Assembly (NCBI GenBank): GCA_963799675.1
Contig: CAWCXQ010000007.1
Coordinates: 118,077 to 182,076 of the forward strand
DNA: 64,000 nt
From: an uncultured Chloroflexia bacterium
GTDB taxonomy: Bacteria > Chloroflexota > Limnocylindria > QHBO01
Reading direction: 5' to 3'
The translations under genes and the position numbers were made by a program. Below are positions 1-64,000 of this stretch, piece after piece. Position 1 is the stretch's first letter; every line of letters begins with the position of its first letter. The notes beneath the pieces are model-generated. The model made no database searches and was not told the DNA's origin. It saw only the letters and a program-made list of their open reading frames with translations.

Positions 1-1642
1 CCACCAGTCGGTCGTAGCTGAGAAGGTAGCCGGCCAGCCGAACGCTCTCGCCCGGCCGCAGGGTGGCGCTCGTCTGCGACGCGAGCCCGGACGAGACGGA
101 CACCGCGACCGCCATGACGAGGACGCCGAAATGGACGAGGTAGCCGCCGTACCGCCGCCGATTGCGCGTCGCCAGGCGCCATGCCGCCGTCGCCGGATCC
201 TCCCCGCGGGATCTCGATCGAGCACGCGCGCCCCGGAAGAGCTCGTCGAGCATGATCCCACCCACGAAGACCGCCAGGCCGAGGGTACCGAGGGGTCCCA
301 GGCCACGCATTCCCAGGCCCCACGCGGCCACCACGACGAGCACCGCCGCAACCACCGGCACGCCGAAGCGCTCGCGGACCGAGCTCCACGATGCCCGCCC
401 CCAGGGCAGGGCGGGGCCGATCCCCATCAGGAAGAGGAGCGCCGCGAAGATCGGTACGTTGACCCGGTTGAACCAGGGGGCCCCGACGCTGATCGTGCCG
501 CCGCCGGTGGCGGCGACGACGAGCGGGAGGAGGGTGCCGAACAGCACGGCGAACGTGAGCCCGCAGAGGAGCACGTTGTTCAGCAGGAACGCGGACTCCC
601 GGCTCAGCAGCGAGGTCGGACGCCCGGTGCCGGTCAGCTGCGGCAGCCGCCAGACCAGCAGGCTCAGCGCAGCCGTCAGCGCCAGCGCGATTGCGCCGAG
701 GAACCACGGGCCGATCGCCGACTGCGTGAACGAGTGGACGCTGGCCACCACGCCGGAGCGGGTGAGAAACGTGCCCACCAGCGTCAACGCGAAGGTGGCG
801 ATCACGAGCGAGACCGTCCATGCCTTCAGCGACCCGCGTCGCTCGGCGACCATCGAGGAGTGGACGAAGGCCGTGGCCGTGAGCCAGGGCAGGAGCGCCG
901 CGTTCTCGACCGGATCCCAGGCCCAGTAGCCACCCCAGCCGAGGACTTCGTAGCTCCACCATGCCCCCGCGGTGATGCCCAGGGTGAGGAAGATCCACGG
1001 GATCATCGTCCAGCGACGAACGACCGCCAGCCATCCCTCATCGAGCCGTCCGGTCACCAGCGCGGCCACGGCGAAGGCGAACGGCACCGCAAGCCCGGTA
1101 TAGCCGAGGTACAGGAGGGGTGGATGCAGGCCCATGAATGGATGGTTCTGGAGCAGCGCGTTCGGCCCCCCGCCCTCGACTGGCACCGGTGTGACACGAA
1201 GGAAGGGGTTTCCCGGCCAGACCAGCACGGCAAAGAAGAAGCTGTCGATGGCGGCCAGCGCCGCTCCCACCCACGGCATCAGCAGCCGATGCCGCGATCG
1301 GTATCGGCTGACGACGAGCACTGCCCAGCCGCTGGCGAGGAGGGTCCAGAACAGGATCGAGCCCTCGAGCGCGGCCCACAGGGAGATGAATGAGAAGAAG
1401 GGTGGAGTGGTCGTCGCGTTGTTGCGCGCCACGTAGAGGATCGAGAAGTCGTGCGTCAGGAGCGAATAGACCATGACGCCGCATGCCAGCACCGCGAGTC
1501 CGAAGCTCGCGTACAGCCCACGGCGGCCGCTCGAGAGCGCACGGTCGTCGCCGCTGCGGCCGCCGATGACGAACGCGCCCGCAGCGAAGAGGCTCGCAGC
1601 GAGTCCGATGACGAGGGCGATGTGACCGAATGTGGGGAGCAT
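1..1642 (-). CDS. ccmF: Cytochrome c heme lyase CcmF (3' end outside window)
   Basis: Manual minus-strand translation from ATG 1642 (MLPTFGHIALVIG...) gives WAALEGS, LHPPLLYLGY and WGGYWAWDPVEN motifs; last gene of a ccm operon; absent from the ORF track because it runs off the edge. Confidence 0.93.
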   Translation of the reverse strand, partial: MLPTFGHIALVIGLAASLFAAGAFVIGGRSGDDRALSSGRRGLYASFGLAVLACGVMVYSLLTHDFSILYVARNNATTTPPFFSFISLWAALEGSILFWTLLASGWAVLVVSRYRSRHRLLMPWVGAALAAIDSFFFAVLVWPGNPFLRVTPVPVEGGGPNALLQNHPFMGLHPPLLYLGYTGLAVPFAFAVAALVTGRLDEGWLAVVRRWTMIPWIFLTLGITAGAWWSYEVLGWGGYWAWDPVENAALLPWLTATAFVHSSMVAERRGSLKAWTVSLVIATFALTLVGTFLTRSGVVASVHSFTQSAIGPWFLGAIALALTAALSLLVWRLPQLTGTGRPTSLLSRESAFLLNNVLLCGLTFAVLFGTLLPLVVAATGGGTISVGAPWFNRVNVPIFAALLFLMGIGPALPWGRASWSSVRERFGVPVVAAVLVVVAAWGLGMRGLGPLGTLGLAVFVGGIMLDELFRGARARSRSRGEDPATAAWRLATRNRRRYGGYLVHFGVLVMAVAVSVSSGLASQTSATLRPGESVRLAGYLLSYDRLV

Positions 1643-1646
1643 CGGC

Positions 1647-2123
1647 CTAGGGAGCCTGGTCCGTGCCGGGATCGAAGCCGTGGCTCGACGGCTGCGCGCC
1701 GGGTGGCGGGGCCTGGTAATTCTCGTCGTGCTTCACGATCACCTGGCTCGCCTGGAAGACCCCGTCAGCGCCCAGCGTTCCCTCGACGACGGCGCCGGCC
1801 CCCTCGCGGAATGAGCGGGTGGGTGCGACCGTCGAGTGCACGGGGATCTCGGCATCGCCGTCGGTGAGCACGAACCGCAGGTCGGTCGCGGGGCCGGAGA
1901 CGCTCCCCTGCTTGACCAGCCCGCCAAGCCGGACCGTGTCGCCGACAGCCGCCTCGCCGCGGGCGAGCAGCTCGGTGGGCGTGAGGTAATACACGAACGC
2001 GCTGCCGATATTGCTGAACGCCAGGTAGGCGATCACCGCCAGCACGCTCGCGACTGCGAGGATCGTCCCCCACCGTCGCCGCGGCGGCGGGAGGGCCGGC
2101 GGACGCGGCGCGACGAGCGTCAT
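1647..2123 (-). CDS. ccmE: Cytochrome c maturation heme chaperone CcmE
   Basis: N-terminal TM, YYLTPTE, VRLGGLV, FREGAGAVVEG, KHDENY heme-binding motif. Confidence 0.93.
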   Translation of the reverse strand: MTLVAPRPPALPPPRRRWGTILAVASVLAVIAYLAFSNIGSAFVYYLTPTELLARGEAAVGDTVRLGGLVKQGSVSGPATDLRFVLTDGDAEIPVHSTVAPTRSFREGAGAVVEGTLGADGVFQASQVIVKHDENYQAPPPGAQPSSHGFDPGTDQAP

Positions 2124-2261
2124 TCGTCCTCTGCAGGGGGCGTCTCGTCCAGCGCTGCGCGACGGGCCGCCGCAAGGCGCCGATGGAGGAGGGCGGCGTA
2201 GAGCGGCGAGGCCACCGAGAATGACCCCGTAGCCGGCCAGCACGAACGGCCAGTCGGTCAT
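2120..2261 (-). CDS. ccmD: Small membrane protein CcmD-like (one apparent frameshift)
   Basis: MTDWPFVLAGYGVILGG then, after a 1-nt shift, LYAALLHRRLAAARRAALDE* with a stop overlapping the ccmE ATG; lies between ccmC and ccmE. Confidence 0.7.
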
Positions 2262-2983
2262 GGCGCCACCTGCCCTGCCGCGCCGGGAGCGCGCGCGGCC
2301 ACGATCCGGCCCATGCGCGCCGATTCCTCGCGCTGCCACTCCAGGCGCGCCAGCTGGTAGCGGCGCAGCATCAGGTAGCCCCAGGCCAGGCTGAGCGCCA
2401 GCGCCATGCTGACCAGGGCGGAGACGAAGACGAGCGGGGCGGCCGGGTTGAGGATGCGGTCAGGTGAGCCGATGGTCGCGGTCTGGTGCAGCCCGCGCCA
2501 CCAGATGACGCTGAAATGGACGATCGGGATGTCGATCGCGGCAACCAGTCCCACCACCGCCGCCCGCGTCGCGCGGCGCGCCGGATCATCGGTCATGCGC
2601 CTGAGCAGCAGGTAGCCGACATACAGCGCCAGGAGGAGCGCCGTGGTGGTGAGCCGGGGATCCTCCCATTGCCAGTAGACGCCCCACACCGGCCTGCCCC
2701 ACATCATCCCGCCCCAGATCGCAAAGGCGGTGAAGAGGACGCCGATCTCCGCGCCCGCGAGCGCCACGGCGTCGAACCGCGGGTCGCGTCGCCAGAGCCA
2801 GAGAACGCCGGCCAGGGCGGTCACGGCGAAGGAGAGGTAGGCGACCCAAGCCGATCCGACGTGCACGTACATGATCCGCTGCGCGTCACCCTGGTTCAGG
2901 TCGGCTGGCACGACGAGGAGACCGACCGCGGCGGCCGCAATGACCGAGGCAGCTGCAGCGAGGCCCAGGATGCGAGCCTTCAT
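2258..2983 (-). CDS. ccmC: Heme exporter/cytochrome c biogenesis protein CcmC
   Basis: RIMYVHV, WGRPVWGVYWQWEDPRLT (WWD domain), HFSVIWWRGLHQ. Confidence 0.93.
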   Translation of the reverse strand: MKARILGLAAAASVIAAAAVGLLVVPADLNQGDAQRIMYVHVGSAWVAYLSFAVTALAGVLWLWRRDPRFDAVALAGAEIGVLFTAFAIWGGMMWGRPVWGVYWQWEDPRLTTTALLLALYVGYLLLRRMTDDPARRATRAAVVGLVAAIDIPIVHFSVIWWRGLHQTATIGSPDRILNPAAPLVFVSALVSMALALSLAWGYLMLRRYQLARLEWQREESARMGRIVAARAPGAAGQVAP

Positions 2984-3672
2984 CACTCCTCCAGCAGAAA
3001 CCGGTAGGTGGCGGCCCCGGCGATCAGCATCACGACGTCGAAGAGGGCCAGCAGCTGGAGCCAGGAGCCCAGCTCGCCGAACGGATCGCCGGCCAGCGCG
3101 GCTGCGGTCGCCTGCACGGCGGCGAGGAGAAGCGGCGCGACGATCGGCAGCATGAGCAGCGGCAGCATCACCTCGCGAGCCCGCATTCTCACCGTCAGCC
3201 CCGCGTAGAAGGTGCCGACCGCCGCGAAGCCGACGGTCCCGAGCAGGAGCGTCGCCAGCAGCCACGGCCAGGCAGTCGCGAGATCGATCCCGTACAGGAT
3301 GGCGACCGTCGGCAGCAGCACGCCGCCCAGGACCAGCATCACGGCCGATCCTGCGAGCGCCTTGCCGGCATAGATCGCGCGGCGCTCGATGGGGTAGAGG
3401 GCGAGCTGTTCGAGGGCGTCGTCCTCGGTCTCGACCAGGTGCAGACGGCCGACCGCGAGCAGCCCGGCGAAGACGATCGCCAGCCAGAGGAGTCCGGGGG
3501 CCGCCTCGGCCAGCCGCCGCGAGTCGGGGCCCAGCGCGAATCCGAAGAGCAGCAGCACGAGCGCGGCGAAGAAGAGGGTGCTCACCGCGGCGTGCCGGCC
3601 CCGCAGCTCGGAGAGGGCGTCTTTGCGGGCGATCGCCAGCGCGATGCGAGCCTCGGCGCGCACGCCGTTCAC
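2983..3672 (-). CDS. ccmB: Heme exporter permease CcmB
   Basis: ARKDALSELR, APGLLW, REVMLPLLMLP; about 6 TM segments; GTG start. Confidence 0.9.
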   Translation of the reverse strand: MNGVRAEARIALAIARKDALSELRGRHAAVSTLFFAALVLLLFGFALGPDSRRLAEAAPGLLWLAIVFAGLLAVGRLHLVETEDDALEQLALYPIERRAIYAGKALAGSAVMLVLGGVLLPTVAILYGIDLATAWPWLLATLLLGTVGFAAVGTFYAGLTVRMRAREVMLPLLMLPIVAPLLLAAVQATAAALAGDPFGELGSWLQLLALFDVVMLIAGAATYRFLLEE

Positions 3673-4407
3673 GCCGCGCCCGCCGCGACCGGCCGGCCGG
3701 CACCGACGCCTATCGGTTCGAGGCTGACGCCGGCCGCCCTCGACGGCGGACACGAGGCCCGCCTCGAGGTGCAGTGTTCCATCGACAACCGCGAGCAACC
3801 GCTCGACCGCGTGCGAGGCCACGAGCACCGTCGCGCCGACCTCCCGCCACGCCGCCAGCAGACGGTCGATCAGCTCCATGCCCTCCACGTCGAGCGCAGC
3901 ATATGGCTCATCGAGCAGGACGAGGCTCGGCCCCGAAAGGATCAGGCGCCCCAGCGCCAGGCGTCGGCGCATGCCGGCGGAGAAGGTGCGCACCCGCCGC
4001 TCGGCGACGGCCTCCAGGCCCACCTCGCCCAGGACGGTCGCCTGGCGCTGCGTGCGCTCCTCCGGCTCGAGGCCAAGCATCGTCGCGGCGAAGGCCAGGT
4101 TCTCCCGTGCCGTCAGGTCGTCGTAGAGGCCGCTCGCGTGCGAGAGATAGGCGATCCGCTGCCGGACGAGGTGGGGATTGCGTGAGACGTCCAGCCCGTC
4201 GACCTCGGCCCGGCCGAACGATGGTGTGAGCGCGGTGGCGAGGACGCGTAGCAGCGTGGTCTTTCCGGCTCCATTCGGCCCCAGCAGGGCGATGGCGCGT
4301 CCGCGCTCGACGCGCACGGAGATGCCGGCCAAGGCAGGGTAGCCTGCAAACAGGCGCGCCAACTCCGCCGTGACCACAGCGGGCGGCGGCGTGTCGAAAG
4401 CGCCCAT
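3669..4407 (-). CDS. ccmA: Heme exporter ATPase CcmA (frameshift near 3' end fuses it to ccmB in the ORF track)
   Basis: GPNGAGKTT, FSAGMRRR, LLDEP; the alternative frame after about 3735 ends in a TGA overlapping the ccmB GTG. Confidence 0.9.
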
Positions 4408-4478
4408 GGATCGGGGCGAGACGTAGATGGTGGTCTGCGGCATGCTCGACGCGCGGGGCACGAGGGGTGGGTCCGGCC

Positions 4479-4507
4479 ACTATGCGGCCGGGCGCTGGGC
4501 GCGTCAA
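4479..4507 (-). promoter_or_regulatory. Putative sigma70 promoter of the ccm operon
   Basis: TTGACG-N17-CATAGT on the minus strand, about 70 nt upstream of ccmA. Confidence 0.55.
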
Positions 4508-4514
4508 ATGGGCC

Positions 4515-4545
4515 GGCGTAACGGGCCGCGTACGCTCATCGTGAG
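4515..4545 (+). promoter_or_regulatory. Candidate ECF promoter/operator, copy 1 (upstream of cupredoxin)
   Basis: GGCGTAAC-GGGCC-GCGTACG-N5-CGTGA; near-identical element at 5958. Confidence 0.5.
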
Positions 4546-4612
4546 CAACATCATCTCGATCGCGAAGCGATCTGATCCCTCGCCCATCATCGGAAGGAGC
4601 AACGGTTCACGA

Positions 4613-5033
4613 ATGCATCAAATCAGCACGCGACCTCATTTCCTGCTGACGCTGGCCGGCGTCGGCATCCTGCTCGCGGCATGCTCGAACAGCGGGACGG
4701 GCGCGGCAGCGACCGCGACGGCTGCGGCGACCCACCGCCGGGGAGAGCCAGGCGGCGTCGGGCGGCGAGGCGAGCGTCAATATGGTCGGCTTCAAGTTCG
4801 ACCCGGCCACGCTGACGGTGAAGGTCGGCACGAAGGTGACCTTCAAGAACAGTGATGGGGCGACGCATAACGTGGCCGAGGGCCAGGACGGCAAGAAGGC
4901 CGATGGCGCCAAGTTCGACGAGGAGGTCAAGCCCGGTGCGTCGACCACGATCACGTTCGACACCGCCGGCACCGTCCACGTCACGTGCCTCATCCACCCG
5001 ACCATGAACATGACCGTCACCGTGGAGAGCTGA
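4613..5033 (+). CDS. Cupredoxin (plastocyanin/azurin family) lipoprotein, frameshift near 4735
   Basis: Lipobox LAAC in the first frame; second frame has FDPATLTVKVGTKVTFKN, HNV and C-x2-H-x2-M (CLIHPTM) type-1 copper ligands. Confidence 0.85.
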
Positions 5034-5079
5034 CGCTCGGTTGATTCTGCAGGGGGGCGGTGCTAGCCTCTGGCGCCTG

Positions 5080-5469
5080 ATGGACGCCGGGCTCCTGCTA
5101 CCGCCTACCCCGAATCGGGACGCGCCTCCGCGCTCACGCGCGGAGCGGCGCGCCGACGCCCAGCGCGCAGAATGTGCGGCCACGGCCGCGCTCAATATCC
5201 TCGGCCAGAAATGGGTCCTCCGCATCATCCGCGCGCTTGGCGAAGGCACGCAGCGCTTCTGTGAGCTGCAGGACGCGCTGGGCGGAGCCAACTCGGCCAC
5301 CCTCTCGCAGCGCCTCAAGCTGCTCGAGGACGAAGTGCTGATCGACCGCCGCATCATCTCGAGCGTGCCCCCCTGGGTCGAGTATTCCCTCACCGCAAAA
5401 GGAGCTGAGCTTCAGCAGGCGATCGTCGGGATCGATCGCTGGGCGGAGCGTTGGGTCGCCGATCAGTGA
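5080..5469 (+). CDS. HxlR-family winged-helix regulator
   Basis: C...ALNILGQKWVLRII, RFCELQ, LSQRLKLLE, PPWVEYSLT. Confidence 0.9.
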   Translation: MDAGLLLPPTPNRDAPPRSRAERRADAQRAECAATAALNILGQKWVLRIIRALGEGTQRFCELQDALGGANSATLSQRLKLLEDEVLIDRRIISSVPPWVEYSLTAKGAELQQAIVGIDRWAERWVADQ

Positions 5470-5957
5470 GCCACCCGGTCGCCGAAGAGCGGCCCGTCGA
5501 GCACGGGGATGCGCTCAACCTGCTCCGCGCCGACGTCGCCGAGGCGCCGGGTCCGCAGGCCGCGGCGCAGCGGGTCGTGGAGCAGCTTCACGAGCGGTTC
5601 CCGCACTATGACTGGGTCGGGATCTACTGGGTCGAGGGCGACGAGCTGGTGCTCGGGCCGTGGGTCGGTCCGGAGGCGACCGAGCACACCCGCATCCCGA
5701 TCGGGAGCGGGATCTGCGGGGCCGCCGCGGACTCCGGCCAGACGCAGGTCGTCGACGACGTGGACTCCGATCCGCGCTACCTGGCCTGCTTCGCCAGCAC
5801 GCGGTCGGAGATCGTGGTGCCCATCTTCGCGGAGAGCCAGGTCGTCGGTGAGATCGACATCGATGGCAACGATCCGGCCGCGTTCGGCGACACGGACGCC
5901 CGCTTCCTGGAGGAGATCGCCGCCCTCCTGGCGCCGCTGCGGCCACGCGCGCAATAG
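5466..5957 (+). CDS. GAF protein, free methionine-R-sulfoxide reductase (MsrC/fRMsr)-like
   Basis: YDWVGIY, IPIGSGICG, YLAC, RSEIVVP, GEIDID. Confidence 0.8.
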   Translation: MSHPVAEERPVEHGDALNLLRADVAEAPGPQAAAQRVVEQLHERFPHYDWVGIYWVEGDELVLGPWVGPEATEHTRIPIGSGICGAAADSGQTQVVDDVDSDPRYLACFASTRSEIVVPIFAESQVVGEIDIDGNDPAAFGDTDARFLEEIAALLAPLRPRAQ

Positions 5958-5986
5958 GGCGTAACCCGGCGCGTACGAGCCGTGAC
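5958..5986 (+). promoter_or_regulatory. Candidate ECF promoter/operator, copy 2 (immediately upstream of ECF sigma)
   Basis: GGCGTAAC-CCGGC-GCGTACG-N3-CGTGA. Confidence 0.5.
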
Positions 5987-6523
5987 ATGCCGGCCGTCGC
6001 CTCCGACCCTACCCCTGCACCGCGGCGCTTCGAGGAGATCTACGACGACCACGTGGTTGGCATCTACCGATTCATCTACGCCCGGCTGGGGAACCGCCCG
6101 GATGCCGAGGACCTGACCGCGCAGGTTTTCATGCGCGCCGTCGAGCAGCTCGATACCACGCGAGCGCCGGGCCAGATCGCGAGCTGGCTGTATCGCGTCA
6201 GCCAGAACGCCATCGCCGACTACTGGCGGGCCTTCTACCGGCTGCCACTGGTCGGGGCCGACCATGTCGCCCCCGGCTGGGAGCCGGTCGACCTCAGCCG
6301 CGATCTGCCCGAGGAACGGAACGATGGCTCGACGGCTCGTGTCGAGGCACTCCTCGGCCGCCTGCCCGCGAACTACCGCCGCGTGCTCGAGCTGCGCTTC
6401 CTGCGACGCCTCTCGGTGGCGGAGACGGCGAGCGAGATGGGGATCAGCCGCGGCAACGCGAAGGTCCTCCAGTACCGGGCGCTGCGCAAGGCAGCGCTGC
6501 TGGGAGAGCCGACCGATGGCTGA
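5987..6523 (+). CDS. ECF RNA polymerase sigma factor
   Basis: Region 2 DAEDLTAQVF and WLYRVSQN; region 4 LPANYRRVLELRF...ETASEMG...QYRAL; 178 aa. Confidence 0.93.
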   Translation: MPAVASDPTPAPRRFEEIYDDHVVGIYRFIYARLGNRPDAEDLTAQVFMRAVEQLDTTRAPGQIASWLYRVSQNAIADYWRAFYRLPLVGADHVAPGWEPVDLSRDLPEERNDGSTARVEALLGRLPANYRRVLELRFLRRLSVAETASEMGISRGNAKVLQYRALRKAALLGEPTDG

Positions 6524-7322
6524 GCACGAAGAGGCCGGCGAGCTCCAGTCGTCCGAGCGCCTCGAGCGCTACCTCGACGCGCTGCTGCGCGACGAGCGGC
6601 CATCCCCGGAGGAAGTGGCCGGAGGAGACGAGGCGGAGATCGCGCGTCTCGCCGCCGAGCTCGCCGCCGCGGCACGACAGGAGGGCCCTGACCCCGCCTT
6701 CATCGAGCAGCTGCGGCTCCGAATGCGCCAGGCGGACGAAGGGATCGCCGCGGTGCAGGTGCCACCGCCGGTGCGACCCGCACCGGAGCCCACGAGCCAA
6801 ATGGCACGCATTCGGCTCTCGCGCCGATCTCTGCTGCGGAGCGGGCTGGGAGCGGCCGCCGGCCTGGCCGCCGGGCTGGTGGGCGGCGTCGTCCTCCGAG
6901 ACCTCGCAACGCCAAACCGGGATCCCATCTGGGACGATGGCGGCGGCCTGGTGGCAGGCGACGGGCAGTGGCAGCAGGTGGCCACGCTGGCCGACGTGAC
7001 GCCCGGAACCGCTGCTCGATTCAGCACGGTGGCGTTCGATGGCTATCTCGTCAATGACGGCGGTGAGATCCGAGCCCTCTCTTCGGTCTGCACCCACATG
7101 GGCTGCACCCTCCAGTACCGCGCCGAGTGGCACGACCTGCGCTGTCCGTGCCACGGCGCCAGCTTTGATCTCAAGGGAGAGCTCGCCAATGGACGGTCAC
7201 GCTGGCGCGAAACCGGCGGCTACCGCGGCGATGCCACCGCCTATCCGATCGAGCTCCCGCCCCTGGTCCGGCCGAAGGTCAAGGTGGCCGATGGCGCGAT
7301 CTTCGTGTGGACCACGGCCTAG
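6516..7322 (+). CDS. Anti-sigma-like N-terminal domain + twin-arginine/TM + Rieske [2Fe-2S] domain
   Basis: Overlaps the sigma stop; LERYLDALL...PDPAFIEQLR helical N-domain; SRRSLL and hydrophobic helix; CTHMGC and CPCHG. Confidence 0.8.
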   Translation: MAEHEEAGELQSSERLERYLDALLRDERPSPEEVAGGDEAEIARLAAELAAAARQEGPDPAFIEQLRLRMRQADEGIAAVQVPPPVRPAPEPTSQMARIRLSRRSLLRSGLGAAAGLAAGLVGGVVLRDLATPNRDPIWDDGGGLVAGDGQWQQVATLADVTPGTAARFSTVAFDGYLVNDGGEIRALSSVCTHMGCTLQYRAEWHDLRCPCHGASFDLKGELANGRSRWRETGGYRGDATAYPIELPPLVRPKVKVADGAIFVWTTA

Positions 7323-7541
7323 CCGCTGATCACGCCCACCAGGTAGCTGATCACGTAGGGGATCGCCAGCACGGCGAGGATGACCGCCAGCACGATGCCG
7401 GCGTACAGGAAGAGCGAGAGGTCCGGCGGCTCGGCACGCGGAGGCGGCGGAGTCAGGCGGCGGGCCAGGCGGACCGGCCGTCGGGGAGGCCGATGCTGAT
7501 ACGGATGCTTGATGCAGGTCGATCCGGGGCAGGTCGGGCAT
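7319..7541 (-). CDS. Small membrane protein (apparent frameshift near 5' end)
   Basis: Frame ending ...PPDLSLFLYAGIVLAVILAVLAIPYVISYLVGVISG*; ATG at 7541 is out of frame by 1 nt. Confidence 0.5.
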
Positions 7542-7543
7542 GA

Positions 7544-8526
7544 TCAGGCGTAGACCTCCGGATTGACACAGCTCGGCAGTGGATCCCCGCGCAGGCCGGC
7601 GAGCAGGTTGGCAGCCGCGATCGCCGCCATCTTGCCGCGGGTCACCCGCGAGGCGGACGCAATGTGCGGCACCACCAGGCAGTTCTCGCAGGTGAGGAGC
7701 GGGTCGTCGGGCGCCATCGGCTCCGGATCGGTCACGTCGAGGGCGGCCGCAAAGATCTGGCCGTCGCGCAGGGCATCATAGAGCGCGGCCTGGTCGACCA
7801 CGGGCCCGCGCGACGTGTTGACGAGGATGGCGGTCCGCTTCATGCGCGCCAGGGCCGACGCGTTGATCAGGTGGCGAGTCTCATCGGTCAGGTTCGTGTG
7901 CAGGCTGACCATGTCGGAGGTGGCCAGCAGCTCATCCATCTCCACCCGGCGCGCATTCAGAGCGCGCTCCTCGTCGGGAGTGGCGGCGGTGGACGTCGTG
8001 GTACACGACCTTCATGCCGAAGCCGGAGGCACGCTTCGCCATCTCGCGCCCGATCCGGCCGAAGCCGACGATGCCGAGGGTTGCGCCGTGCAGGTCGACC
8101 CCCATCAGGAGCATCGGTCCCCACGTCTTCCAGCGGTCCGCCGCGGACGTAGCGTGATCCCTCGTCGATCCGCCGCGCGGCGGCCATCAGCAGGGCGAAG
8201 GCGAGATCGGCGGTCGTCTCGGTGAGCACGCCCGGCGTGTTGCCGGCCGGGATTCGACGGCGGGTGAGCTCCGGCACATCGAGGTTGTCAAAGCCGACCG
8301 CATAGTTGCTCACGACCTTGAGCTGCGGGCCGGCGGCATCGAGCAGCTCGGCGTCGACCCGGTCGGTGAGCAGCGTCAGCAGCCCGTCCATCCCGGCAGA
8401 CCGCCGCAGGAGCTCGTCGCGGGGCGGGGGCAGCTCGTCTGTCCAGAGGTCGAGCTCGCAGGCATCGCGAACCGGATCGAGGCCCTCGTCCGGAATGACA
8501 CGCGAGACGAAGACCCGCGGGCTCAC
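7544..8526 (-). CDS. D-2-hydroxyacid dehydrogenase (glyoxylate reductase/D-glycerate dehydrogenase), at least 2 frameshifts
   Basis: NYAVGFDN, NTPGVLTETTAD, GIVGFGRIG, NTSRGPVVD, LDVTDPEP and PHIASA spread over three frames. Confidence 0.9.
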
Positions 8527-9740
8527 GACACGCGCGCCGTCTGCGCGCTGGCCAGGTCGCCGGTGCGCTGCAGCCGGCCGAGCGACTCCGCGACGCGGTC
8601 GAGCGCGCGCTGACAGGTTCTCGCGAGAGTTGGCGTACGAGAAGCGCAGGTAGCCCTCCCCGTGCCGCCCGAACGCGGTGCCGGCCAGGCCGCAGACCCC
8701 GGCGTCGTAGAGCAGGTGGTCGGCGATCTCGACGCTCGTGCGCCCGAAGGAGCTGACGTTCGGGAACGCGTAGAAGGCGCCGTGCGGCAGTCGGCAGCTC
8801 AGCCCGTCGATCGCATTCAGCCCGTCGACGATGAGCGAGCGGCGCGCCGATGAACTCCTCGCGCATGGCGGTCGCATCGTCCTGCGGCCCGGTCAACGCC
8901 TCGATCGCACCGGCCTGCGCGAAGGCATTGGTGCACGAGACGCTGTTGATGATCAGCCTGCTGAAGGCCGGCACCAGCCATTCCGGCAGGATGCCGTAGC
9001 CGAGCCGCCAGCCGGTCATCGCGAAGGTCTTCGAGAATCCGTCAAGCGTGATCGTGCGGTCCGCCATGCCTGGCAGCGTCGCGATCGAGAGCGGCTCTCC
9101 CTCGTACTGCAGCCGCGCCGTAGATCTCGTCGGCGAGGACGACCAGGTCTCGCTCGACCGCGCAGGCCGGCGACGGCCGCGAGGTCCTCATCGGTCAGGA
9201 TCGACCCCGTCGGGTTGTGGGGCGAGTTGAGGATGACCAGCCGCGTGCGATCGGTCACCAGCGACGCGAGCTCGTCGACGTCGACCCGGAAGTCGTTCTC
9301 CTCGCGCAGCGGAGCGGCCACCGGCGTCCGCCCACGAAGGCGGCCATGCTCTCGTAGATCGGGAAGCCGGGGTTGGGGTAGATCACCTCGTCGCCGCGGT
9401 TCACGAGGGCCAGCATCGCGTAGAACATGATCGGCTTGGCGCCGGGCGTGACGACCACCCGCTCAGCGGAGTGTCTCGATCCCCTTCCAGCGCAGCACGT
9501 CGGCGGCGATCGCCTCCCGCAGCGGCTGCGATCCCGGGCGACGGCGGTGTAGTGCGTCATCCCGTCATTGAGCAGCGCGTCCGACGCGGCCTCGCTGACA
9601 TGGCGCGGGGTGTCGAAGTCGGGCTCCCCCATCTCGAGGTGGATGACGTCCCTGCCCGTCGCCTCCAGGGCGCGGGCGCGTGCCGCCGCCTCGAACGCGG
9701 TCTCGGTCCCGATCCGCTCCATGCGGGTGGCGAGTTTCAC
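8523..9740 (-). CDS. PLP-dependent aminotransferase class I/II, several frameshifts
   Basis: GEPDFDTP, VVTPGAKP, NSPHNPTG, DGFSKTFAMTGWRLG, GAFYAFP and YLRFSYA across frames. Confidence 0.9.
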
Positions 9741-9941
9741 GTGGTCAAGCCTCCTCCCGGAGGTGGATCGTTCTCTGGTCGCGGAGCCCCAGTGTACCGA
9801 CCGGCGGGGGGAACGAACGGTCCACCTGCAGCGGCCGATCGGCAGTTGTCGTACGCGCGTGGCACGCTGCTATACTTTCCAGAGCGAACCCGAAGCCGTG
9901 CATGCGCAGCCCCTCCGCTGCGACAGGAGAACACGAACCCC

Positions 9942-10367
9942 ATGACGATGTCCGAACAGCCACGCGAACCGATCTCGCTGAACGGCGCGCTCATCTCGAG
10001 CGAGACCCTGGTCAGCGTGACCGAGGCCGCGGCGCGCAAGGTCGTCGAGCTGCGCTCACGCGAAGGCAAGGAAGAGGCACGCCTGCGGCTCTTCGTGAAG
10101 AGTGGCGGGTGCAGTGGCTTCAGCTATGGGCTGGCTTTCGATGACCGCGTCAACGAAGGCGACAAGGTCGAGGACCACGACGGCGTGCCGATCGTGATCG
10201 ACCAGTTCAGCCAGCAGTACGTCGACGGTGCGGAGATCGACTACGTCGACTCGCTCATGGGCTCCGGCTTCGCGATCAACAATCCCAACGCGGTCTCGAG
10301 CTGCGCCTGTGGCTCATCGTTCAATACCGATGGGTCGCCCGGAAAGGCCGGGGGCTGCGCGCACTGA
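9942..10367 (+). CDS. A-type Fe-S carrier (HesB/IscA/ErpA family)
   Basis: GGCSGFSY, GAEIDYVD, NPNAVSSCACGSSF. Confidence 0.93.
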   Translation: MTMSEQPREPISLNGALISSETLVSVTEAAARKVVELRSREGKEEARLRLFVKSGGCSGFSYGLAFDDRVNEGDKVEDHDGVPIVIDQFSQQYVDGAEIDYVDSLMGSGFAINNPNAVSSCACGSSFNTDGSPGKAGGCAH

Positions 10368-10386
10368 CCGCCCGACGCCACGACTG

Positions 10387-10413
10387 AGCCCCGGCCACAG
10401 GCCGGGGCTTTCT
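10387..10413 (+). terminator. Intrinsic terminator
   Basis: AGCCCCGGCC-ACA-GGCCGGGGCT perfect 10-bp stem with a short T run, 20 nt after the stop. Confidence 0.7.
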
Positions 10414-10461
10414 CATGCCTGGTTCACGGATGATCCTGCTATGTTGGATTAGCACGTATCG

Positions 10462-11187
10462 ATGGAGAAGCCGGGAGTGGCGATGAGCCAGGCGGAGCAG
10501 ATCCGGCGGACCTTCGCCATGGCCTGGGGCGAGATCGGTGCGGCCTGGGGCGTCGCGCCGTCCACGGCGGCGGTCCATGGCTACCTGCTGGCGCACGACG
10601 GCGCCATGACCGAGCCCGAGATCAGGAAGGCGCTGGGCTTGAGCCACCGGGCCGCCAGCCTGGCGCTCGGACAATGCGAGGACTGGGGCCTGGTCGAGCG
10701 TGAGGCGGTGAGTCGGCGGAGCGGTCAGCGCGGCCCGGCCGCCACCGCGTACGCCGCCCTTCGCGACCACTGGGAGTGGTTCCGGCGCGTCATCACGATC
10801 CGCAAGGAGCGGGAGACCGATCCGGTCATCCCGGTCATCGAGCGCTGTGTCCAGATGGCACGCGGGGCCTCGCACCACGGCGACGACGCCGAGCTGGCGC
10901 TCCTGACGACCAGGCTGGAAGACCTGCACGACTTCGTCCGTCGCTTCGACGCCGGCGTGGGAGCCATCGCGCAGGCAGATACCCGCGGGGTCGAGCACCT
11001 CTTCGCCGTGATCGTCGCGCTCGACGGCGAGACGATGGCTCGCCTCTGGGCATTGGCGGCGGACCTTGCCCCGAACGACCTGAGCCGATCGCTGGATGCC
11101 CTCTCCCGGCTCTCACCCAGCGCGATCCGGCGTCTCCTCAGCCTCGCCGAGCAACCCGCGCTGGGCAGGCTGCTGGGCGTGCGCTGA
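10462..11187 (+). CDS. GbsR/MarR-like winged-helix regulator with C-terminal helical extension
   Basis: WGEIGAAWG, HGYLL, LGLS...WGLVER, RKERETDP. Confidence 0.75.
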   Translation: MEKPGVAMSQAEQIRRTFAMAWGEIGAAWGVAPSTAAVHGYLLAHDGAMTEPEIRKALGLSHRAASLALGQCEDWGLVEREAVSRRSGQRGPAATAYAALRDHWEWFRRVITIRKERETDPVIPVIERCVQMARGASHHGDDAELALLTTRLEDLHDFVRRFDAGVGAIAQADTRGVEHLFAVIVALDGETMARLWALAADLAPNDLSRSLDALSRLSPSAIRRLLSLAEQPALGRLLGVR

Positions 11188-11194
11188 GCTGCGG

Positions 11195-12646
11195 CTACTC
11201 GCCTGACCCGTCGTCCTCGAAGACCGATGCGGCGGCGGTCACCGGCGCTCGCCGCTCGCCGCCAAGCGCGGCGGGCAGCGGCCGGGAGAGCGGCACGGGA
11301 TCGACGAAGCGGTCGACCAGCTCACGCGTTCCGGCCAGGCCCAGCCGATCGAAGAGGAGCCCCATCTTGGCCCGCAGGTGAGCCGCGACCTCCTCGGCGG
11401 CATCCGCGGGCAGCGTCCAGAGCTGACGCTTGAAGGGGCCGATCGCCTTCTTCCGCGACTTGTAGAGGAACTGCTCGTCGGTCTGTCCATCGGTGCGCTC
11501 ATCGGCGCAGTTGGCTCGCGTCCATTCCATCATCTCCCCGCGCAGCTCCGCAGGCAGCCCGCCGTCGTCGTAGAGGATGTTCTGGAAGCCGGTGGCCAGG
11601 TGGATTTCGGCCGTGCCGCTGGCCGGGAAATGATGGAAGGCGTCGTCCGGGAGGGTCGACGCGCCGTGCTGGACGCAGCCGGCGAGCCCGTACTCCTCCC
11701 GCGCGACCGTCGAGAGCCGGCGCAGCGCGTCGAAGTCGATCTTGACCTCGGCCATCGAGCCATCGGGGAGCGGAACCCCGCCATGGCTCGTGCCGGTCTG
11801 GATGCTCACCTTGCTGAGCCCCACCAGGTCAGGGCCGACGGCGGCCCGGTATTCGTCGAGATAGGCCCGCAGCTCCTCCTCGGTCGAGTTCGCCTTTCCC
11901 ACCTCGCCGATCTCGCCACCTACGGACGCGGTCACGCCGTCGGGCTCGAGGCGGCGGACGAGGCGGGTGAGCTCAACCGTGTTCTCGGAGTTGACACGCT
12001 GCTGATCGGCGACGGTTGGCAGTGAGAGGTCGACGAGGGTCGACGAATCGATGTCGATGTTCAGGAAGCCCGCCGCGATCGCTTCCCTCGTCAGGGCGCG
12101 AAGGCCCTCGAGCTCCTGGTCCGGGTCCGATCGCCAGCTCGTCGCATTGAACTGGAAGTGGTCTCCCTGCAGGAAGACGGGACCTCGCCAGCGCTCGCGA
12201 ATTGCGGCCCCGAGAATGGCGGTCGCGTACTCTGCCGGCCGCTGAGCGGTATATGCCATTTCGCTCTTGGCGATCTCGAAGATCAGCGCCCCCGCGTCGC
12301 GTTCGCGCGCCGCGATGAACGCCTGTCGAGCGGTCAGGTAGGCGGCCGCACGCACGTTGATCGCCGCTGTGGTGAAGCGCGTGGGCTCGAACTCGCCCCG
12401 GCCGCGCGCGCGGTACAGGGCATCGATGGAAGCAGACCCGCAGCCCAATGCCTGGCTCGCCGACCAGATCACCCAGCCACACGCCTCTCGAAGCGACGCG
12501 TCCTCGTTGAAGACTGCCTCGAACACGATCTCATCGACCAGCTCGTCGCGGAATCGAGGCTCGTCGAGAAGCTCGAGTCGGTCGCCGGCGATCCGCGCAA
12601 CGCCATCGAGGCGGGCGAGCAGGTCGTCAGCCGATCGGTAGCTCAT
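11195..12646 (-). CDS. Class II fructose-bisphosphate aldolase (long form)
   Basis: FLQGDH, IDIDSS, GGEIGEVG, GTSHGG, VQHGAS, IHLATGFQN. Confidence 0.88.
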   Translation of the reverse strand: MSYRSADDLLARLDGVARIAGDRLELLDEPRFRDELVDEIVFEAVFNEDASLREACGWVIWSASQALGCGSASIDALYRARGRGEFEPTRFTTAAINVRAAAYLTARQAFIAARERDAGALIFEIAKSEMAYTAQRPAEYATAILGAAIRERWRGPVFLQGDHFQFNATSWRSDPDQELEGLRALTREAIAAGFLNIDIDSSTLVDLSLPTVADQQRVNSENTVELTRLVRRLEPDGVTASVGGEIGEVGKANSTEEELRAYLDEYRAAVGPDLVGLSKVSIQTGTSHGGVPLPDGSMAEVKIDFDALRRLSTVAREEYGLAGCVQHGASTLPDDAFHHFPASGTAEIHLATGFQNILYDDGGLPAELRGEMMEWTRANCADERTDGQTDEQFLYKSRKKAIGPFKRQLWTLPADAAEEVAAHLRAKMGLLFDRLGLAGTRELVDRFVDPVPLSRPLPAALGGERRAPVTAAASVFEDDGSGE

Positions 12647-12685
12647 TGCCGTCCATGCTGCAGGGTCGAGACCACTCTAGCGCGG

Positions 12686-13035
12686 TCACCGCAGCGCGGA
12701 GGCGAGGGTGAAGGCCAGCAGCGGAGCCACCACGAGGCCGATCCCGGCCGCCAGGAGGTACCAGTCGCGCGCCGCACGCTCGTCGGCCACGCGGCGCAAC
12801 CGGAGACCCTCGACCCACCAGAGCACCGCCGAGAGCCCGATGGCGTAGAGCGCGGCAGCCAGCGCCACGACGCCGATGGCGAACGGCCGCACCACCGAGC
12901 AGTCGCCGAAGGCGATCGGTCCGCCGCCGGGGCAGGGAGCGCCGAGCTCCGCCGCGATCAGGCCCCCTGCCGAAGCAAGGACGACGGCGAGCCAGCCGAG
13001 GTGTGCGAGCAGCCGCCGGGACGTGGTTCGCGCGA
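12686..13035 (-). CDS. Hypothetical 3-TM membrane protein (start uncertain)
   Basis: Three hydrophobic helices and a C-x10-C loop in the 3' part of ORF 12686..13525; no clear start codon. Confidence 0.5.
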
Positions 13036-13041
13036 CTCCAG

Positions 13042-13623
13042 TCAGCGCGTCGAGTAGGCGGCCGACCGTGCGCTGGCCGCCTCGGCGTCCAGGAGCGTCA
13101 GGCGTCGGTATTCGAAGTAGAGGTAGACCAGCGTGGCCGCGCCCAGCGCCGCGGTCACCGCTCCGAGCGCCAGCGAGAGGAGCGGGAAGAGGGGCGGAAT
13201 GAACGAGCCGCCGGCCAGGTTGAAGGCGAGGAGCGGAATGATGATCAGGAGCACGAGCAGGAGCTGGAGGAAATCGAGCATCCGGATCAATGACCACGCG
13301 AAGCCCCGCCGGCCGCGGGCGGCCTGGCTCCAGATCACCAGAACGATGATCGCGGTGAAGTTTCCGCCGCCCACCAGCGCGGCGATGATGAAGCCGACAT
13401 CCGCGCTGAAGTGCAGGAACGGGATCACGGTGGTCGTGAGGTAGTACGCGTAGTTCGGGATGTACATCAGCAGGAAGTAGACGTACAGGAAGAACGGAAC
13501 GCCCTTCAGCACAGCGACCAGCCACGTTTCGCGGCCGTAGAGCAGCCAGTTCATGAAATCCTCGACGAAGGCCAGCCCGCGGCTGAGCCTGCCTCGGCGG
13601 CGCGGGACGGAGTAGCTGGTCAT
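13042..13623 (-). CDS. Hypothetical multi-TM membrane protein in Rieske/cyt b operon
   Basis: MTSYSVPRRRGRL...; about 4 hydrophobic helices; start overlaps the cytochrome c stop. Confidence 0.75.
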   Translation of the reverse strand: MTSYSVPRRRGRLSRGLAFVEDFMNWLLYGRETWLVAVLKGVPFFLYVYFLLMYIPNYAYYLTTTVIPFLHFSADVGFIIAALVGGGNFTAIIVLVIWSQAARGRRGFAWSLIRMLDFLQLLLVLLIIIPLLAFNLAGGSFIPPLFPLLSLALGAVTAALGAATLVYLYFEYRRLTLLDAEAASARSAAYSTR

Positions 13624-14455
13624 CGGTCGCCTACTTGTGCGTCGAGGAGGAAGGTGATCACGGCCTGCAGCTGCGCGTCGCTGAGGGCGTCCGGTCCGTA
13701 CGCCGGCATGCCGGTGGCGGTGCCGCCGTTGTAGTTCTTCCCCGAGTCGCGGATCCACTGCTCGAGGAACTTCGCGTGGATCCGCCTTGTAGTCGGCCTG
13801 CAGCTTGGCGAGCCCGCTGATGGGTGTCGGCAGGTCGGTGACCGGCGCGCTTCCGATCTTCTGCAGGTTGGGATAGGTCCCCTCCACCCCGGCCAGGTCC
13901 TGGCCATGGCAGCTGGCGCAGGCTGGGGCCGTCGTCAGGTTATGGAAGACGTCATCGCCCGCGGCCGCCGTGTTCGGGGGTGGCGTCCCCGCCGGGGCGC
14001 TGGCCGCAGCCTCCTTGGCCCAGCTCTCGACCAGGGCGGTCAGCGCGTCGATCTGCTGCACGTTGAGCGCGCCGCCAACCTCCGCGCTCCAGGCGGGCAT
14101 CGGCGACTTGACGTTCCCCGACACCACGACCCCGCCGAAGCGGATGACGAGGTTGACGTAGTGCGAGTTCGCGGTCAGCTTCGTGGCGATGCTGGGCGAG
14201 TGGAGGTTCGGCGCCTTGACCCCCGGTATCGCCCACCTCGCCGCCCTTCCCCTCCGGCCCGTGGCACTGCGCGCAGCCGGGGTTGGCCGGGTGCGCGGCA
14301 TCGGCCTTCGCGAAGAGCTCCTTGCCGTAGGCGATCAGGTCGGCCTTCTCGGCGTCGAGCCCCGCGGTGCGCCGCGGCGTGTCGGTCACCCAGTAGAAGA
14401 CGGTGAACAGGGCGAGCGCGGTGATCAGCACCACCCCGAGCGTCTTGAGCCGCAT
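13620..14455 (-). CDS. Membrane-anchored diheme cytochrome c (2 frameshifts)
   Basis: N-terminal TM; CAQCH with distal MPAW; CASCH with distal MPAY. Confidence 0.85.
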
Positions 14456-15080
14456 CTACAGGCCGGTGCAGTGCTGCATCTGGTCCTTCTGGCGCGGGTC
14501 GAAGGTGACCGTCCCGACCGGAGGGCCCGTGATCTTCTGGCGCGTGTCGACGGTGTAGATCCCGCCCTTGTCGACCTTGGTGTCGAACCGATCCATCCCG
14601 CGCGGGGCCGGCCCGTCGCGCTTCTCGCCCAGCACGGTGTACTTGCTGCCGTGGCAGAGGCACTCGAACCAGTGGCTCTTGTCGCAGAGCTGCGGAATCT
14701 GGCAGCCGAGGTGCGGGCACTTGCGGTACAGCGCCAGGACCTTGGCGCCCGGGATCCGGCACGGGGGTCTTCTTTCCGTCGACCAGGTTCTCCGCGGCCG
14801 GCACGTTGACGAGGAAGAGGTTGGCGGGGCCGTAGATATAGGGCTGGCCCGTCGCCCAGTCGGGCGCGAGGGCGTTGATGGCGGCTGCCGTGCCGATCGG
14901 GATCAGCCCGCCGAGCCCGGACGTCACGTTCGGCCATAGGAAGGCCCAGGTGCCCCCGAAGAATTCGAGCGTCAGGATCCCGATCCCGATGCCGAGCATG
15001 CGCCGCATGAACGTGCGGCGGCTGATCTCGCCGATCGGTGGCCCGGGCACCTCGCCATAGGCCGGCGGATGCTGCGTCAT
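14456..15080 (-). CDS. Rieske iron-sulfur subunit of Rieske/cyt b complex (1 frameshift)
   Basis: Tat motif SRRTFM and TM; manual translation after the shift gives CPHLGC, CLCHGSKY and GPAPRGMDRF. Confidence 0.9.
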
Positions 15081-15694
15081 AGCGTGAAGAAGATCCCCTG
15101 CCAGGGCCAGACCCAGTTCCAGCCGGGCCCGCGGAAGAACATGCCGATGAAGGTCACCAGCAGGCCGCCCACCATGAGGCTCAGGAAGAAGACCCACGCC
15201 AGCTTGCGGTCGCGTGCCGCCTTGTAGGGCGACCGGTCGATGTAGGCGATGAGCGCGATGCCGATGAAGTAGACGGGCGGCAGGAAGATCCCCACCACCG
15301 TGCCGTTGAAGTAGGAGAGGAGCTCCTGCAGGCCGAGGAAGTACCACGGCGCCTTGGCGACGTGCGGCGTGACGGACGGGTTGGCCATCTGCTCGAGCGG
15401 CGCGCGAATGAAGAAGGCGGTGACCACCAGCAGGGCGCTGATCAGCATCGCCATCACGAACTCGGGGCGCAGGAGATGAGGCCAGGTGAGGACCGTCTCG
15501 TCGGGCCGCTTGTCGACCCGCACCATCGATTCCTGCTTCACGTACGCGAGCAGCCGGAACCGCTCCGTGCCCGGCACGCCGGGAGGGCCCGGCAGCTTGG
15601 GGCCCTGGGTGACCGGAGCCAGCGGAGCCTCTGCGGGTGCCTGCGATGGCGCGTTCTTGTCCGCGGTGCGGTTCGGTCGCTTCTCGATCGTCAT
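15077..15694 (-). CDS. Cytochrome b C-terminal part (subunit IV/PetD-like)
   Basis: WPHLL, ANPSVTP, KAPWYFLGLQELL, YIDR, RGPGWNW. Confidence 0.88.
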   Translation of the reverse strand: MTIEKRPNRTADKNAPSQAPAEAPLAPVTQGPKLPGPPGVPGTERFRLLAYVKQESMVRVDKRPDETVLTWPHLLRPEFVMAMLISALLVVTAFFIRAPLEQMANPSVTPHVAKAPWYFLGLQELLSYFNGTVVGIFLPPVYFIGIALIAYIDRSPYKAARDRKLAWVFFLSLMVGGLLVTFIGMFFRGPGWNWVWPWQGIFFTL

Positions 15695-15707
15695 CGGCCC
15701 GCCTCCC

Positions 15708-16442
15708 TCACACCGGTCCTGAGATGCCGCCGTCCTTCCTGATGCGCCAGAAGTGCACCACCAGAAGGATAGCGGCGATCAGCGGAAACGCGATCACGTG
15801 CATCACGTAGAAGCGAATCAGGGTTCCCTGGCCGACCTCGATGCCGCCCAGCAGGAGGAAGCTCGACTCGCTGTTGATGAGGGGCGCGTAGGTGGCCATC
15901 TGGCTACCCACCGTGATGGCCCAGAACGCGATCTGGTCCCACGGCAGCAGATAGCCGGTGAAGCTCAGCCACAGGGTCGAGAAGAGCAGGAGGGTCCCGA
16001 TCACCCAGTTGAACTCGCGCGGCGGCTTGTAGGCGCCGTGGTAGAAGACGCGGATCATGTGCAGGAAGACGGTCAGGACCATCAGGTGCGCGGCCCAGCG
16101 GTGCATGTTGCGAACGAGCTCGCCGAACGCGACCGACGTCTCCATCTCCTGGATGTTCTGGTAGGCCAGCGCGACCGACGGGACGTAGAAGAACATCAGG
16201 TAGATGCCCGTCACCGTGAGCGCCAGGAAGAGGAAGAAGCTGATGCCGCCAAGGCAGAAGGTGTACGTGTAGCGGACCGCGTGGCGCTTGACCCGGACCG
16301 GGTGCAGGTGCAGGAACACGTTGTTCATCACCGCCAGCGCACGGGTGCGGCTGGTCGTCGGGTAGGGCTGGCGGAAGAGGCTGCGCCATGCTTCGGACTC
16401 CTTGACGACCCGCATCAGGTCGCCGGGACCGGGGATTCTCAT
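15708..16442 (-). CDS. Cytochrome b N-terminal part (b6/PetB-like)
   Basis: FCLGG, RNMHRWAAHLMV...HM, PREFNW, GYLLPWDQ, RFYVMH...HF. Confidence 0.93.
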   Translation of the reverse strand: MRIPGPGDLMRVVKESEAWRSLFRQPYPTTSRTRALAVMNNVFLHLHPVRVKRHAVRYTYTFCLGGISFFLFLALTVTGIYLMFFYVPSVALAYQNIQEMETSVAFGELVRNMHRWAAHLMVLTVFLHMIRVFYHGAYKPPREFNWVIGTLLLFSTLWLSFTGYLLPWDQIAFWAITVGSQMATYAPLINSESSFLLLGGIEVGQGTLIRFYVMHVIAFPLIAAILLVVHFWRIRKDGGISGPV

Positions 16443-18412
16443 CGCTCCACCGCCTGCCCGGCCTGCTGGCCGACCTGGCCGAGCACGTTGTCCTTGTAGC
16501 TCTCCAACAGTACCTTCCCGTCCGGCGTGAAGCGCTCGAGCTCCAGCCGATCCATCGTGATGCAGTTCGTCGGGCAACGCTCGACGCACAGGTTGCAGCG
16601 GATGCAGCGCTCCTCGTCGATGACCATCGCGATCCCGCGCGGCCACGACTGGAACAGGTCGACCTCCGGGTCATCGCCGCCGACCTGCGCCTTGTCGACC
16701 ATGTAGATCACGCCCTCGGGGCAGACGTCGGCGCACAGCCCGCACAAGATGCAACGTGGCCCGTCGATATTGATGTTGTGGTTGCACTGCAGGCAGCGAC
16801 TCCCCTCGGCGATGGCGCTCCGCGTGTCGTAGCCGACCTCGACCAGGCTGACGAAGTCGCGCCGCAGCTCCGGAGGCGCCATCGGGATGTGCTGCCGCCG
16901 AATCGCCTCGTACTTCTCCGGCATGTCGTGATCGAGCGCCTGGGTGATCGTCGCGCGATTGATGACGGGCAGCTCTTCGAGCTCAAGGCCGCGCAGCCCG
17001 GCGAGCCAGCGGTCGACCGATCGGGCGGCTCGCCGACCGAGCCCGGCAGCCTCGATGATGGTTGCCGGCCCCGTCATGAAGTCGCCCACCGCGAACACGC
17101 GCTCGGAGCTCGTGCCGAACGTATCCGCATTGACGGTCACCTTGCCGCGGTCGATCGCGAAGCGCAGGTCGTTCATCTTCCGGCCGCTGGCATCGGTCGG
17201 CGTGGTGCCGTTGAGCGGAGGCGTGCGCCACGAGGAGATCGAGCCGCCCTCGACCACGGCGCGGGTATCGGTCACGCCGATATGCCGGTTGAGCTTGGCG
17301 CCGTATTCGCCGAGCACGTTGTTGTCGGGCGCCTGGCTCGTGCACGGGATCACCATGTCGCAGGGGACGGTGAACTCGCTGCCCGGGATCGGCTCTGCGC
17401 TGCGCCGTCCCGAGGCGTCGGGTGGCCCGAGCTGGGTCCGCTGGAAGACCATCCCGCTGACCTTGCCGTCGGCACCGGCAAGCACCTCGACCGGAGACGA
17501 GAAGAATTCGAACTTCACGCCCTCGAAGCGTGTCTCGTGCTGCTCCTCCTCGTCGACCACCATCTCCTCCGGACCGCGGCGGTAGAGGATGGTCGAGCTC
17601 TTGGCACCCAGCCGCAGGGCCGTGCGGGACGAGTCCATGGCCGTGTAGCCGCCGCCCACCACGACGACGTGCTCGCCAACCCACTGCGGCTCGCCGAGAT
17701 TGGCGCGCTTCAGGAAGTCGACCCCGTAGATCACGCCGTCGAGCTCCTCACCGGGGACGTTCATGGCGACCGGGTACATGCAGCCGGCGGCCACCACCAC
17801 CGCGTCGTGCCGCTCTTCGAGCTGGTCGAGCGTCACGTCGCGCCCGATCTCGACGTTGTAGTGGAACTCCACTCCGTGCTTTGCGACCCAGTTCACGTCG
17901 AGCTCGATCACGTCGCGCGGCAGGCGGAAGGCCGGCACCCCGATCAGCGTCGTGCCGCCGCCCGACGGCAGGGCCTCGTAGACATGCACCTCGTGGCCGT
18001 AGGTCGCCAGCTCCTTCGCCACCGACAGGCCGGCCGGTCCCGCGCCGATCACGCCGACGCTCTTCCCGGTCGGCGGACCAACCTCCACCCGGTCGGGCAT
18101 GTTGTTGCCGTAGTGCCAGTCAACCAGGAACCGCTTCATGGCCCGGATGGCGAGCGGCTTGTCGATGTCGGCGCGGCGACAGGCTTTCTCGCACGGAGCG
18201 CTGCATACGTAGCCGCAGATCGCCGCCACCGGGTTCGGGTCACGGGCCAGGATGTAGCCCTCTTCGAAGCGGCCCTCGGCGGCAAGCATCAGGTAGCCGC
18301 GGCAGTTGGTGTTGACCGGACACCCTTCCTGGCACTCGATGTTGCACTGAAGCCAGTCCACGCCGACCTCGGCTGTCTGGAACCTCAGCGGAATCGCGCT
18401 ATCGGAGATCAC
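16439..18412 (-). CDS. GltD/NfnB/DsrL-like NAD(P)H:FAD oxidoreductase with C-terminal 2x[4Fe-4S] ferredoxin domain
   Basis: CQEGCP, CGYVCSAPCEKAC, GAGPAG, GGGYTAMD, YRR, RCLQC, CILCGLCADVCP, CIRCNLCVERCP. Confidence 0.9.
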   Translation of the reverse strand: MISDSAIPLRFQTAEVGVDWLQCNIECQEGCPVNTNCRGYLMLAAEGRFEEGYILARDPNPVAAICGYVCSAPCEKACRRADIDKPLAIRAMKRFLVDWHYGNNMPDRVEVGPPTGKSVGVIGAGPAGLSVAKELATYGHEVHVYEALPSGGGTTLIGVPAFRLPRDVIELDVNWVAKHGVEFHYNVEIGRDVTLDQLEERHDAVVVAAGCMYPVAMNVPGEELDGVIYGVDFLKRANLGEPQWVGEHVVVVGGGYTAMDSSRTALRLGAKSSTILYRRGPEEMVVDEEEQHETRFEGVKFEFFSSPVEVLAGADGKVSGMVFQRTQLGPPDASGRRSAEPIPGSEFTVPCDMVIPCTSQAPDNNVLGEYGAKLNRHIGVTDTRAVVEGGSISSWRTPPLNGTTPTDASGRKMNDLRFAIDRGKVTVNADTFGTSSERVFAVGDFMTGPATIIEAAGLGRRAARSVDRWLAGLRGLELEELPVINRATITQALDHDMPEKYEAIRRQHIPMAPPELRRDFVSLVEVGYDTRSAIAEGSRCLQCNHNINIDGPRCILCGLCADVCPEGVIYMVDKAQVGGDDPEVDLFQSWPRGIAMVIDEERCIRCNLCVERCPTNCITMDRLELERFTPDGKVLLESYKDNVLGQVGQQAGQAVER

Positions 18413-18479
18413 TGGCCTCGTCGTCGCTCTCTGGCGGGTTGCACGTTGAGCTGGCTGGACGGAAGGTGCGGCGCCCTCG

Positions 18480-18509
18480 ATGCTACCGTTCGCGCGCTCG
18501 TGGTGTCAA
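18480..18509 (-). promoter_or_regulatory. Putative sigma70 promoter of the flavoprotein-Rieske/cyt b operon
   Basis: TTGACA-N18-TAGCAT on the minus strand. Confidence 0.6.
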
Positions 18510-18521
18510 AGCGGCGACCGC

Positions 18522-20555
18522 TCAGGACGGGGCCGCGAAGTACGCGGCGAACACGCGCCGCACGAGCGGAGCCGCGTCGGCCCCGCCGGTGGCCAGGTGA
18601 ACCCTCGCCAGAAGGGTGGTGCCGACGATCGAGGGGTCATCCGCCGGGACGAATCCGGGGAACCAGGCGTCCGGGTCGGGACCGCCCGTCTCCGCGGTCC
18701 CGCTCTTCCCCGCCACCTGGAGCCCGAAGCCGGCGAAGGCGAGATAGCCGGTCCCGTACGGCAGGTTGACGACCGCCTTCAGCGTCTCGACCACGTAGCC
18801 AAGCTGCGCCGGCGTCATCGGGATCTTGCCCTTGATGGCGCTCTTGACGGTCTCGACCACGTGCCCGTCGGGCAGCGTTGCCGCGGTGACCAGTCGCGGC
18901 ACCCAGAGCGTGCCACCGTTGCCGATGGCGGCGTAGGCATTCGTCAGCTGCAATGGCGTGCCAAGGAAGAAGCCCTGGCCGATGCTCATCTGGATCTGGT
19001 CGAACGGCCCATATTCCGCGTTCCGCTCCCGCGCCAGCCACTCGGCGTCGGGGAGGACCCCCGTCTCCTCGACGAGATGCTTCACCCCCGTCGCCTGGCC
19101 GAAGCCAAAGTCGTGGAGAAGCGCCGGAAAGACGGTCGGATCCGCTTGGTACACGGAGAGGCCGAGGGGCATGTAGGTGGTGTTGCAGCTGAAGGCCATC
19201 GCCTCGGCCAGGGAGACGAGGCCGGGCAGCGAGTGGCGCTCGTAGTTCACCGCGGTGAAGTCGGGGCTGTAGGTCCAGGACGGCGGACAGGTGACCAGGG
19301 TGGTGGGCCCCGCAACCCCGCTCTTCAGTGCTGCGGCAAGCGTGAACGGCTTGAACGACGATCCCGCGGGATAGGCGGCCTGCACGGCACGGTTGAGGAT
19401 CTGGGCCGATTGCTGTCGGGCGAGCGGCTGCCCGCTGAACGTGGTGCCCAACGTCATCCCGTTGGGGTTGAAGAGCGGTGCGCTGGCCAGGGCCCAGATA
19501 TCGCCGCTCTTCGGATCGAGCGCGACCGTCGCGGCCTCCGCATACGGAGCGATTGCCGCCTCGGCGGTTGCCTGCAGCCCGGCGCGGAGCGTGATCGTCA
19601 GGTTCGCACCGGGAACGAGATCGCGATGCAGCACCACCTTGCTCGGTCCGTCCGGAGGGACCGCGGTCAGATCGAACCCCGGCGAGCCGCGCAGGAGCGC
19701 ATCCGCCCCGAACTCGAGCCCGCTGCGCCCCACCATGTCGCCGGGCTGGTAGCCCTTCGCGCGCAGACCCGGGAGCTCCTCGGCGGTCACCTCGCTCACG
19801 TAGCCGATCGTCTGGCCTGCGAGCCACTCCTGGGGATAGACGCGCTTGCCGTCCTTGCGCGTCTCCGCGTAGACGGTCTTGTCGAGCCCGATGATCCGTC
19901 CACGCGGCGAAGTCGTGCGGCTGAGCGCAAGTGTTCCGTCGGCGCCAAGCTCCGGGAACAATGCGCCGGGGGTCCAGCGGACCTGCCAGCCGCCGGCGCC
20001 CTGGGTAAGGGTCAGCTCGCGCTCGAGATCCACGGTCCCGAAGAGATCCGTCGTGAAGGCGAGCTGCAGCGGGACCGCCATCGCCGGTACCGGCCCCGGC
20101 AGTGGGGCGGTCGGATCGAAGCTCGCCGCCGGGGACGGCTCCGGGGTCGGGCTGGCGGCGCTGGCGGAGGGGTCGACCGTCGGGCGAGGCGTCGGGGTGG
20201 GCGCGGGCAGGTCGGGCGGCCGCGCCTCGGGAGCGACGCTCGACGGGCGAGCTGCCCCCGCGGTCGCATCCAGAGCGGTCACGCGAGCGAGGTCTGCGAA
20301 GCTGGCGTACAGGTCGGTGAATACACGCTCGGGATACCGCTCGCGGTCGGCTGGGGCGAGAAGCCGGTACATGGCCGCAGGGTCGCCCTCCGCCCACGCC
20401 GCGAGATAGGCCTGCGCCACCGTCCTGGCCGCGTCAGGGGGTGCCACCGGGGCCGGGGTTGGATACGGGGTTGGGCTCGGCTGGTTGATGCCACACGCAG
20501 CGAGCACCAGGCTCACGATCAGCAACGTGAGCGGCAGGCGCCGCCGGGTTCTCAT
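18522..20555 (-). CDS. Class B penicillin-binding protein (lipoprotein, MecA-N-like domain)
   Basis: Lipobox LAAC; GRSGLE; SSFK, SCN and KSGTAE transpeptidase motifs. Confidence 0.9.
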   Translation of the reverse strand: MRTRRRLPLTLLIVSLVLAACGINQPSPTPYPTPAPVAPPDAARTVAQAYLAAWAEGDPAAMYRLLAPADRERYPERVFTDLYASFADLARVTALDATAGAARPSSVAPEARPPDLPAPTPTPRPTVDPSASAASPTPEPSPAASFDPTAPLPGPVPAMAVPLQLAFTTDLFGTVDLERELTLTQGAGGWQVRWTPGALFPELGADGTLALSRTTSPRGRIIGLDKTVYAETRKDGKRVYPQEWLAGQTIGYVSEVTAEELPGLRAKGYQPGDMVGRSGLEFGADALLRGSPGFDLTAVPPDGPSKVVLHRDLVPGANLTITLRAGLQATAEAAIAPYAEAATVALDPKSGDIWALASAPLFNPNGMTLGTTFSGQPLARQQSAQILNRAVQAAYPAGSSFKPFTLAAALKSGVAGPTTLVTCPPSWTYSPDFTAVNYERHSLPGLVSLAEAMAFSCNTTYMPLGLSVYQADPTVFPALLHDFGFGQATGVKHLVEETGVLPDAEWLARERNAEYGPFDQIQMSIGQGFFLGTPLQLTNAYAAIGNGGTLWVPRLVTAATLPDGHVVETVKSAIKGKIPMTPAQLGYVVETLKAVVNLPYGTGYLAFAGFGLQVAGKSGTAETGGPDPDAWFPGFVPADDPSIVGTTLLARVHLATGGADAAPLVRRVFAAYFAAPS

Positions 20556-21271
20556 CGGGCCAGCATCACCCGGCGGAAGCCCTCGGCGGCCCGGTAGCCG
20601 GCGCGCTCACCGAGCTCCTCGGCCCGGCGCCGCAGCCAGCGCGAGAGCTCGTCGAAATCTCGGAACTGGCTGCGGTGGTGGGAGAGCGAGGCAATCTTGC
20701 GGTCAAGCGTCTCGCCGATATCCACGAGCTGGTTCGCCTCGTTGGTGCTCCACAGGTACAGCTCCGCGACCTTCCATGCCGTCACGCCATGGTCGAGCTG
20801 CTCACGGAAGTTGAGCGGATCCCGGGCGGTCGGGAAGACGGCATCCACCACCACCTGCCCCACGGCACGGTGATCGGGGTGGTTGACCCATTCGTTGTTG
20901 ACGAAGAGCACGGTGGGATCGTGGGTCATCACGACCTCCGGCTGGAAGGAGCGGATGGCGTAGGTGACTCGCTCGCGCAACCGGAGCGACGCCTCGACCT
21001 GTCCGTCGGGCTCGTCGAGGAAGTCGACGCCCGCGACCCCGATCTCGGTGGCGGCCGCACGTTGCTCGTCCTCCCGCAGCCGACCGAGGGCGACCGGATC
21101 GGCGGCGGGATCGTCGCTCCCCTTGTCGCCGCGGGTCAGGACCAGGTAGCGGACCGTCGCCCCTTCGTCGATCCAGCGCGCCACGGTGCCGGCGGCCCCG
21201 AACTCGATGTCGTCCGGGTGCGCGGCGGCGACCAGCACGCGGTCGGGGGTGGGCAGCTTGTCGTTCGGCAT
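20552..21271 (-). CDS. PIG-L/LmbE family deacetylase
   Basis: AHPDD, TRGDKG, HPDH, HRSQ. Confidence 0.9.
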   Translation of the reverse strand: MPNDKLPTPDRVLVAAAHPDDIEFGAAGTVARWIDEGATVRYLVLTRGDKGSDDPAADPVALGRLREDEQRAAATEIGVAGVDFLDEPDGQVEASLRLRERVTYAIRSFQPEVVMTHDPTVLFVNNEWVNHPDHRAVGQVVVDAVFPTARDPLNFREQLDHGVTAWKVAELYLWSTNEANQLVDIGETLDRKIASLSHHRSQFRDFDELSRWLRRRAEELGERAGYRAAEGFRRVMLAR

Positions 21272-21293
21272 CGGGTCGGCCCGATCCTAGCAG

Positions 21294-24242
21294 TCACTCG
21301 AGCGAGAGTGTCCGCGCCGCATCGGGATCGAGGAGCAGGGCGGTCCACGGATGGCAGGTGAAGTAGAGGACCTGGTGCCGCCCGGCAAGGTCGCGGATCG
21401 CCATTGCCGCCCGCTCGGCCCGCGCGGAGTCGAAGTTGACGAGGATGTCGTCCATCACCACCGGCAGCGGCTCCGCGTGGCTGGCGAACTCCTCGATGAG
21501 GCCGAAGCGGAGCGCCAGGTAGAGCTGCTCCGCAGTCCCGCGCGACAGCTCCTCGGTGGTGCGACCCTCGCCGCCCTCGGTCTCGACCCGGACACTGGAA
21601 CCGCCAGGGGGTGCCACGATCCGTGAGTACCGACCGCCGGTGAAGCGCTCGAAATGAGACACCGCGGCACGCACGACGTCCGGTTGGCGCTCGCGCTCGT
21701 AGCGCGAACGGGTCTCCTCCAGCAGCCTGAGCGCAACTGCCCGCACGGCCCAGTCGTGACCGATGGCCGCCGCCTGGCCCTCGAGCCCCGCCAGCTCCTG
21801 GCGCCGCTGGCCAAGCTCCTCGGCTGCCTCGAGCTCGCGGATCCGCGCCTCGAGCGCTCCGATTCGGTGCAGGGCGGCGCGCTCCTGCGCCTCGAGCTCT
21901 TCGACGCGATCGTGCGCCTCGGCCTGCCCCGCCTCGATGCTGGCTGCATCCTGGGCTCCGGCCTCCGCAATGAGCGTCGCGACCGCATCGGCGCTCCCGG
22001 CAATTGCCGCCAGGCCGGCGCGCAGCTCGCGTGTGCGGGCGAGGACGACGCGGCGTTCGGCAGCGAGCGTTTCGCGCCGTCGTAGCGCGTCGGGATCAGG
22101 ACAGCCGACGGCGGCCAGGTGCTCTGCGACGGCCGCTTCCGCCGCCGCCACCGCCTCCTGGGCGATCTCCCGTCGCGCGGCCAGCGAGCCCATGGTGGCC
22201 TGCAGCTCGCTCGCCCGGCGATGGTCGGCGCGCGAGCGCTCGAGCTGGTCGACCGCGCCCGCGACGAGCGCCATGCGACGATCGCGATCTTCGCCCGGCG
22301 CGTGCCCGACCGACGCCAGGAACGCATCCACCCGCTCGATGAAGGCCTCGTCGTCGCGCGCCGCCTCTGCCAGCGACCGACGATGCTCGTCCCGCTCGAT
22401 CACCGAGCGGCGGGCGCCGCCCGCCGCGGCCAGGAGCTGGCGTGCCGCTTCCGGAGAGAGGTCGGTCGGCATCGCATGGGCGCTCAGCCAGTCGCGCCAG
22501 CTCCGTTCCGCCTCCTCGACGGCGGCTGCGGTTCGGGCGGCGTCTCGCTCGTGGCGGGCAAGCTGGCTGCGACGCAGGTCGACGGCGGCGGCGCGCTCTC
22601 GAGCGAGCTGCCGGCGGGCACGGGCAGCCGCGAGCTCCTCCGCGGCGCGATACACGCGGGCGTCATCGGCGTCGGGTTCGAGCCCGATGCGCTCCAGGAG
22701 CTGTGCCCGCTCGGCGGCGACACTGGGCAGGGTCCCCAGCCGCCGGGCTCCACGAAGGGCAAGGGCAGCGAGCAGCGCCGCGCCGAGGACGCCGGCGATC
22801 GCGCCGACGAACAGCGCGCCCAGCAACCAGCCGATGGCGAGGGCGGTGACCAGGAGCAGCGCCGCCGCAAGGAGTCCGGCTGGCCGCGAGATCGAGCTCC
22901 GGCCGGCCGCCTCCTCGGCCGCGCGCCGAATCCGCAGCTCGTCGAGCTGTCGGAGCACGGCGGACCGCTCGTCGAGCTGATCATCCGCCTCCGAGGAGTC
23001 TTCCCCGTCAGCGGACTTCGTCTCATCCACGGCCGCGCGCAGCCGTTCCTGCACGCTGGCATTCGCCGCGCGAACCTGCACCATCCTCCGCTCGAGCTCG
23101 CGCGTGGCCTCGGTGCTCGCAATCGAGTCGTCGAGGCTGATCAACCGCGCTTCGTCCCAGCCGCCGACGCGTTCGAGCTGCTCGGTGACGGCGGCCGCGT
23201 GACGCATCTCGGCGGCCTCGAGCTCACGCCGTCGGAGATCGGCCGCGGGGCGTGCCGCCCGCTCGTCGCGAAGCGCAGCGATCTCGTCCCCGGCGGCGAG
23301 CAGGCGCTCGTCGAGCTGCAGGCCGCTGAGCGCGACGCGCGCGGCGTCGACCTGCTCGTCGATCGTGGCGAGGGCCGTACGCGCCTCCGCGACGGCCGCG
23401 AGGCGTCGGTCGAGCACCATGACCGCATCCCGCGGCAGGGCCTCGAGCGTGGGATCGCCTGGCGCCAGGTCGGCGTCGAGCGTCGCGAGCTCCGCGGCGA
23501 GCGGGCCCGCGGTGCGCAGGTTCGCGAGCCGGATTGATCGTTGGCGCCAAGACCGCAGCTCAGCGCGCAGGGTGGCCGTGCGCTCGAGCAGCTCTGCCCG
23601 CTCGCGGTGCGCGGCCGCGTGCTCCTCGGGCTGCCGGGCGAGATCCGCGATCTCGCGCTGAAGCCCCTCGATGCGGGTCAGGAGCACGTTCAAGGGTCGT
23701 TGGCCACGTGGCTTGAAGATCGCGTCCTGGGCCTGCCGCAGGCGGCTCTCCAGGTCAACCGCGCTCGTTCCGCCCAGCCCGGCGCCGGCGCCGTAGATGC
23801 GGCCGCGCACGCCATCGGTGGAGAGCGTGTCGAAGGTCTGCAGCTCGCCAAGGCCGAAGGCGAAGATATTGCGGAAGAGGCCCGCGTCGGCGCCGTGCAG
23901 GAGCCGATCGAGCGTCTCCTGAGCACCCTGGTTGCCATTCGGCGCCCGAACCGCAAGTGCCCCCGCCCCGCCGCGGTCGCCATGCCGCTCCACGGTCCAG
24001 CGCTCTCCCTGCGCGGTGCGCAGGACCAGGCGGCCACCGCGCCGCCCTCCGGCCAGGGCCGGATACCACGTGCGGCCGTCGCGGGTCGGCTCGAAGCCGA
24101 AGAGGAGCGCGCGAAGGCCGTTGAGGAGGGTTGTCTTGCCGGCCTCATTCGCGCCGAGCAGGACGGTCAGCCCATCGTCGAGCGCCCAGTGCGCGTCGTG
24201 GAAGCGGCCGAACCCATCGATCTCGATGCGCTCGATGCGCAT
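21294..24242 (-). CDS. YhaN-like SMC/Rad50-type ATPase with internal TM hairpin
   Basis: GANEAGKTT, long coiled coil, LSRGTAEQLYLALR, MDDILVNFD, FTCH. Confidence 0.88.
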   Translation of the reverse strand: MRIERIEIDGFGRFHDAHWALDDGLTVLLGANEAGKTTLLNGLRALLFGFEPTRDGRTWYPALAGGRRGGRLVLRTAQGERWTVERHGDRGGAGALAVRAPNGNQGAQETLDRLLHGADAGLFRNIFAFGLGELQTFDTLSTDGVRGRIYGAGAGLGGTSAVDLESRLRQAQDAIFKPRGQRPLNVLLTRIEGLQREIADLARQPEEHAAAHRERAELLERTATLRAELRSWRQRSIRLANLRTAGPLAAELATLDADLAPGDPTLEALPRDAVMVLDRRLAAVAEARTALATIDEQVDAARVALSGLQLDERLLAAGDEIAALRDERAARPAADLRRRELEAAEMRHAAAVTEQLERVGGWDEARLISLDDSIASTEATRELERRMVQVRAANASVQERLRAAVDETKSADGEDSSEADDQLDERSAVLRQLDELRIRRAAEEAAGRSSISRPAGLLAAALLLVTALAIGWLLGALFVGAIAGVLGAALLAALALRGARRLGTLPSVAAERAQLLERIGLEPDADDARVYRAAEELAAARARRQLARERAAAVDLRRSQLARHERDAARTAAAVEEAERSWRDWLSAHAMPTDLSPEAARQLLAAAGGARRSVIERDEHRRSLAEAARDDEAFIERVDAFLASVGHAPGEDRDRRMALVAGAVDQLERSRADHRRASELQATMGSLAARREIAQEAVAAAEAAVAEHLAAVGCPDPDALRRRETLAAERRVVLARTRELRAGLAAIAGSADAVATLIAEAGAQDAASIEAGQAEAHDRVEELEAQERAALHRIGALEARIRELEAAEELGQRRQELAGLEGQAAAIGHDWAVRAVALRLLEETRSRYERERQPDVVRAAVSHFERFTGGRYSRIVAPPGGSSVRVETEGGEGRTTEELSRGTAEQLYLALRFGLIEEFASHAEPLPVVMDDILVNFDSARAERAAMAIRDLAGRHQVLYFTCHPWTALLLDPDAARTLSLE

Positions 24243-25567
24243 CAGCGCTCCTCCTCCGCGGCGAGAAGCAGGTCGACGCCGAGCGACTCCGCCTCGGCGA
24301 GCAGGTCGGTGGCGAGCGCCTCGTCCGAGGGTCGGGCAGCGGCAAGGTGGCGCCGGCCGCGGAGCGATTCCTCGAAGAGCGGCGCCACGGCGGATCGCAG
24401 CAGTCCACGCCAGCGCTCGTGCTCATCAGGATCGGTGCTGTCCCTGCTGCGTCGCGCGGCCGCGACGGTCCGCAGGAAGTCTCCGACGAAGTCCGGAGCG
24501 TCGCGGCGGGTCCCGAGATCGATCTCGGGTCGCGTCCCGTCGCGCACCGATTCGACCCATGCGAATGGAGGCGTGAGGCTGCGCTCCTCGTTCAGAAGCT
24601 CGCGGACGTGGTCGAGGTAGCCCGCGCGCGCAAGCGTGGCGTGCAGCAGCCCGCGGCCGACGAGCCGCAGGCGGATCACGAGTGAGCGTCCGTCGGCGGC
24701 CTCCAGCGCGCTCCCGACGGCCTCGCGGCAGGCGCGCATCAGGCCCTCGTCGTCAGCCAGGCTGTCGATCGACACTTCGAGGGGATGCCAGCGCACGACG
24801 TCGGTCGTGACGAAGCGCGGGGTCACCCGGCCCGCAGCATCGACGTCGACGAGGTAGCACCCGCGAGCCCCAAGTTCCCCGGGGTCGCGCCCCTGCGGGA
24901 TCCCGCAGTAGATCGCCGGTGGATCAGCCGCCACCTGGCCCGGCTGGTGGATGTGCCCCAGCGCCCAGTAGTCCATCCCCGACGCGCGCAGGTCCTCGAC
25001 CGAGCAGGGCGCGTAGTTCGCGTGTCCGGGCCGGTCGCCGACGTTGGTGTGCAGCAGGCCGATCGAGAACGGGGCGGCCGGATCTGCCCGGAAGCCGGCG
25101 GCGTAGTTCTCCATGACCGCGGAGCGTGGATAGGAGCGCCCATGGACGCGCGCGATCTCACGGCCATCTCGCAGCACCGGGATCGCACTCACAGCGTCCG
25201 TCCCGAAGCGGTTGACGGCGTCCGGAAAGTCGAGGCTGGGGGCCCAGCTCCGACCGTCCAGCGGATCGTGGTTGCCGTGGACCACGAAGCTGGGGATTCC
25301 GGCGGCCGCCAGCTCGGCAAGCCCGTCGCGAAAGCGCGTCTGGCCGAGGAGTGTCGGAGTGGCGACCTCGAAGACGTCCCCCGCCACGAGGACGAAGTCG
25401 ACGCGCGCCTCGATCGCGGCGCGAACCACCGCACGCCACGCGTCCGTCGTTGCACTCCGAAGGAGGGCCAGGACCTCCAGGGGCGCCTCGGCGCTCAGCC
25501 CCTGGAACGGACTGTCGAGATGAAGATCGCCGGTGTGGAGGAAACGGAAGGGTTCGATCGAGGGCAC
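24242..25567 (-). CDS. YhaO-like Mre11/SbcD metallophosphoesterase nuclease
   Basis: DLHLD, AGDVF, GNHD, YAPC, YWALGHIH, QGR. Confidence 0.9.
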   Translation of the reverse strand: MPSIEPFRFLHTGDLHLDSPFQGLSAEAPLEVLALLRSATTDAWRAVVRAAIEARVDFVLVAGDVFEVATPTLLGQTRFRDGLAELAAAGIPSFVVHGNHDPLDGRSWAPSLDFPDAVNRFGTDAVSAIPVLRDGREIARVHGRSYPRSAVMENYAAGFRADPAAPFSIGLLHTNVGDRPGHANYAPCSVEDLRASGMDYWALGHIHQPGQVAADPPAIYCGIPQGRDPGELGARGCYLVDVDAAGRVTPRFVTTDVVRWHPLEVSIDSLADDEGLMRACREAVGSALEAADGRSLVIRLRLVGRGLLHATLARAGYLDHVRELLNEERSLTPPFAWVESVRDGTRPEIDLGTRRDAPDFVGDFLRTVAAARRSRDSTDPDEHERWRGLLRSAVAPLFEESLRGRRHLAAARPSDEALATDLLAEAESLGVDLLLAAEEER

Positions 25568-25643
25568 CGGCCCAAGCGTAGCCGATGCACGCGACAGCTC
25601 AGCGGTCGCGCGGTGGTGAGATCAGGATCCGCTCAGGGCAACA

Positions 25644-25685
25644 GACGGGCGCCGAGTCCCGCATCAGCAGGACCGGCGTCCCGTC
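25644..25685 (-). terminator. Possible terminator hairpin
   Basis: Imperfect inverted repeat GACGGGCGCCG..GTCC / GGAC..CGGCGTCCCGTC downstream of the small ORF; weak U tract. Confidence 0.4.
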
Positions 25686-25707
25686 GGCGCTGGTCTGGTT
25701 CGCGGCG

Positions 25708-25854
25708 CTAGACCGCGCGGCGACCGGACAGGAGCTGGAAGAGAAGCACGATGGCTGCGATGACCAGCAGGAGGTGGATCAGCCCTCCACCGATTCCGCC
25801 GATCAGACCGAGCAGCCAGAGGACCAGAAGGATGACCAGAATGGTCCAGAGCAT
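25708..25854 (-). CDS. lmo0937/DUF5670-like small membrane protein (48 aa)
   Basis: MLWTILVILLVLWLLGLIGGIGGGLIHLLLVIAAIVLLFQLLSGRRAV; strong SD AAGGAGGT; below the ORF track cutoff. Confidence 0.88.
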   Translation of the reverse strand: MLWTILVILLVLWLLGLIGGIGGGLIHLLLVIAAIVLLFQLLSGRRAV

Positions 25855-25919
25855 CGGTTGCACCTCCTTGTTGTTCCCTCAGCGGGAAGCCGCCTCAATC
25901 GGCAGCAATCTCGATCAAC

Positions 25920-25935
25920 GCACGTCCCGTGCCAA
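25920..25935 (-). promoter_or_regulatory. sigma54-like -24/-12 motif
   Basis: TTGGCACGGGACGTGC (GG-N10-GC), about 65 nt upstream of the small membrane ORF. Confidence 0.45.
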
Positions 25936-25943
25936 AGGCTTGC

Positions 25944-26105
25944 TCAGTCGGCGGGCGGGCGATTTCGCTCGTTGATCAGCTGCACCACCAGCAAGACGGC
26001 CGCGACCACCAGCAGGAGGTTGACCCATTGACCGATGCGGAGCAGGAGCCCGACCAGCCACAGGACCAATACGAGCGCGGTGATGACCCAGATCACGGGC
26101 TGCAC
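25944..26105 (-). CDS. Second DUF5670-like small membrane protein (53 aa)
   Basis: MQPVIWVITALVLVLWLVGLLLRIGQWVNLLLVVAAVLLVVQLINERNRPPAD. Confidence 0.7.
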   Translation of the reverse strand: MQPVIWVITALVLVLWLVGLLLRIGQWVNLLLVVAAVLLVVQLINERNRPPAD

Positions 26106-26109
26106 GCAG

Positions 26110-26199
26110 CTACCGGATCGGGGCGATCACGACCGCGAACGCCAGGACGGCGGCGATCACCAGCAGGCACGCGGCCGTAACGATGGCGGCCTCCTTCAC
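26110..26199 (-). CDS. Putative 29-aa single-TM peptide
   Basis: MKEAAIVTAACLLVIAAVLAFAVVIAPIR; GTGA overlap with the bcp stop. Confidence 0.5.
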   Translation of the reverse strand: MKEAAIVTAACLLVIAAVLAFAVVIAPIR

Positions 26200-26660
26200 C
26201 GGCCAAGGGCCGCCAGCAGCTGATCGACGTGCTCGGCCGGCTTCACCAGGGCGAGGACATTCTCGATCCTTCCGTCGGATCCGATGATGAACGTGCTGCG
26301 CTCGTTGCCGAAATACGAACGCCCCCGGAACGACTTCGCGATCCACACGCCGAACTTCTCGGCCAGCTCGTGGCCACGATCGGAGAGGAGGCGGAAGGGC
26401 AATCCGTACTTCTCACGGAACTTGATGTGCTTCGCGACGCTGTCCGGTGAGACCCCGAAGAGCTTCACACCGGTAGCGGTGACCCGTCCGAAGCTGTCCC
26501 GCAGGCCGCAGGCCTGTGTGGTGCAGCCGGGCGTGTCGTCCTTCGGATAGAAGTAGAGGACATACCGCTCACCGGCGAGCGCGTCGCTCGATACGATGCT
26601 GCCGTCATCCGCGGCCAGGGTGAAGGACGGAGCGGGATCGCCGGGCTGCAGTCGGGACAC
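26196..26660 (-). CDS. bcp: Peroxiredoxin Bcp/PrxQ
   Basis: YFYPKDDTPGCTTQAC, GVSPD, ERSTF; SD GAGGAGG. Confidence 0.93.
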   Translation of the reverse strand: MSRLQPGDPAPSFTLAADDGSIVSSDALAGERYVLYFYPKDDTPGCTTQACGLRDSFGRVTATGVKLFGVSPDSVAKHIKFREKYGLPFRLLSDRGHELAEKFGVWIAKSFRGRSYFGNERSTFIIGSDGRIENVLALVKPAEHVDQLLAALGR

Positions 26661-26693
26661 GGATTCCTCCTCGGGCCATCGTATCCGATTCGG

Positions 26694-27644
26694 TCAGCCC
26701 ATCCCCTCGATGGCGAGGAGCACTGGAGGGAGCACGCGCGGCAGGAGGCGCGCGACCAGCTCCTGCCCCAGCTCGTCGATGAGCCCATCCCCTGCCTCGT
26801 GCAGCCCATGACCCGCGCCGGGAATGAGCCGCAGCTGGGGCCGATCCTCGCTGCCTGCCAGGGCATCCAGCAGCAGGCGGCTCTCGTCCGCATCGACCCA
26901 GACATCGGCTTCTCCATGAACCAGGCTGACAGACCGATGGAGCATGCTGGCCAGCGCGATCGGCGGAGTGTGGATCGCCTGCTCCCAGGCGGCGAGGTTC
27001 AGCTCGACGACGCTTGCGCCGGGGAGATGCACGCCGCGAAGTGGCTCCCGGCGATCCGCCGCCTCGATCAGCTCCTCCGCCGCACGGTCGATCCCCGCGA
27101 CGAGGGGGTGCTGGCGATCGACTCCCGTGCGCGCGCGCTGCGCGACCCCGCGGCGCAGGACGTCTCGAAAGGCCCGGGCCGCAGGCGATACCAGGGTCAG
27201 CGCCCCGACCACCGGGTCCCCGATCGCGACGCTCATCGCTATCGCAGCGCCCTCGCCGTGGCCAAGGATGCCGGTGCGGCGCAGGTCGATGTCGCCCCGG
27301 CCGCGCAGCCAGCCCAGCGCATCCCGAGCGTCGTCGATAAGCGTGAACAGATCGACCTGCTCCCAGTTGCCCTCAGAGCGGCCGCAACCGCGCTTGTCGT
27401 AGCGCAGGCTCGCCACGCCGCGCCCGGCGAGCGCGGCCGCCAGCCGAGCAAGCAGGCCGCGCTCCTCGCCGCGCGCGAACCAGGCTGGATGGCCGGCCCG
27501 ATCCCACCGGCCGTCCCGATCGCGCGCGAGATATGACGGCAGGAGCAGCACCGCTGGGTGCCTGCCCGGTCCGGCCGGGAGCTGCAGCGTCCCGGCGAGC
27601 GTCGCGTCGCCAGCGGGAAACCGCACCTCCTCCGGGCCTGCCAT
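26694..27644 (-). CDS. Alpha/beta hydrolase-fold protein lacking the nucleophile Ser
   Basis: LAGTL, LRYDKRGCGRS, GHGEG, HGEAD, PGAGH. Confidence 0.8.
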   Translation of the reverse strand: MAGPEEVRFPAGDATLAGTLQLPAGPGRHPAVLLLPSYLARDRDGRWDRAGHPAWFARGEERGLLARLAAALAGRGVASLRYDKRGCGRSEGNWEQVDLFTLIDDARDALGWLRGRGDIDLRRTGILGHGEGAAIAMSVAIGDPVVGALTLVSPAARAFRDVLRRGVAQRARTGVDRQHPLVAGIDRAAEELIEAADRREPLRGVHLPGASVVELNLAAWEQAIHTPPIALASMLHRSVSLVHGEADVWVDADESRLLLDALAGSEDRPQLRLIPGAGHGLHEAGDGLIDELGQELVARLLPRVLPPVLLAIEGMG

Positions 27645-27669
27645 GCGCCGAGGGTACACTCCGGCTGGC

Positions 27670-28960
27670 ATGAGCCAGACGGCGCCGCAGTTCGCCCCTC
27701 CGCCCGAGCCCGTTCCGTTCATCCCCGACCCGGCGGCGGAGCTGCCCGACGGCGCGGAGGTGGTCGTGGTGGGTGGCGGCATGGTCGGCGCCTCCATTGC
27801 GTATCGCCTCGCGCTCGCCGGTATGCAGCCGCTCGTCGTGGAAGCGAACACGCCCGCGTGGGGAGCCTCCGGCCGCAATGCCGGGATGGCACTCGCCGGG
27901 CTCGGCGGCCACTTTCCTCGCGTGGACGCGCTGATCGCGGCCGCGGGCGGGCCGTCCATCGTCGAGTACACCTCCCGCTCGCTCGATCTCCTCGAAGAGC
28001 TCGACGCGACCCTCCCGGGTGGGATCGAATGGGACCGATCCGGCTCGATCGACCTCTTCACCACGGAGCTTGAGGAGCGGCGCGGCCGCTCGCTCGCCGT
28101 GCACCAGGCCGCGGGAGGCCTTGACGTGCGGATTGTCGACGAGGCGGAGCTAAGGGAGCTGGCACCAGCGCTCGACCTCGGACAGGCGCGATCGGCCAAG
28201 TGGACCGCGCGGGATCGGGAAGCTCAACCCCTTCCGCCTCGTCTATCGCCTCCTGGAGGCGGCGGCCGGCAACGGCGCGCGGATCGTCACCGGGGTGCGC
28301 GTCGAGGAGCTGCTGCTGCGATCAGGACGCACCGCGGGGGTCCGCACCTCACACGGAACGGTGAGCTCAGGCGCGGTCGTGCTGGCGACGAATGCCTGGA
28401 CACCTGCGCTGGTGCCCTCGGTCGCCGCCAATCTAACGCCCATCCGCGAGCATGTGATGGTCACGGAGCCGCTGCCGCCCCTGCTCGGCCCCGGCTTCGA
28501 GACGAACCAGTGCAACGAGTACTGGCGACAGATGCGAACCGGCGAGGTGCTGGTGGGCGGCTACGCCATCGCGGATGCCGGAATGGGCATCGGCTGCTAC
28601 CAGATGGACGTCTCGCCGCGCGTTCCACCCCTCCTCGCAGCGCTGCTCGGCCGGCTTCATCCCGGGCTGGCCGATGTTCGCGTGATTCGCGCCTGGACCG
28701 GGCTGCTCGACTTCGCGTCGCAGGAGATCCCGATGGCGGGGCGCCTGCCGGCCGCCGACGGGACCGCGCTTCCGGGCGCCTATCTCGTGTGCGGGCTCAC
28801 CGGCCACGGGCATCCGTATGCACCGATTCTCGGCCTGCTCCTCTCCGAGCTGATCGTCTCCGGTGAGGCACTGACCTTGCCGCTGACGCCGTTCGATCCG
28901 ATCCGGTACATCGGCGCCGCACACGACCCAACCTGGTTGGGCCCGTTCCGCGGCGACTGA
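27670..28960 (+). CDS. FAD-dependent glycine/D-amino-acid oxidase family protein (frameshift near 28215)
   Basis: VVVGGGMVG, GASGRNAG, LATNAW, YWRQ, AWTG, GLTGHG. Confidence 0.88.
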
Positions 28961-28975
28961 GGCGCAGCGCTCGAG

Positions 28976-29776
28976 TCAGCTGAAGACGAGGCGGAAGGCC
29001 CCGCTCGCAACCGCGGTGCCGACCGCGGCTCCCCCCAGGAGCGCGGCTGCCGCGAGAAGGATCCCGTCCGCGAGGCGGAGGCGCTGAGGGCGAGCAATGC
29101 CGCGACACGGACGGCTGCCCAGCCCCCGCGCCTCCATGGCGAGCGCCAGCCGGGTCCCGCGCCTGATCGACGAGACCAGGAGCCCGAGGAGCTCGCCGAA
29201 GAAGAGGCCGATCGCCGCGGCCGGAGAGCGGCCGGCATCGACCCCCCGGGCGCGACGCGCGAGGCGAATGATCTGCCACTCGTCCGTGAGGATCGGGAGA
29301 AGCCGGAGCGCGGCCATGACCCCAACCGCGAAGCGCGGGGACACGCGCAGCTGCTGGACGAGGCCGTCGGCGAGGTCGGTTGGCTCCGTCGTTGCGAGGG
29401 CGACCACGCCGACCGCGGCGATGGTGAGCAGGCGCAGGCCGAGCGCGAGCCCGGCGACAAGGTTCGCGGCACCCACCGCCAGGGGACCGATGCGGACCAG
29501 CCCTCCGGCCTGCTCCGGGGCGAACAGCGCGTTGAGGATCCCAACCGAGATCGCAGCCAGGAGCAGCGGCCACGTCCGCGCGATGAGAGCCCGGGGTGCG
29601 AGCCCGGTGAGCGGCAGCGTGGCGACGAGCCCGACGAGCACGACCGACGGTGTGACGAGGTCCCGCGAGATGAACAGGACCGCCATCAACAGGAGAGCCG
29701 CAGCGACTTTCGCCAGCGGATTCGCCCGCGCCAGCAGCGCGCGCGGATCGGGGACCAGGGGGGTAAAGAGCCTCAC
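28976..29776 (-). CDS. ykoC: ECF transporter T component
   Basis: NPLAK, ALRLLP, ARRARG, AMEARG. Confidence 0.88.
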   Translation of the reverse strand: MRLFTPLVPDPRALLARANPLAKVAAALLLMAVLFISRDLVTPSVVLVGLVATLPLTGLAPRALIARTWPLLLAAISVGILNALFAPEQAGGLVRIGPLAVGAANLVAGLALGLRLLTIAAVGVVALATTEPTDLADGLVQQLRVSPRFAVGVMAALRLLPILTDEWQIIRLARRARGVDAGRSPAAAIGLFFGELLGLLVSSIRRGTRLALAMEARGLGSRPCRGIARPQRLRLADGILLAAAALLGGAAVGTAVASGAFRLVFS

Positions 29777-31227
29777 GCCGCCGCCAGGCGAAGCGTGCGG
29801 TCGGCGAGCGCATGGGCAAAGTCGCGGTCGTGCGTGACGAAGCAGATCGCCCGCCCGTCATCGCGCAGTGACGCGAGCAGGTCGAGGAGCTCGAGCCACG
29901 TCCGCCGGTCCTGTCCGAACGTCGGCTCGTCGAGCACAAGCACGCGGGGGGCGGTCGTCAGCGCCGTCGCCACCGAGAGGCGCCGCTTCTCCCCGCCCGA
30001 GAGCGTGAAGGGGTTGGCCGCGGCCAGTCGCGTCAGTCGCAATCTCGCCAGCAGCTCGTCGGCCCGACGACGCGCCGCGCCCGGCTCGATGCCGGCAAGG
30101 CGTGGTCCGAGCAGCAGCTCGTCGATGACCCGGCGGGTCAGGAACTGGTGCTCAGGATCCTGGAACACGGTCCCGATGCGCGTGACCAGCTCGCGCGCCG
30201 GCCAACGGGCAATGGGATCGTGAGCCCGGCCGTGGGCCAGCGCCTCCCCCGCGAGGACCGTTCCGGAGCTCGGCGCCAGCAGGCCGGCCAGCAGCAGGGC
30301 GAGGGTCGACTTGCCGGCGCCGTTGGGGCCCACCAGCGCGAGAGCTTCTGAAGAGCGGACGCGGAGGTCGACCCCGCTCAGCGCCGGGCCGCTCGCGCCT
30401 GGGTACGTGAATCCGACCCCGTCGGCGAGGATCATGATCTCCGGGTCGGGGCGTGTCACGACCGCCCGCCCGGGGAGGGTCAGGTCCGGAACCCAGACTC
30501 CCGCAGCGGCGAGCCGGTCGCCCAGACGAGCGAACAGCTCGCGTGGCGGGCCCTCTGCGCTGATACCGCCCCCCGGCTCGAGGACCACCACGCGGTCGAT
30601 GAGCGGCAGCCACTCCGCGACGCGGTGTTCCACCAGCACGAGGGAGATCTCCCGGTTCTCAAGCAGCCCGCCAACCACCCGGCGGATGGCTGCCGCTCCG
30701 CCCGGGTCGAGGTTCGCGGTCGGTTCGTCAAGCATAAGCAGTGCTGGATGGAGCGCCAGCACGCCGGCAAGCGCGAGCCGCTGCTGTTCGCCGCCCGAGA
30801 GCGCGTTCGTCGACTGGCCTCGGCCGTGGCGGAACACGACGGCGTCGAGCGCGGCATCGACCCGGCGCCAGATCTCGTCCGTCGACACGCATCGGTTCTC
30901 GAGACCGAAGGCCACGTCGTCACCGGCGCGCCCCATCACCAGCTGCGCCTCGGGGTCCTGGAACAGGATCCCGGTCGAGTCCCGTGCGGCAACAGGGGTC
31001 TTCCCGGCCACGCGGAGGCTTCCTTCCTGCTCGCCCCCTCCGGACGCGTCGAGCAGACCCGCGACGCCGAGCAGGAGCGTCGACTTGCCGGCGCCCGACG
31101 GACCCAGGAGGAGGACCCGCTCGCCGGCCTCGATCCGCAGATCGAGCCCCCGGACCGCCCAGTCCCGGCGCCCTGCGTGCCGCCATCCCCAGCCGCGCGC
31201 CTCGACGGCTGCCGGCGCAGGACTCAT
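29773..31227 (-). CDS. ykoD: ECF transporter fused double ATPase
   Basis: Two NBDs: GPSGAGKS/LSGGEQQR/DEPT and GPNGAGKS/LSGGEKRR/DEPTFGQD. Confidence 0.9.
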   Translation of the reverse strand: MSPAPAAVEARGWGWRHAGRRDWAVRGLDLRIEAGERVLLLGPSGAGKSTLLLGVAGLLDASGGGEQEGSLRVAGKTPVAARDSTGILFQDPEAQLVMGRAGDDVAFGLENRCVSTDEIWRRVDAALDAVVFRHGRGQSTNALSGGEQQRLALAGVLALHPALLMLDEPTANLDPGGAAAIRRVVGGLLENREISLVLVEHRVAEWLPLIDRVVVLEPGGGISAEGPPRELFARLGDRLAAAGVWVPDLTLPGRAVVTRPDPEIMILADGVGFTYPGASGPALSGVDLRVRSSEALALVGPNGAGKSTLALLLAGLLAPSSGTVLAGEALAHGRAHDPIARWPARELVTRIGTVFQDPEHQFLTRRVIDELLLGPRLAGIEPGAARRRADELLARLRLTRLAAANPFTLSGGEKRRLSVATALTTAPRVLVLDEPTFGQDRRTWLELLDLLASLRDDGRAICFVTHDRDFAHALADRTLRLAAA

Positions 31228-31255
31228 GCGTTCCGCCTGTGCGTGCCCGCTCGAC

Positions 31256-31882
31256 TCAGACTTCGCGCTGATCGCGGCCGGAGGCGAAGCCACTCAGCAC
31301 TCCGGTCTCGACCAACGATCGCACGAGGCCCCACGAACCGAGCCCACCGACCAGGGCGGAGCTCGGAATCACGAGCGCCGAGTACGCCAGCTGCCAGGCC
31401 GGCGCCCAGTCGGGGTAGTAGAGGATCAGGTCGAGAAGGCTGGCCGCGGCCCCGGCAGACGCGGCGGCGAGGATCGCCGCGACCAGGCCCCATCGGCGGT
31501 ATAGGCCGAAGGCGAAGATCAGCTCGGCAGCCGCGCCCTGCAACAGCCCGTAGACGATGGTCACCAGTCCCCACTGAGCGCCGAACAGGGCGGACGCGGC
31601 CGCCGCCACCGCCTCCCCAAGGAGCGCCGCGCCGGGTCGTCGGATGACGAGCGGCACGAGGACACCCGGAATCATCCAGACCCCGTACATGGCGCCCTGC
31701 AGGGGAGGAAAGAAGAGGAACGCGGGACGCGCCCCTTCCCAGGCGAGGTTCCAGACCTGGAAGACCGCCCCGAACGCGACCGCGATGACGGCGGCGACCA
31801 CGATGTCGACCGTCCGCCAGCGACCTGCCGGGAGTTCGGTTGCTGCTGCGCCGCGGCGCGGGGCTTCTGTGGAGATGCTCAT
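31256..31882 (-). CDS. ykoE: Thiamine/HMP ECF S component
   Basis: WRTVDIVV, IRRPGAA, GLLQG, TGVL; downstream of a TPP riboswitch. Confidence 0.88.
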   Translation of the reverse strand: MSISTEAPRRGAAATELPAGRWRTVDIVVAAVIAVAFGAVFQVWNLAWEGARPAFLFFPPLQGAMYGVWMIPGVLVPLVIRRPGAALLGEAVAAAASALFGAQWGLVTIVYGLLQGAAAELIFAFGLYRRWGLVAAILAAASAGAAASLLDLILYYPDWAPAWQLAYSALVIPSSALVGGLGSWGLVRSLVETGVLSGFASGRDQREV

Positions 31883-31883
31883 C

Positions 31884-32525
31884 TCAGTCCTCTCTGCTGA
31901 CTTCAACGACGAGGAGCGTCCCCGCCTCCAGCCGCACCGATGCCGGCGCGGCGGTGATGACGTTGCTGAGGCCGCGCGACTCGCCGACGTGGAGCGTCTC
32001 GTTGGTCAGCGGGTATGCGAGGCCATCGGTCGAGACACCATGGGTATCGCCAATCGCCAACAGGGTGACTATGTCGCCCGCCACCCCGTCCAGGCTCAGG
32101 CGACGGCCGCCAGTCACTGCCCGCACGGTGGTGCCGTCGCGCACCACCCGTACGTCGACAGATCGCCACGCGGGATCGGCGAGCATGAAGAGATTCGTCA
32201 GCTCGTGGTCGATCCGATCCCCTGCGAGGGCTCCCAGGACGATCACCTGGTCCGCGCCGCCCGCCACCGCGCAAGCAACGGCAAGGTGGGCGTCGGAGTA
32301 GTCCTTTGCAACCGGGTGCCGCTCGACCCGCACCCCTGCCGCCACGAGCGCCTCGAGGTGGTCGGCCTGTATCGAGTCGAGGTCCCCGACGACGACGTGG
32401 GGCCGGACGCGCTGGAGCTCGAGCCAGCCCGCGCCGCCATCTGCGGCGACGATCAGATCCACATCGGCAAGGTGCCGCGCGTCATCTGCGCTCGGCTCCC
32501 CGTCAGCCACGACCACGGCTCGCAC
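31884..32525 (-). CDS. thiN: Thiamine pyrophosphokinase
   Basis: AADGGA, GDLDS, KDYSD, GDRIDH, GLAYPL, GLSN. Confidence 0.92.
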   Translation of the reverse strand: MRAVVVADGEPSADDARHLADVDLIVAADGGAGWLELQRVRPHVVVGDLDSIQADHLEALVAAGVRVERHPVAKDYSDAHLAVACAVAGGADQVIVLGALAGDRIDHELTNLFMLADPAWRSVDVRVVRDGTTVRAVTGGRRLSLDGVAGDIVTLLAIGDTHGVSTDGLAYPLTNETLHVGESRGLSNVITAAPASVRLEAGTLLVVEVSRED

Positions 32526-32571
32526 GACTCTTGCGCTCCTTCACAGGCGGGAGCGCGCCGCGGCGTTCAAA

Positions 32572-32658
32572 CCGACTCCCTGCGCTGGCATGACCCAGAT
32601 CAGGTTCGAGGGTCTGCGGTGGTGCCGCACTCTCAGCGCTCGCGCGCTCCCCTGTCGT
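32572..32658 (-). ncRNA. TPP riboswitch
   Basis: Minus strand reads GGGGAGC...GCTGAGAG...GACCCTCGAACCTGATCTGGGTCATGCCAGCGCAGGGA with CGAC/GTCG P1, directly upstream of thiN. Confidence 0.95.
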
Positions 32659-32738
32659 TCCTTGACTTGTCTCTGCAGATCAGCCTAGCACGACGCGCGG
32701 CAGGCTCCCCCGCGTCCCCGGCGGTGCGCGGCGGTCGG

Positions 32739-33200
32739 TCACGGATGCATGGGACCGAGCTCGAGCACCGCGGACTCGAGGTCGCCATGGATATCGATCT
32801 GCCACGCCCCGCCCGACCGATCCTCGAACCGGATCGAGGCCACCGTGTCGCCCGGCGCAAGCCCGGTGATCGAGTAGCCGGCCGCCGGAAGCGTGTCGCG
32901 ATAGAACCGATACGTGCCCGAGCCGGGCTCGACCTTCCACCTCGCAAGGGGGCTGCTGCCGACGGGGAGCGGCAGGCGCTTCGCATCGGGCGGCACGGGA
33001 AACGCGGCAAGCTCCGGGGCCAGGAGCAACGGGTCGCCAGGGCTGCCCGTCGCCCCAGTGGGACCCGGGTCGACGGAGGGCATCGGCGTGCCTCCGGGCA
33101 CCAGGGATGGCACCGCATGCGCCGTCGGCGTGGCGGGAGCCGCCGCGCAGGCCGCGAGCACGAGGCCCAGCAACAAGACGAGAGCTTGACGACCACGCAT
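32739..33200 (-). CDS. Hypothetical lipoprotein
   Basis: Lipobox LAAC, Pro/Thr linker, FPVPPDA...FYRDTLPAAGY; SD GAGGAGG. Confidence 0.75.
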   Translation of the reverse strand: MRGRQALVLLLGLVLAACAAAPATPTAHAVPSLVPGGTPMPSVDPGPTGATGSPGDPLLLAPELAAFPVPPDAKRLPLPVGSSPLARWKVEPGSGTYRFYRDTLPAAGYSITGLAPGDTVASIRFEDRSGGAWQIDIHGDLESAVLELGPMHP

Positions 33201-33230
33201 GTGGTGCCTCCTCGGGTTGCTCGCCGCGGC

Positions 33231-34238
33231 TCAGCGAGTGCCGACTCGCGGCGTGGGGGAGATGCCCCAGACAACGTTGATCGGGACCCAGAAGCTGCCG
33301 AGACGGGCGTGGTCGAACCAGAAGAGGCTGTTCGCGACGAGGTTGAACGTTTCGCCGTACGAGCCAGCTGGCGGGCCGCCATACAGGCCGAACGTGAATC
33401 GGCCCACCTGGCCCGGCGCCGTCGCGCCATCGACATTCGTGGCGTACCAGGTCGACCCCCAGTCCCAGGCACGGAAGGCACTGGCATGCGCCGCCGGGTT
33501 CCAGGTCCCCAGAAGAATCCGGCCACGGCCGATGTCGTTGCGCCATGTGCGGCCACCGTCATTCCGAAACTCGACCCAGTGGGCGATCGTCTGGCCGTGG
33601 ATGATTCTTTCGGCCCCCGCGTTGTTCTCCCGCCAGTAGCTGGCGAGGAACGGGACACGTGCGGGCCAGGTGGTCCAGCGACGCTCCCAGTTTGGATCGG
33701 CGGGGAACCACCCGCCGTGCTGCTGGGCGAGCAGCTCGAAATGCAGGTGCTCGCCGTTGCACATGCCGCTGCAGCCGGACTTCGCGATCACCTGTCCGGC
33801 TGTCACCTGGTCACCGACTCCGACCAGGACGCCGTTCTGGGCGAGGTGGTAGTAGAGGGTCCGCTTCCCGTCGGGGTGGCCGACGAGGACGAAGTTGCCG
33901 TTCGCTCCGAATTGCCACGTTCCGAACCCCTCGAAAAGGTCGATCACGACGCCGTCGCGAGCCGCCGCGACCGCTGAGAAGGCCGTCATCGGGAAGTCCA
34001 TGCCGGTGTGGTTGTCGTAGACGCGCCCCCAATGGGCGGCGCAGTCAACCCACACCTGCCCTGTCCAGTCGGCCTGGATGCAGGAGCGCAGATCGCGGTC
34101 CACGCCGTAGCTCAACCCGACGTTCGGGTCGTGGAACGGGAGGGTGTAGTCGTCCGCTGCGCGAGCCGTCCCGGTCAGCAGCAGGAGGAGGAAGAGCGCG
34201 CCCCCGGCGGGACGCAGCACGCTGATCACGATCCACAC
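33231..34238 (-). CDS. Secreted M23 metallopeptidase with C-terminal Ig-like domain
   Basis: Signal peptide; HTGMD, YYHL, HLHFE; C-terminal FRNDGGRTW...PGQVGRFTF. Confidence 0.85.
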   Translation of the reverse strand: MWIVISVLRPAGGALFLLLLLTGTARAADDYTLPFHDPNVGLSYGVDRDLRSCIQADWTGQVWVDCAAHWGRVYDNHTGMDFPMTAFSAVAAARDGVVIDLFEGFGTWQFGANGNFVLVGHPDGKRTLYYHLAQNGVLVGVGDQVTAGQVIAKSGCSGMCNGEHLHFELLAQQHGGWFPADPNWERRWTTWPARVPFLASYWRENNAGAERIIHGQTIAHWVEFRNDGGRTWRNDIGRGRILLGTWNPAAHASAFRAWDWGSTWYATNVDGATAPGQVGRFTFGLYGGPPAGSYGETFNLVANSLFWFDHARLGSFWVPINVVWGISPTPRVGTR

Positions 34239-35222
34239 CCCTCTCCACAGGCGATCCAGGTGCTGTTCGTTGTGTCAGTCCGGGCCAGGACTGAACCATC
34301 CAGGCCCAGCACCGAGGTGCCGCCGCCCTGGCGGACGAGGAGCTCGCGCCCGTCTGGCGAGAAGCGCGGTGCGCCTCCGGCGCCGAGCCGGTGCGCCTTC
34401 GCGGCGCCTGGCTCGAGCAGGAAGACGCCGTCACCCGCGACCTCGAACGCGACCCGCCCGTCCTCCGCGACGTCGGCCGCGATGGCGGCCGACCCGAGTC
34501 CGCAATCGGGCTGCTCACGCCATTCGGCGTCAGCCGGCTGACGCTGGTTGCGCGCCCCCATCCGGTGCGCCACGACCGCGAGGCTTCCGTCGCCGAGCGG
34601 ATGGGCAGAGAAGACGAGGCCATTGGCATCGAGCGAGGTGGCGGCTGCGCTGGCGGGGTCGAGTCGCACGAGCTGCGCGCTGAACGGCGCTTCGACGGAG
34701 CTGACGCGGCGGAGCAGCATCGTGCCGGACGCCTCCGGCGTGATGGGCCCATCGAACGGACCGGGGGCAATGATGGAACCTTCGGCCGTTGCCGACGCGA
34801 TTCGCCAGAGCGCGCCCGACGTATCGATCGCCAGCAGCGCCGACCCGTCGGCGATGAACTGGGCGGCCACCACCCCGGGCAGCTGGCGGACGGCGACCGC
34901 GCCATCCAGGCCCCTGGATGGCGACGCGAGCGGTCAGGCCGCCAATCCTGTCCGCAGTGGCGACGCGGGTGCCGTCCGCGCTGGCGGCCAACAGCTGCTG
35001 GCCGCCGGGCGACGGAAGCACGGCTTCCAGGAGCACCTGGCCGCGCACCTCCCGACGGGTGAGCGCGGCTCTGAGGCCGGCGCGTTCGGCTTCGTCGGGG
35101 ATCATGACGACGGCCGTCGCCGGTGGGTCTGCGGCGGTCGGGGCTGCCGATGGAACGGGAGAGGGCGGCGGCGGCCAGGCAGAATGGCACGAGCCGCCAG
35201 ACGATGCGATGGCGGCGCGCAT
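34226..35222 (-). CDS. Hypothetical secreted, possibly beta-propeller protein (frameshifted)
   Basis: Coding-like segments in ORFs 34530..35222 and 34226..34873; PRFSPDG TolB-like motif. Confidence 0.55.
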
Positions 35223-35408
35223 GCGGCGCGCCGCTCATGGCCGATGAAGCACGCACGAGGAGAGTCCTCCGGGCAGGGCTGATCGAAGCAGTCGTTCGTG
35301 TGCGCCGCGATCTGTTGGCTGCTGCGCCTCCTGGCGTGTCTCAGTGCTGCGAAGGACCCTAGCGACGAGCGCTTATCGCGGACTTATCGGTCGATATACT
35401 TCGGCGCC

Positions 35409-36153
35409 ATGCCCGCCGGCGCCTTCGCCGCTCTCTCGTGCTCGCCGGCACGCTCGCGGCCGGGGTCGGGCTGGGGCTGCTCGCCATGAGCGGTGCCCAG
35501 ATGGGGATCGGGCGGCGATTGGGCGCGGCGCGGGAGGTCCAGGTGGGCGACCTCGTCGACGCGGGTGAGCTGCCAAGGCGCCCGGTCCGCGTTGCCGGGC
35601 GGGTGCGCTGCGCAGATCCGCTCCACACCGCGGACGGCGAGCGGCTGGTCGAATTTCACCGCGACATCGAGATCAGGCTTCCACGCATGGGATGGCGGAT
35701 CATCGAGCGGCTGCGGGAGACCCGCTCCTTCGAGCTGTGGGACCACAATGGATCGCTCTCGGTCGATCCGGCGGAGGCTCGTGAGCCGTTGATCGTGATT
35801 CCACAGGTCTGGCTCGGCAGCCCGGACGAGCTGCAGGAACCCCATCGGTCCGCCGTCGACCGGCTCAGCGTTCGGGCCGGCGCGCCTCGTGAGGGACGCT
35901 CAACCACGCGGCAGGTAAGCGTCACGGATCGGCTCCTGGTCGTCGCACTAGCCGCTCGTGGCGACGACGGGCGTGTCCTCCTGCGTCCGCCGCCCGGCGG
36001 CTACCTGATCTCGGCGCTCGCAGCCGACGACGCCATGCGCCTGCTCGGCGGCCCCGCCGCGGCCTCCTGGGGCTCGCCGTGGCCGCGATCTCCCTTGGAG
36101 TGCTGCTCGTCTCCGCGGGCCTGCTGACCGGGATCCTCGCCCTCTTCGGCTGA
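35409..36153 (+). CDS. Membrane protein, GIDE/MUL1-like domain (ends frameshifted)
   Basis: TM, then VAGRVRCADPL...FELWDHNGSLSVDP, then YLIS and a second TM in a shifted frame. Confidence 0.5.
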
Positions 36154-36269
36154 GGCCGCGCCACTCCGGTCTCTGTCACGGACCCACCGGTACGAATGGG
36201 GCATCGTGCCGCGCGCTTGCCACATCTACGATCCGATACAGCACACCTACCAGAAGTTCCATTTCGGGT

Positions 36270-39200
36270 GTGAACCGACAGACGGGATTGCAAGCCTTGG
36301 CAAACGTGCCGCGCGACCGAGGTGGCGGGCCCAACGCGCTGATCAGCGTGGCGCAGGCCGCTGCCCGGCTCGGCGTTCATCCGAACACGATCAGGAGCTG
36401 GGCGGAGGCCGGGCGCCTGACCGCATACCGGATCAACGCGCGCGGTGACCGCCGTTTTCGGCCGGCGGACCTCGAGCGGCTGCTGGTGGAGGGCGGCGAG
36501 CCCACCCCGGCGCCGACGCTCGGCGAGGAGCGGGATCCCCGGCTCGCCCTGCTCGGAAAGCTGGCGCGCACCGCCGCGAGCTCGTCCAACGTCAGCGCGG
36601 TGTGTCGGGTTGCGGTCGAGTCTCTGCGCGCCGACTGCGGATTTGAGACAGCTGCCATCTACCTTGCGCAGTCGGAGATCCTGACCCTCGAGACACACGC
36701 GGGCTACCGAGTCCCACCGGAGCCGACCCTCGACCTCCCCGAGCAGATCGGCGACGAGGATCCGACCAGCCGAGTGCTGGCGGAGGGCAGGCGGGCCATC
36801 GTCCCGCTCCGCGGCGCCACCGGCGCGCTGGGCTGCCTGCTGGTCGAGAGCCACGACGAGATGGCCGTCGGCCAGGTTCCGTTCCTCGAGATCGTCGCCG
36901 CGACGTTGGGTGCTGCGGTGCGCAACGCCGCCATGCTGAAGGGAGCTCGCCGCGAGGTGACCCGCGGCCGCGCCCTGCGCAGCGTGACCCAGGAGCTGAC
37001 AGGGCAGCTCGACCTCGCGGTCGTGCTCGACGATGTCGTGACCCGGACCCGGAGCCTCTTCGAGGCGGACAAAGCCGGCCTTTGGCTGATCGATGATACG
37101 GAGCGCCCGTTCTCGATGGCGGCCCAGCGCGGCCTCTCCGAAGACTTCCTGGCGCATGTCAGCGACCTGACCTGGGAGAGCAACACGATCGGGGTGCAGG
37201 CACTCCGAGATCGGCGCCCGCTCGTGAACCGCAACGCCGGAACCGACGAGAAGGCCGGTCTGATGCGCGCCGTATATGCGCGCGAAGGGATCCGAACCGC
37301 CTGCCTCACTCCTCTCGTCGTGCACGAGGAGCCGCTCGGCCTGCTGGCGCTCTACAACCTTGACGATCGGCCGTGGCCCGACGAGGAGGTGGCCCTGGTG
37401 CAGGCTTTCGCCAGCCAGGCCGCAGTGGCGATCAGCAACGCTCGGCTGTATCGGTCCGTCGCGGACCAGGCCGTGCGGATGGGCTCGATCCAGGACCTCT
37501 CCGCCCGCCTCAACCGCCTTACCGATGTCCGCGCGATCGCGGAGGCGATCGTCTCCGAGGCGAGCATCCTGGCCGAATACAACGACATCCGGGTCTACGC
37601 CGTCGACTGGGAGACGGGCTGGTGCGAGCCGGTCGCCTTCACCAAGGACATGCTTGGCGAGGGTGGCGACTACGAGAAGCGGCTCCGGGTTCCGATCGGG
37701 GATGGCTCGTTCACCGGCTCGGTGGCGGCGAGCGGCGAGCCGCTGCTCATCAACGACGCGCTCAACGACGACCGTGGGAAGACGATCGAAGGCACCGACG
37801 ACATCGAGGAGTCAATGCTCCTGGTGCCGATGGTCTTCGAGGGTCGCTCCCTGGGGGTGATCGTCCTCTCGCAGCTTGGCTTCAACCGGTTCAAGCCCGA
37901 CGACGTGCAGACGATGACGATCTTCGCCGGCTACGCGGCGCAGGCGTTCGCGAACGCCACCGCATACGAGCGGCTGACCTCGCAGTCGGCCGAGCTGGCG
38001 CGCCAGCTCGATACCCAACGTCGCCTGCTCGACATCAACGAGCGACTCCTGTCGACGCTCGACCCGAGCGAGATCCTGGAGACGATCGCTGATGGGCTCA
38101 AGAGCGTGGTGGCGTATGACAACCTCGTGATCCACCAGTTCGATCGCGAAGCCGGCCTGCTGAAGCCGATCCTCGCCCGTGATCGCCACGCGGCGGAGGT
38201 GCTGCGTCACCAGATTCCGCTTGGCAAGGGCCTGACCAGCTGGGCCGTCGAGCATCACGAGGCCCTGCTCGTCAACGACGCTCTCGGCGACCCGCGCGGG
38301 ATCCAGATCCCGGGGACGCCGCCTGATCCCGAGGCGCTGATCATCGTGCCGCTGATCGCGGACGGCGAGGTGATCGGGGCGATGAACATCGGCCGCATCG
38401 GTCACGAGGAGATCTACTTCTCGGAGGCCGATTTTGAGCTTGCCAAGCTGTTCGCCGGCCAGGCCTCGATCGCGCTGCGCAATGCCGACGAGCATCACGC
38501 CGTCAGCCTGCGCGCCAACACCGATGCCCTCTCCGGGCTCGGCAATCACGGGGCGTTCCAGCGCGACCTGTCGGAGCTCCTTGGCGCGGCCGAGGCCGCG
38601 AGCGAGGAGCGCGGTCGGCGCGTCGCGATGCTGATGATGGATCTCGATCAGTTCAAGAGCTTCAACGACTCGCACGGCCATCCCGCCGGGGATGCCCTCA
38701 TCCACGCGGCGGCGATGGCGATCTATGGGGCCGCCCGCAGCGAAGACAAGGTCTACCGCTATGGCGGCGACGAGTTCGCGATCATCCTGCCCGGCTCGAG
38801 CGGCGCTGATGCCGCCCGCGTCGGAGAGCGCGTCCGGCGTGCCGTCGCCGGGCTTACCGCGGGACAGCGCTCACCGGTCACCATCACGATCGGGGTCGCC
38901 GCCTTCCCCGACGACGCGCGCGATCGCAACGAGCTGGTCGCGGCGGCCGATGCCGCCCTCTACGCGGGCAAGCAGGCCGGCGAGGACCGCGTGGTGCAGG
39001 CGAGCCAGGTGCCCAGCGAGATGCGAGGTCTGCGCGGCACCCTCGACCAGCTTGCCCGAGCGGCCCTGATGCGCGGCGAGGAGCCGGCCTCGGTCGAGCG
39101 CATCGTGGAGCATGCCGCGCTGCTGACGCAGGAGCCCGATGCGCGCGAGGCGACGGTCCTTGACGCCCTCCTCTCGGTCGCCCGGTCGCTCGACGCCCGC

Positions 39201-39680
39201 AGTGCGGTGAACCGAGGCCATTCCGACCGCGTGAGCCGGCTCGCGGGTCGCATGGCGGAGCGGCTCGGCTGCACCCCGGAAGAGCTGCACACCATCGAGC
39301 TCGGCGCGCGACTGCATGGCCTCGAGCAGACCGGGTTGAAGGAGCTCGAGCAGATCCCCTCCCTGCGCCCGGTGGGCGCCATCATTCGCGGCCAGCAGGA
39401 ACTCTCTGGAGGCGGCGCCGAGCGACGGCCGCGCAGAGGACGCGCCCCTGTCGGCGCTCACGTGATTGCCGCCGCCAATGCATACGACGAGATGACCGCT
39501 GGTGCCAGTCGCGGCCGCCCCGGGCGCGCGGCGGCGCTGGCCGCGCTTCGTGAGGGAGCGGCTGGGCCGATCCGCTCGGACGTCCTCGACGCCCTGAGCA
39601 CGGTGGTCGCCGAACGCCGGGATCGGGGAAGCCGGCGCCGTTCCGACGACCTCGTGGCCGAGGAGCGCGGCGCCGCCTGA
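36270..39680 (+). CDS. MerR/excisionase HTH + multiple GAF + GGDEF + degenerate HD-GYP protein
   Basis: AAARLGVHPNTIRSW...GDRRF; repeated GAF ends (AVAISNARLY etc.); DLDQFKSFNDSHGHPAGD, RSED, YGGDEF; GHSDRV without HD/GYP. Confidence 0.9.
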   Translation: MNRQTGLQALANVPRDRGGGPNALISVAQAAARLGVHPNTIRSWAEAGRLTAYRINARGDRRFRPADLERLLVEGGEPTPAPTLGEERDPRLALLGKLARTAASSSNVSAVCRVAVESLRADCGFETAAIYLAQSEILTLETHAGYRVPPEPTLDLPEQIGDEDPTSRVLAEGRRAIVPLRGATGALGCLLVESHDEMAVGQVPFLEIVAATLGAAVRNAAMLKGARREVTRGRALRSVTQELTGQLDLAVVLDDVVTRTRSLFEADKAGLWLIDDTERPFSMAAQRGLSEDFLAHVSDLTWESNTIGVQALRDRRPLVNRNAGTDEKAGLMRAVYAREGIRTACLTPLVVHEEPLGLLALYNLDDRPWPDEEVALVQAFASQAAVAISNARLYRSVADQAVRMGSIQDLSARLNRLTDVRAIAEAIVSEASILAEYNDIRVYAVDWETGWCEPVAFTKDMLGEGGDYEKRLRVPIGDGSFTGSVAASGEPLLINDALNDDRGKTIEGTDDIEESMLLVPMVFEGRSLGVIVLSQLGFNRFKPDDVQTMTIFAGYAAQAFANATAYERLTSQSAELARQLDTQRRLLDINERLLSTLDPSEILETIADGLKSVVAYDNLVIHQFDREAGLLKPILARDRHAAEVLRHQIPLGKGLTSWAVEHHEALLVNDALGDPRGIQIPGTPPDPEALIIVPLIADGEVIGAMNIGRIGHEEIYFSEADFELAKLFAGQASIALRNADEHHAVSLRANTDALSGLGNHGAFQRDLSELLGAAEAASEERGRRVAMLMMDLDQFKSFNDSHGHPAGDALIHAAAMAIYGAARSEDKVYRYGGDEFAIILPGSSGADAARVGERVRRAVAGLTAGQRSPVTITIGVAAFPDDARDRNELVAAADAALYAGKQAGEDRVVQASQVPSEMRGLRGTLDQLARAALMRGEEPASVERIVEHAALLTQEPDAREATVLDALLSVARSLDARSAVNRGHSDRVSRLAGRMAERLGCTPEELHTIELGARLHGLEQTGLKELEQIPSLRPVGAIIRGQQELSGGGAERRPRRGRAPVGAHVIAAANAYDEMTAGASRGRPGRAAALAALREGAAGPIRSDVLDALSTVVAERRDRGSRRRSDDLVAEERGAA

Positions 39681-39720
39681 CGGGATCGGGTCGCGGCCCG
39701 GTGCTATCATCGGGCCTCCC

Positions 39721-40473
39721 ATGCCGACCAGCCGCCGTGCTCCGCCGCGCTCGCAGTCGGCGGCGGGGCTGGCGATGCTGGCGATGGTCATCGCGCTGGC
39801 GGCGTGCACCACGGCCGAGCCGGTCCGCAGCCCAGACGCCTCCCCGGCCGAGACGCCAAGCCCGACACCGAGCCCAACCGTGGCTCCGTCCCCTACTCCC
39901 ACGCCGATCCCGACGCCGCGGTACACGAATGAGCCTGACCCGGCGCTCGACGCGCTCATTCCCCGAAGCGTCGCCGGGGCGACCGTGGTCGTCGTTCCTC
40001 CGGATCAATACGGGCTCACTCCGGGCGACGTGGGCGAGCCGTTCGGCGAGATCGGGCGGTATTTCCACGCACTGCTGATCGGCTACGTGGAGCAGCCGCG
40101 GGCGACGCTGTACGCCATGCACGTCGAGGGTCGCGAGGTCGCCACCCGGGACCTGCGGCCACACCTCGCCGAGATCGGACAGTACGTCGGGATCTCCGGT
40201 CTGCACCCCGAGGCATGGCACTCTGCAGTGCTCCCCGGCCACGTGGTCTGGGTCCGGCCGGAGGACGATGCCACCTTCGCCGGCACGATGATCTACACCT
40301 GGGCGGCGGATGAGTACGTATTTCTCCTGATCGGTGTCGATGATCGCGTCAACCGCGCGATCGTGGCGGCGCTCCCGGGCGAGCCGCCGCCCACGCCCTC
40401 GCCGGTGCCGAGCCGGTCGCCCCTGGCCAGCCCCTCGGTGAGCGCATCGCCCTCCGCCGCTGCCGGCGGTTAG
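39721..40473 (+). CDS. Hypothetical lipoprotein
   Basis: Lipobox LAAC, Pro/Ser/Thr linkers on both sides of a globular domain. Confidence 0.75.
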   Translation: MPTSRRAPPRSQSAAGLAMLAMVIALAACTTAEPVRSPDASPAETPSPTPSPTVAPSPTPTPIPTPRYTNEPDPALDALIPRSVAGATVVVVPPDQYGLTPGDVGEPFGEIGRYFHALLIGYVEQPRATLYAMHVEGREVATRDLRPHLAEIGQYVGISGLHPEAWHSAVLPGHVVWVRPEDDATFAGTMIYTWAADEYVFLLIGVDDRVNRAIVAALPGEPPPTPSPVPSRSPLASPSVSASPSAAAGG

Positions 40474-40487
40474 GCAGGAGCTCGAGC

Positions 40488-41564
40488 GTGCTCAGCCTCA
40501 CGGCATACGCGATCTCAATCGCCGGCACGATCGTGACAGTCGTGCTTCGCGTCGTCGGCGCGGACCCGAGCCTCACCTTCGGCCTGAGCGCGGTGACGAT
40601 CCTGGCACTCGCCTACGTCCTGGGCCAGGCCACCGAGCAGCTCGGCGCAGCCGCCGGGCCGCGCATCGGCGGGATCATGAACGCGACGGTGGGCAATATC
40701 GGCGAGATCATAATCGCCGGCTTCCTGATCACCGCCGGCGAGATCGAGGTGGTGCAGGTCTCGATCACCGGCTCGATCGTGGGCAACCTGCTGCTCGTCC
40801 TGGGCGCGTCGCTGGTCGTGGGCGGGCTGAAGAACGGCGTGCAGCGCTTCGACGCGCAGCTGACCGGCATGAACGCCGCCTCGTTGATCCTCGCAACCAT
40901 CGGCCTCGTCGTTCCCGCAACGTTCGCGTTCGCGATCGGCGGAGGCTCGGGGACCGGAGCCGGAGAACGCGGCTTCCCGCAGATCGAATCGCTGACGGTT
41001 GGCGTGGCGATCGTGCTGATCATCACCTACGCCGCCCAGACCTATTTCTTCTTCAGCTCCCCGGAGGCCCCCGGCGGACATGCCGAAGAGGAGGTCGCCC
41101 CCGAGTGGAGCATGCGCCGCTCGATCGCGGTCCTCCTGGCGTCGGCGGTCGCGCTCACCGCCGTCAGCGAGGTGCTCGTCCATACCCTGGAGCCGGCGGT
41201 CGCCGCGCTGGGCGTGAGCAAGCTGTTCATCGGCATGATCCTGATCCCGGTCATCGGCAACCTTGCCGAGCACATCGTTGGCGTGACCCTCGCCTACAAG
41301 AACAAGATGGACTTCAGCCTCATCACCTCGCTCGGCAGCGCGACCCAGATCGCGCTCTTTGCAGCCCCGGTCCTCGTCTTCTTCAGCCTCTTCGTGGGCC
41401 ACCCGCTCACGCTCGTCTTCACGCCCCTCGAGGTGGTCGCCGTCGGGGCCGCCACGTTCATCGCGGCCTACATAGCTCTCGACGGGCGCACGAACTGGGT
41501 CGAGGGGATCCAGCTCGTTTCCGTCTACCTGATCCTGGCCATCGCGTTCTTTTACCTCACCTAG
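40488..41564 (+). CDS. cax: Ca2+/H+ exchanger (CaCA family)
   Basis: NATVGNIGE, GSIVGNLL, GNLAEH, GSATQIALF, NWVEG. Confidence 0.92.
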   Translation: MLSLTAYAISIAGTIVTVVLRVVGADPSLTFGLSAVTILALAYVLGQATEQLGAAAGPRIGGIMNATVGNIGEIIIAGFLITAGEIEVVQVSITGSIVGNLLLVLGASLVVGGLKNGVQRFDAQLTGMNAASLILATIGLVVPATFAFAIGGGSGTGAGERGFPQIESLTVGVAIVLIITYAAQTYFFFSSPEAPGGHAEEEVAPEWSMRRSIAVLLASAVALTAVSEVLVHTLEPAVAALGVSKLFIGMILIPVIGNLAEHIVGVTLAYKNKMDFSLITSLGSATQIALFAAPVLVFFSLFVGHPLTLVFTPLEVVAVGAATFIAAYIALDGRTNWVEGIQLVSVYLILAIAFFYLT

Positions 41565-41607
41565 CGCCCGCAGGCCGTCGTGCGGCGACGGCCGGTATCA
41601 TCGCTCG

Positions 41608-42636
41608 GTGGCGGATTTGGAGCAGGAGAGCGACTGGGACGAGCCTGACGACCGGCGCTCGCGGAAGCGCGACCGCCTTGCCCGGCTGCTGAGCGTGGCG
41701 TCGATCCTCTACTCGCGCGGCAGCACGGAGGCCGGGGTCCCGGTGACCGAGATCGCCCGCCTGACCGATATGACCACGCGGACCGTCTATCGCGACATCC
41801 GGGCGCTCGACGAGGAGCTCGGAGTGCCGGTCTTCCAGGCCGGGCGCGGCCGCTTCGGGATCGACCGCAAGTACTTCCTCCCTCCCCTGCGTCTCTCGGT
41901 GCCCGAGGCGATCGTCCTCTTCCTCGCCGCGCGGCTGATCGCGCGCTGGTCCGATGAGTACGACGCGGCGGTCGTCAGTGCCTTCACGAAGCTGGCCGAT
42001 CTGCTCCCTCAGCCGATCGCTCGCCATGTCGCCGCCACCATGCTCTCGGTTGGCGAGCATGGCCGCAATGAGCCGTTCATGCGCAACTTCGCGACGGTGG
42101 CGCGCGGCTGGGCCGAGGGCCGGGTGGTCCAGATCGACTATGAAGCCGCCGGGGCGGAACGGAAGCGGACCCGGGTGCGGCCATACCTGCTCGAGCCCGA
42201 TGCCGCCAGCCGCAATGTGTACCTGATCGGCCACGACGAGACCGCCGATGCGATGCGCACCTACAAGGTCGAGCGGATCCGATCCTCCACCCTCAGCGGT
42301 GACCGCTACGAGATCCCGGCCGACTTCGATCCCGATCGCTGGCTTGCCCACTCGTGGGGGATCTGGTCGTCGGACACCACCCCGACCGCTCGGATCCGGC
42401 TCCGGTTCGACGGCGACGTTGCGCATCGGGTGCGCGAGTCGGTCTGGCACCGGTCGCAGGAGCTCGTCGAGCTCCCGGAGGGCGGCGTCGAGCTGACCGT
42501 CACGGTAGCCGGCATCGTCGAGATCCGGCCCTGGGTGCTGTCATGGGGCCAGTCGGTCGAGGTCCTCGAACCGCCCGAGCTGCGAGACTCGGTGGCGCGC
42601 TCGGTGGCTGCGGCGGCTGCGCGCTATGGCGACTGA
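41608..42636 (+). CDS. WYL-domain transcriptional regulator (HTH-WYL-WCX)
   Basis: RTVYRDIRAL, VRPYLL, VYLIG, RTYKVERI, WVLSWG..VEVLEPPELR. Confidence 0.92.
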   Translation: MADLEQESDWDEPDDRRSRKRDRLARLLSVASILYSRGSTEAGVPVTEIARLTDMTTRTVYRDIRALDEELGVPVFQAGRGRFGIDRKYFLPPLRLSVPEAIVLFLAARLIARWSDEYDAAVVSAFTKLADLLPQPIARHVAATMLSVGEHGRNEPFMRNFATVARGWAEGRVVQIDYEAAGAERKRTRVRPYLLEPDAASRNVYLIGHDETADAMRTYKVERIRSSTLSGDRYEIPADFDPDRWLAHSWGIWSSDTTPTARIRLRFDGDVAHRVRESVWHRSQELVELPEGGVELTVTVAGIVEIRPWVLSWGQSVEVLEPPELRDSVARSVAAAAARYGD

Positions 42637-43285
42637 GGTCGAATCGAAGTTCCGAGCGGCCGATCCGCACACCCTGCAACGGCTGGCCACCGTCGACCGG
42701 CTCGGCCCGGCGCGGCTGGGTCCGGCCAGCGTGGCGGATGAGGTGGACCGCTACCTCGACACGCCGGATGGGCTCCTCGCCGCCGCCGGGTGGGCGTGCC
42801 GGCTGCGGACTCGCGCGGGCCGCACGATCGTCTCCCTGAAGGGGACCGCGGCCCAGGCGCTGGGGGACGTCTCGGGCGTCCACCGTCGACCAGAGGTCGA
42901 GGGACCCGCCACCGCCGCACTCGACCCCGGCACGTGGCCGGCGAGCGCCGCGCGTGACCTGCTGGTCGAGCTGACCCGTGGCGCCGTGCTCGAGCAGGGG
43001 CTGCGCCTCGACCAGCGACGGACCGAGCGAGCGGTGGCCCTCGGCGGGCACGAGGTCGCGACGCTCAGCCTCGACGAGGTTCAGGTCTTCGACCGGAAAG
43101 GCGGCTCGGCGGGCTGGCTGCTCATCGTCGAGCTCGAGCATGCGGACGGCGCGCGCGACCGGGAGCCCGCGCTTGCCCCGGTCGCCGATGCGCTGCGTGC
43201 GGAGCCCGGCCTGGTCCCGGACCCGCTCACCAAGCTCGAGCACGCCACCAGGCTCATCGCGGAGTCACGAGCAGCGGCCGGATGA
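42626..43285 (+). CDS. CYTH (triphosphate tunnel) domain protein
   Basis: EVESK (ExExK), DRYLDTPD, CRLR, LSLDEV, VELE, TKL. Confidence 0.85.
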   Translation: MATEVESKFRAADPHTLQRLATVDRLGPARLGPASVADEVDRYLDTPDGLLAAAGWACRLRTRAGRTIVSLKGTAAQALGDVSGVHRRPEVEGPATAALDPGTWPASAARDLLVELTRGAVLEQGLRLDQRRTERAVALGGHEVATLSLDEVQVFDRKGGSAGWLLIVELEHADGARDREPALAPVADALRAEPGLVPDPLTKLEHATRLIAESRAAAG

Positions 43286-45468
43286 TCCGCAGCGGCCCGG
43301 CGCGCATCGCCCTCGTCGAGCTCGTGTGCCTCGGGATCGGCGTCGCGATCTTCGGCTACGTGGGCTGGGATGGGGCCATGTGGGACCCGCGCTACCAGCT
43401 CGGCCTGCACCTCGCCGCGATCGCCGCCCTCGGCGGCCTGGTGGCGCTGGCGCTGATGGGCCGCCCGCTGCCGCGGACTCGGCTCGATACCCTGGTCCTG
43501 CTGCTCCTGATCGCGTTCGGGATCGCGACACTGGCAGGAGAGAACCGAGGGCTCGCCGTCCGCGCCCTCGCGGCGATCGTGGCGACCGCGGCGATGCTGC
43601 CGGTCGCGCTGGTGGTCGTGCGGCAGCGCCCCAGCCTGACCGCGGCAGCGGTCACCATCCCCATCCTGGGCCTCGCCGCCGGCGACCTGCTGGTCATGCT
43701 CCTCCGTCGTCTGAACTGGTACCTCGCGGGAGGCCCGGGCCTCCTTCCTCCGGTGCGGCTGCCAAACGAGGGAAGCCCGTTCGGCTCCGTCGCGGTCGCG
43801 CCCTTCGTGCTCCTTGCGGCCCTGGCGCTCACGCTGCTGATCGACGGGCGAAGAGTGCGACACTGGATCCAGGCTGGCCTGGTGGCGGTCGGCGTACCGC
43901 TCACCCTGCTCTCCGGCTCGCGCTCGGCGTGGCTCGCGATCGGAACGGCCGGGCTGATCCTCGTCGCCCCCCGCGTCCGCCACCTCCGCTCGCCCGCCCG
44001 CTGGACCGTTCGCCACGCAGCGATCGGTGCCGCTGCCGTGGTCGCCCTCGCGGCGGCGGCGGTCTTCGTCGCGCCGCGCCTGACCGCAATCAGCTCGCTC
44101 GTCTACCGAAGCTACCTGTGGCGCGACACCCTCGCGGCGTGGAGCGCAAACCCGCTCCTCGGGATTGGGCCGGGGACGATGCCCTTCGCCCGACAGGCGG
44201 CGGCACCGGACCTGACCTTCCCGGTCAGGCAGCCGCACTCCCACGATCTTGCTCTCGGCCTGCTCGGTGACGCGGGCCTCCTTGGGCTGGCGCTCGGCGC
44301 GCTGCTGTTGCTCAGCTTCGTGGTCATCGCCGGCCCGTGGCGGTCACGCTCGTTCGCCGGCCGCGCCGCCTTCGCGACCCTTGCCGGATTCGCGGTCGCC
44401 GGCCTCTTCGAGGACCTCACCTTCCTGCCGAACTTCAACCTCCTGGTCGTGCTCCTCGTCGCGGTCGCCCTGGCCGATGCCGGAGCAGTCTCGTGGCGAC
44501 CCTGGCGCATCCCGCTCCCCGCCCTCGTCGCCGGAGGGGTCGCCGCGTCGGCGCTCCTTGCGGCAGTGATCGCCGGCGACGCTGCCGCCCTCGTCTACCG
44601 AATGGGGACCGATGCCGCCGGCAACCACGACTGGGATGCCGCCACCGCCTTGCTCGTGCGCTCCGAGCAGATCGATCCCTGGTATCCGGCGACGCCCAAG
44701 GCGTTGGCCGTGGCCGCCGATGCGGCGGGCGACGGTGACCTGGCGCGCGCAGCGGCCGAGCGTGCGCTCCAGCTCAACGCGGGCGACGGCCCCTCCTGGA
44801 CCAACCTCGCAATCCTCTGCCAACGAGCCGGTGATACCGGCTGCGCGGGGCACGCGGCGGACCGGGCGGTGGCGACCGCGACCCTGGGCGGCCGCGAGCT
44901 GATCAACGCGGCGCTCGTCTACGACGGCATCGGGCGGCCCGAGGACGCCGATCGCGCGTATCGGCTCTCGCTGCTGACGAACCGCTATACGGCCCTCGCG
45001 TTCAAGTGGCCGCGCCAGGTGAGCGTCGGCGACGAGAGGGTCGCGGAGCAGGACGAGACCGATCGAGAGGTGAACGTCGTCGTCGCGCAGCAGGCCCAGG
45101 GCGAGACGGTCGATCCGGCCGCGTTTCGGGAGCCACTCGCACATGCGCTTGCCCTTGCCCTGGTCGGCGATCGGGACGCTGCGGAGCTGGCGCTGGCCTC
45201 GACCATCGAGGCGCAGCCGACGTCGCTCGCAGCCTGGGACCTCGCGGCGGTGCTCCGTCAGCACTGGGGCACTGACGCCGCACACGCCCGCGCGGTGGCG
45301 GAGGCGCTGCACAACGCGCCGTTCTCGACCGCCGCACCGCGAGCGCCTGACCTCGTCTTCGACATCGCTACTTTCCGCGCCTATCCCCGCGACGGGCTGG
45401 TCCGCTCGGCGGAACGGCTCCTGCCCCATCGGCAGTGGCCGTGGGCGCTCGAGCCCCTGCTGCCCTGA
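43282..45468 (+). CDS. O-antigen ligase (Wzy_C) family membrane protein with TPR-like C-terminus
   Basis: LSGSRSAWL, R..LW, NPLLGIGPG, HSHD, many TMs, then helical repeats. Confidence 0.85.
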   Translation: MIRSGPARIALVELVCLGIGVAIFGYVGWDGAMWDPRYQLGLHLAAIAALGGLVALALMGRPLPRTRLDTLVLLLLIAFGIATLAGENRGLAVRALAAIVATAAMLPVALVVVRQRPSLTAAAVTIPILGLAAGDLLVMLLRRLNWYLAGGPGLLPPVRLPNEGSPFGSVAVAPFVLLAALALTLLIDGRRVRHWIQAGLVAVGVPLTLLSGSRSAWLAIGTAGLILVAPRVRHLRSPARWTVRHAAIGAAAVVALAAAAVFVAPRLTAISSLVYRSYLWRDTLAAWSANPLLGIGPGTMPFARQAAAPDLTFPVRQPHSHDLALGLLGDAGLLGLALGALLLLSFVVIAGPWRSRSFAGRAAFATLAGFAVAGLFEDLTFLPNFNLLVVLLVAVALADAGAVSWRPWRIPLPALVAGGVAASALLAAVIAGDAAALVYRMGTDAAGNHDWDAATALLVRSEQIDPWYPATPKALAVAADAAGDGDLARAAAERALQLNAGDGPSWTNLAILCQRAGDTGCAGHAADRAVATATLGGRELINAALVYDGIGRPEDADRAYRLSLLTNRYTALAFKWPRQVSVGDERVAEQDETDREVNVVVAQQAQGETVDPAAFREPLAHALALALVGDRDAAELALASTIEAQPTSLAAWDLAAVLRQHWGTDAAHARAVAEALHNAPFSTAAPRAPDLVFDIATFRAYPRDGLVRSAERLLPHRQWPWALEPLLP

Positions 45469-45471
45469 GGC

Positions 45472-46152
45472 CTACAGCTCGAGCGGAAGGCGCTGGATGA
45501 GCGACAGGCTGGGCCGCCCACGAGCGGGGGCTGGCGTGATCGGGGCACGAAGCCACGCGTCGCCCGATGGCCCTGACCGGTAGCGGGCGTCGAGCCGGCG
45601 CGCGGAGAGGCCATCGAGCCCGATGCGGGCCAGCGCTTCCGCGAGCAGCGTGCCCTCGCCGGGGTAAGCGTGACCCACGGCGGCCCGATCACCGTCCGGC
45701 AGGACCTCCTGCAGCCGTTGCCTCCGGGCCTGGTACGGGCGCCGCGCCCAGGAGTCCGCATCGCACCAGAGCAGGTCGCTGGCCACGTAGGCCGGACGCC
45801 CGCCGTGCCGCCCTGCCTCGAGGCGCCTCCGAAGCAGCGAGCTGTCCGGGCGGCCGCCGCGATCCAGCACGAGCAGCGTGCCGTCGAGCACCACGCCATC
45901 GGCGAGGAGCTGGAGCGGGAGCTCGCGGAGCTCCGGGAAGGCCGCGAGCGCATCGCTCAGGCCGTGGGCCTGGAGACGCAGCGCCCCCGCCTCGATGAAG
46001 GCGATCGCTCGCAGGCCGGGCCACCAGGGCTCGAAGAGGTACGCAGGATCGTCGAACGGGGCGTCTACCGCTGCCGGCTGCATCGGCGCCACGCGAGCCG
46101 GGAGGCGGCCGGATTCGGATGGGATGGAGAGCGGGAGCTGCTCGTCCGCCAC
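45472..46152 (-). CDS. Degenerate ATP-dependent DNA ligase adenylation domain (LigC/LigD-like)
   Basis: VAPM, FEPWWPGLRA (in place of EPKxDGxR), FPEL, LDGTL, SDLL, DGLSARR, YRSG, WLR; no OB domain. Confidence 0.75.
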   Translation of the reverse strand: MADEQLPLSIPSESGRLPARVAPMQPAAVDAPFDDPAYLFEPWWPGLRAIAFIEAGALRLQAHGLSDALAAFPELRELPLQLLADGVVLDGTLLVLDRGGRPDSSLLRRRLEAGRHGGRPAYVASDLLWCDADSWARRPYQARRQRLQEVLPDGDRAAVGHAYPGEGTLLAEALARIGLDGLSARRLDARYRSGPSGDAWLRAPITPAPARGRPSLSLIQRLPLEL

Positions 46153-46160
46153 GCGCTCGG

Positions 46161-47000
46161 CTAGGCGGTCTTCCGGCGTCGGCGCGGCGCCTCTTCCGAC
46201 TTCGCAGTGACCTCGCGCGCATCGCGGGCGGCGGCGACCGAGGCTTCGAGGGCCGCCATCAGGTCGGCGATGTTCGTCGCCTCGACGCGCTGGGCCGGCT
46301 CGGGCGCCTCGCCCGCCACCTTGCGCTCGATGACCGCCATGAGCGCCTGGCGGTAGTCGTCGCGGTAGGCATCGGCGCTGAAGTCACCAGTCATCGAAGC
46401 GACCAGCTGCTCCGCCATCTTCTTCTCTGCGGGCTTGATCTCGACCTGGTCCTCGGGCAGGTTCAGGTCCTCGATGGCCCGGACCTCGTCGGGCCAGTGG
46501 AGGGTGGTGAGGAGCATCGTGCTGGCGTAAGGGTTGAGCGCGGCCAGCTGCTCGCGGTCCTTCAGCACGATCTTGCAGATGGCGGTCTTGCCCTGCTCGG
46601 CGAGGACCGGCTGCAGCAGGTAGAAGGCCTTGCGTGCCGATCGGCTCCGGCTCCAGGTAGTAGGCCTGCTTCACGAACTGCGCGCCCTTGGCCCTCGCGG
46701 CGCGCATCCACGAACATCTCGATCTCGATGGCCCGCATGGTCTTCAGTGGGACGGAATCGATGTCCTCCTCGGTCGACGACCACGTACTTGCCCTTGCTC
46801 CACTCATAGCCGCGCACCGTCTCGCTGCGCGGTATGACCGCGTCGTGGTAGGGGCAGTAGATCTTCATCTGGATCCGGTTCAGGCAGCTGGCGTGCAGCA
46901 GGTTGAAGCCGATCCCGCCCTGCTCGGTCGCCAGGTAGAGCTTGACCGGGATCGTCACCAGTCCGAACTGGATCGCCCCCCGCCACATCGATCGTGCCAT
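46161..47000 (-). CDS. ku: NHEJ protein Ku (frameshifted)
   Basis: RSMWRGAIQFGLVTIPVKLY, VRGYE, YYLEP, LHWPDEVR, YRDDY, DLMAALEAS. Confidence 0.93.
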
Positions 47001-47060
47001 TGGTCTCCTGCGTGCTTCGTGCCCTCAGATCAGCCGCGGGCGGTGACTATACAACGCCCG

Positions 47061-47076
47061 TGCAAGACCTCCGCCA
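47061..47076 (-). promoter_or_regulatory. sigma54-like -24/-12 motif upstream of ku
   Basis: TGGCGGAGGTCTTGCA (GG-N10-GC), 60 nt upstream of the ATG. Confidence 0.5.
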
Positions 47077-47160
47077 TGCCCGGAAGGTACGCCGGAGGTA
47101 CCAGAAGCCTGACCGATGCGGCCATTGCCCTCCGCGGTGCGCCGCGACACACTGGCCCTT

Positions 47161-47580
47161 GTGAACGAGACCGACGCGGCGGCCGAGCAGGCGGCCCAGA
47201 CCGATCAGCTGCGCGCCTATGTGCTCGAGGACGATCCCGATATCGCTGCGCTCGAGGCGGACATTCTCCGAGACGAAGGCTTCACGGTCGTGACCTGCAC
47301 CCGCATCGTGGAGCTCGGCGACCTGATGGACGTGGCCCTCCCGCACCTGCTCGTCGTCGACGTCATGCTCCCCGACGGCGACGGGGGCAACATCACCGAG
47401 CTCCTGCGGCGCGCGTGGCCAGGGATCCCAGTCGTCATCGTCAGCGCGGCGAGCCGAGAACGGCTGGCAGAGCTGGCCCCGATGGGACCTGTCGTGGCCA
47501 AGCCATTCGACATCGAGGCGTTTGCGTCCGCCGTCCGCGAGGCGCTCGACGACGCGCGAGATATCCGCTCGGCGTCGTGA
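47161..47580 (+). CDS. Single-domain response regulator
   Basis: LEDD, VDVMLPDGDG, IVSA, KPFD. Confidence 0.88.
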   Translation: MNETDAAAEQAAQTDQLRAYVLEDDPDIAALEADILRDEGFTVVTCTRIVELGDLMDVALPHLLVVDVMLPDGDGGNITELLRRAWPGIPVVIVSAASRERLAELAPMGPVVAKPFDIEAFASAVREALDDARDIRSAS

Positions 47581-47585
47581 TCCGC

Positions 47586-48053
47586 TCAGTGGGGCCCGGT
47601 GACGACCACCAGCTCGCTCCGCGACTGCTCACCCTCGCGCTGCAGCCGGTAGCGATGCTCGATCGTGACGCTCGCCGAGAGCATGGCGCTGACCGGGCAG
47701 TACCGGGTCGCCGAAAGCTCGATCGAACGCCGCAGCGCCTCGGGCTCCACCGCTCCGCTGACCCGGTGCTCGACGCTGATGCGGACGAAGACCTTCGGGT
47801 GCTCGGCCGCGGAGTCGCCGCTCACGGCGATCTGGTAGCCGGTCGGCCGTTGCCGCTTCTTGCGCAGGATCGTCGCCACGTCCATCGAGGTGCAGCCGGC
47901 GAGCGCCGCCAGGAGCGCCTCCTTGGGTCCCGCCGCGCCACGCCTGCCCTCGTCGCCGGCGGCGTCGAGCCGCAGCTGGTGCCCGGAGCCGGTCGTCACG
48001 TCGACTGCCAACCCGGCCGGGTCGACCAGGGTGGCCAGGATCTCGTGTGGCAC
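47586..48053 (-). CDS. OsmC/Ohr (YhfA-like) protein
   Basis: PKEALLAALAGCTSMDV, HPKVF, YCPVS. Confidence 0.9.
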   Translation of the reverse strand: MPHEILATLVDPAGLAVDVTTGSGHQLRLDAAGDEGRRGAAGPKEALLAALAGCTSMDVATILRKKRQRPTGYQIAVSGDSAAEHPKVFVRISVEHRVSGAVEPEALRRSIELSATRYCPVSAMLSASVTIEHRYRLQREGEQSRSELVVVTGPH

Positions 48054-48085
48054 CGGACGACTCTAGCAGCCGGCGCGAGAGTCCC

Positions 48086-48838
48086 ATGCGCGTGATCAGG
48101 CCGGCTGCGAGTGCCGCGGCCGAGCACCGCCGCAACATGATGATGGCGGTTGCGATGCTCTCGGTCGCGGTCGTGGCGGCCGGACTCGTGCTGGTCGGTC
48201 CCATTCCGGACAGCCGCGCCGCTACCGTGGCTGGGCTCGCGGCAGCGGTCGGACTCGGGGTCGGCGGCGCCTGGATCCTTCGCGCCCTGCAGCGAGATCC
48301 CGCGAGCATCGACGCGAGCGATATCGAGCGCCTGCTGGCGCCTGTCTTCGACGACAGCTACGCCCTGGTGGTGCGGCCGCGCCTCCCGGGCGTCTCGAGC
48401 GACCTGGCCGCGATCCTGGTGGGCCCCGCCGGCCTCAGGGGGCTGATCGCTCGTCGCTGGCGGGGCCGGTACCGGGTTCGTGGCAAGGGCTGGCAATACG
48501 ACACGCGCGGGCGCCAGGGCTTCATCGCCTGCCGCACGAATCCGTCCTTTGACGCAGCGGCGATCCGTGATGGCCTGGGTCGCTGGGCGGCGGGGGCGGG
48601 TCTCGGTCAGCTCCCCATCGAGTCCGCGATCGTCTTTCCGCGGGCATACTCTCGCCTCATCCTCGAGGAGCCCGCGGACGAGATCGTCACCCCGGACAAC
48701 ACCCCGTGGTGGGCGCATCGCATCGGCCGCACCCAGCGCCTCGATGCCGCCCGCTCGGCACGGGTGGTGGAGGCGGTGCTTGCGGCCGCCGACGCGCCAT
48801 CCGAGCGTCCGAGCGCCCTGCGGCGCGTCACCCCCTAG
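48086..48838 (+). CDS. 2-TM protein with NERD-like domain
   Basis: Two TMs, then DLAAILVGPAG, WRG, NP. Confidence 0.6.
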   Translation: MRVIRPAASAAAEHRRNMMMAVAMLSVAVVAAGLVLVGPIPDSRAATVAGLAAAVGLGVGGAWILRALQRDPASIDASDIERLLAPVFDDSYALVVRPRLPGVSSDLAAILVGPAGLRGLIARRWRGRYRVRGKGWQYDTRGRQGFIACRTNPSFDAAAIRDGLGRWAAGAGLGQLPIESAIVFPRAYSRLILEEPADEIVTPDNTPWWAHRIGRTQRLDAARSARVVEAVLAAADAPSERPSALRRVTP

Positions 48839-48841
48839 CGG

Positions 48842-49447
48842 CTAGGCCTCGACCGGCGGCTCGGGCCGCAGCCAGCGCTGGGCCGTCTTTTCGTCCAGCA
48901 CATCGGCCAGCAGCTCGTCGCGCTGCTCATCGTCCTCGACCACGATCACGTGGGCCATCGTGCGCTGCAGCGCGACCGCCGGCGCGGTCAGGCTGATCTC
49001 CGGATGGGCCGTGCTGCTGACGCTGACGTCGGTCATCGGCACGAAGCGATCGGAGACGTTGAGCAGGCCGTCGGCGGGACGGCTCCCCTGGGCCACGTGC
49101 ACGGTACCGAGCAGCCGGAAGGGCGGCAGCGCGACCTGGGCCCGCACCGGGCGCTTTGCGATCCGCATCTCGGGTCGCGCCTCGGCATCGGTCTCCGCGA
49201 CGACGACGAACAGGAGCTCATCGATCGAAACCAGCACGTGTGGCACCGGAATGCCCCCGGCCGGGTCGCCGTACTCGGTCACGGTCGCCCCTTCGATCAC
49301 CATGTGGGAGGTCGGCTGCAGGTTCATGATGTCGGTGACCCGCGAGAACCGGGTCAGCATCGTGCCGGAGACCCGATACGCGGCGGTGAAGAGCTGCGCG
49401 TGGACGGAGCGGGCCGGGTTGCCAGAATCTCCTGAGAACAGGTCCAT
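48842..49447 (-). CDS. Hypothetical protein with internal duplication (DUF6812-like)
   Basis: YRVSGTM..RVTDIMN and FRLLGTVHV..RPADGLLN halves. Confidence 0.65.
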   Translation of the reverse strand: MDLFSGDSGNPARSVHAQLFTAAYRVSGTMLTRFSRVTDIMNLQPTSHMVIEGATVTEYGDPAGGIPVPHVLVSIDELLFVVVAETDAEARPEMRIAKRPVRAQVALPPFRLLGTVHVAQGSRPADGLLNVSDRFVPMTDVSVSSTAHPEISLTAPAVALQRTMAHVIVVEDDEQRDELLADVLDEKTAQRWLRPEPPVEA

Positions 49448-49525
49448 GGCCGGCATCCTAGCAGTGGGTCGCCGAGCGTCAATGCACGCGGACTGGCCCA
49501 ATCCGCCCCAAACGCCCCGCCCGCT

Positions 49526-51232
49526 TTACTCCTCCAGGCTGCCGACCGCTGCAATCCGTTCGGTCTCGCCCCCGGCGCCTGTGGCGAGCAGGATGCGACC
49601 GGTCGCCTGGGCCTCGAACAGCTTCTCGACGGTCGCGAGCTCGTCGATCTCGGCCGGCGTCTTGTCGTCGCGGATCCTGGCGATGCGCGGAAATCGGAGC
49701 GCGAACCCCGAGTTGTGGCGAGCCGAGCGCTGGATGCGGTCGAAAGCGATCTCCACGACGACCTCCGGCGCAACGGTCCGATAGCGGCCGAAGTCGCGGA
49801 GCGTGATCGCCTGGAAATGCTCGGTCATGGTCGCGATCTCGGCATCGGTCAGGCCCGTGTACGCCTTCCCGATCGTCAGCAGCCGGTCTCCGGACCGAAC
49901 CGCGAAGGTGTAGTCGCTGAGGACTCCATGCCGCTTGCCGTGGCCCCATTCGACCCCGACCACGACGCAGTCAAGGGTCGCCAGAGCGCGCTTCAGCTTC
50001 AGCCAGCCCAGCCCGCGGCGCCCGGGCTGATACGCGGAGTCGGGGTCCTTGATCATCAGTCCCTCGTTGTGCCGATCACGCGCATCGTCGAACTGCGCGT
50101 CCACCTCGGCCGCGCTGCGCGCCGTGGCAAGATTCGAGTAGAGGAATCGCTCCCCGGTTCGATCCGGCAGGCGCAGCGCCTGCAGGGCGGCGCGCCGTTC
50201 GCGCAGGGGCGTTTCGAGCAGGTCCGCTCCCTCGGCGTGCAGCAGATCGAACGCAACAAGCGCCACCGGCACCCGAGCGAGGAGCTCAGCCGATGGCTGC
50301 ACGCGGCCCAGCCGCGTCTGGAGGCTGGCAAAGTCGAGGACCGATCCTTCCCGGTAGGGCACCAGCTCGCCGTCCACCACGAGCGTCTCGTCGAGATCGC
50401 CCGCCGCCGCCACGATCTCGGGGAAGGAGCCGCCGATCTCGTTGAGGTCGCGGCTGAACAGGTGGATCTCCCCTGGAGCGCAGTGCAGCTGGGCGCGGAT
50501 GCCGTCGTACTTGTCCTCGATCCACGCCTCATCGCCGACCCGCCGCATCACCTCGCCCGCATCCGCGACCGGTGTCGCAAGCATGAACCGGATCGGGCGC
50601 CCAACATGCAGGGCGGCAGCCGCCAGCTCCCCGCGGCGCGCCAGGAGCGCTGCCTCGCCCGGATCCGCGACCAGCATGTGCGCGCGGCGGACGGCGGCGA
50701 TATCGGCCTCGAAGGCCGCCGCGATTGCCTCCTCGAGCAGCCCATCGCGCAGCCCGATGCGCATCTCGCGGCTGGCGATGCGCGCCAGGTAGCGGGCCTC
50801 CGCCGCGCTGGCGCGCTCGAAGAGCGAAGCCATCAGCGCCGTCCGCGCTTCGGCACCACCGGCGGCTGCCATGCCGCGAAAGCCGGCATGGACGTCGGCG
50901 AGCGTGAGCCCATCTCCCGGCGCAGGGCGGTCGAGCAGCTCGGCGGCAACGTCTCCGAAGTCGGAGTGGCGCTGATAGGACTCGCCCATGCTGCGTTGAT
51001 CCGCGCCGCTCGCGGCGGCCAGGGCGGCGCTCTGCTGAACCCAGCCGAGCCCCAGACGATCGCCGGGGTCTGCGAGCGGGCGACCGGCGAAGAACGTGCA
51101 GGCGACCGGCAGGTCGGCGTCGCTCAGGTCGCGCAGGTAATCGGCCAGGACCTCCTGCTTGCGCAGCTTGCTGCGGGTGGCTGCGACCGCATCGGCCACC
51201 TCGGCAAATCGTGCGAACGGTGATGAGCCCAT
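49526..51232 (-). CDS. ATP-dependent DNA ligase (LigB type, full length)
   Basis: EDKYDGIRAQ, VDGE, AFDLL, EGLMIK, WLKLK, ALRFPR. Confidence 0.95.
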   Translation of the reverse strand: MGSSPFARFAEVADAVAATRSKLRKQEVLADYLRDLSDADLPVACTFFAGRPLADPGDRLGLGWVQQSAALAAASGADQRSMGESYQRHSDFGDVAAELLDRPAPGDGLTLADVHAGFRGMAAAGGAEARTALMASLFERASAAEARYLARIASREMRIGLRDGLLEEAIAAAFEADIAAVRRAHMLVADPGEAALLARRGELAAAALHVGRPIRFMLATPVADAGEVMRRVGDEAWIEDKYDGIRAQLHCAPGEIHLFSRDLNEIGGSFPEIVAAAGDLDETLVVDGELVPYREGSVLDFASLQTRLGRVQPSAELLARVPVALVAFDLLHAEGADLLETPLRERRAALQALRLPDRTGERFLYSNLATARSAAEVDAQFDDARDRHNEGLMIKDPDSAYQPGRRGLGWLKLKRALATLDCVVVGVEWGHGKRHGVLSDYTFAVRSGDRLLTIGKAYTGLTDAEIATMTEHFQAITLRDFGRYRTVAPEVVVEIAFDRIQRSARHNSGFALRFPRIARIRDDKTPAEIDELATVEKLFEAQATGRILLATGAGGETERIAAVGSLEE

Positions 51233-51287
51233 CAGCTCGAGTCTATCCGGCCTTGACGGCGGCACCGACGCGACGCAGGCTACCCCC

Positions 51288-51893
51288 ATGGCCTTCCCGT
51301 GGTCGAAGAAGCCTCCGCCCGAGGTCGCGGACCGGATCCCGCCGGGCCAGGTGCTGACCGAGAAGTTCCCCGTCCTGCACTTCGGCCGCGTCCCCGACTA
51401 CGGCGATCTGGCGGGCTGGACGTTTCGGGTCTTCGGCGAGGTCGAGGAGCCGTTCAGCCTGAGCTGGGCGGAGGTTCGCGGCCTGCCCGCCGCGCAGGTC
51501 ACGCTCGACATCCACTGCGTGACCCGCTGGTCGAAGCTCGACACCACATGGGACGGGGTCCCCTTCAGCCACATCGTCGAGGTCGCACGGCCAAAGGCCG
51601 GCGCGGGCTTCGTGATCTTCCATTCCGAGGCCGGCTACACCGCCAACGTGCCGATCGAGACCACGGCGGATCCGCAGTGCCTCCTCGCGTGGAGCTACGC
51701 CGGCGAGCCGCTCAGCGCCGAGCACGGGTTCCCGCTGCGAGCGATCGTGCCCGGCAAGTACTTCTGGAAGAGCGCGAAGTGGCTGCGCGGGATCGAGTTC
51801 AGCATCGAGGACCGGCCCGGGTTCTGGGAGCAGAACGGCTACAGCAACAGTGCCGACCCGTGGCGCGAGGAGCGCTACTCCGGCGGCTGGTGA
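51288..51893 (+). CDS. Sulfite oxidase-like molybdopterin oxidoreductase (YuiH-like)
   Basis: RIPPGQ, DIHCVTRWSK, HGFPLR, YFWKSAKW, GFWE. Confidence 0.9.
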   Translation: MAFPWSKKPPPEVADRIPPGQVLTEKFPVLHFGRVPDYGDLAGWTFRVFGEVEEPFSLSWAEVRGLPAAQVTLDIHCVTRWSKLDTTWDGVPFSHIVEVARPKAGAGFVIFHSEAGYTANVPIETTADPQCLLAWSYAGEPLSAEHGFPLRAIVPGKYFWKSAKWLRGIEFSIEDRPGFWEQNGYSNSADPWREERYSGGW

Positions 51894-52147
51894 GGGTCGA
51901 GGCGCTTCGCGCGCGCAATCAGCTCCGCAACTCGACGACCGCCCTTGCGGCCGATCTCGCGAAAATGCTCATTCGAGTATCGCTCGCTGACCGCTCGCCC
52001 GCCCTTCTGACCGATCTCCTGGAAGAACTCCGGGCCGTAGCGGGCGCGCGTCGTCTTGCCGCCCTTGCGCCCCGCCTCGCGCACGCTCATCCCGCCGTTC
52101 GGCGCGCCGTCACCGCGCTCCTGGTCGGGGTCGCTGCGCTCAGCCAC
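51875..52147 (-). CDS. KGG-repeat general stress protein
   Basis: MSVREAGRKGG, FFQEIGQKGG, HFREIGRKGG; SD AGGAGG. Confidence 0.9.
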   Translation of the reverse strand: MAERSDPDQERGDGAPNGGMSVREAGRKGGKTTRARYGPEFFQEIGQKGGRAVSERYSNEHFREIGRKGGRRVAELIARAKRLDPHQPPE

Positions 52148-52195
52148 GTGCCTTCCTCCTGACCTCGCCTGTCTCCGGCTCGTGGTCGGGCGGGA

Positions 52196-52211
52196 TGCAA
52201 GTTGCGTACCG
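52196..52211 (-). promoter_or_regulatory. sigma54-like -24/-12 motif upstream of the KGG gene
   Basis: CGGTACGCAACTTGCA (GG-N10-GC), 48 nt upstream of the start. Confidence 0.55.
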
Positions 52212-52234
52212 AGCCCCGTCTAGAATGGCCCGCC

Positions 52235-52546
52235 ATGCATCCCCTGCTGCGCAACGTGGTGATCAGCGCCGTCGCGCTCATCATCGCCGGCGCGCTCTCG
52301 GCGCTCGCCCTCCTTGGCCGCGACTCGCAGCTCTCCGTGCTCGCAATGCTGGCCAGCGTGCTGCTGGCGGCGCTTGTGGGCATCTTTCTCTTCGCCCAGG
52401 GCTGGATCTGGGGCATGCGCGCCGCGCGGCGTGGGTATCCGGGACGCTCGATGGCGATCGCCCTCGCCGGCGGGCTGATGATCATCTTCGCGGCGGCCGC
52501 GCTGGCGGGGGCCGCCGTGATCGTGCTCCTCTTCTACGTCCGCTGA
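52235..52546 (+). CDS. Hypothetical 3-TM membrane protein
   Basis: Hydrophobic ORF with TAGAAT 8 nt upstream of the ATG. Confidence 0.7.
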   Translation: MHPLLRNVVISAVALIIAGALSALALLGRDSQLSVLAMLASVLLAALVGIFLFAQGWIWGMRAARRGYPGRSMAIALAGGLMIIFAAAALAGAAVIVLLFYVR

Positions 52547-52586
52547 GCGCCACTGCCGGGTTGGTACGATGGCCGCGCCACTCGAC

Positions 52587-52663
52587 GCCCCCATCGTCTA
52601 GAGGCCTAGGACGCCACCCTTTCAAGGTGGAGATCAGGGGTTCGAATCCCCTTGGGGGCACCA
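52587..52663 (+). tRNA. tRNA-Glu(TTC)
   Basis: GCCCCCA/TGGGGGC acceptor stem, CCACC-CTTTCAA-GGTGG anticodon arm, GGTTCGAATCC, encoded CCA. Confidence 0.97.
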
Positions 52664-52684
52664 CCAAGCCGCCCCGCCGCCCTC

Positions 52685-54149
52685 TCATCGCGGCTCGCGC
52701 CACGCCGGGCGCGAGCGAGAACGTCTCTATGCCGGCTCGGAGTACGCCCCCGGAGTCCCGTGAGGTCATCCGCGACCCGATCCAGAAGACGAGCGCCGCC
52801 ACGACGAAGCCGACGACGTACGCGAGATCGGCATAGTGCAGAACGTCGTCACTGATCGCGTTGATCGGCAGGCCGGTGGCCTTGCGGATCTCCTCGCCGA
52901 ATGACGACTGCTGGAACGGCAGCGAGACGAGGAAGCCGACCAGCAGCGCGACGAGGGCCAGCGCGCCCGAGGGCAGATCCCCGAAATGGACCAGCCGAGC
53001 CACGTCGACCGGCTTGCGTCGCTGCCACCAGTCGACCAGTACTACGGCCGCCCACGGCGCGATCCAGTAGCTGATGAAGAGCAGGTAGCTCTCGAACTTG
53101 CCGGCCAGGTCGCCCGAGTTCAGGAAGAGGGTGAAGAAGAAGCCCAGGATCGCGACGATCACCGCCGACACGATGCGGGGGATGCGGACACCCGCCGCCT
53201 GCAGCGACAGGGAGCCGGTGTAGTCGTTGAGGGCGTTGACCGCGACGGTTCCCAGCGCGATTGCCACCATCGCCAGGGCGCCGAGCACTCCGCCGCCGAG
53301 GATGTCGCGGATGGTATTGACCGATGGCCCGGTCGCCTTGTCGGCGACGAGCAGGCCGAGCGCCTCGATCCAGCCGGCCCCCAGGGTGAGGCCGGCAACG
53401 GTGACCCAGAAGATGCCGAAGCGCGACGTGCCCGCAGGGAGGTATCGGCTGTAATCGGACGCATAGAGCGACCACGCCAGGACGAAGCTCGCGCAGATGG
53501 TGCTGAAGAGCACGAACGCGCCGAGCTGGTCGAGACCGGTGAAGCCATCGGTCCGGCCGGTGCTGGCCTGGCCCAGGATCGCGATGGTGAGCACGACGAA
53601 CATCGCACCAAGGGCGATGGCCATGTACTTCTCGAAGGTATGGATCGCCTCGTAGCCGATCACGCCCAGGGCGGATTGCAGGATGACGATGATGATCAGC
53701 GAGACCACGAACGGGATCCCGGTCAGCAGCGATAGGGCGGCCGCTCCGAAGACGGAGTTGATGCCGTCCCAGCCGATGCAGCTGAGCCAGTTGAGGAGGC
53801 CGGGAACCACGATGCTCTTGCCGTACGCGAGCCGCGCCAGTGGCATCTGCGCCATCCCGGTGGTGGGGCCCATCGTGCCCAGGATGCCGACCAGCGCCGC
53901 GCCGATCAGGTTGCCGACGACGATCGCGAGGAGGCCGGTCACGAACCCGACCTGCAGGAAGCCCGCTGCCGCCAGCGTCCCCACGAAGAACGCCGCCGGG
54001 ACGAGCTGCGGCGTGAACCAGACCGTGAAGATGCGGCCGAGCGAGCCGTACCGCGCGTCGGCAGGAATCGGCTCCAGGCCGCGCGCCTCGATCGACATGT
54101 CCCCGGAATGGGTCGGCATCCCCTCGCGGGGCAGGGCATCAACGGCCAT
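52685..54149 (-). CDS. codB: Purine-cytosine permease (NCS1); true 3' end approximate
   Basis: IEARGLEPIP, FTVWF, YASDYSRYLP, about 12 TMs; adjacent to cytosine deaminase. Confidence 0.85.
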
Positions 54150-54160
54150 CGGAACTCCTC

Positions 54161-55470
54161 CTACGCTTGGATTGGCTTGACGAATGAGACCGCCTGGCTT
54201 CCCCCGTCCGCGTGAACGACCGATGAAGCGGGCACCGTCTCCGCGACGACGCGCCCGTTCCGAACGACCCAGCGGGCCGCGGGACGCAGCCTGATCGCCT
54301 CCGCCTCGTCGGCGCAGTCGAAGACGACGAAGTTCGCGGGCGAGCCCTTCGTCGAGGTTCCAGTCGCCGATCTCTGCTGCCCGCGCCGGGTTCGCCGGTG
54401 ATCATCTCGTACGCGCGGAAGAGCTCCGAGCGCCCCGTCATCTGGCCGACGTGCACCAGCATCGAGAGCGCGTCGAGCATCGAGCCGCGACCGAGCGGAT
54501 ACCAGGGGTCCATGATCGAGTCGTGGCCGCAGGCCACGTTGATGCCCGCCGCATCGAGCTCCTTGACGCGGGTCATCCCGCGCCGCTTCGGATAGCTGTC
54601 GAACCTCCCCTGCAGCACGATGTTGTCGAGGGCGTTGGCAACGATCGTCACGCCGGCGCGGCGCAGGATCTGGAAGAGCTTGAAGGCGTACGCGTCGTTG
54701 TAGGACCCCATCGCCGTGGTGTGGCCGGCCACCACGCGGCCCTGCATCCCGTCACGGATCGAGCGGGCGGCGACCACCTCCAGGAAGCGAGACTCCGGAT
54801 CATCCGTCTCGTCGCAGTGCAGGTCGATCGGTTTGCCGGTCTCGCGCGCGAGGTCGAAGATGAAGTTCACCTCCGCAACGCCATCCTCCCGCGTCAGCTC
54901 GTAGTGCGGGATGCCACCGATCACGTCGCATCCCATGCGCATCGCCTCGCGCATGAGCTCGTCGCCATCGGGGAAGGAGAGGATGCCGTCCTGGGGAAAC
55001 GCGATCAGGCGGAGGTCGACGAGGTTCCGCACCTCGTCTCGCAGCTCGAGCAGGGCGCGCAGGGCGGTGAGGCTCGGGTCGCACACGTCGACGTGCGAGC
55101 GGATCATGCCGGTCCCCTGCGCCACCTCCCATTGGATGGCTTCGCGCGCACGCCGCTTCACGTCCTCCACGGTGAGCGACGGCTTCCGCTCGGCCCAGGT
55201 CAGGATCCCTTCGATCAGGGTCCCAGACTCGTTGTAGCGCGGCTCGCCCACGGTGAGCGCGGCGTCGAGATGGACGTGCGGGTCGACGAGCGGCGGCGAG
55301 ACGAGTGACCCGTCCGCGTCGAGCTCCGTGGCACCGTTGGCCTTCAGCTCGCCGCGGCCGCGAACGGCCGCGAAGCGGCCATCGGCAACGGCAATGTCGA
55401 CCGGCTCAGGACTGGCGCCGAGCGTCGGGTAGAGGCGCGCGTTGCGAACGAGGAGGTCCAACTTCACCAC
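54161..55470 (-). CDS. codA: Cytosine deaminase (frameshift near 3' end)
   Basis: DPHVHLD, NESGTLIEGI, AFPQDG, GGIPHYE, HCDE, GHDSIMDPWYPLG. Confidence 0.92.
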
Positions 55471-55562
55471 CGCAGGGGGGCCACGGGCGGGTGCCGGTTG
55501 CGCGGCCGCAGTGTGCGCGGCCGCTGCTCACGGCGTCAAGACAGCGACCGAGGCGGGCCGAG

Positions 55563-55742
55563 CTAGATGTGGTTGATCTCGATGCGGTCCCCGCAGTTCT
55601 GGCACCAGAGGAGCAGCAGCTTCGGATCCTCGGGGACCGGGCGCCAGGAGTAGACCATCTGCTCGGTGATCTGCTCGCCGCAGCGCGGGCACTCGGCGCC
55701 GAGCTCGAGCCACTGGTCGCGCGGGATGTTCTGGCGGCCCAT
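55563..55742 (-). CDS. Small zinc-ribbon protein (59 aa)
   Basis: MGRQNIP...CPRCG...WCQNCG; TGATG overlap with the upstream ORF. Confidence 0.7.
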   Translation of the reverse strand: MGRQNIPRDQWLELGAECPRCGEQITEQMVYSWRPVPEDPKLLLLWCQNCGDRIEINHI

Positions 55743-56185
55743 CAGCGCGGTCGATCGACGACGGGCGGTGGCTCCCAGCCCGGCTTGTGGGCGGGCGGGG
55801 CATCGGTCTCGGCATCCGATCCGGCAATCGCGGCGCGCGTCTCCTCGGCCTTGGCGGAGGGGGCCAGGAGCGGGTACGACATGGCCGCATAGCCAGGCCA
55901 GCTGCCGACCGCGCCATCGCGGATCATCACCTGGGTCTTGGCAAAGGCGCCGGTGACGTCGCGAGTGGATCGGTCGAGGATCTCGTAGTCGTGGCCGGTC
56001 ACGGTTCGCAGCGCGGCTGGGAGCGTCTCGGGCAGGTAGGCGGGCTCGGGATTCTCGGCGAGCGCGATATCGAGCGCGGCGACCACCTGGGCGTCGGTGA
56101 GGTCGCGGGGCAGCGGACGACTGATGTAGGCCATCATCCGCGGATCGCGGCTGGGCCCGGCGAAGGTGCGTATGAGCCGCTTCAT
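55742..56185 (-). CDS. Hypothetical protein
   Basis: SD GAGGAG before MKRLIRTF; coding-like composition. Confidence 0.7.
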   Translation of the reverse strand: MKRLIRTFAGPSRDPRMMAYISRPLPRDLTDAQVVAALDIALAENPEPAYLPETLPAALRTVTGHDYEILDRSTRDVTGAFAKTQVMIRDGAVGSWPGYAAMSYPLLAPSAKAEETRAAIAGSDAETDAPPAHKPGWEPPPVVDRPR

Positions 56186-56382
56186 CGTGCTCCTCGGGGC
56201 GATCTGGCGCGCGCTCTGCATCACCAATTGCGCGGCGCCGATTGTAGCGCCCCACCCGTCCCGGGGAGCTCGCGGGGACCGGTTGGTATACTGGCGTCCC
56301 CGTCAGGCACCGCCTGCGGCGCCGAGAGAAGCTCTTCGGTTGCGCCGCCCTCGCGAGCCACACGAACAAGGAGAGACTCACC

Positions 56383-57261
56383 ATCACCGCGCGCGTCAGA
56401 AAGGCGGTCCTGCCCGCCGCGGGCTTCGGAACCCGCTTCCTCCCGGCCACCAAAGCGATCCCGAAAGAGATGATTCCGCTCGTCGACCGGCCGATCATCC
56501 AGTACGCGGTGGAAGAGGCGGTCGCATCCGGGATCGAGCAGATCGTGATCGTGATCTCCAGCGGCCGGAGCGCGATCGAGGACCACTTCGACTCAGCGCC
56601 CGAGCTCGACCGTTGGCTCGAGGAGCGCGGCGACATCGAGATGCTGCGCCAGGTACGCCGCATCAGCGAGATCGGGCCGATCGCCTTCGTCCACCAGAAG
56701 GAGCAGCTCGGCCTGGGGCACGCGGTGCTGATGGCGAAGGAGCTGGTCGGCGACGAGCCGTTCGCGGTGATCCTCTCCGACGACGTCATGATCAACCGAT
56801 CGGGCGACCCGGTCACCAAGCAGCTGATCGACGCGCATCACGCGCACCGTGGATCGGTCATCGCGGTCCAGAAGGTGCAGCGCGGCGATGTCAGCCGCTA
56901 CGGGATCATCGACCCGGTCCGCACGGAGGGCCGTCTGTTCGAGATCGGGGACCTCGTCGAGAAGCCCGCCGTCGCGGATGCCCCCTCCGATATGGCGGTC
57001 CTGGGCCGATACGTCCTGACTCCGAAGATCTTCGACATGCTCGAGCAGACACCGCGCGGCGCGGGCGGCGAGATCCAGCTGACCGATGCGATCCAGGCCC
57101 TCATGCGCGAGCAGCCGGTCTTCGGCTACCAGTTCGAGGGCGTGCGACACGACGCCGGGACGCGGATCGGGTGGCTCGAAGCCAACGTTGCGATGGGGCT
57201 CGAGTCCGACGAGGCCGACGAGTTCCGCGCCTACGTCCGGAGCCTCGACCTGCGAGACTGA
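56383..57261 (+). CDS. galU: UTP--glucose-1-phosphate uridylyltransferase (apparent ATC start)
   Basis: In-frame RKAVLPAAGFGTRFLPATKAIPKEM upstream of the tracked ATG; LGLGHAV, VEKP, GRYVL, GEIQLTDA. Confidence 0.93.
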   Translation: MTARVRKAVLPAAGFGTRFLPATKAIPKEMIPLVDRPIIQYAVEEAVASGIEQIVIVISSGRSAIEDHFDSAPELDRWLEERGDIEMLRQVRRISEIGPIAFVHQKEQLGLGHAVLMAKELVGDEPFAVILSDDVMINRSGDPVTKQLIDAHHAHRGSVIAVQKVQRGDVSRYGIIDPVRTEGRLFEIGDLVEKPAVADAPSDMAVLGRYVLTPKIFDMLEQTPRGAGGEIQLTDAIQALMREQPVFGYQFEGVRHDAGTRIGWLEANVAMGLESDEADEFRAYVRSLDLRD

Positions 57262-57298
57262 GCGCCGCAAACGGGGCCCAACGGAGGGAAGGCCGAAG

Positions 57299-58897
57299 AT
57301 GGAGATGATCGGCAGGCTGATTGGCGGCCGCTACCGACTCATTGCGCCACTCGGCGAGGGCGGCATGGCAACCCTCTGGCGCGCCGTCGACGAGCAGCTC
57401 GATCGCGAGGTGGCGGTGAAGCTGCTTCGGCCTCAGTTCGGCGCCGATCCGGGCTTCACCGCCCGCTTCAAGCAGGAAGCCCGCTCGGCCGGGCAGCTCG
57501 CCCACCCGAACATCGTCAGCGTCTACGACTACGGCACCGATCCGGACGACGCCGCCCAGTTCATCGTCATGCAGCTGGTCGACGGGGAGGATCTGGCCGC
57601 GATCCTCCGAGAACGCGGACGCCTCTCGATCAACGATGCGGTGCGCGTCGCCGCCGAGGTCGCCTCCGCGCTGGAGGCAGCCCATCGGCGCGGGATCGTC
57701 CACCGCGACGTGAAGCCGGGGAACATCCTGATCACCGACGGCGATCGGTCGGTGAAGGTGACCGACTTCGGGATCGCACGCGCCGTCAGCGAGGCGTCGA
57801 TGACGGTCACCGGCACGACGCTCGGGTCGGTCCATTACTTCAGCCCCGAGCAGGCCCGCGGCGACAACGTGACCGGAGCCTCCGACGTGTACTCGCTCGG
57901 GATCGTGCTCTACGAGATGCTCACCGGCAGGCGCCCGTTCGAGGGCGACTCGGCGGCGGGCGTTGCCCTGCGCCGACTGAACGAGGACGCGCTGCCGCCG
58001 TCGGCGATCGGGGTGACGCTGCCGCCGGGGCTGGAGGCGATCCTGATGCGGGCGCTCGCCCGCGAGCGCGAGGACCGATACCCCGACGCAGGCGCCTTTG
58101 CCGAGGCGCTCCGCACCTGGCAACGCGACCCGGACGCCATCCCGTCCCCTGGCCTGCGGCCGGCCGCCGGTGCAGCCGCGGTCGCGGCAACCCCTCGCGC
58201 CGGCGAGCCGACCGTCTACGTGCCACCCCCCGTGGCCCGCCCCGCCGATCGTGTGCCGGTCGCACCGCGACGCCCGGTTGAGCGTGACAGCGGGGGGACT
58301 CCCTGGTGGATCTGGCTGCTCCTGGTGCTCGGCATCGCGCTGCTCGGCACGATCGGCTTCCTGGGCGCCCAGATCTTTTCCGGCCTGACACCGGGTGCCA
58401 ACCCGTCGCCGAGCGCCAACCTGGTTGAGATTCCGAACTGGGTTGGCGATCCGATCAGCCAGGTCAGGGCGGAGGCGGAGGATCTGGGGCTCAAGATCGA
58501 CCCACGCGACGAGAACAGCGACACGGTCGCCGAGAACGACGTGATCCGCACGGAGCCGCCGGCTGGCCAGCAGATCGAGAAGGGGAAGACGGTGACCGTC
58601 TTCGTCAGCTCCGGCAAGGAGCAGGTTGCCGTCCCATCGCTGCGGGGCCAGACCCGGGACGAGGCTCGCGGCACCCTCGAAGCGCAGGGCCTGAACCTCG
58701 GCAACGTCGACCAGCAGTTCGACCAGAGCGTCGCGTCGGGAGCCGTCATCAGCTCGACGCCGCCCGCCGGCCAGTCGGTGGAGAAAGGGAGCAGCGTCGA
58801 CATCGTCCTCTCGCTTGGCCCCACGCCGAGCCCCAGTCCGTCGCCGACGCCGGTGCCGACGCCAACCCCGGTGCCGACGCCCATCCCGTCGACTTAG
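57299..58897 (+). CDS. PASTA-domain Ser/Thr kinase (PknB/Stk1 family)
   Basis: GEGGMA, VAVK, HRDVKPGN, DFGIA, SPEQARG; TM; two PASTA repeats. Confidence 0.95.
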   Translation: MEMIGRLIGGRYRLIAPLGEGGMATLWRAVDEQLDREVAVKLLRPQFGADPGFTARFKQEARSAGQLAHPNIVSVYDYGTDPDDAAQFIVMQLVDGEDLAAILRERGRLSINDAVRVAAEVASALEAAHRRGIVHRDVKPGNILITDGDRSVKVTDFGIARAVSEASMTVTGTTLGSVHYFSPEQARGDNVTGASDVYSLGIVLYEMLTGRRPFEGDSAAGVALRRLNEDALPPSAIGVTLPPGLEAILMRALAREREDRYPDAGAFAEALRTWQRDPDAIPSPGLRPAAGAAAVAATPRAGEPTVYVPPPVARPADRVPVAPRRPVERDSGGTPWWIWLLLVLGIALLGTIGFLGAQIFSGLTPGANPSPSANLVEIPNWVGDPISQVRAEAEDLGLKIDPRDENSDTVAENDVIRTEPPAGQQIEKGKTVTVFVSSGKEQVAVPSLRGQTRDEARGTLEAQGLNLGNVDQQFDQSVASGAVISSTPPAGQSVEKGSSVDIVLSLGPTPSPSPSPTPVPTPTPVPTPIPST

Positions 58898-58968
58898 CCT
58901 GCATCGGCCGATGCGATGCTAGGATTCCGGCCACGTCCAAGCGTGATCTGGAGGCAAGATACGCAACC

Positions 58969-59295
58969 ATGACAGCCGCAATGGCCGTCGACGAATCGTC
59001 GTTCGAACGCGAGATCCTCGAAGCCGAGAAGCCGGTGCTCGTCGACTTCTGGGCGCCCTGGTGCGGCCCGTGCCGCCTCGTCTCACCCGTCGTGGAGAGC
59101 TTCGGTGAGGCGCACGCCGAGAAGATCAGCGTCGCCAAGCTGAACACCGACGAGAACCAGGCGCTGGCGATGCGCTACAGCATCTTCAGCATCCCAACCC
59201 TCATCGTCTTCCACCGAGGCCGCGAGGCGGCTCGCCTGGTCGGCTACATGCCGCAGGAGGCGATGGAGGACCGGCTGCGCGAGTTCATCGCCTGA
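58969..59295 (+). CDS. trxA: Thioredoxin
   Basis: VDFWAPWCGPC, SIPTL. Confidence 0.95.
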   Translation: MTAAMAVDESSFEREILEAEKPVLVDFWAPWCGPCRLVSPVVESFGEAHAEKISVAKLNTDENQALAMRYSIFSIPTLIVFHRGREAARLVGYMPQEAMEDRLREFIA

Positions 59296-59390
59296 CGGAC
59301 CCTGCCGACGCCCTGACCGATACGGCCGGCCCACGCGCCGGCCGCCGTGCTCCGTCCGGCAGGCGCTACACTCGCCCACGCTGAGGGAGG

Positions 59391-59963
59391 GTGGCGCGCA
59401 GATCGATGATCATCAAGACCGAGCGTCGAGCGGGAGCCGAGCGGCGGCAGGGGAAGGACCCATTTGGTCCCGAGCGGCGCGAGGGCGACCGCCGCACGAT
59501 GTGCTGGGAGGTCGAGAACTGCGACCTCACCATTCGCTACCGGTGCCCCGCCTTCATCCTCCGGCGACCGTGCTGGGAGCTGTGGGCGGTGGAGGGGGTC
59601 GGCCCGGCCCGCGCCTGCTGCTACAACGACAAGGAGTGCGAGCCCGGACGCTGCGTGATCGCGGAGAAGCGCTTCGCCGGCAGCCCGGAGCCGCTCGCCG
59701 TGCACGTCGGGCGTCGCGGCGTTCCGCTCGGCTACAACCGCGCCCGCCGACACCACTGTCCGCATTTCTACCTGACCGATGGGGACCGCGGTCGCGTCCC
59801 GATCGACGCCCCCCAGCTAATGCGGACGCTCATGAAGCAGGACGGGATCGTAAGCCGCTGCGAGCTGCGCGGCGGCGTCCACCTCGACTCGAGCTACGTC
59901 CACGATCTCTGCCTCTCTCCGCAGTTCAACGACTGCGTCTTCTACGAAGAGAGCCACGACTGA
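59391..59963 (+). CDS. Cys-rich hypothetical protein with N-terminal ERR/DRR repeats
   Basis: 12 Cys including CWE..C..CPAF..PCWE; SD GAGGGAG. Confidence 0.75.
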   Translation: MARRSMIIKTERRAGAERRQGKDPFGPERREGDRRTMCWEVENCDLTIRYRCPAFILRRPCWELWAVEGVGPARACCYNDKECEPGRCVIAEKRFAGSPEPLAVHVGRRGVPLGYNRARRHHCPHFYLTDGDRGRVPIDAPQLMRTLMKQDGIVSRCELRGGVHLDSSYVHDLCLSPQFNDCVFYEESHD

Positions 59964-61271
59964 ACGGTTCCCAGCTCGACTATGCGGGGGCGGTCGAGGC
60001 GCTCACCGCGCGCGGCCGCTTCGGCGTGAGCCTGGGCCTCGAGCGTATCGAGGCGCTGATGGAGGCGCTCGACCATCCCGAGCGCGGCCTGCGCGGCGCG
60101 CTGGTCGCGGGCACCAACGGCAAGGGGAGCGTGATCGCGATGGTGCGCTCCGTGCTCCAGGCGGCCGGCGTGCGGGTTGGCACGATGCCGAAGCCGCATC
60201 TCGTCAGCTACCGGGAGCGGATCGCCGTCGACGGGGTGGCCCTCTCCCCGCAGCGCTTCGCCGAGGCGGTCGCGGCCGTGCTGCCCGCGGTCGACGAGGT
60301 GGCCGTGCGGCTGGGTCCGCCCACCGAGTTCGAGGCCTTGACCGCCGCGGCGATCCGTGAGCTTGCGCGGCAGCGTGTCGACCTGGCAGTGGTCGAGGTC
60401 GGCATGGGAGGCCGCCTCGACGCGACCAATGTGCTCGACCTTGGCGTGGCAGTGGTGACCAACGTGCAGCACGACCACGAGCGCTACCTGGGGAGCACCC
60501 TCGCGGCGATCGGCGGCGAGAAGGCGGCGATCGTGAAGCGCGGGGACGCTGGCGGTCACGGGGGCGAGCGGGCGTGGCCTGAGGCCCATCCTCGAGCGCT
60601 GCGCGGCGCTCGGGGTCCCGCTGCGGCGCGCGGGCGCGGGACAGCCGTATGCCGCGACCCTGCGGTCGAGCGGCTGGGCCGGGATCGTGATCGACGCGAC
60701 CACGCCCGAGCGGCGCCTGGACGGCCTTTCGATCGGCCTGCTCGGCGGCCACCAGGCCACGAACGCGGCAGTGGCCCTGGCGACGCTGGAGGCACTCGCC
60801 GTCGGCCTCGACGATGCCACCATCCGCGCCGGAATGGCGCAGGCCCGCTGGCCCGGCCGCCTGGAGCTGATCGAGAGCGGTCGTTTCGGCCGTGTCCTGC
60901 TCGACGGTGCGCACAACCCCGCCGGGGCCGCGGCGCTGGCGAGGGCGCTTGTCGAGCTGGGGGTCGAACGGCCGGTGCTGGTCTTCGGGGCGATGCGCGG
61001 AAAGCGGGTCAGCGCCGTCCTCCGCGCGCTGGCGCCCCTCCGGCCGCGGCCAATCTTCACCTCGGTCGCGGACCCGCACGCCCACCGACCCGCCGAGCTC
61101 CTTGGCCGCTGGCGCCGAATCGCTTGGGGCGGCCAAGCCGTGCCGGAGCCGGCGGCCGCGATGGACCGGGCTGCCGGGCTGCGACGAGCGGCCGAGGATC
61201 CGATCGTCGTGGCGGGCTCGCTCTACCTGGTGGGCGCCGTGCGCGGCATGCTGCTGGGCGAAGCCCCATGA
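59960..61271 (+). CDS. folC: Folylpolyglutamate/dihydrofolate synthase (frameshift near 60545)
   Basis: LGLER, AGTNGKGS, PHL, TEFE, EVGMGGRLDATN, WPGRLE, LDGAHNP, GSLYLVG. Confidence 0.92.
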
Positions 61272-62125
61272 CCACGTTGCGCTGGGGGGAGCGGACCTAT
61301 GTGATGGGAATCCTCAACGTGACGCCCGACTCCTTCTCCGGCGACGGCCTCGCGCCGCCGGACCGTGACGAGCGCGCCGTCGTCGCCGCGGCGCTCGAGC
61401 AGGCGCGCGGCTTCGTGGAGGCCGGAGCCGACATCCTGGACGTGGGCGCCGAGTCGACCCGGCCGGCATCGGTCTACGGGGAGCATCCGCAGGTCGACGC
61501 GCAGACGGAGCTCGGGCTCGCGATCCCGGTCGTATCGGCCCTGGCGGCAGCGTTCGCCGGGCGCGCGCTGGTGAGCATCGACACGAGCAAGGGCGTCGTG
61601 GCGCGCGCAGCGGTGGCAGCGGGCGCCGCGATGGTCAACGACGTGTGGGCAGGACGCCGCGATCCGGGGACGGTGGCCGCCGCGGCGGCTGGCGCGCACC
61701 TCGTGCTGATGCATAACCGCGAGCGCGCCGAGTATCCCGAAGGCCTGCTCGAGGGGATCGTCGCGTGGCTCCGCGCGGCGGTCGACGACGCCGTCGCGGC
61801 GGGCGTGCCGCGCGATCGCATTCTCGTGGATCCGGGTATCGGCTTCGGCAAGACGCCCGCCCAGTCGATCGAGGTGCTGCATCGGCTCGGCGAGCTCAAG
61901 GCCGCCCTCGACGGGCTCCCGATGCTGGTCGGCACCAGCCGCAAGCGGTTCATCGGCGAGATCCTTGGCGGCGTGCAACCGAGCGAGCGGGTCGAGGGGA
62001 CCGCCGCCACGGTGGCCCTGGCGATCGCGGCCGGCGCTGACGTGGTCCGCGTCCACGACGTGGCCGAGGTGATGAAGACGGTGCGCGTCGCCGACGCCAT
62101 CGTCCGTGCGACCATCAACCCGTGA
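61268..62125 (+). CDS. folP: Dihydropteroate synthase
   Basis: MGILNVTPDSFSGDG, GAESTRP, SIDT, DPGIGFGK, GTSRKRF, RVHDV. Confidence 0.95.
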   Translation: MTTLRWGERTYVMGILNVTPDSFSGDGLAPPDRDERAVVAAALEQARGFVEAGADILDVGAESTRPASVYGEHPQVDAQTELGLAIPVVSALAAAFAGRALVSIDTSKGVVARAAVAAGAAMVNDVWAGRRDPGTVAAAAAGAHLVLMHNRERAEYPEGLLEGIVAWLRAAVDDAVAAGVPRDRILVDPGIGFGKTPAQSIEVLHRLGELKAALDGLPMLVGTSRKRFIGEILGGVQPSERVEGTAATVALAIAAGADVVRVHDVAEVMKTVRVADAIVRATINP

Positions 62126-62529
62126 GCGGCGAGGACCGGATCAGCCTGATCGGGATGCGCTTTCTGGGCCGGCACGGCGTCATGCTCGAGGAGCGGCTCG
62201 AGCCACAGCCGTTCGAGGTCGACCTGGTCCTCCACGCCGACCTCGCGGCGGCATCGACCACTGACATCCTGACCGATACGGCCGACTACGCGGACCTCTT
62301 CGAGCGCGTTCGCGGAATCGTCGAGGGCGAGAGCTTCCGCCTCATCGAGGCACTCGCCGGAGCGATTGCGACCGGCGCGCTGGCAGCCACCGACCCCGCC
62401 CTCGTCGACGCGGTGGAGGTCCGGGTCCGCAAGCCCCGGGCGCCGCTGCCGGGTGTCTTCGGACACGTCGAGGCGGCGCTGCTGCGGCGCCGCCTCGACG
62501 GAACGGACGAGGATCCGGCCTCAACCTGA
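62122..62529 (+). CDS. folB: Dihydroneopterin aldolase
   Basis: GRHGV..EER..QPFEVD, DYA, LIEALA, RKP. Confidence 0.93.
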   Translation: MSGEDRISLIGMRFLGRHGVMLEERLEPQPFEVDLVLHADLAAASTTDILTDTADYADLFERVRGIVEGESFRLIEALAGAIATGALAATDPALVDAVEVRVRKPRAPLPGVFGHVEAALLRRRLDGTDEDPAST

Positions 62530-63792
62530 GGCGGGCAGCTCCCCGAGCGTCAGCTGCACGTCGCGGGTGGTGCTGCCGTGCAGGACCTTGAGGGTGATCG
62601 TGTCACCCGGCTTGTGCGGAAGGATCAGGAGCGACAGGTCGTGGGTCTCGTCGATGAGCGTTTCGTCGACCGAGAGGATCACGTCGCCCGACTGCAGCCC
62701 CGCCTTCGCCGCCGGACTGTCCGGAAGGACGGCCGGGGTGCCCGCGGTCCCGGAGCCGATCAGCGCGCCGTTCTTGACCGACAGCCCCTGGTCCTTGGCC
62801 AGCTGCTGCGTCAGCGGGGAGTACCGCACCCCGATGAACGGGCGGGACAGCTTCTCGCCCTTGAGGGCCTGCTGCATGATCGGCTTGGCGACGTCGATCG
62901 GGATCGTGAAGCCGATCCCCTGCGCGTCGGCGTTGACCGCCGTGTTCACCCCGATCACCTCGCCGCCGCTGTTGACCAGCGGGCCACCGGAGTTGCCCGG
63001 GTTGATGGCGGCATCGGTCTGGATCAGGTTGTTCAGCTGCTCGGAGCTGCTCGAGGTCGCGTCGCCGGCGCGAATCTGCCGCCCAAGGCCGGAAACGACC
63101 CCGGTGGTGACGGTGTTCTCGAAGTTGCCGAGCGGATTGCCGATGGCGATCGCCAGCTGACCCGCCTGCAGGTCGGCACTGGTGCCGAGCGGCGCGGTGG
63201 GCAGGCCGGTCGCGTCGATCTTGATGATCGCCAGGTCGGTCAGGGTGTCGATCCCGTAGACGGTCGCATCGAAGCTACGGGTGTCCTGCAGCTGGACGGT
63301 GACCTTCTGCGCGCCGTTGACGACGTGCCGGTTGGTGAGGATCCAGCCGTTGGCGTCGAAGATGAAGCCCGAGCCGGTGCCGCTCACGTTGTTCAGGGCA
63401 CCCGCGCCCTGCGAATAGATCGTCACCACGGCGGGCGCGACTTTCTTGACGGCAGCGATGACCGCTGACGACTCGTCGACGTGCACCTGGCTGACGCTGC
63501 TGGCAGCCGCGGGGTTGCTGGCGACGGAAGCCGGCGGTCGCAGCAGGTTGGAGACGGCGGTCGCGCTGAAGGCGCCGGAGAGGAGCCCCGCCACGATCGC
63601 CACCGCGATGATCGGCATGGCGGCGAGGCCGCGCCGCTCGGCGGGCGCGGCTCGGACCGGGGCGCGGCTCGACCAGCCCGCGGCTGCCTGCCAGGTGCCG
63701 CGTGGCTCAGTTGGCGTCGGCGGGCCGTAGTGCTGGTACTCGAGCGGCTCGGTGGGCGAGGGATCGCGGGGTTGAGATGGGTTGTCAGTCAT
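62521..63792 (-). CDS. HtrA/DegP-family serine protease with PDZ
   Basis: TM, GSGF, TNRHV, DLA, QTDAAINPGNSGGPL, PDZ domain. Confidence 0.95.
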   Translation of the reverse strand: MTDNPSQPRDPSPTEPLEYQHYGPPTPTEPRGTWQAAAGWSSRAPVRAAPAERRGLAAMPIIAVAIVAGLLSGAFSATAVSNLLRPPASVASNPAAASSVSQVHVDESSAVIAAVKKVAPAVVTIYSQGAGALNNVSGTGSGFIFDANGWILTNRHVVNGAQKVTVQLQDTRSFDATVYGIDTLTDLAIIKIDATGLPTAPLGTSADLQAGQLAIAIGNPLGNFENTVTTGVVSGLGRQIRAGDATSSSSEQLNNLIQTDAAINPGNSGGPLVNSGGEVIGVNTAVNADAQGIGFTIPIDVAKPIMQQALKGEKLSRPFIGVRYSPLTQQLAKDQGLSVKNGALIGSGTAGTPAVLPDSPAAKAGLQSGDVILSVDETLIDETHDLSLLILPHKPGDTITLKVLHGSTTRDVQLTLGELPASG

Positions 63793-63883
63793 CGGATTTG
63801 GCCTTGCTCATTGCGAACGGCGGGCGGATTGAGGTCACCGTAGGGCTGCCGCATTGCGCACAGGCGGGTCGCGACGTGAAGTT

Positions 63884-64000
63884 TCATTGATCTTGTGCGA
63901 GCTCGTCGGGGCGCGGCGCGGCCGCATCGGCGACGACCACGTGCGGCAGCATGACGCGAAAGAGCGAGCCCTCGCCGACCGTGCTCTCCACCGCGACGCT
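63884..64000 (-). CDS. Sensor histidine kinase C-terminus (partial)
   Basis: Minus-strand VAVESTVGEGSLFRVMLP...* resembles the HATPase G2 box. Confidence 0.75.
   Translation of the reverse strand, partial: SVAVESTVGEGSLFRVMLPHVVVADAAAPRPDELAQDQ

Follow-up and report, generated by a model that had tools for sequence, protein, structure and literature searches.

Gene content of the operon

The window, meaning the whole stretch of 64,000 nucleotides that was analysed, belongs to a soil MAG of the Limnocylindria (Chloroflexota) and carries on its minus strand a promoter-like site followed by six closely spaced genes (Table 1). A Rieske/cytochrome b operon headed by a flavoprotein and preceded by a single promoter had been described in a sequence-only reading of this DNA, and all of these elements were found in place. 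The putative promoter is the sole such site within positions 12600-18900, where shuffled sequence gives a mean of 0.4, and the flavoprotein starts 68 nt downstream of it. The 4-bp overlap claimed for the first two genes was seen as ATGA, shared by the flavoprotein stop and the cytochrome b start; the Rieske start also lies within an ATGA overlap, with the end of the subunit IV gene, and the Rieske TAG directly adjoins the cytochrome c ATG. The flanking genes (a PBP transpeptidase, PIG-L, an SMC-like ATPase and a class II aldolase-like gene) agree with the earlier statement that neither gltB nor nfnA adjoins the operon.

Table 1. Position of the operon and its elements in the window
Feature	Coordinates	Strand	Basis and remarks
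Whole operon	18509-13042	minus	promoter-like site and six closely spaced genes
Sigma-70-like promoter site (putative), TTGACA-18 nt-TAGCAT	18480..18509	minus	10/12 consensus positions; consensus match only
Flavoprotein, 657 aa, FeS/FAD/NAD(P)H	16439..18412	minus	Pfam domains
Cytochrome b, 244 aa, b6-type	15708..16442	minus	PF00033, E 6.6e-42
Subunit IV, 205 aa	15077..15694	minus	PF00032
Rieske [2Fe-2S] protein	14456..15080	minus	PF00355; two frames as assembled
Dihaem cytochrome c, membrane-anchored	13620..14455	minus	two CxxCH motifs; three frames as assembled
Membrane protein, 193 aa	13042..13623	minus	no Pfam match

The flavoprotein contains the Pfam domains Fer4_20 (residues 21-103), Pyr_redox_2 (118-378) and Fer4_7 (553-617), giving the order N-terminal 2x[4Fe-4S] part, FAD and NAD(P)H Rossmann part, CxxC linker (C540, C543) and C-terminal 2x[4Fe-4S] ferredoxin; its cysteines are invariant in 33 sequences. 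Best PDB matches of the protein (AF2 model, pLDDT 82.7) were StnC (8oh5_C) and NfnABC (9bov_A and 9n5u_A), followed by NfnB and GltD, with 5jca_L, 4ylf_B and 6s6s among the lower-ranked fold matches; a 5t5i chain was among the sequence matches of the C-terminal ferredoxin part.

The haem histidines of cytochrome b are H114, H128, H215 and H230, the haem cn motif is CLGG (C63) and the C-terminus reads WRIRKDGGISGPV. Its closest solved relative is b6 (1.8e-47, against ~3e-29 for bc1), and the location of PF00033 and PF00032 on adjacent genes corresponds to a b6-like four-helix cytochrome b with a separate subunit IV. For subunit IV, a crude hydropathy scan predicted three TM helices; the protein has a conserved cytoplasmic N-terminal extension of ~70 residues and the Qo motif APWY at residue 115. 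The Rieske protein possesses a Tat-like SRRTF signal, a TM anchor and the boxes CPHLGC and CLCHGSKY, with both the Ser and the Tyr. Cytochrome c has the haem motifs CAQCH and CASCH, and its intact relatives of 266-270 aa are dihaem, class I-type proteins with two cytochrome c domains. Identity with a canonical b6f or bc1 complex was rejected, the Qo motif being APWY and not the PEWY pattern P-E/D-W-Y, and the cytochrome being of the class I-type dihaem kind and not f or c1. The 193-aa protein has four TM helices plus an N-terminal helix (predicted structure pLDDT 90.4) and follows cytochrome c in all same-family Limnocylindria loci; an alignment of 28 sequences has 27 invariant columns. Neither a Pfam match nor a PDB fold match was found for it, and its database matches are hypothetical clusters only.

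The Rieske and cytochrome c genes had been read as plain genes, which overlooked the frame shifts evident in the window translation. Both are intact in the same-genus genome G001, relative to which the window has one extra base each at about 14753, 14224, 13773 and 13644. Near-identical contigs from four public soil runs omit one base at 14747/14748, 14220/14225, 13773 and 13643; all contigs showing gaps at the four sites agree, with additional depth from further contigs at 14220 and 14748 in run X4. The extra base near 14747-14753 falls in the Rieske gene, those at ~14220-14225, 13773 and ~13643 (3' end) in the cytochrome c gene. Because the extra bases are absent from G001 and from the contigs of the four soil runs, this sequence comparison indicates that the frame shifts are assembly indels and not gene decay. 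Real frame shifts in an operon decaying in its host, as might be suggested by four inserted single bases that break the frame within 1.2 kb of the assembled sequence, are highly improbable in view of those near-identical contigs without each extra base. Moreover, at all three sites checked (CCCGGG, GGGGG, CAC; those other than ~13643) the extra base falls within or next to a short run of C or G, frame shifts also affect unrelated genes elsewhere in the assembly (NuoD in four pieces, COX1 in two frames), and completeness of the genome is only 64.9% although it comprises just 19 contigs.

Linkage of the flavoprotein with cytochrome b

Conservation of the linkage, on which the sequence-only reading depended, was confirmed by a synteny survey. 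In each of 14 loci from the class, the flavoprotein precedes cytochrome b. Linkage was seen in 74 of 80 Limnocylindria loci, and since the contigs of the remaining six end within 83 nt, this amounts to 74/74 assessable loci. A diverse set of 80 loci from other phyla (Brocadia, Scalindua, Nitrospinota, Desulfobacterota, Acidobacteriota, Actinomycetota and others) contained 62 linked ones and 18 with no cytochrome b nearby. The linkage persists in at least ten phyla despite changed gene order. The claim that the gene order is atypical needs qualification, as the order flavoprotein-cytochrome b-subunit IV-Rieske is not unique and recurs in 62 Limnocylindria loci and 10 loci in other phyla; the arrangement is neither rare nor new in kind, but widespread.

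Several residues accompany the linkage. The N-terminal His45 of cytochrome b is found in 74/74 Limnocylindria and 61/62 other linked sequences; two genomes (G006 and G009) each have a second, unlinked cytochrome b, which lacks it. R233 and K236 are conserved as well, and all three residues align with residues in Brocadia. Every linked subunit IV with a match (119 in all; 63/63 from Limnocylindria and 56/56 from other linked loci) has APWY, whereas unlinked Limnocylindria complexes carry PEWY; the Rieske Ser is kept in 62/63 Limnocylindria and 56/60 other linked loci. Cys63 of the CxGG haem cn motif is present in 73/73 Limnocylindria cytochromes b and in 16 of the 62 linked ones of the diverse set, Brocadia included, but is missing from the other 46, with Tyr in its place in 40 of the 62. 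Since the linked cytochromes b all fall into a single clade, common descent rather than function may explain the presence of His45, APWY and the Rieske Ser.

In the window's own genome one cytochrome b was found, as in G012, and NrfD/ACIII was found in 0/5 genomes; the operon complex is the sole complex III detected in these two genomes. Complex I and COX1 are present, the host being aerobic with aa3-type oxidases. Mqn was found in 0/5 genomes, and MenA and MenB scored below cut-offs.

Relation to known systems

In anammox bacteria, Rieske/cytochrome b operons include the gene of a putative NAD(P) oxidoreductase, for which a role in NAD(P)H formation has been proposed (Hauser 2025, PMC12954380; Dibrova 2017, PMC5600118), in agreement with what the sequence-only reading had said of them. 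The operons of Kuenenia (Kuste4569-4574, Kustd1480-1485) and Brocadia (loci L112, L114) resemble that of the window in the b6-like four-helix cytochrome b, the separate subunit IV, the CxGG haem cn motif, the N-terminal His of cytochrome b and the potential-raising Ser of the Rieske protein, together with the Tyr as in Kuste4569, a Rieske protein with Ser and Tyr measured at +303 mV (PMC12954380). For the flavoprotein, the comparison was made with Brocadia proteins. The Brocadia homologues lie inside Rieske/cytochrome b clusters and are 38-39% identical over the full length, with the same domain order. The best PDB relatives are also the same: 9bp5 and 5t5i are reported for Kuste4570 (Hauser 2025, PMC12954380), and 9bp5 is the same chain as 9bov, a top fold match of the window flavoprotein. 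In the AF3 model, the sole source for it, the extra interfacial haem b of Kuenenia has His43 or His62 as its proposed ligand, with Arg/Lys surroundings and basic residues at the C-terminus of cytochrome b (Hauser 2025, PMC12954380); His45 of the window aligns with this ligand region, which suggests that the residues are equivalent across the differing numbers.

The anammox operons differ in having hexa- or octahaem cytochromes and an HAO-like protein, whereas the window has a dihaem cytochrome c, no HAO-like protein and the additional 193-aa membrane protein. Subunit IV of Kuenenia has five TM helices, against three predicted here; the order is Rieske-cytochrome b-flavoprotein in Brocadia; and Kuenenia has three such complexes, while in the aerobic host of the window, with complex I and aa3-type oxidases, one complex III was detected. 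The multihaem, HAO-like and five-TM traits may have been added in the anammox lineage only and need not define the type.

By description, the operon can also be likened to 'subfamily G' of Dibrova (2013, 2017), with its short CxGG cytochrome b, a large, cysteine-rich NAD(P)-binding FeS oxidoreductase encoded nearby and a patchy, broad taxonomy; passages of the latter paper (PMC5600118) place oxidoreductase genes beside these short cytochromes b 'in many other cases'. Its main text gives 0 hits for 'Chloroflexi'; its passages name Ktedonobacteria and do not name Limnocylindria. With b6f and Firmicute bc complexes, which have haem ci/cn, the window shares the split into cytochrome b and subunit IV and the covalent-haem CxGG, and with FNR/ferredoxin cyclic flow in b6f the idea of stromal or cytoplasmic electrons entering at an n-side haem. 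However, b6f has PEWY, cytochrome f and a loosely bound FNR, whereas the window has APWY, no cytochrome f and a dedicated operon-encoded flavoprotein; its cytochrome b also exceeds b6 by a 28-residue N-terminal extension that bears His45. The flavoprotein itself shares the N-terminal 2x[4Fe-4S] part followed by FAD and NAD(P)H domains with NfnB, GltD, Bfu-type NfnABC and StnABC, but differs in its own C-terminal ferredoxin domain and conserved C-terminal tail; their partner is NfnA, GltB or a NuoF-like subunit, whereas the putative partner here is a membrane cytochrome b. The window operon is a further case of a known complex type, originally seen in anammox bacteria, with unsolved biochemistry.

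Proposed exchange of electrons between NAD(P)(H) and b haems

The linkage, the homology with Brocadia and the lack of a GltB partner support the earlier proposal of a complex exchanging electrons between NAD(P)H and haem b. A complex with such NAD(P)(H)-haem exchange is probable, and the n-side location of the exchange is well supported by inference. Both ATGA overlaps fit a complex, as do R233 and K236, which match the surroundings modelled for the extra haem b of Kuenenia. The complex would be b6-type, with a cytochrome b dimer, subunit IV, the Rieske protein and dihaem cytochrome c, and with the flavoprotein on the cytoplasmic face; the docking of the latter, the extra haem and the cluster wire are inferred. 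NAD(P)(H) would bind at the flavoprotein FAD, and a chain of four [4Fe-4S] clusters, two N-terminal and two C-terminal, with possibly a fifth at the CxxC, would connect the FAD with the n-side of cytochrome b, where an extra haem b between the two His45 of the dimer would exchange electrons with haem cn and haem bH. The same complex would be the cell's quinol:cytochrome c reductase.

Relatedness of residues 20-375 of the flavoprotein to GltD and NfnB is clear in sequence and fold, and the public annotation is 'glutamate synthase beta subunit-like', but an ordinary GltD or NfnB with its partner encoded elsewhere is scarcely credible: the C-terminal ~280 residues with 2x[4Fe-4S] are foreign to both, and the constant neighbour is cytochrome b. 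GltD identity was rejected on the 657 aa and C-terminal Fer4_7, as against about 450-480 aa and no extra ferredoxin, and NfnB of an NfnAB pair on the missing adjacent NfnA at the locus. In line with the expectation that the flavoprotein would not group with true GltD and a GltB partner, a strong match to PF01645 (GltB) was found in only two of five near-complete relatives and was absent from the three others, which retain the flavoprotein; no convincing GltB was found in the window's own genome (completeness 64.9%). A co-transcribed protein that is no subunit, either a soluble NAD(P)H:ferredoxin-type oxidoreductase or an assembly or redox-sensing helper, would be consistent with the absence of a predicted TM helix in the flavoprotein (hydropathy), with stand-alone relatives (some, in Thermomicrobiales, having a rubredoxin domain) and with the absence of a cytochrome b fusion among 19 longer relatives. 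This is unlikely, given linkage across at least ten phyla although gene order varies, the translational coupling by ATGA overlap, the co-occurrence of His45, R233 and K236 with the flavoprotein, and the Kuenenia complexes containing both proteins (de Almeida 2016, according to passages of Dibrova 2017, PMC5600118).

By analogy with the anammox proposal, the direction of electron flow may be towards NAD(P)+ reduction, which falls just short of an even chance. Quinol oxidation at a modified Qo site (APWY, Ser/Tyr-type Rieske) would then send one electron downhill to cytochrome c and the oxidase; given a reduced quinol pool and available NAD(P)+, the second would pass through the b haems and the flavoprotein to form NAD(P)H. 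With a high-potential quinone this would not be feasible, and the Mqn, MenA and MenB searches did not reveal the quinone type that it requires. An aerobic heterotroph with complex I has no obvious need for NAD(P)H from quinol. In the same architecture the flavoprotein could instead serve as input, from NAD(P)H via FAD and the FeS wire to the n-side haems and quinone at Qi, forming a non-pumping NAD(P)H:quinone reductase within complex III much as ferredoxin/FNR feeds haem ci of b6f. This is a real possibility, if a tentative one: such flow is thermodynamically downhill with any quinone, the CxGG is retained in all Limnocylindria cytochromes b inspected, a working Qi site must exist in the only complex III of the window's own genome and G012, and GltD-like modules fused to many acceptor enzymes (POR, OYE, DHODH, NuoG-like domains) serve as NAD(P)H input modules. 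Yet a non-pumping route looks redundant where complex I is present, an argument also made for Kuenenia (Hauser 2025, PMC12954380), and it leaves the co-travel of APWY and the Rieske Ser with an n-side flavoprotein unexplained, though shared descent could account for it.

It is rather doubtful, although conceivable, that the main or only complex III of very abundant aerobic soil bacteria is a seven-haem-per-dimer machine that splits quinol electrons between cytochrome c and oxygen on one side and NAD(P)+ on the other. If so, Limnocylindria, many Acidobacteriota and some Actinomycetota and Eremiobacterota would obtain NAD(P)H straight from the quinol pool, a pmf-independent source of reducing power for oligotrophs whose high-potential donors (e.g. 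trace gases) feed into the quinone pool. The anammox 'oddity' would then represent a general and ancient way in which Rieske/cytochrome b complexes work, recognisable by His45, APWY and the Rieske Ser.

Architecture and integrity of the operon

The operon lies in a region of 66–70% G+C on the minus strand, where six genes follow a single promoter-like site nearly without spacing, in the order flavoprotein, cytochrome b, subunit IV, Rieske protein, cytochrome c and membrane protein. This arrangement, with an FeS-flavoprotein overlapping cytochrome b behind one promoter, had been described in the sequence-only reading and was recovered by Pfam matches and ORF coordinates. The terminator scan yielded no convincing minus-strand terminator past position 13042. 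The flanking genes encode a PBP transpeptidase, a PIG-L protein, an SMC-like ATPase and a class II aldolase-like protein; as also stated in that reading, neither gltB nor nfnA is found among them. A short hydrophobic ORF of approximately 70–119 aa between the membrane protein and the aldolase-like gene is kept in relatives (e.g. 3039–3392 of locus L190); before position 12895 it has only CTG start candidates and no ATG, GTG or TTG.

Features of the operon and of two nearby reading frames in the window
Feature	Position	Strand	Basis and remarks
Sigma-70-like promoter site, TTGACA-18-TAGCAT	18509-18480	-	Consensus match; the only one in the region scanned
Flavoprotein	16439-18412	-	Pfam
Cytochrome b	15708-16442	-	Pfam; ATG overlaps the flavoprotein TGA as ATGA
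Subunit IV	15077-15694	-	Pfam; 13 nt downstream of cytochrome b, GGGAGG ahead of the start
Rieske protein	14456-15080	-	Pfam; start in an ATGA overlap with subunit IV
Cytochrome c	13620-14455	-	Pfam; ATG abuts the Rieske TAG
193-aa membrane protein	13042-13623	-	No Pfam match, alone among the six
Hydrophobic ORF	~12686-13045	-	
HesB/IscA-type Fe-S biogenesis gene	9471-10367	+	PF01521; ~2.7 kb from the operon

In the window, the Rieske gene is split over two reading frames and the cytochrome c gene over three. The corresponding region of G001, a genome of the same genus with 83% DNA identity here, encodes an intact Rieske protein, a dihaem cytochrome c of 270 aa and a membrane protein of 197 aa; compared with it, the window has one surplus base at each of four places, about 14753, 14224, 13773 and 13644. 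Contigs from four public soil-metagenome runs have one base fewer at 14747/14748, 14220/14225, 13773 and 13643; the omission is seen in each run's contigs covering those places, one run (X4) having further contigs at two of them. We read the frame shifts as assembly indels, the genes being intact in nature. Elsewhere in the window's own genome (19 contigs, 64.9% completeness), NuoD is found in four pieces (G000:C8:102016-102687) and a COX1 copy in two frames (G000:C11:328427-329760), both of which are whole in relatives. The indel errors thus seem to be assembly-wide, which would explain the completeness value.

The membrane protein is always encoded next after cytochrome c in the window's family, and the alignment of 28 sequences contains 27 invariant columns. 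Its model is confident and has five helices, but no Foldseek match in the PDB at E ≤ 0.001 and no Pfam family were obtained, and the ESM Atlas returned hypothetical clusters only; it may be a lineage-specific subunit or an assembly factor. In other Limnocylindria families, the dihaem cytochrome c is swapped for different modules, such as a 369-aa cytochrome c-cupredoxin fusion (L021:3750-4859) followed by a Kelch-repeat protein (2292-3746), or a 360-aa monohaem cytochrome c (L022:3621-4703). The variety of these c-type subunits suggests that the high-potential acceptor module is interchangeable.

The flavoprotein and its linkage with cytochrome b

Residues 3–375 of the flavoprotein match chains of the NfnB/GltD type, the best PDB matches being 9n5u_A, 9bov_A and 8oh5_C, followed by 4ylf_B and 5jca_L and then by the GltD chains 2vdc_G and 6s6s_G. 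Residues 540–620 form a 2x[4Fe-4S] ferredoxin domain similar to those of FwdF and NuoI. For Kuste4570 of the anammox bacterium Kuenenia, the structural homologues named by Hauser 2025 (PMC12954380) are 9bp5, which is the same chain as 9bov, and 5t5i. Fifteen cysteines are invariant in 33 sequences across lineages, i.e. C27, C31, C70, C74, C78, C540 and C543 together with the C-terminal C554, C557, C560, C564, C603, C606, C609 and C613. The AF2 model (pLDDT 82.7, pTM 0.84) is of low confidence in a family-specific insert (383–403) and in the C-terminal tail. The insert as a whole covers about 40 residues (~372–412; DNA ~17177-17299), occurs in same-family flavoproteins only and has a pLDDT below 50.

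The possibility that the protein is a true GltD with a gltB partner elsewhere, which the sequence-only reading had itself raised, was rejected. Only two of five near-complete same-family genomes contain a strong GltB match (PF01645), none was found in the window's own genome (top match 23.6 bits, a fragment only), and the flavoprotein is kept in all genomes checked for GltB; moreover, it comprises 657 aa and carries the C-terminal ferredoxin domain. A Rosetta-stone search revealed no fusion with cytochrome b, since none of 19 longer relatives contained a cytochrome b domain. A paralogue of 798 aa is encoded within the complex I operon at locus L191 (G002:C34:239000-251000, ORF 6004-8400), after NuoB, NuoD, NuoH, a NuoE-like and a NuoF-like protein, and the window's own genome has a copy at G000:C8:96714-98373. 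It consists of a NuoG-type 2Fe-2S N-terminus (Fer2_4), Fer4_20, a GltD-like Pyr_redox_2 domain and a C-terminal 2x[4Fe-4S] domain, an arrangement resembling the StnABC/NfnABC trio. With this paralogue in the complex I operon and the flavoprotein in that of complex III, GltD-like NAD(P)H modules appear on both complexes in this lineage.

The closest relatives are deposited in public records under Candidatus Limnocylindria or Chloroflexota titles. The flavoprotein had a match in 31/31 genomes searched, a count that takes in the window's own genome and many paralogue-level matches. Full-length orthologues of 84–96% identity are present in 16 of 18 same-family genomes (14 of 16 without G005 and G015, both flagged as unpublished and used for no further claim); among the 12 genomes from the rest of the class, 10 have an orthologue of 54–63% identity. 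The linkage, whose loss in relatives would have spoken against the sequence-only reading, is conserved: in all 14 class loci cut out, cytochrome b comes next after the flavoprotein, with subunit IV and Rieske behind it in 12 and a contig end in the remaining two. Cytochrome b is likewise directly downstream in 74 of 80 public Limnocylindria loci, the contig ending within 83 nt in the other six. Beyond the class, five distant proteins of the same architecture, taken from a search of 1.84 billion, served as queries and yielded 80 loci, with cytochrome b no more than 5 kb from the flavoprotein in 62. The 80 loci come from Brocadia, Scalindua, Nitrospinota, Thermodesulfobacteriota/Syntrophaceae, many Acidobacteriota, Actinomycetota, Eremiobacteraceae, Zixiibacteriota, Neomarinimicrobiota, Ignavibacteriaceae, other Chloroflexota and further lineages. 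Among the 62 linked loci of other lineages, the order is flavoprotein-Rieske-b-IV in 39, flavoprotein-b-IV-Rieske in 10, and Rieske-b-IV-flavoprotein or another in the rest. The window's own order, flavoprotein-b-IV-Rieske, previously called atypical, is seen in full in 62 of the 80 Limnocylindria loci.

The 18 other-lineage loci lacking cytochrome b include short contigs and a Thermomicrobiales group, whose flavoprotein (L122:4812-6905; relatives at L126 and L129) has 697 aa and an N-terminal rubredoxin-like domain. It stands alone, with no cytochrome b within 5 kb, and is placed by the tree inside the clade of linked flavoproteins. A HesB/IscA-type gene lies about 600 nt past it (L122:7484-7849); its occurrence near the flavoprotein both there and in the window may be a coincidence.

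In trees from quick searches, with weak deep nodes, the Limnocylindria flavoproteins form one clade (SH-aLRT 99–100) beside one with Nitrospinota, Brocadia, Desulfobacterota and Chloroflexia MAGs, and apart from a clade of Acidobacteriota, Eremiobacteraceae and Actinomycetota that includes the second copy of a Limnocylindrales MAG. The cytochrome b tree has the same terminal groups in a different deep order. At L161, a Limnocylindrales MAG has a second cluster with a linked flavoprotein, belonging to the Acidobacteriota type.

Residue signatures of the linked proteins

All 136 linked cytochromes b, 74 from Limnocylindria and 62 from elsewhere, were aligned with that of the window. His45, in the motif N-V-F-L-H, is present in 74/74 and 61/62, respectively, the only exception being L142, whose N-terminus resembles that of canonical b6. 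Where coverage allows the comparison, R24, the four haem histidines, R233 and K236 are conserved throughout. C63 of CLGG, the haem cn cysteine, occurs in 73/73 Limnocylindria as against only 16/62 others, Acidobacteriota having mostly Tyr at this position. Subunit IV has APWY (window residue 115) as its Qo motif in all 63 Limnocylindria and all 56 other loci with a match. Box II of the window's Rieske protein reads CLCHGSKY; its Ser is found in 62/63 Limnocylindria and in 56/60 other pattern matches, and after it stands Tyr in Limnocylindria, mostly Phe elsewhere. Two relatives, G006 and G009, also possess a canonical fused b-IV-c complex with PEWY (L192 and L193); this second, unlinked cytochrome b belongs to a long fusion with TLGS for CxGG and without the His45 motif, and in a careful tree it is separated from the linked ones with 100/100 support. 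Since all the linked proteins are kin, the motifs that they share carry no independent weight as evidence of function.

For Kuenenia, Hauser 2025 (PMC12954380) describes a Rieske Ser/Tyr pair and measured potentials of +303 and +335 mV for the two Rieske proteins. The AlphaFold3 models presented there contain a single reductase for each cytochrome b dimer, and in them His43 (or His62) from each of the two monomers holds a new haem b, close to Arg and Lys residues at the C-terminal end of cytochrome b. His45, R233 and K236 of the window would fit this description, an equivalence that we infer from alignment with Brocadia sequences. The invariance of His45 across phyla lends comparative support to the extra haem b, which until now was only predicted by AlphaFold3. 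His45, R233/K236, APWY and the presence or absence of the haem cn cysteine are signatures open to mutation or to use in sorting genomes.

Respiratory setting and direction of electron flow

The window's own genome and four good relatives contain complex I genes and an aa3-type COX1; no NrfD-family gene was found in the five, and thus no NrfD-type alternative complex III. Besides the operon's own, no cytochrome b was found in the window's genome, nor a second one in G012 (97% complete), so that, with no alternative complex present, the complex must also act as an ordinary quinol:cytochrome c reductase. In contrast, Kuenenia has a third, canonical complex besides, according to Hauser 2025 (PMC12954380). 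No known menaquinone pathway was detected in G000 (the window's genome), G002, G006, G012 and G014: MqnA/D (PF02621) was absent from all five, and the top scores were 100 bits for menA (cut-off 102) and 172 bits for menB (cut-off 343).

The sequences establish which genes are present, their domains and cofactor motifs, the constancy of the linkage and the homology with the Brocadia operon protein. The flavoprotein would dock at the cytochrome b dimer from its n-side, where its FeS wire would trade electrons with the n-side haems, the extra haem b possibly taking part. The direction is tentatively assigned to quinol-driven NAD(P)+ reduction, at slightly less than an even chance, because of the Ser/Tyr Rieske and because the Qo motif is altered in step with the n-side addition; the proposal is that of Kartal et al., as described in Hauser 2025 (PMC12954380). 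The reverse direction, in which NAD(P)H feeds the Qi site, would be downhill whatever the quinone and fits the sole-complex-III status, and is considered somewhat less likely.

According to Dibrova 2017 (PMC5600118), large, cysteine-rich NAD(P)-binding oxidoreductases are found along with short ‘subfamily G’ cytochromes b, the genes of the former sitting inside bc operons in some planctomycetes, and an updated tree has the two in proximity ‘in many other cases’; relatives of the present operon may already be in its supplementary tree. The bc-like operon of Nitrospina is described in Lücker et al. 2013 in a passage that does not mention the flavoprotein. Among the titles and abstract openings listed in the literature searches, none dealt with the complex in Limnocylindria or Acidobacteriota. 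The kind of complex is thus known already; what the present analysis adds is its presence throughout the class, its status as sole complex III, and the His45/APWY signatures shared across the family.

What NAD(P)-linked Rieske/cytochrome b complexes do is an open bioenergetic question that has been argued almost solely from slow-growing anammox enrichments. Among common soil Chloroflexota, an entire class carries the module as a regular component; it occurs also in many Acidobacteriota and other phyla, and is the sole complex III in some genomes; with this wide spread, the question becomes testable in aerobic and partly cultivable organisms.

Follow-up and report, generated by a model that had tools for sequence, protein, structure and literature searches.

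A conserved, lysine-free ligase domain encoded directly after ku suggests a third, non-enzymatic part in the end joining of certain soil bacteria

RESULTS

Gene content of the locus

The window, by which we mean the whole 64,000-nucleotide stretch of DNA that was analyzed, contains a ku gene followed on the same strand by a ligase-like gene, referred to here as plig. The features discussed below are as follows, the last two being located elsewhere in the source genome (G000).

45472..46152, minus strand: pseudo-ligase gene (plig), GTG start, uninterrupted ORF of 226 aa plus stop
45475..45516, minus strand: conserved C-terminal tail of the plig product, residues 213-226, RPxLxLIQRLPLEL
46009..46035, minus strand: degenerate motif I of the plig product, residues 40-48, FEPWWPGLR, from the alignment to 1VS0
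46120..46140, minus strand: conserved N-terminal peptide of the plig product, residues 5-11, QLPLSIP, with Q5, L6 and L8 invariant or nearly so
46161..47000, minus strand: ku, split over four frame pieces; the starting frame runs into a stop at codon 110
47042..47069, minus strand: promoter-like element upstream of ku, consisting of TTGnnn, 8 nt and a TAnnnT-like hexamer with TG ahead
49526..51289, minus strand: LigB-type ATP-dependent DNA ligase with N-terminal (PF04675), NTase (PF01068) and OB (PF04679) domains
G000:C10:59.6-62.2 kb: LigD, PE-LIG-POL
G000:C8, about 120.2-120.9 kb: second Lys-less, NTase-only gene, reading FEPAWRG

The ku stop codon (TAG) occupies 46161-46163, and the GTG of plig follows after 8 nt. 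Length and spacing agree with the earlier note on this DNA, which had described an uninterrupted 226-aa ORF 8 nt past the ku stop. As the region has a GC content of 71-76% and every frame contains long spurious ORFs, the open frame of plig is by itself weak proof of a gene; the case for its reality is a comparative one, resting on the homologues described below. When the ORFs of relatives were compared with the window by tblastn, shadow ORFs swamped the result, which nevertheless placed three long neighboring genes in single frames.

The LigB-type ligase scored 247.9 with TIGR00574 (cut-off 217.8), and it gave a single-frame 575-aa match to relatives, with conserved synteny. Its three Pfam matches bear out the previous description of an intact LigB-type ligase nearby, and it is a candidate for the sealing enzyme. 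A search of the genome for LigD POL and PE domains, as had been proposed, located the PE-LIG-POL LigD on C10; further Prim-Pol genes and a second ku at a contig end were also present. Since a canonical LigD is encoded in the genome, the pseudo-ligase is predicted to supplement LigD and not to replace it.

What the earlier note had not mentioned is that ku is not intact in the window: it is frameshifted by three single-base insertions, at 46775, 46693/46694 and 46632/46635. Contigs of four runs (X1, X2, X3 and X15), 95-99% alike, each lack one letter at all three sites. With the three letters removed, 278 codons read through without a stop, at 86% identity to the Ku of relatives, and ku forms one frame in 29/29 relatives. 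The assembly is rich in frameshifts elsewhere, with a genome-wide excess of frame breaks according to a GC3-phase scan, which yields a rough rate only and missed the shifts of ku itself because they are too closely spaced. Given the four runs' contigs and the frameshift-rich assembly, the insertions are most likely assembly errors.

The pattern upstream of ku was found in 29 of 33 upstream regions, whereas 200 shuffles averaged 0.19 and never exceeded 2. When G000 was scanned with a weight matrix of this element, the ku site was the sole strong match (28.5 bits; next 14.8), and the scan gave no sign of a regulon. A sigma-70 consensus scan of 45200-47400 returned no promoters and no terminators. 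RNA-library contigs of X15 cover ku at 46183-46988 and none lies on 45400-46140, although contigs cannot show absence.

plig encodes a nucleotidyltransferase domain with degenerate catalytic motifs

In Pfam, the plig product matched PF01068 alone (29.8 bits, cut-off 26.2, residues 37-201), and no match to PF04679, the OB domain, was obtained. The best NCBIfam models were LigD ligase-domain models, all 10 models scoring far under their own cut-offs (84.1 against 227.75 for TIGR02779; 97.1 against 989 for NF007210). The TIGR02779 match covers model positions 3-182 of 302 only, indicating that the OB half is absent, and about 22 residues remain C-terminal to motif V. The protein contains no Lys and 27 Arg. 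Its AlphaFold2 (AF2) model reached a pLDDT of 87.8 and a pTM of 0.82, and Foldseek matched it to ligase NTase domains (E 6e-14 to 2e-11, query TM-score 0.66-0.72), with LigD (6NHX/1VS0, 30-32% identity) among the best PDB matches. ESM Atlas returned only Chloroflexota clusters labeled 'hypothetical' or 'ligase domain'. The plig product is thus the lysine-free NTase domain of a LigD/LigC-type ligase, devoid of an OB domain, and both the LigC/LigD adenylation scaffold and the missing OB domain of the earlier note were recovered.

In active ATP-dependent DNA ligases, the Lys of motif I (KxDG) becomes adenylated. We aligned the family profile to the ligase domain of Mycobacterium tuberculosis LigD (1VS0/6NHX; E about 1e-19), which paired E-G-K-W-D-G-Y-R with E-P-W-W-P-G-x-R. 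In motif I, Trp therefore stands in place of the catalytic Lys and Pro in place of the Asp, while the Glu, the second Trp, the Gly and the Arg are retained. DGE of motif III reads DGT (Glu to Thr), the motif IV Lys is an Arg in LSAR (DGLSAR in plig), and WVK of motif V is WLR (WLRAP in plig). The degenerate EPWWPG, DGT, DGLSAR and WLR noticed previously were thereby confirmed. Counted on the 1VS0 alignment, the positions matching LigD R501, E530, the motif IV Lys and the motif V Lys are all altered. Because the adenylated Lys, most of the nucleotide contacts and the OB domain have been lost, the product is probably unable to form ligase-AMP or to seal DNA.

E41 and R48, the Glu and Arg of motif I, are invariant in the family and match E479 and R486 of LigD, which contact adenine and ribose (PMC8656161). 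It could be imagined from this that the protein is a cryptic enzyme or a nucleotide sensor, whose pocket binds ATP, NAD or a related nucleotide with no lysyl-AMP intermediate. We regard this as very improbable, as two Trp and a Pro stand in the places of Lys and Asp, the family alignment holds neither a column with conserved Lys nor an invariant His, the positions counted above are altered, and there is no OB domain for closure of the pocket.

plig is conserved, under purifying selection and linked to ku

A homologue search yielded 1,440 proteins at E<=0.001 among the 8,000 candidates scored. The best 120 of these are about 201-244 aa long and 61-96% identical, and carry the source labels Candidatus Limnocylindria, LigD or hypothetical. 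Of the 66 same-family genomes sampled, 61 had a full-length orthologue (E<=4.8e-69); in the other five, the match was partial or split in three and weak only in two. All 115 aligned family members keep FE.WW.G, with invariant motif columns, and 84 of the 115 are Lys-free. Fused forms were not seen, the 32 class-B representatives among the best 150 matches being 79-323 aa long.

In 29/29 loci, ku lies immediately upstream of plig on the same strand, and in 32 of 33 same-family genomes the GTG start of plig is located 6-25 nt past the ku stop, no start having been found in the 33rd. The ku type of the window was present in 30/30 same-family genomes, 18 of which matched no other Ku. A third family has the order ku, pseudo-ligase, LigD. 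Two checks that had been suggested, on the substituted motif I and on the ku linkage in homologues, both came out in favor of conservation.

For the two closest pairs, one of which includes an unpublished genome, dN/dS values were 0.077 (L010-L016) and 0.106 (L015-L017) for plig, with 0.127 and 0.179 for ku in the same pairs. Over all pairs the values were about 0.35 for plig and 0.32 for ku, with synonymous sites near saturation, and for this reason only the closest pairs were used. Of the strain differences listed inside plig, 16 of 17 fall at third codon positions, and no indels were detected relative to the contigs of the four runs. Purifying selection acts on plig.

A decaying pseudogene, its frame open by chance in GC-rich DNA, would be conceivable at a locus where stops are rare and spurious long ORFs plentiful, and next to a ku that is frameshifted in the assembly. 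The data make this most improbable: the same substituted motif in every aligned member and full-length orthologues in most genomes, the low dN/dS of close pairs (0.08-0.11), and the third-position bias with no indels all speak against decay, and the ku frameshifts are absent from the four runs and fit the assembly-wide excess of frame breaks. Homologues, strain differences and dN/dS refute the pseudogene reading as far as sequence allows. The earlier note had argued that multiple changes in an intact frame do not look like sequencing error, which the 115 conserved motifs substantiate; it had also associated decay with orthologues that retain KxDG and with neutral evolution of the copy in the window, and we observed neither.

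Relatives and descent

In a sister family (f2) of the same bacterial class, a ligase of about 350-380 aa stands behind ku in 10 of the 11 loci inspected, the 11th having LigD only. These class A proteins (e.g., L052:12388-13530) resemble plig in lying directly after ku, in being 35-38% identical to it and in carrying the same C-terminal tail. They differ from it by retaining KWDG, DGE, EGIVAK, WLK and an OB-like region, which aligns to TIGR02779 as far as position 301 of 302. Since the sister family has, in the slot after ku, a ligase whose motifs are intact and which includes an OB region, plig looks like an enzyme turned pseudoenzyme, a paralogue of the ligase after ku in relatives, and class A looks like the active ancestor state.

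Other relatives, class C, are Lys-less and NTase-only, with FEP[STNAW]WGG. They share with plig its size, the lack of OB and of a motif I Lys, an N-terminal QLSLxL and a C-terminal LP[LF], whereas other residues take the place of the Lys and DGE is kept. No ku was present within 3 kb of class C genes in 52/52 loci; in four loci, nothing related to repair adjoins them, the neighbors being genes for peptidase S9, ABC transporters and hydrolases. The second Lys-less gene of the source genome likewise has the size of plig and lacks OB and the motif I Lys, and differs in the residues replacing the Lys.

Conserved peptides at both termini

Both ends of the plig product are predicted to be disordered, residues 1-12 and 213-226 having pLDDT values below 50 in the AF2 model, and both are conserved. 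Q[LM]xLx occurs within the first 20 aa of 108/115 family members; one genus of relatives reads QLSLPL, and the Lys-less relative P0148 begins with MPQLSLF. In the C-terminal tail, whose motif is found in 111/115 members, P214, L216, L218, L222 and P223 are invariant. That tail is common to classes A, B and C; class A, the Ku-linked ligase of the sister family that looks active, has a less clamp-like N-terminus. Conserved within disordered ends, these peptides look like docking motifs.

According to the available text of one report, the clamp-binding peptide of Hda is the tight-binding QLSLPL, with QL[S/D]LF as consensus (PMC12309361). The N-terminal peptide of plig resembles this hexapeptide class of sliding-clamp-binding motifs, which makes it a candidate clamp binder. 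Among the printed Pol IV tails of three relatives, one has QLTLF (L158), one starts with TLF (L157) and one is without such a motif (L159); the QLTLF indicates that the lineage uses the usual clamp motif, nothing more. As class C has the same peptides and does not adjoin ku, the terminal peptides probably do not bind Ku, and the core role of the family may be Ku independent.

Taken further, this would make the protein a clamp-tethered sensor of nicks or ends, in which the NTase remnant sits on a 5'-phosphate end or nick, the tails hold the clamp and the linkage to ku is secondary. The class C proteins, with their shared architecture and peptides next to peptidase and ABC transporter genes, would fit such a sensor, as would the likeness of the N-terminal motifs to clamp-binding consensus forms and the QLTLF of Pol IV. 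It appears quite unlikely to us nonetheless: the class found in the window is near-universally linked to ku by a gap of 6-25 nt, another family has the pseudo-ligase between ku and LigD, and DNA binding by a domain without OB is hypothetical.

Possible association with Ku

Folding of Ku2 with its partner (the pair encoded by the relative G108) gave a score of 0.54 (runs of 0.57, 0.54 and 0.45), the best of three controls reaching 0.01; the mark for this score is reached by 116/157 solved complexes and 2/215 mismatched pairs, and its range at or below 0.60 holds 18 of the 157 solved complexes together with both mismatches that passed. At least 51% of contacts were shared between runs, and the partner had a pLDDT of 75 or more. 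Folding Ku with the pseudo-ligase, a check proposed earlier, thus lent weak support to an association, at 0.54 against 0.01 for the control, and did not establish a role. Gene order and this one weak fold score hint at binding of Ku by the plig product.

In M. tuberculosis, the Ku C-terminus contacts D522, K579 and L580 of the LigD ligase domain, and L580E weakens binding, as stated in the available text of PMC13717202. By count on the 1VS0 alignment, K579 and L580 map to a helix of plig with invariant R143, R144 and L147. A retained LigD-like NTase surface of this kind, in a gene tied to ku, could also serve a brake, whereby the dead domain occupies the C-terminal arm of Ku or the DNA end, competes with LigD and limits mutagenic end joining, for instance during growth. 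The canonical LigD encoded elsewhere in the genome would be a possible competitor, and the contacts seen in M. tuberculosis would give such a competition a surface. Helper and inhibitor are not told apart by the present data. Still, an inhibitor and nothing else, produced alongside Ku in every genome of a family, would be an odd design, the more so in the 18 of 30 genomes with only that Ku type, and the conserved terminal peptides suggest the recruiting of more partners. We therefore judge a brake unlikely.

DISCUSSION

Textbook accounts of bacterial nonhomologous end joining name two proteins, Ku and LigD. In the bacteria studied here, an entire family carries, translationally in step with Ku, a ligase domain that is catalytically dead yet conserved and under selection. 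This suggests that a third component, not itself an enzyme, takes part in end joining in these soil bacteria. The reading that we favor, and hold to be reasonably probable, is that plig encodes a non-catalytic, structural third subunit of end joining that is made with Ku, binds it through the NTase domain and docks other factors through its tails.

Ku and the plig product would be made together from one operon. Contact with Ku would be made by the folded domain, probably through the surface on which LigD accepts the C-terminal arm of Ku, while the disordered N- and C-terminal peptides would dock further factors, the sliding clamp being a candidate partner of the N-terminal one by the likeness of its motif. 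LigD, or else the LigB-type ligase close by, would then do the sealing.

A more specific version is that end joining in Limnocylindria, and in Dormibacterota in a different form, is three-part, with plig holding Ku on its folded domain and its tails holding either a dimeric sliding clamp alone or this clamp plus a second partner. We put it forward tentatively and with some doubt. If true, break repair would be coupled to clamps remaining on DNA, and plig would provide both the first connection of bacterial Ku to the replication clamp and the first prokaryotic end-joining subunit that acts as a scaffold.

There is also a practical side to these findings. Automatic annotation labels the plig proteins 'LigD' or 'ATP-dependent DNA ligase', so that surveys of metabolism and repair in these abundant soil bacteria would be misled. 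If plig organizes or regulates a repair complex, it would moreover illustrate clearly how an enzyme becomes a pseudoenzyme, a sister family still showing the active ancestor state.

Among known systems, the ligase domain of M. tuberculosis LigD (PDB 1VS0, 6NHX and 6NHZ; TIGR02779, NF007210) is the best match of plig in both sequence and fold. The two have in common that they are encoded with ku and that they carry the Glu, Trp, Gly and Arg of motif I, but plig has no Lys, altered motifs III to V and no OB domain, and it is a stand-alone protein of 226 aa with conserved disordered tails. With the clamp binders, Hda (QLSLPL) and the QL[S/D]LF class as given in the available text of PMC12309361, plig shares Q-L-x-L-x-[LI] at its extreme, disordered N-terminus, and some orthologues read exactly QLSLPL; the likeness to Hda is confined to six residues, and the copy in the window reads QLPLSI.

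The non-catalytic scaffold subunits of eukaryotic end joining are XRCC4, XLF and PAXX. If plig does organize or regulate a repair complex, prokaryotes would have in it a counterpart of these scaffolds. The resemblance would lie in the proposed mode of action, that of a non-enzymatic organizer of Ku and ligase at a break, whereas there is no homology, as XRCC4, XLF and PAXX are not derived from a ligase.

A pseudo-ligase encoded next to ku

The window holds a real, conserved pseudo-ligase that is coupled to Ku. As the earlier note had described, its ORF is uninterrupted and begins 8 nt past the ku stop codon (TAG, 46161-46163):

45472..46152, minus strand, pseudo-ligase ORF of 226 aa, GTG start, uninterrupted (ORF listing)

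An open frame by itself proves little here, because the surrounding GC content is 71-76% and every frame holds long spurious ORFs. The Pfam scan of the 226 aa gave the ligase adenylation domain PF01068 as sole match (residues 37-201; 29.8 bits, cut-off 26.2) and no OB domain. The top NCBIfam models were LigD ligase models, with scores far under their cut-offs (NF007210, 97.1 versus 989; TIGR02779, 84.1 versus 227.75). TIGR02779 was matched at positions 3-182 of 302, the nucleotidyltransferase (NTase) half only, in agreement with the LigD-type adenylation scaffold lacking an OB domain that had been read from the sequence.

A family profile of 115 members was aligned to the M. tuberculosis LigD ligase domain (6NHX, 6NHZ, 1VS0; E ~1e-19). 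The alignment bore out the proposed replacement of the motif I lysine by tryptophan and of its aspartate by proline, and the changes in motifs III to V.

Motifs of the LigD ligase domain and of the pseudo-ligase family (profile alignment)
Motif I: LigD E-G-K-W-D-G-Y-R; pseudo-ligase family E-P-W-W-P-G-x-R
Motif III: LigD DGE; pseudo-ligase family DG[T/W]
Motif IV: LigD GVIAK; pseudo-ligase family xLSAR
Motif V: LigD SWVK; pseudo-ligase family AWLR

PMC8656161 lists E479, K481, R486, R501, E530 and K618 of LigD as nucleotide contacts or catalytic residue. By manual count on the profile alignment, only E479 and R486 of these six are retained, as E41 and R48; K481, R501, E530 and K618 are all altered. 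Since the pseudo-ligase contains no lysine (and 27 arginines), 84 of the 115 members are lysine-free and lysine counts stay at 12 or below in every alignment column, a lysyl-AMP intermediate is excluded.

The AlphaFold2 model built from the 115-row alignment had a mean pLDDT of 87.8 and a pTM of 0.82, with pLDDT below 50 at residues 1-12 and 213-226. All its Foldseek matches in the PDB were NTase domains of ATP-dependent ligases (best E 6e-14 to 2e-11), with 30-32% identity to LigD 6NHX, 1VS0 and 6NHZ.

Conservation and selection

Among 8000 candidates scored, 1440 proteins were homologous at E<=0.001, and the best 120 of these were 201-244 aa long and 61-96% identical to the pseudo-ligase. 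Their source labels, where given, were Candidatus Limnocylindria, 'LigD', 'ATP-dependent DNA ligase' or 'hypothetical'. Conservation of EPWWPG was checked in the form FE.WW.G, which was kept in 115/115 aligned members. In a sample of 200 genomes from the window's class, unpublished ones included, we found the pseudo-ligase at E<=4.8e-69 in 61 of the 66 genomes of the window's family; three more (G159, G162, G192) had partial or split matches of 62-65% identity, and two (G042, G174) weak matches only.

In the two closest pairs, dN/dS (Nei-Gojobori) was 0.077 (L010-L016, the closest, with L010 from the unpublished genome G087) and 0.106 (L015-L017) for the pseudo-ligase, and 0.127 and 0.179 for ku. 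All-pair medians were 0.35 and 0.32, respectively, with synonymous sites near saturation. Contigs from three DNA runs, 95-99% alike, showed no indels inside the ORF, and 16 of the 17 differences listed there fell at third codon positions (manual count); 59 further differences, spread over the whole compared stretch, fall outside that listing. The outcome that the note named as refuting, KxDG in close orthologues and neutral evolution of this copy, was thus not found. The invariant motif, the orthologues in 61/66 genomes, the low dN/dS and the lack of indels rule out a decaying pseudogene at the level of sequence, and the view that the ORF reflects neither sequencing error nor decay stands.

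Frame breaks in the window's ku

The window's ku had been taken as intact. This did not hold: it shifts frame three times, and translation from its start runs into a stop at codon 110. Contigs of runs X1, X2, X3 and X15 omit one letter at each of 46775, 46693/4 and 46632/5, and without those letters ku has 278 open codons and 86% identity to the Ku of relatives. The four runs come from other strains than the window's, which leaves a real, strain-specific loss of ku as a less likely reading. The assembly (completeness 65%, normal genome size) is itself rich in frame breaks: LigD on contig C10 is spread over three frames, two of three Prim-Pol genes are split, and in the window two genes are frame-split, one for a 2-hydroxyacid dehydrogenase (7544-8877) and one for an aminotransferase (8288-9740). 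A crude GC3-phase scan counted 230 stop-less frame switches per Mb; the figure for relatives, over 358 kb of sequence, was 50 per Mb. We consider it quite probable that the ku breaks are assembly errors; the frameshifts are most likely artefacts, and gene calls from this assembly need care. Cytochrome c matches in two overlapping ORFs (window 13042-15347, minus strand; stop-less switches at 13801, 14248 and 14773) probably mark another indel-broken gene.

Linkage to ku and proposed Ku binding

ku was directly 5' of the pseudo-ligase, on the same strand and in a single frame each time, in all 29 best-matching loci of relatives, which include L010 and L013 from the unpublished genomes G087 and G096. 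The partner's GTG start lay 6-25 nt past the ku stop in 32 of the 33 family genomes examined; a script found no partner start in the 33rd (L046). The linkage to ku raised in the earlier note is thus conserved. Co-translation with Ku is supported by the gene order and by how closely the two genes follow each other. All 30 family genomes sampled for Ku, unpublished ones included, carried the window's ku type. It was the only type matched in 18, as 11 also had a second, more canonical Ku and G202 had extra partial Ku matches.

The region upstream of ku contains the following element:

47042-47069, minus strand, promoter-like element 5' of ku: a TTGnnn box, only 8 nt, then a TG-TAnnnT box

It was present in 29 of 33 loci (L010 and L013 being two of the 33 and two of the 29) versus 0.19 expected from shuffles, and a genome scan found no other strong copy. 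At 41608-43285 (plus strand), 3-5 kb from the ku-pseudo-ligase pair, lie genes for a PafC-like HTH-WYL-WCX regulator, syntenic and 80% identical in relatives, and a CYTH-domain protein.

Two Ku chains and the partner, the cognate pair of relative G108, were folded with alignments for both chains. The score was 0.54 (runs 0.57, 0.54 and 0.45; best control, 0.01), the runs shared at least 51% of contacts, and partner pLDDT was at least 75. In calibration, 116 of 157 solved complexes passed the mark, as did 2 of 215 mismatched pairs. Passing scores of 0.60 or less came from only 18 of those 157 and from both of these mismatches; the fold gives weak support for binding. In M. tuberculosis, the C-terminus of Ku touches D522, K579 and L580 in the ligase domain of LigD, and L580E lowers Ku binding (PMC13717202). 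K579/L580 align, by manual count, to a pseudo-ligase helix with invariant R143, R144 and L147, a lead to a possible Ku-contact site. The mode of action is something that we infer.

Other end-joining parts

The search for LigD POL and PE domains located PE, LIG and POL in LigD order on contig C10 (59.6-62.2 kb; 59598-62242). More Prim-Pol matches lie on C11, which carries another ligase, and C19, and a second, more canonical ku at C10:101083-101271 is cut by the contig end. Prim-Pol was found in 66/66 family genomes, some of them unpublished. The pseudo-ligase therefore comes on top of the canonical parts rather than in their place. As the earlier note said, an intact LigB-type ligase lies 2.5 kb away; it is syntenic in relatives. 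Between it and ku, a DUF6812 protein (48842-49501, minus strand) and a 263-aa protein without family match (48047-48838, plus strand) keep their places in relatives.

Related ligases and terminal peptides

A full-text literature search, with subscription journals outside its scope, found no publication on a lysine-less Ku-linked ligase paralogue; the one paper found on Limnocylindria and DNA repair has no mention of NHEJ, LigD, ligase or end joining.

In the sister family, ku is followed by a ligase of ~350-380 aa in 10 of 11 loci looked at (the 11th has LigD only). It shares the extreme C-terminal tail with the pseudo-ligase but keeps KWDG, DGE, EGIVAK and WLK and a C-terminal region that aligns with TIGR02779 almost to its end (position 301 of 302), both of which the window's protein lacks. 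In a third family, the order is ku, pseudo-ligase, LigD in six loci (L049, L051, L070, L071, L073, L075). The simplest reading of these sequences is that the pseudo-ligase descended from a Ku-linked ligase, losing catalytic residues and OB domain and keeping the terminal peptides.

When 1.84 billion representatives were searched with a profile, 57 proteins matched at E<=1e-30. At motif I, the 150 best matches had xWWPG (32), another non-lysine residue at the lysine position (38, among them P0133, a fragment resembling the window's type) or lysine (69); 11 were fragments without the motif. A query set of lysine-less, OB-containing proteins found 80 named genome loci. In 5 of these (L126, L129, L144, L145, L153), proteins with an OB domain and a Lys-to-Ala change lie 128-173 nt past ku (~335-346 aa; motif I F[DE]VAW; tail LPRLP[LFI]). 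By its motifs this homologue is a second kind of putatively dead Ku-linked ligase; the sources are Dormibacterota-named MAGs and two 'Chloroflexi' MAGs, and Ku-adjacent ligase pseudoenzymes therefore span more than one lineage. A further 52 loci form a separate class:

L077-L136 and others (52 loci); L053, L067-L069: class C, lysine-less, OB-less ligase homologues

These short genes (~245-265 aa) have FEP[STNAW]WGG and keep DGE. Nearly all records are labelled Chloroflexota (exceptions: L088, Sulfomarinibacteraceae; L095, Saccharimonadales). None of the 52 has ku within 3 kb; neighbours in four loci checked include a peptidase S9 gene, ABC transporter genes and hydrolases. The window's genome has a second lysine-less, NTase-only homologue (L008, ~237 aa; C8, ~120.2-120.9 kb), just 3' of a DEAD-box helicase gene, with motif I FEPAWRG, DGE changed to DGI and WLK to WLQ.

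Both pseudo-ligase tails are conserved yet predicted disordered: Q[LM]xLx occurs within the first 20 residues in 108/115 members and LxLIxRLP[LF] within the last 25 in 111/115. Class C proteins, though not beside ku, have the same peptides (QLSLxL at the N-terminus, LP[LF] in the C-terminal tail), so the more likely target of these peptides would be not Ku but some general partner, for example the sliding clamp. P0148, a lysine-less relative with an OB domain, starts MPQLSLF, and orthologues from one genus start VTGDQLSLPL. The hexapeptide in the latter is identical to QLSLPL, described in PMC12309361 as a tight-binding Hda clamp peptide (consensus QL[S/D]LF).
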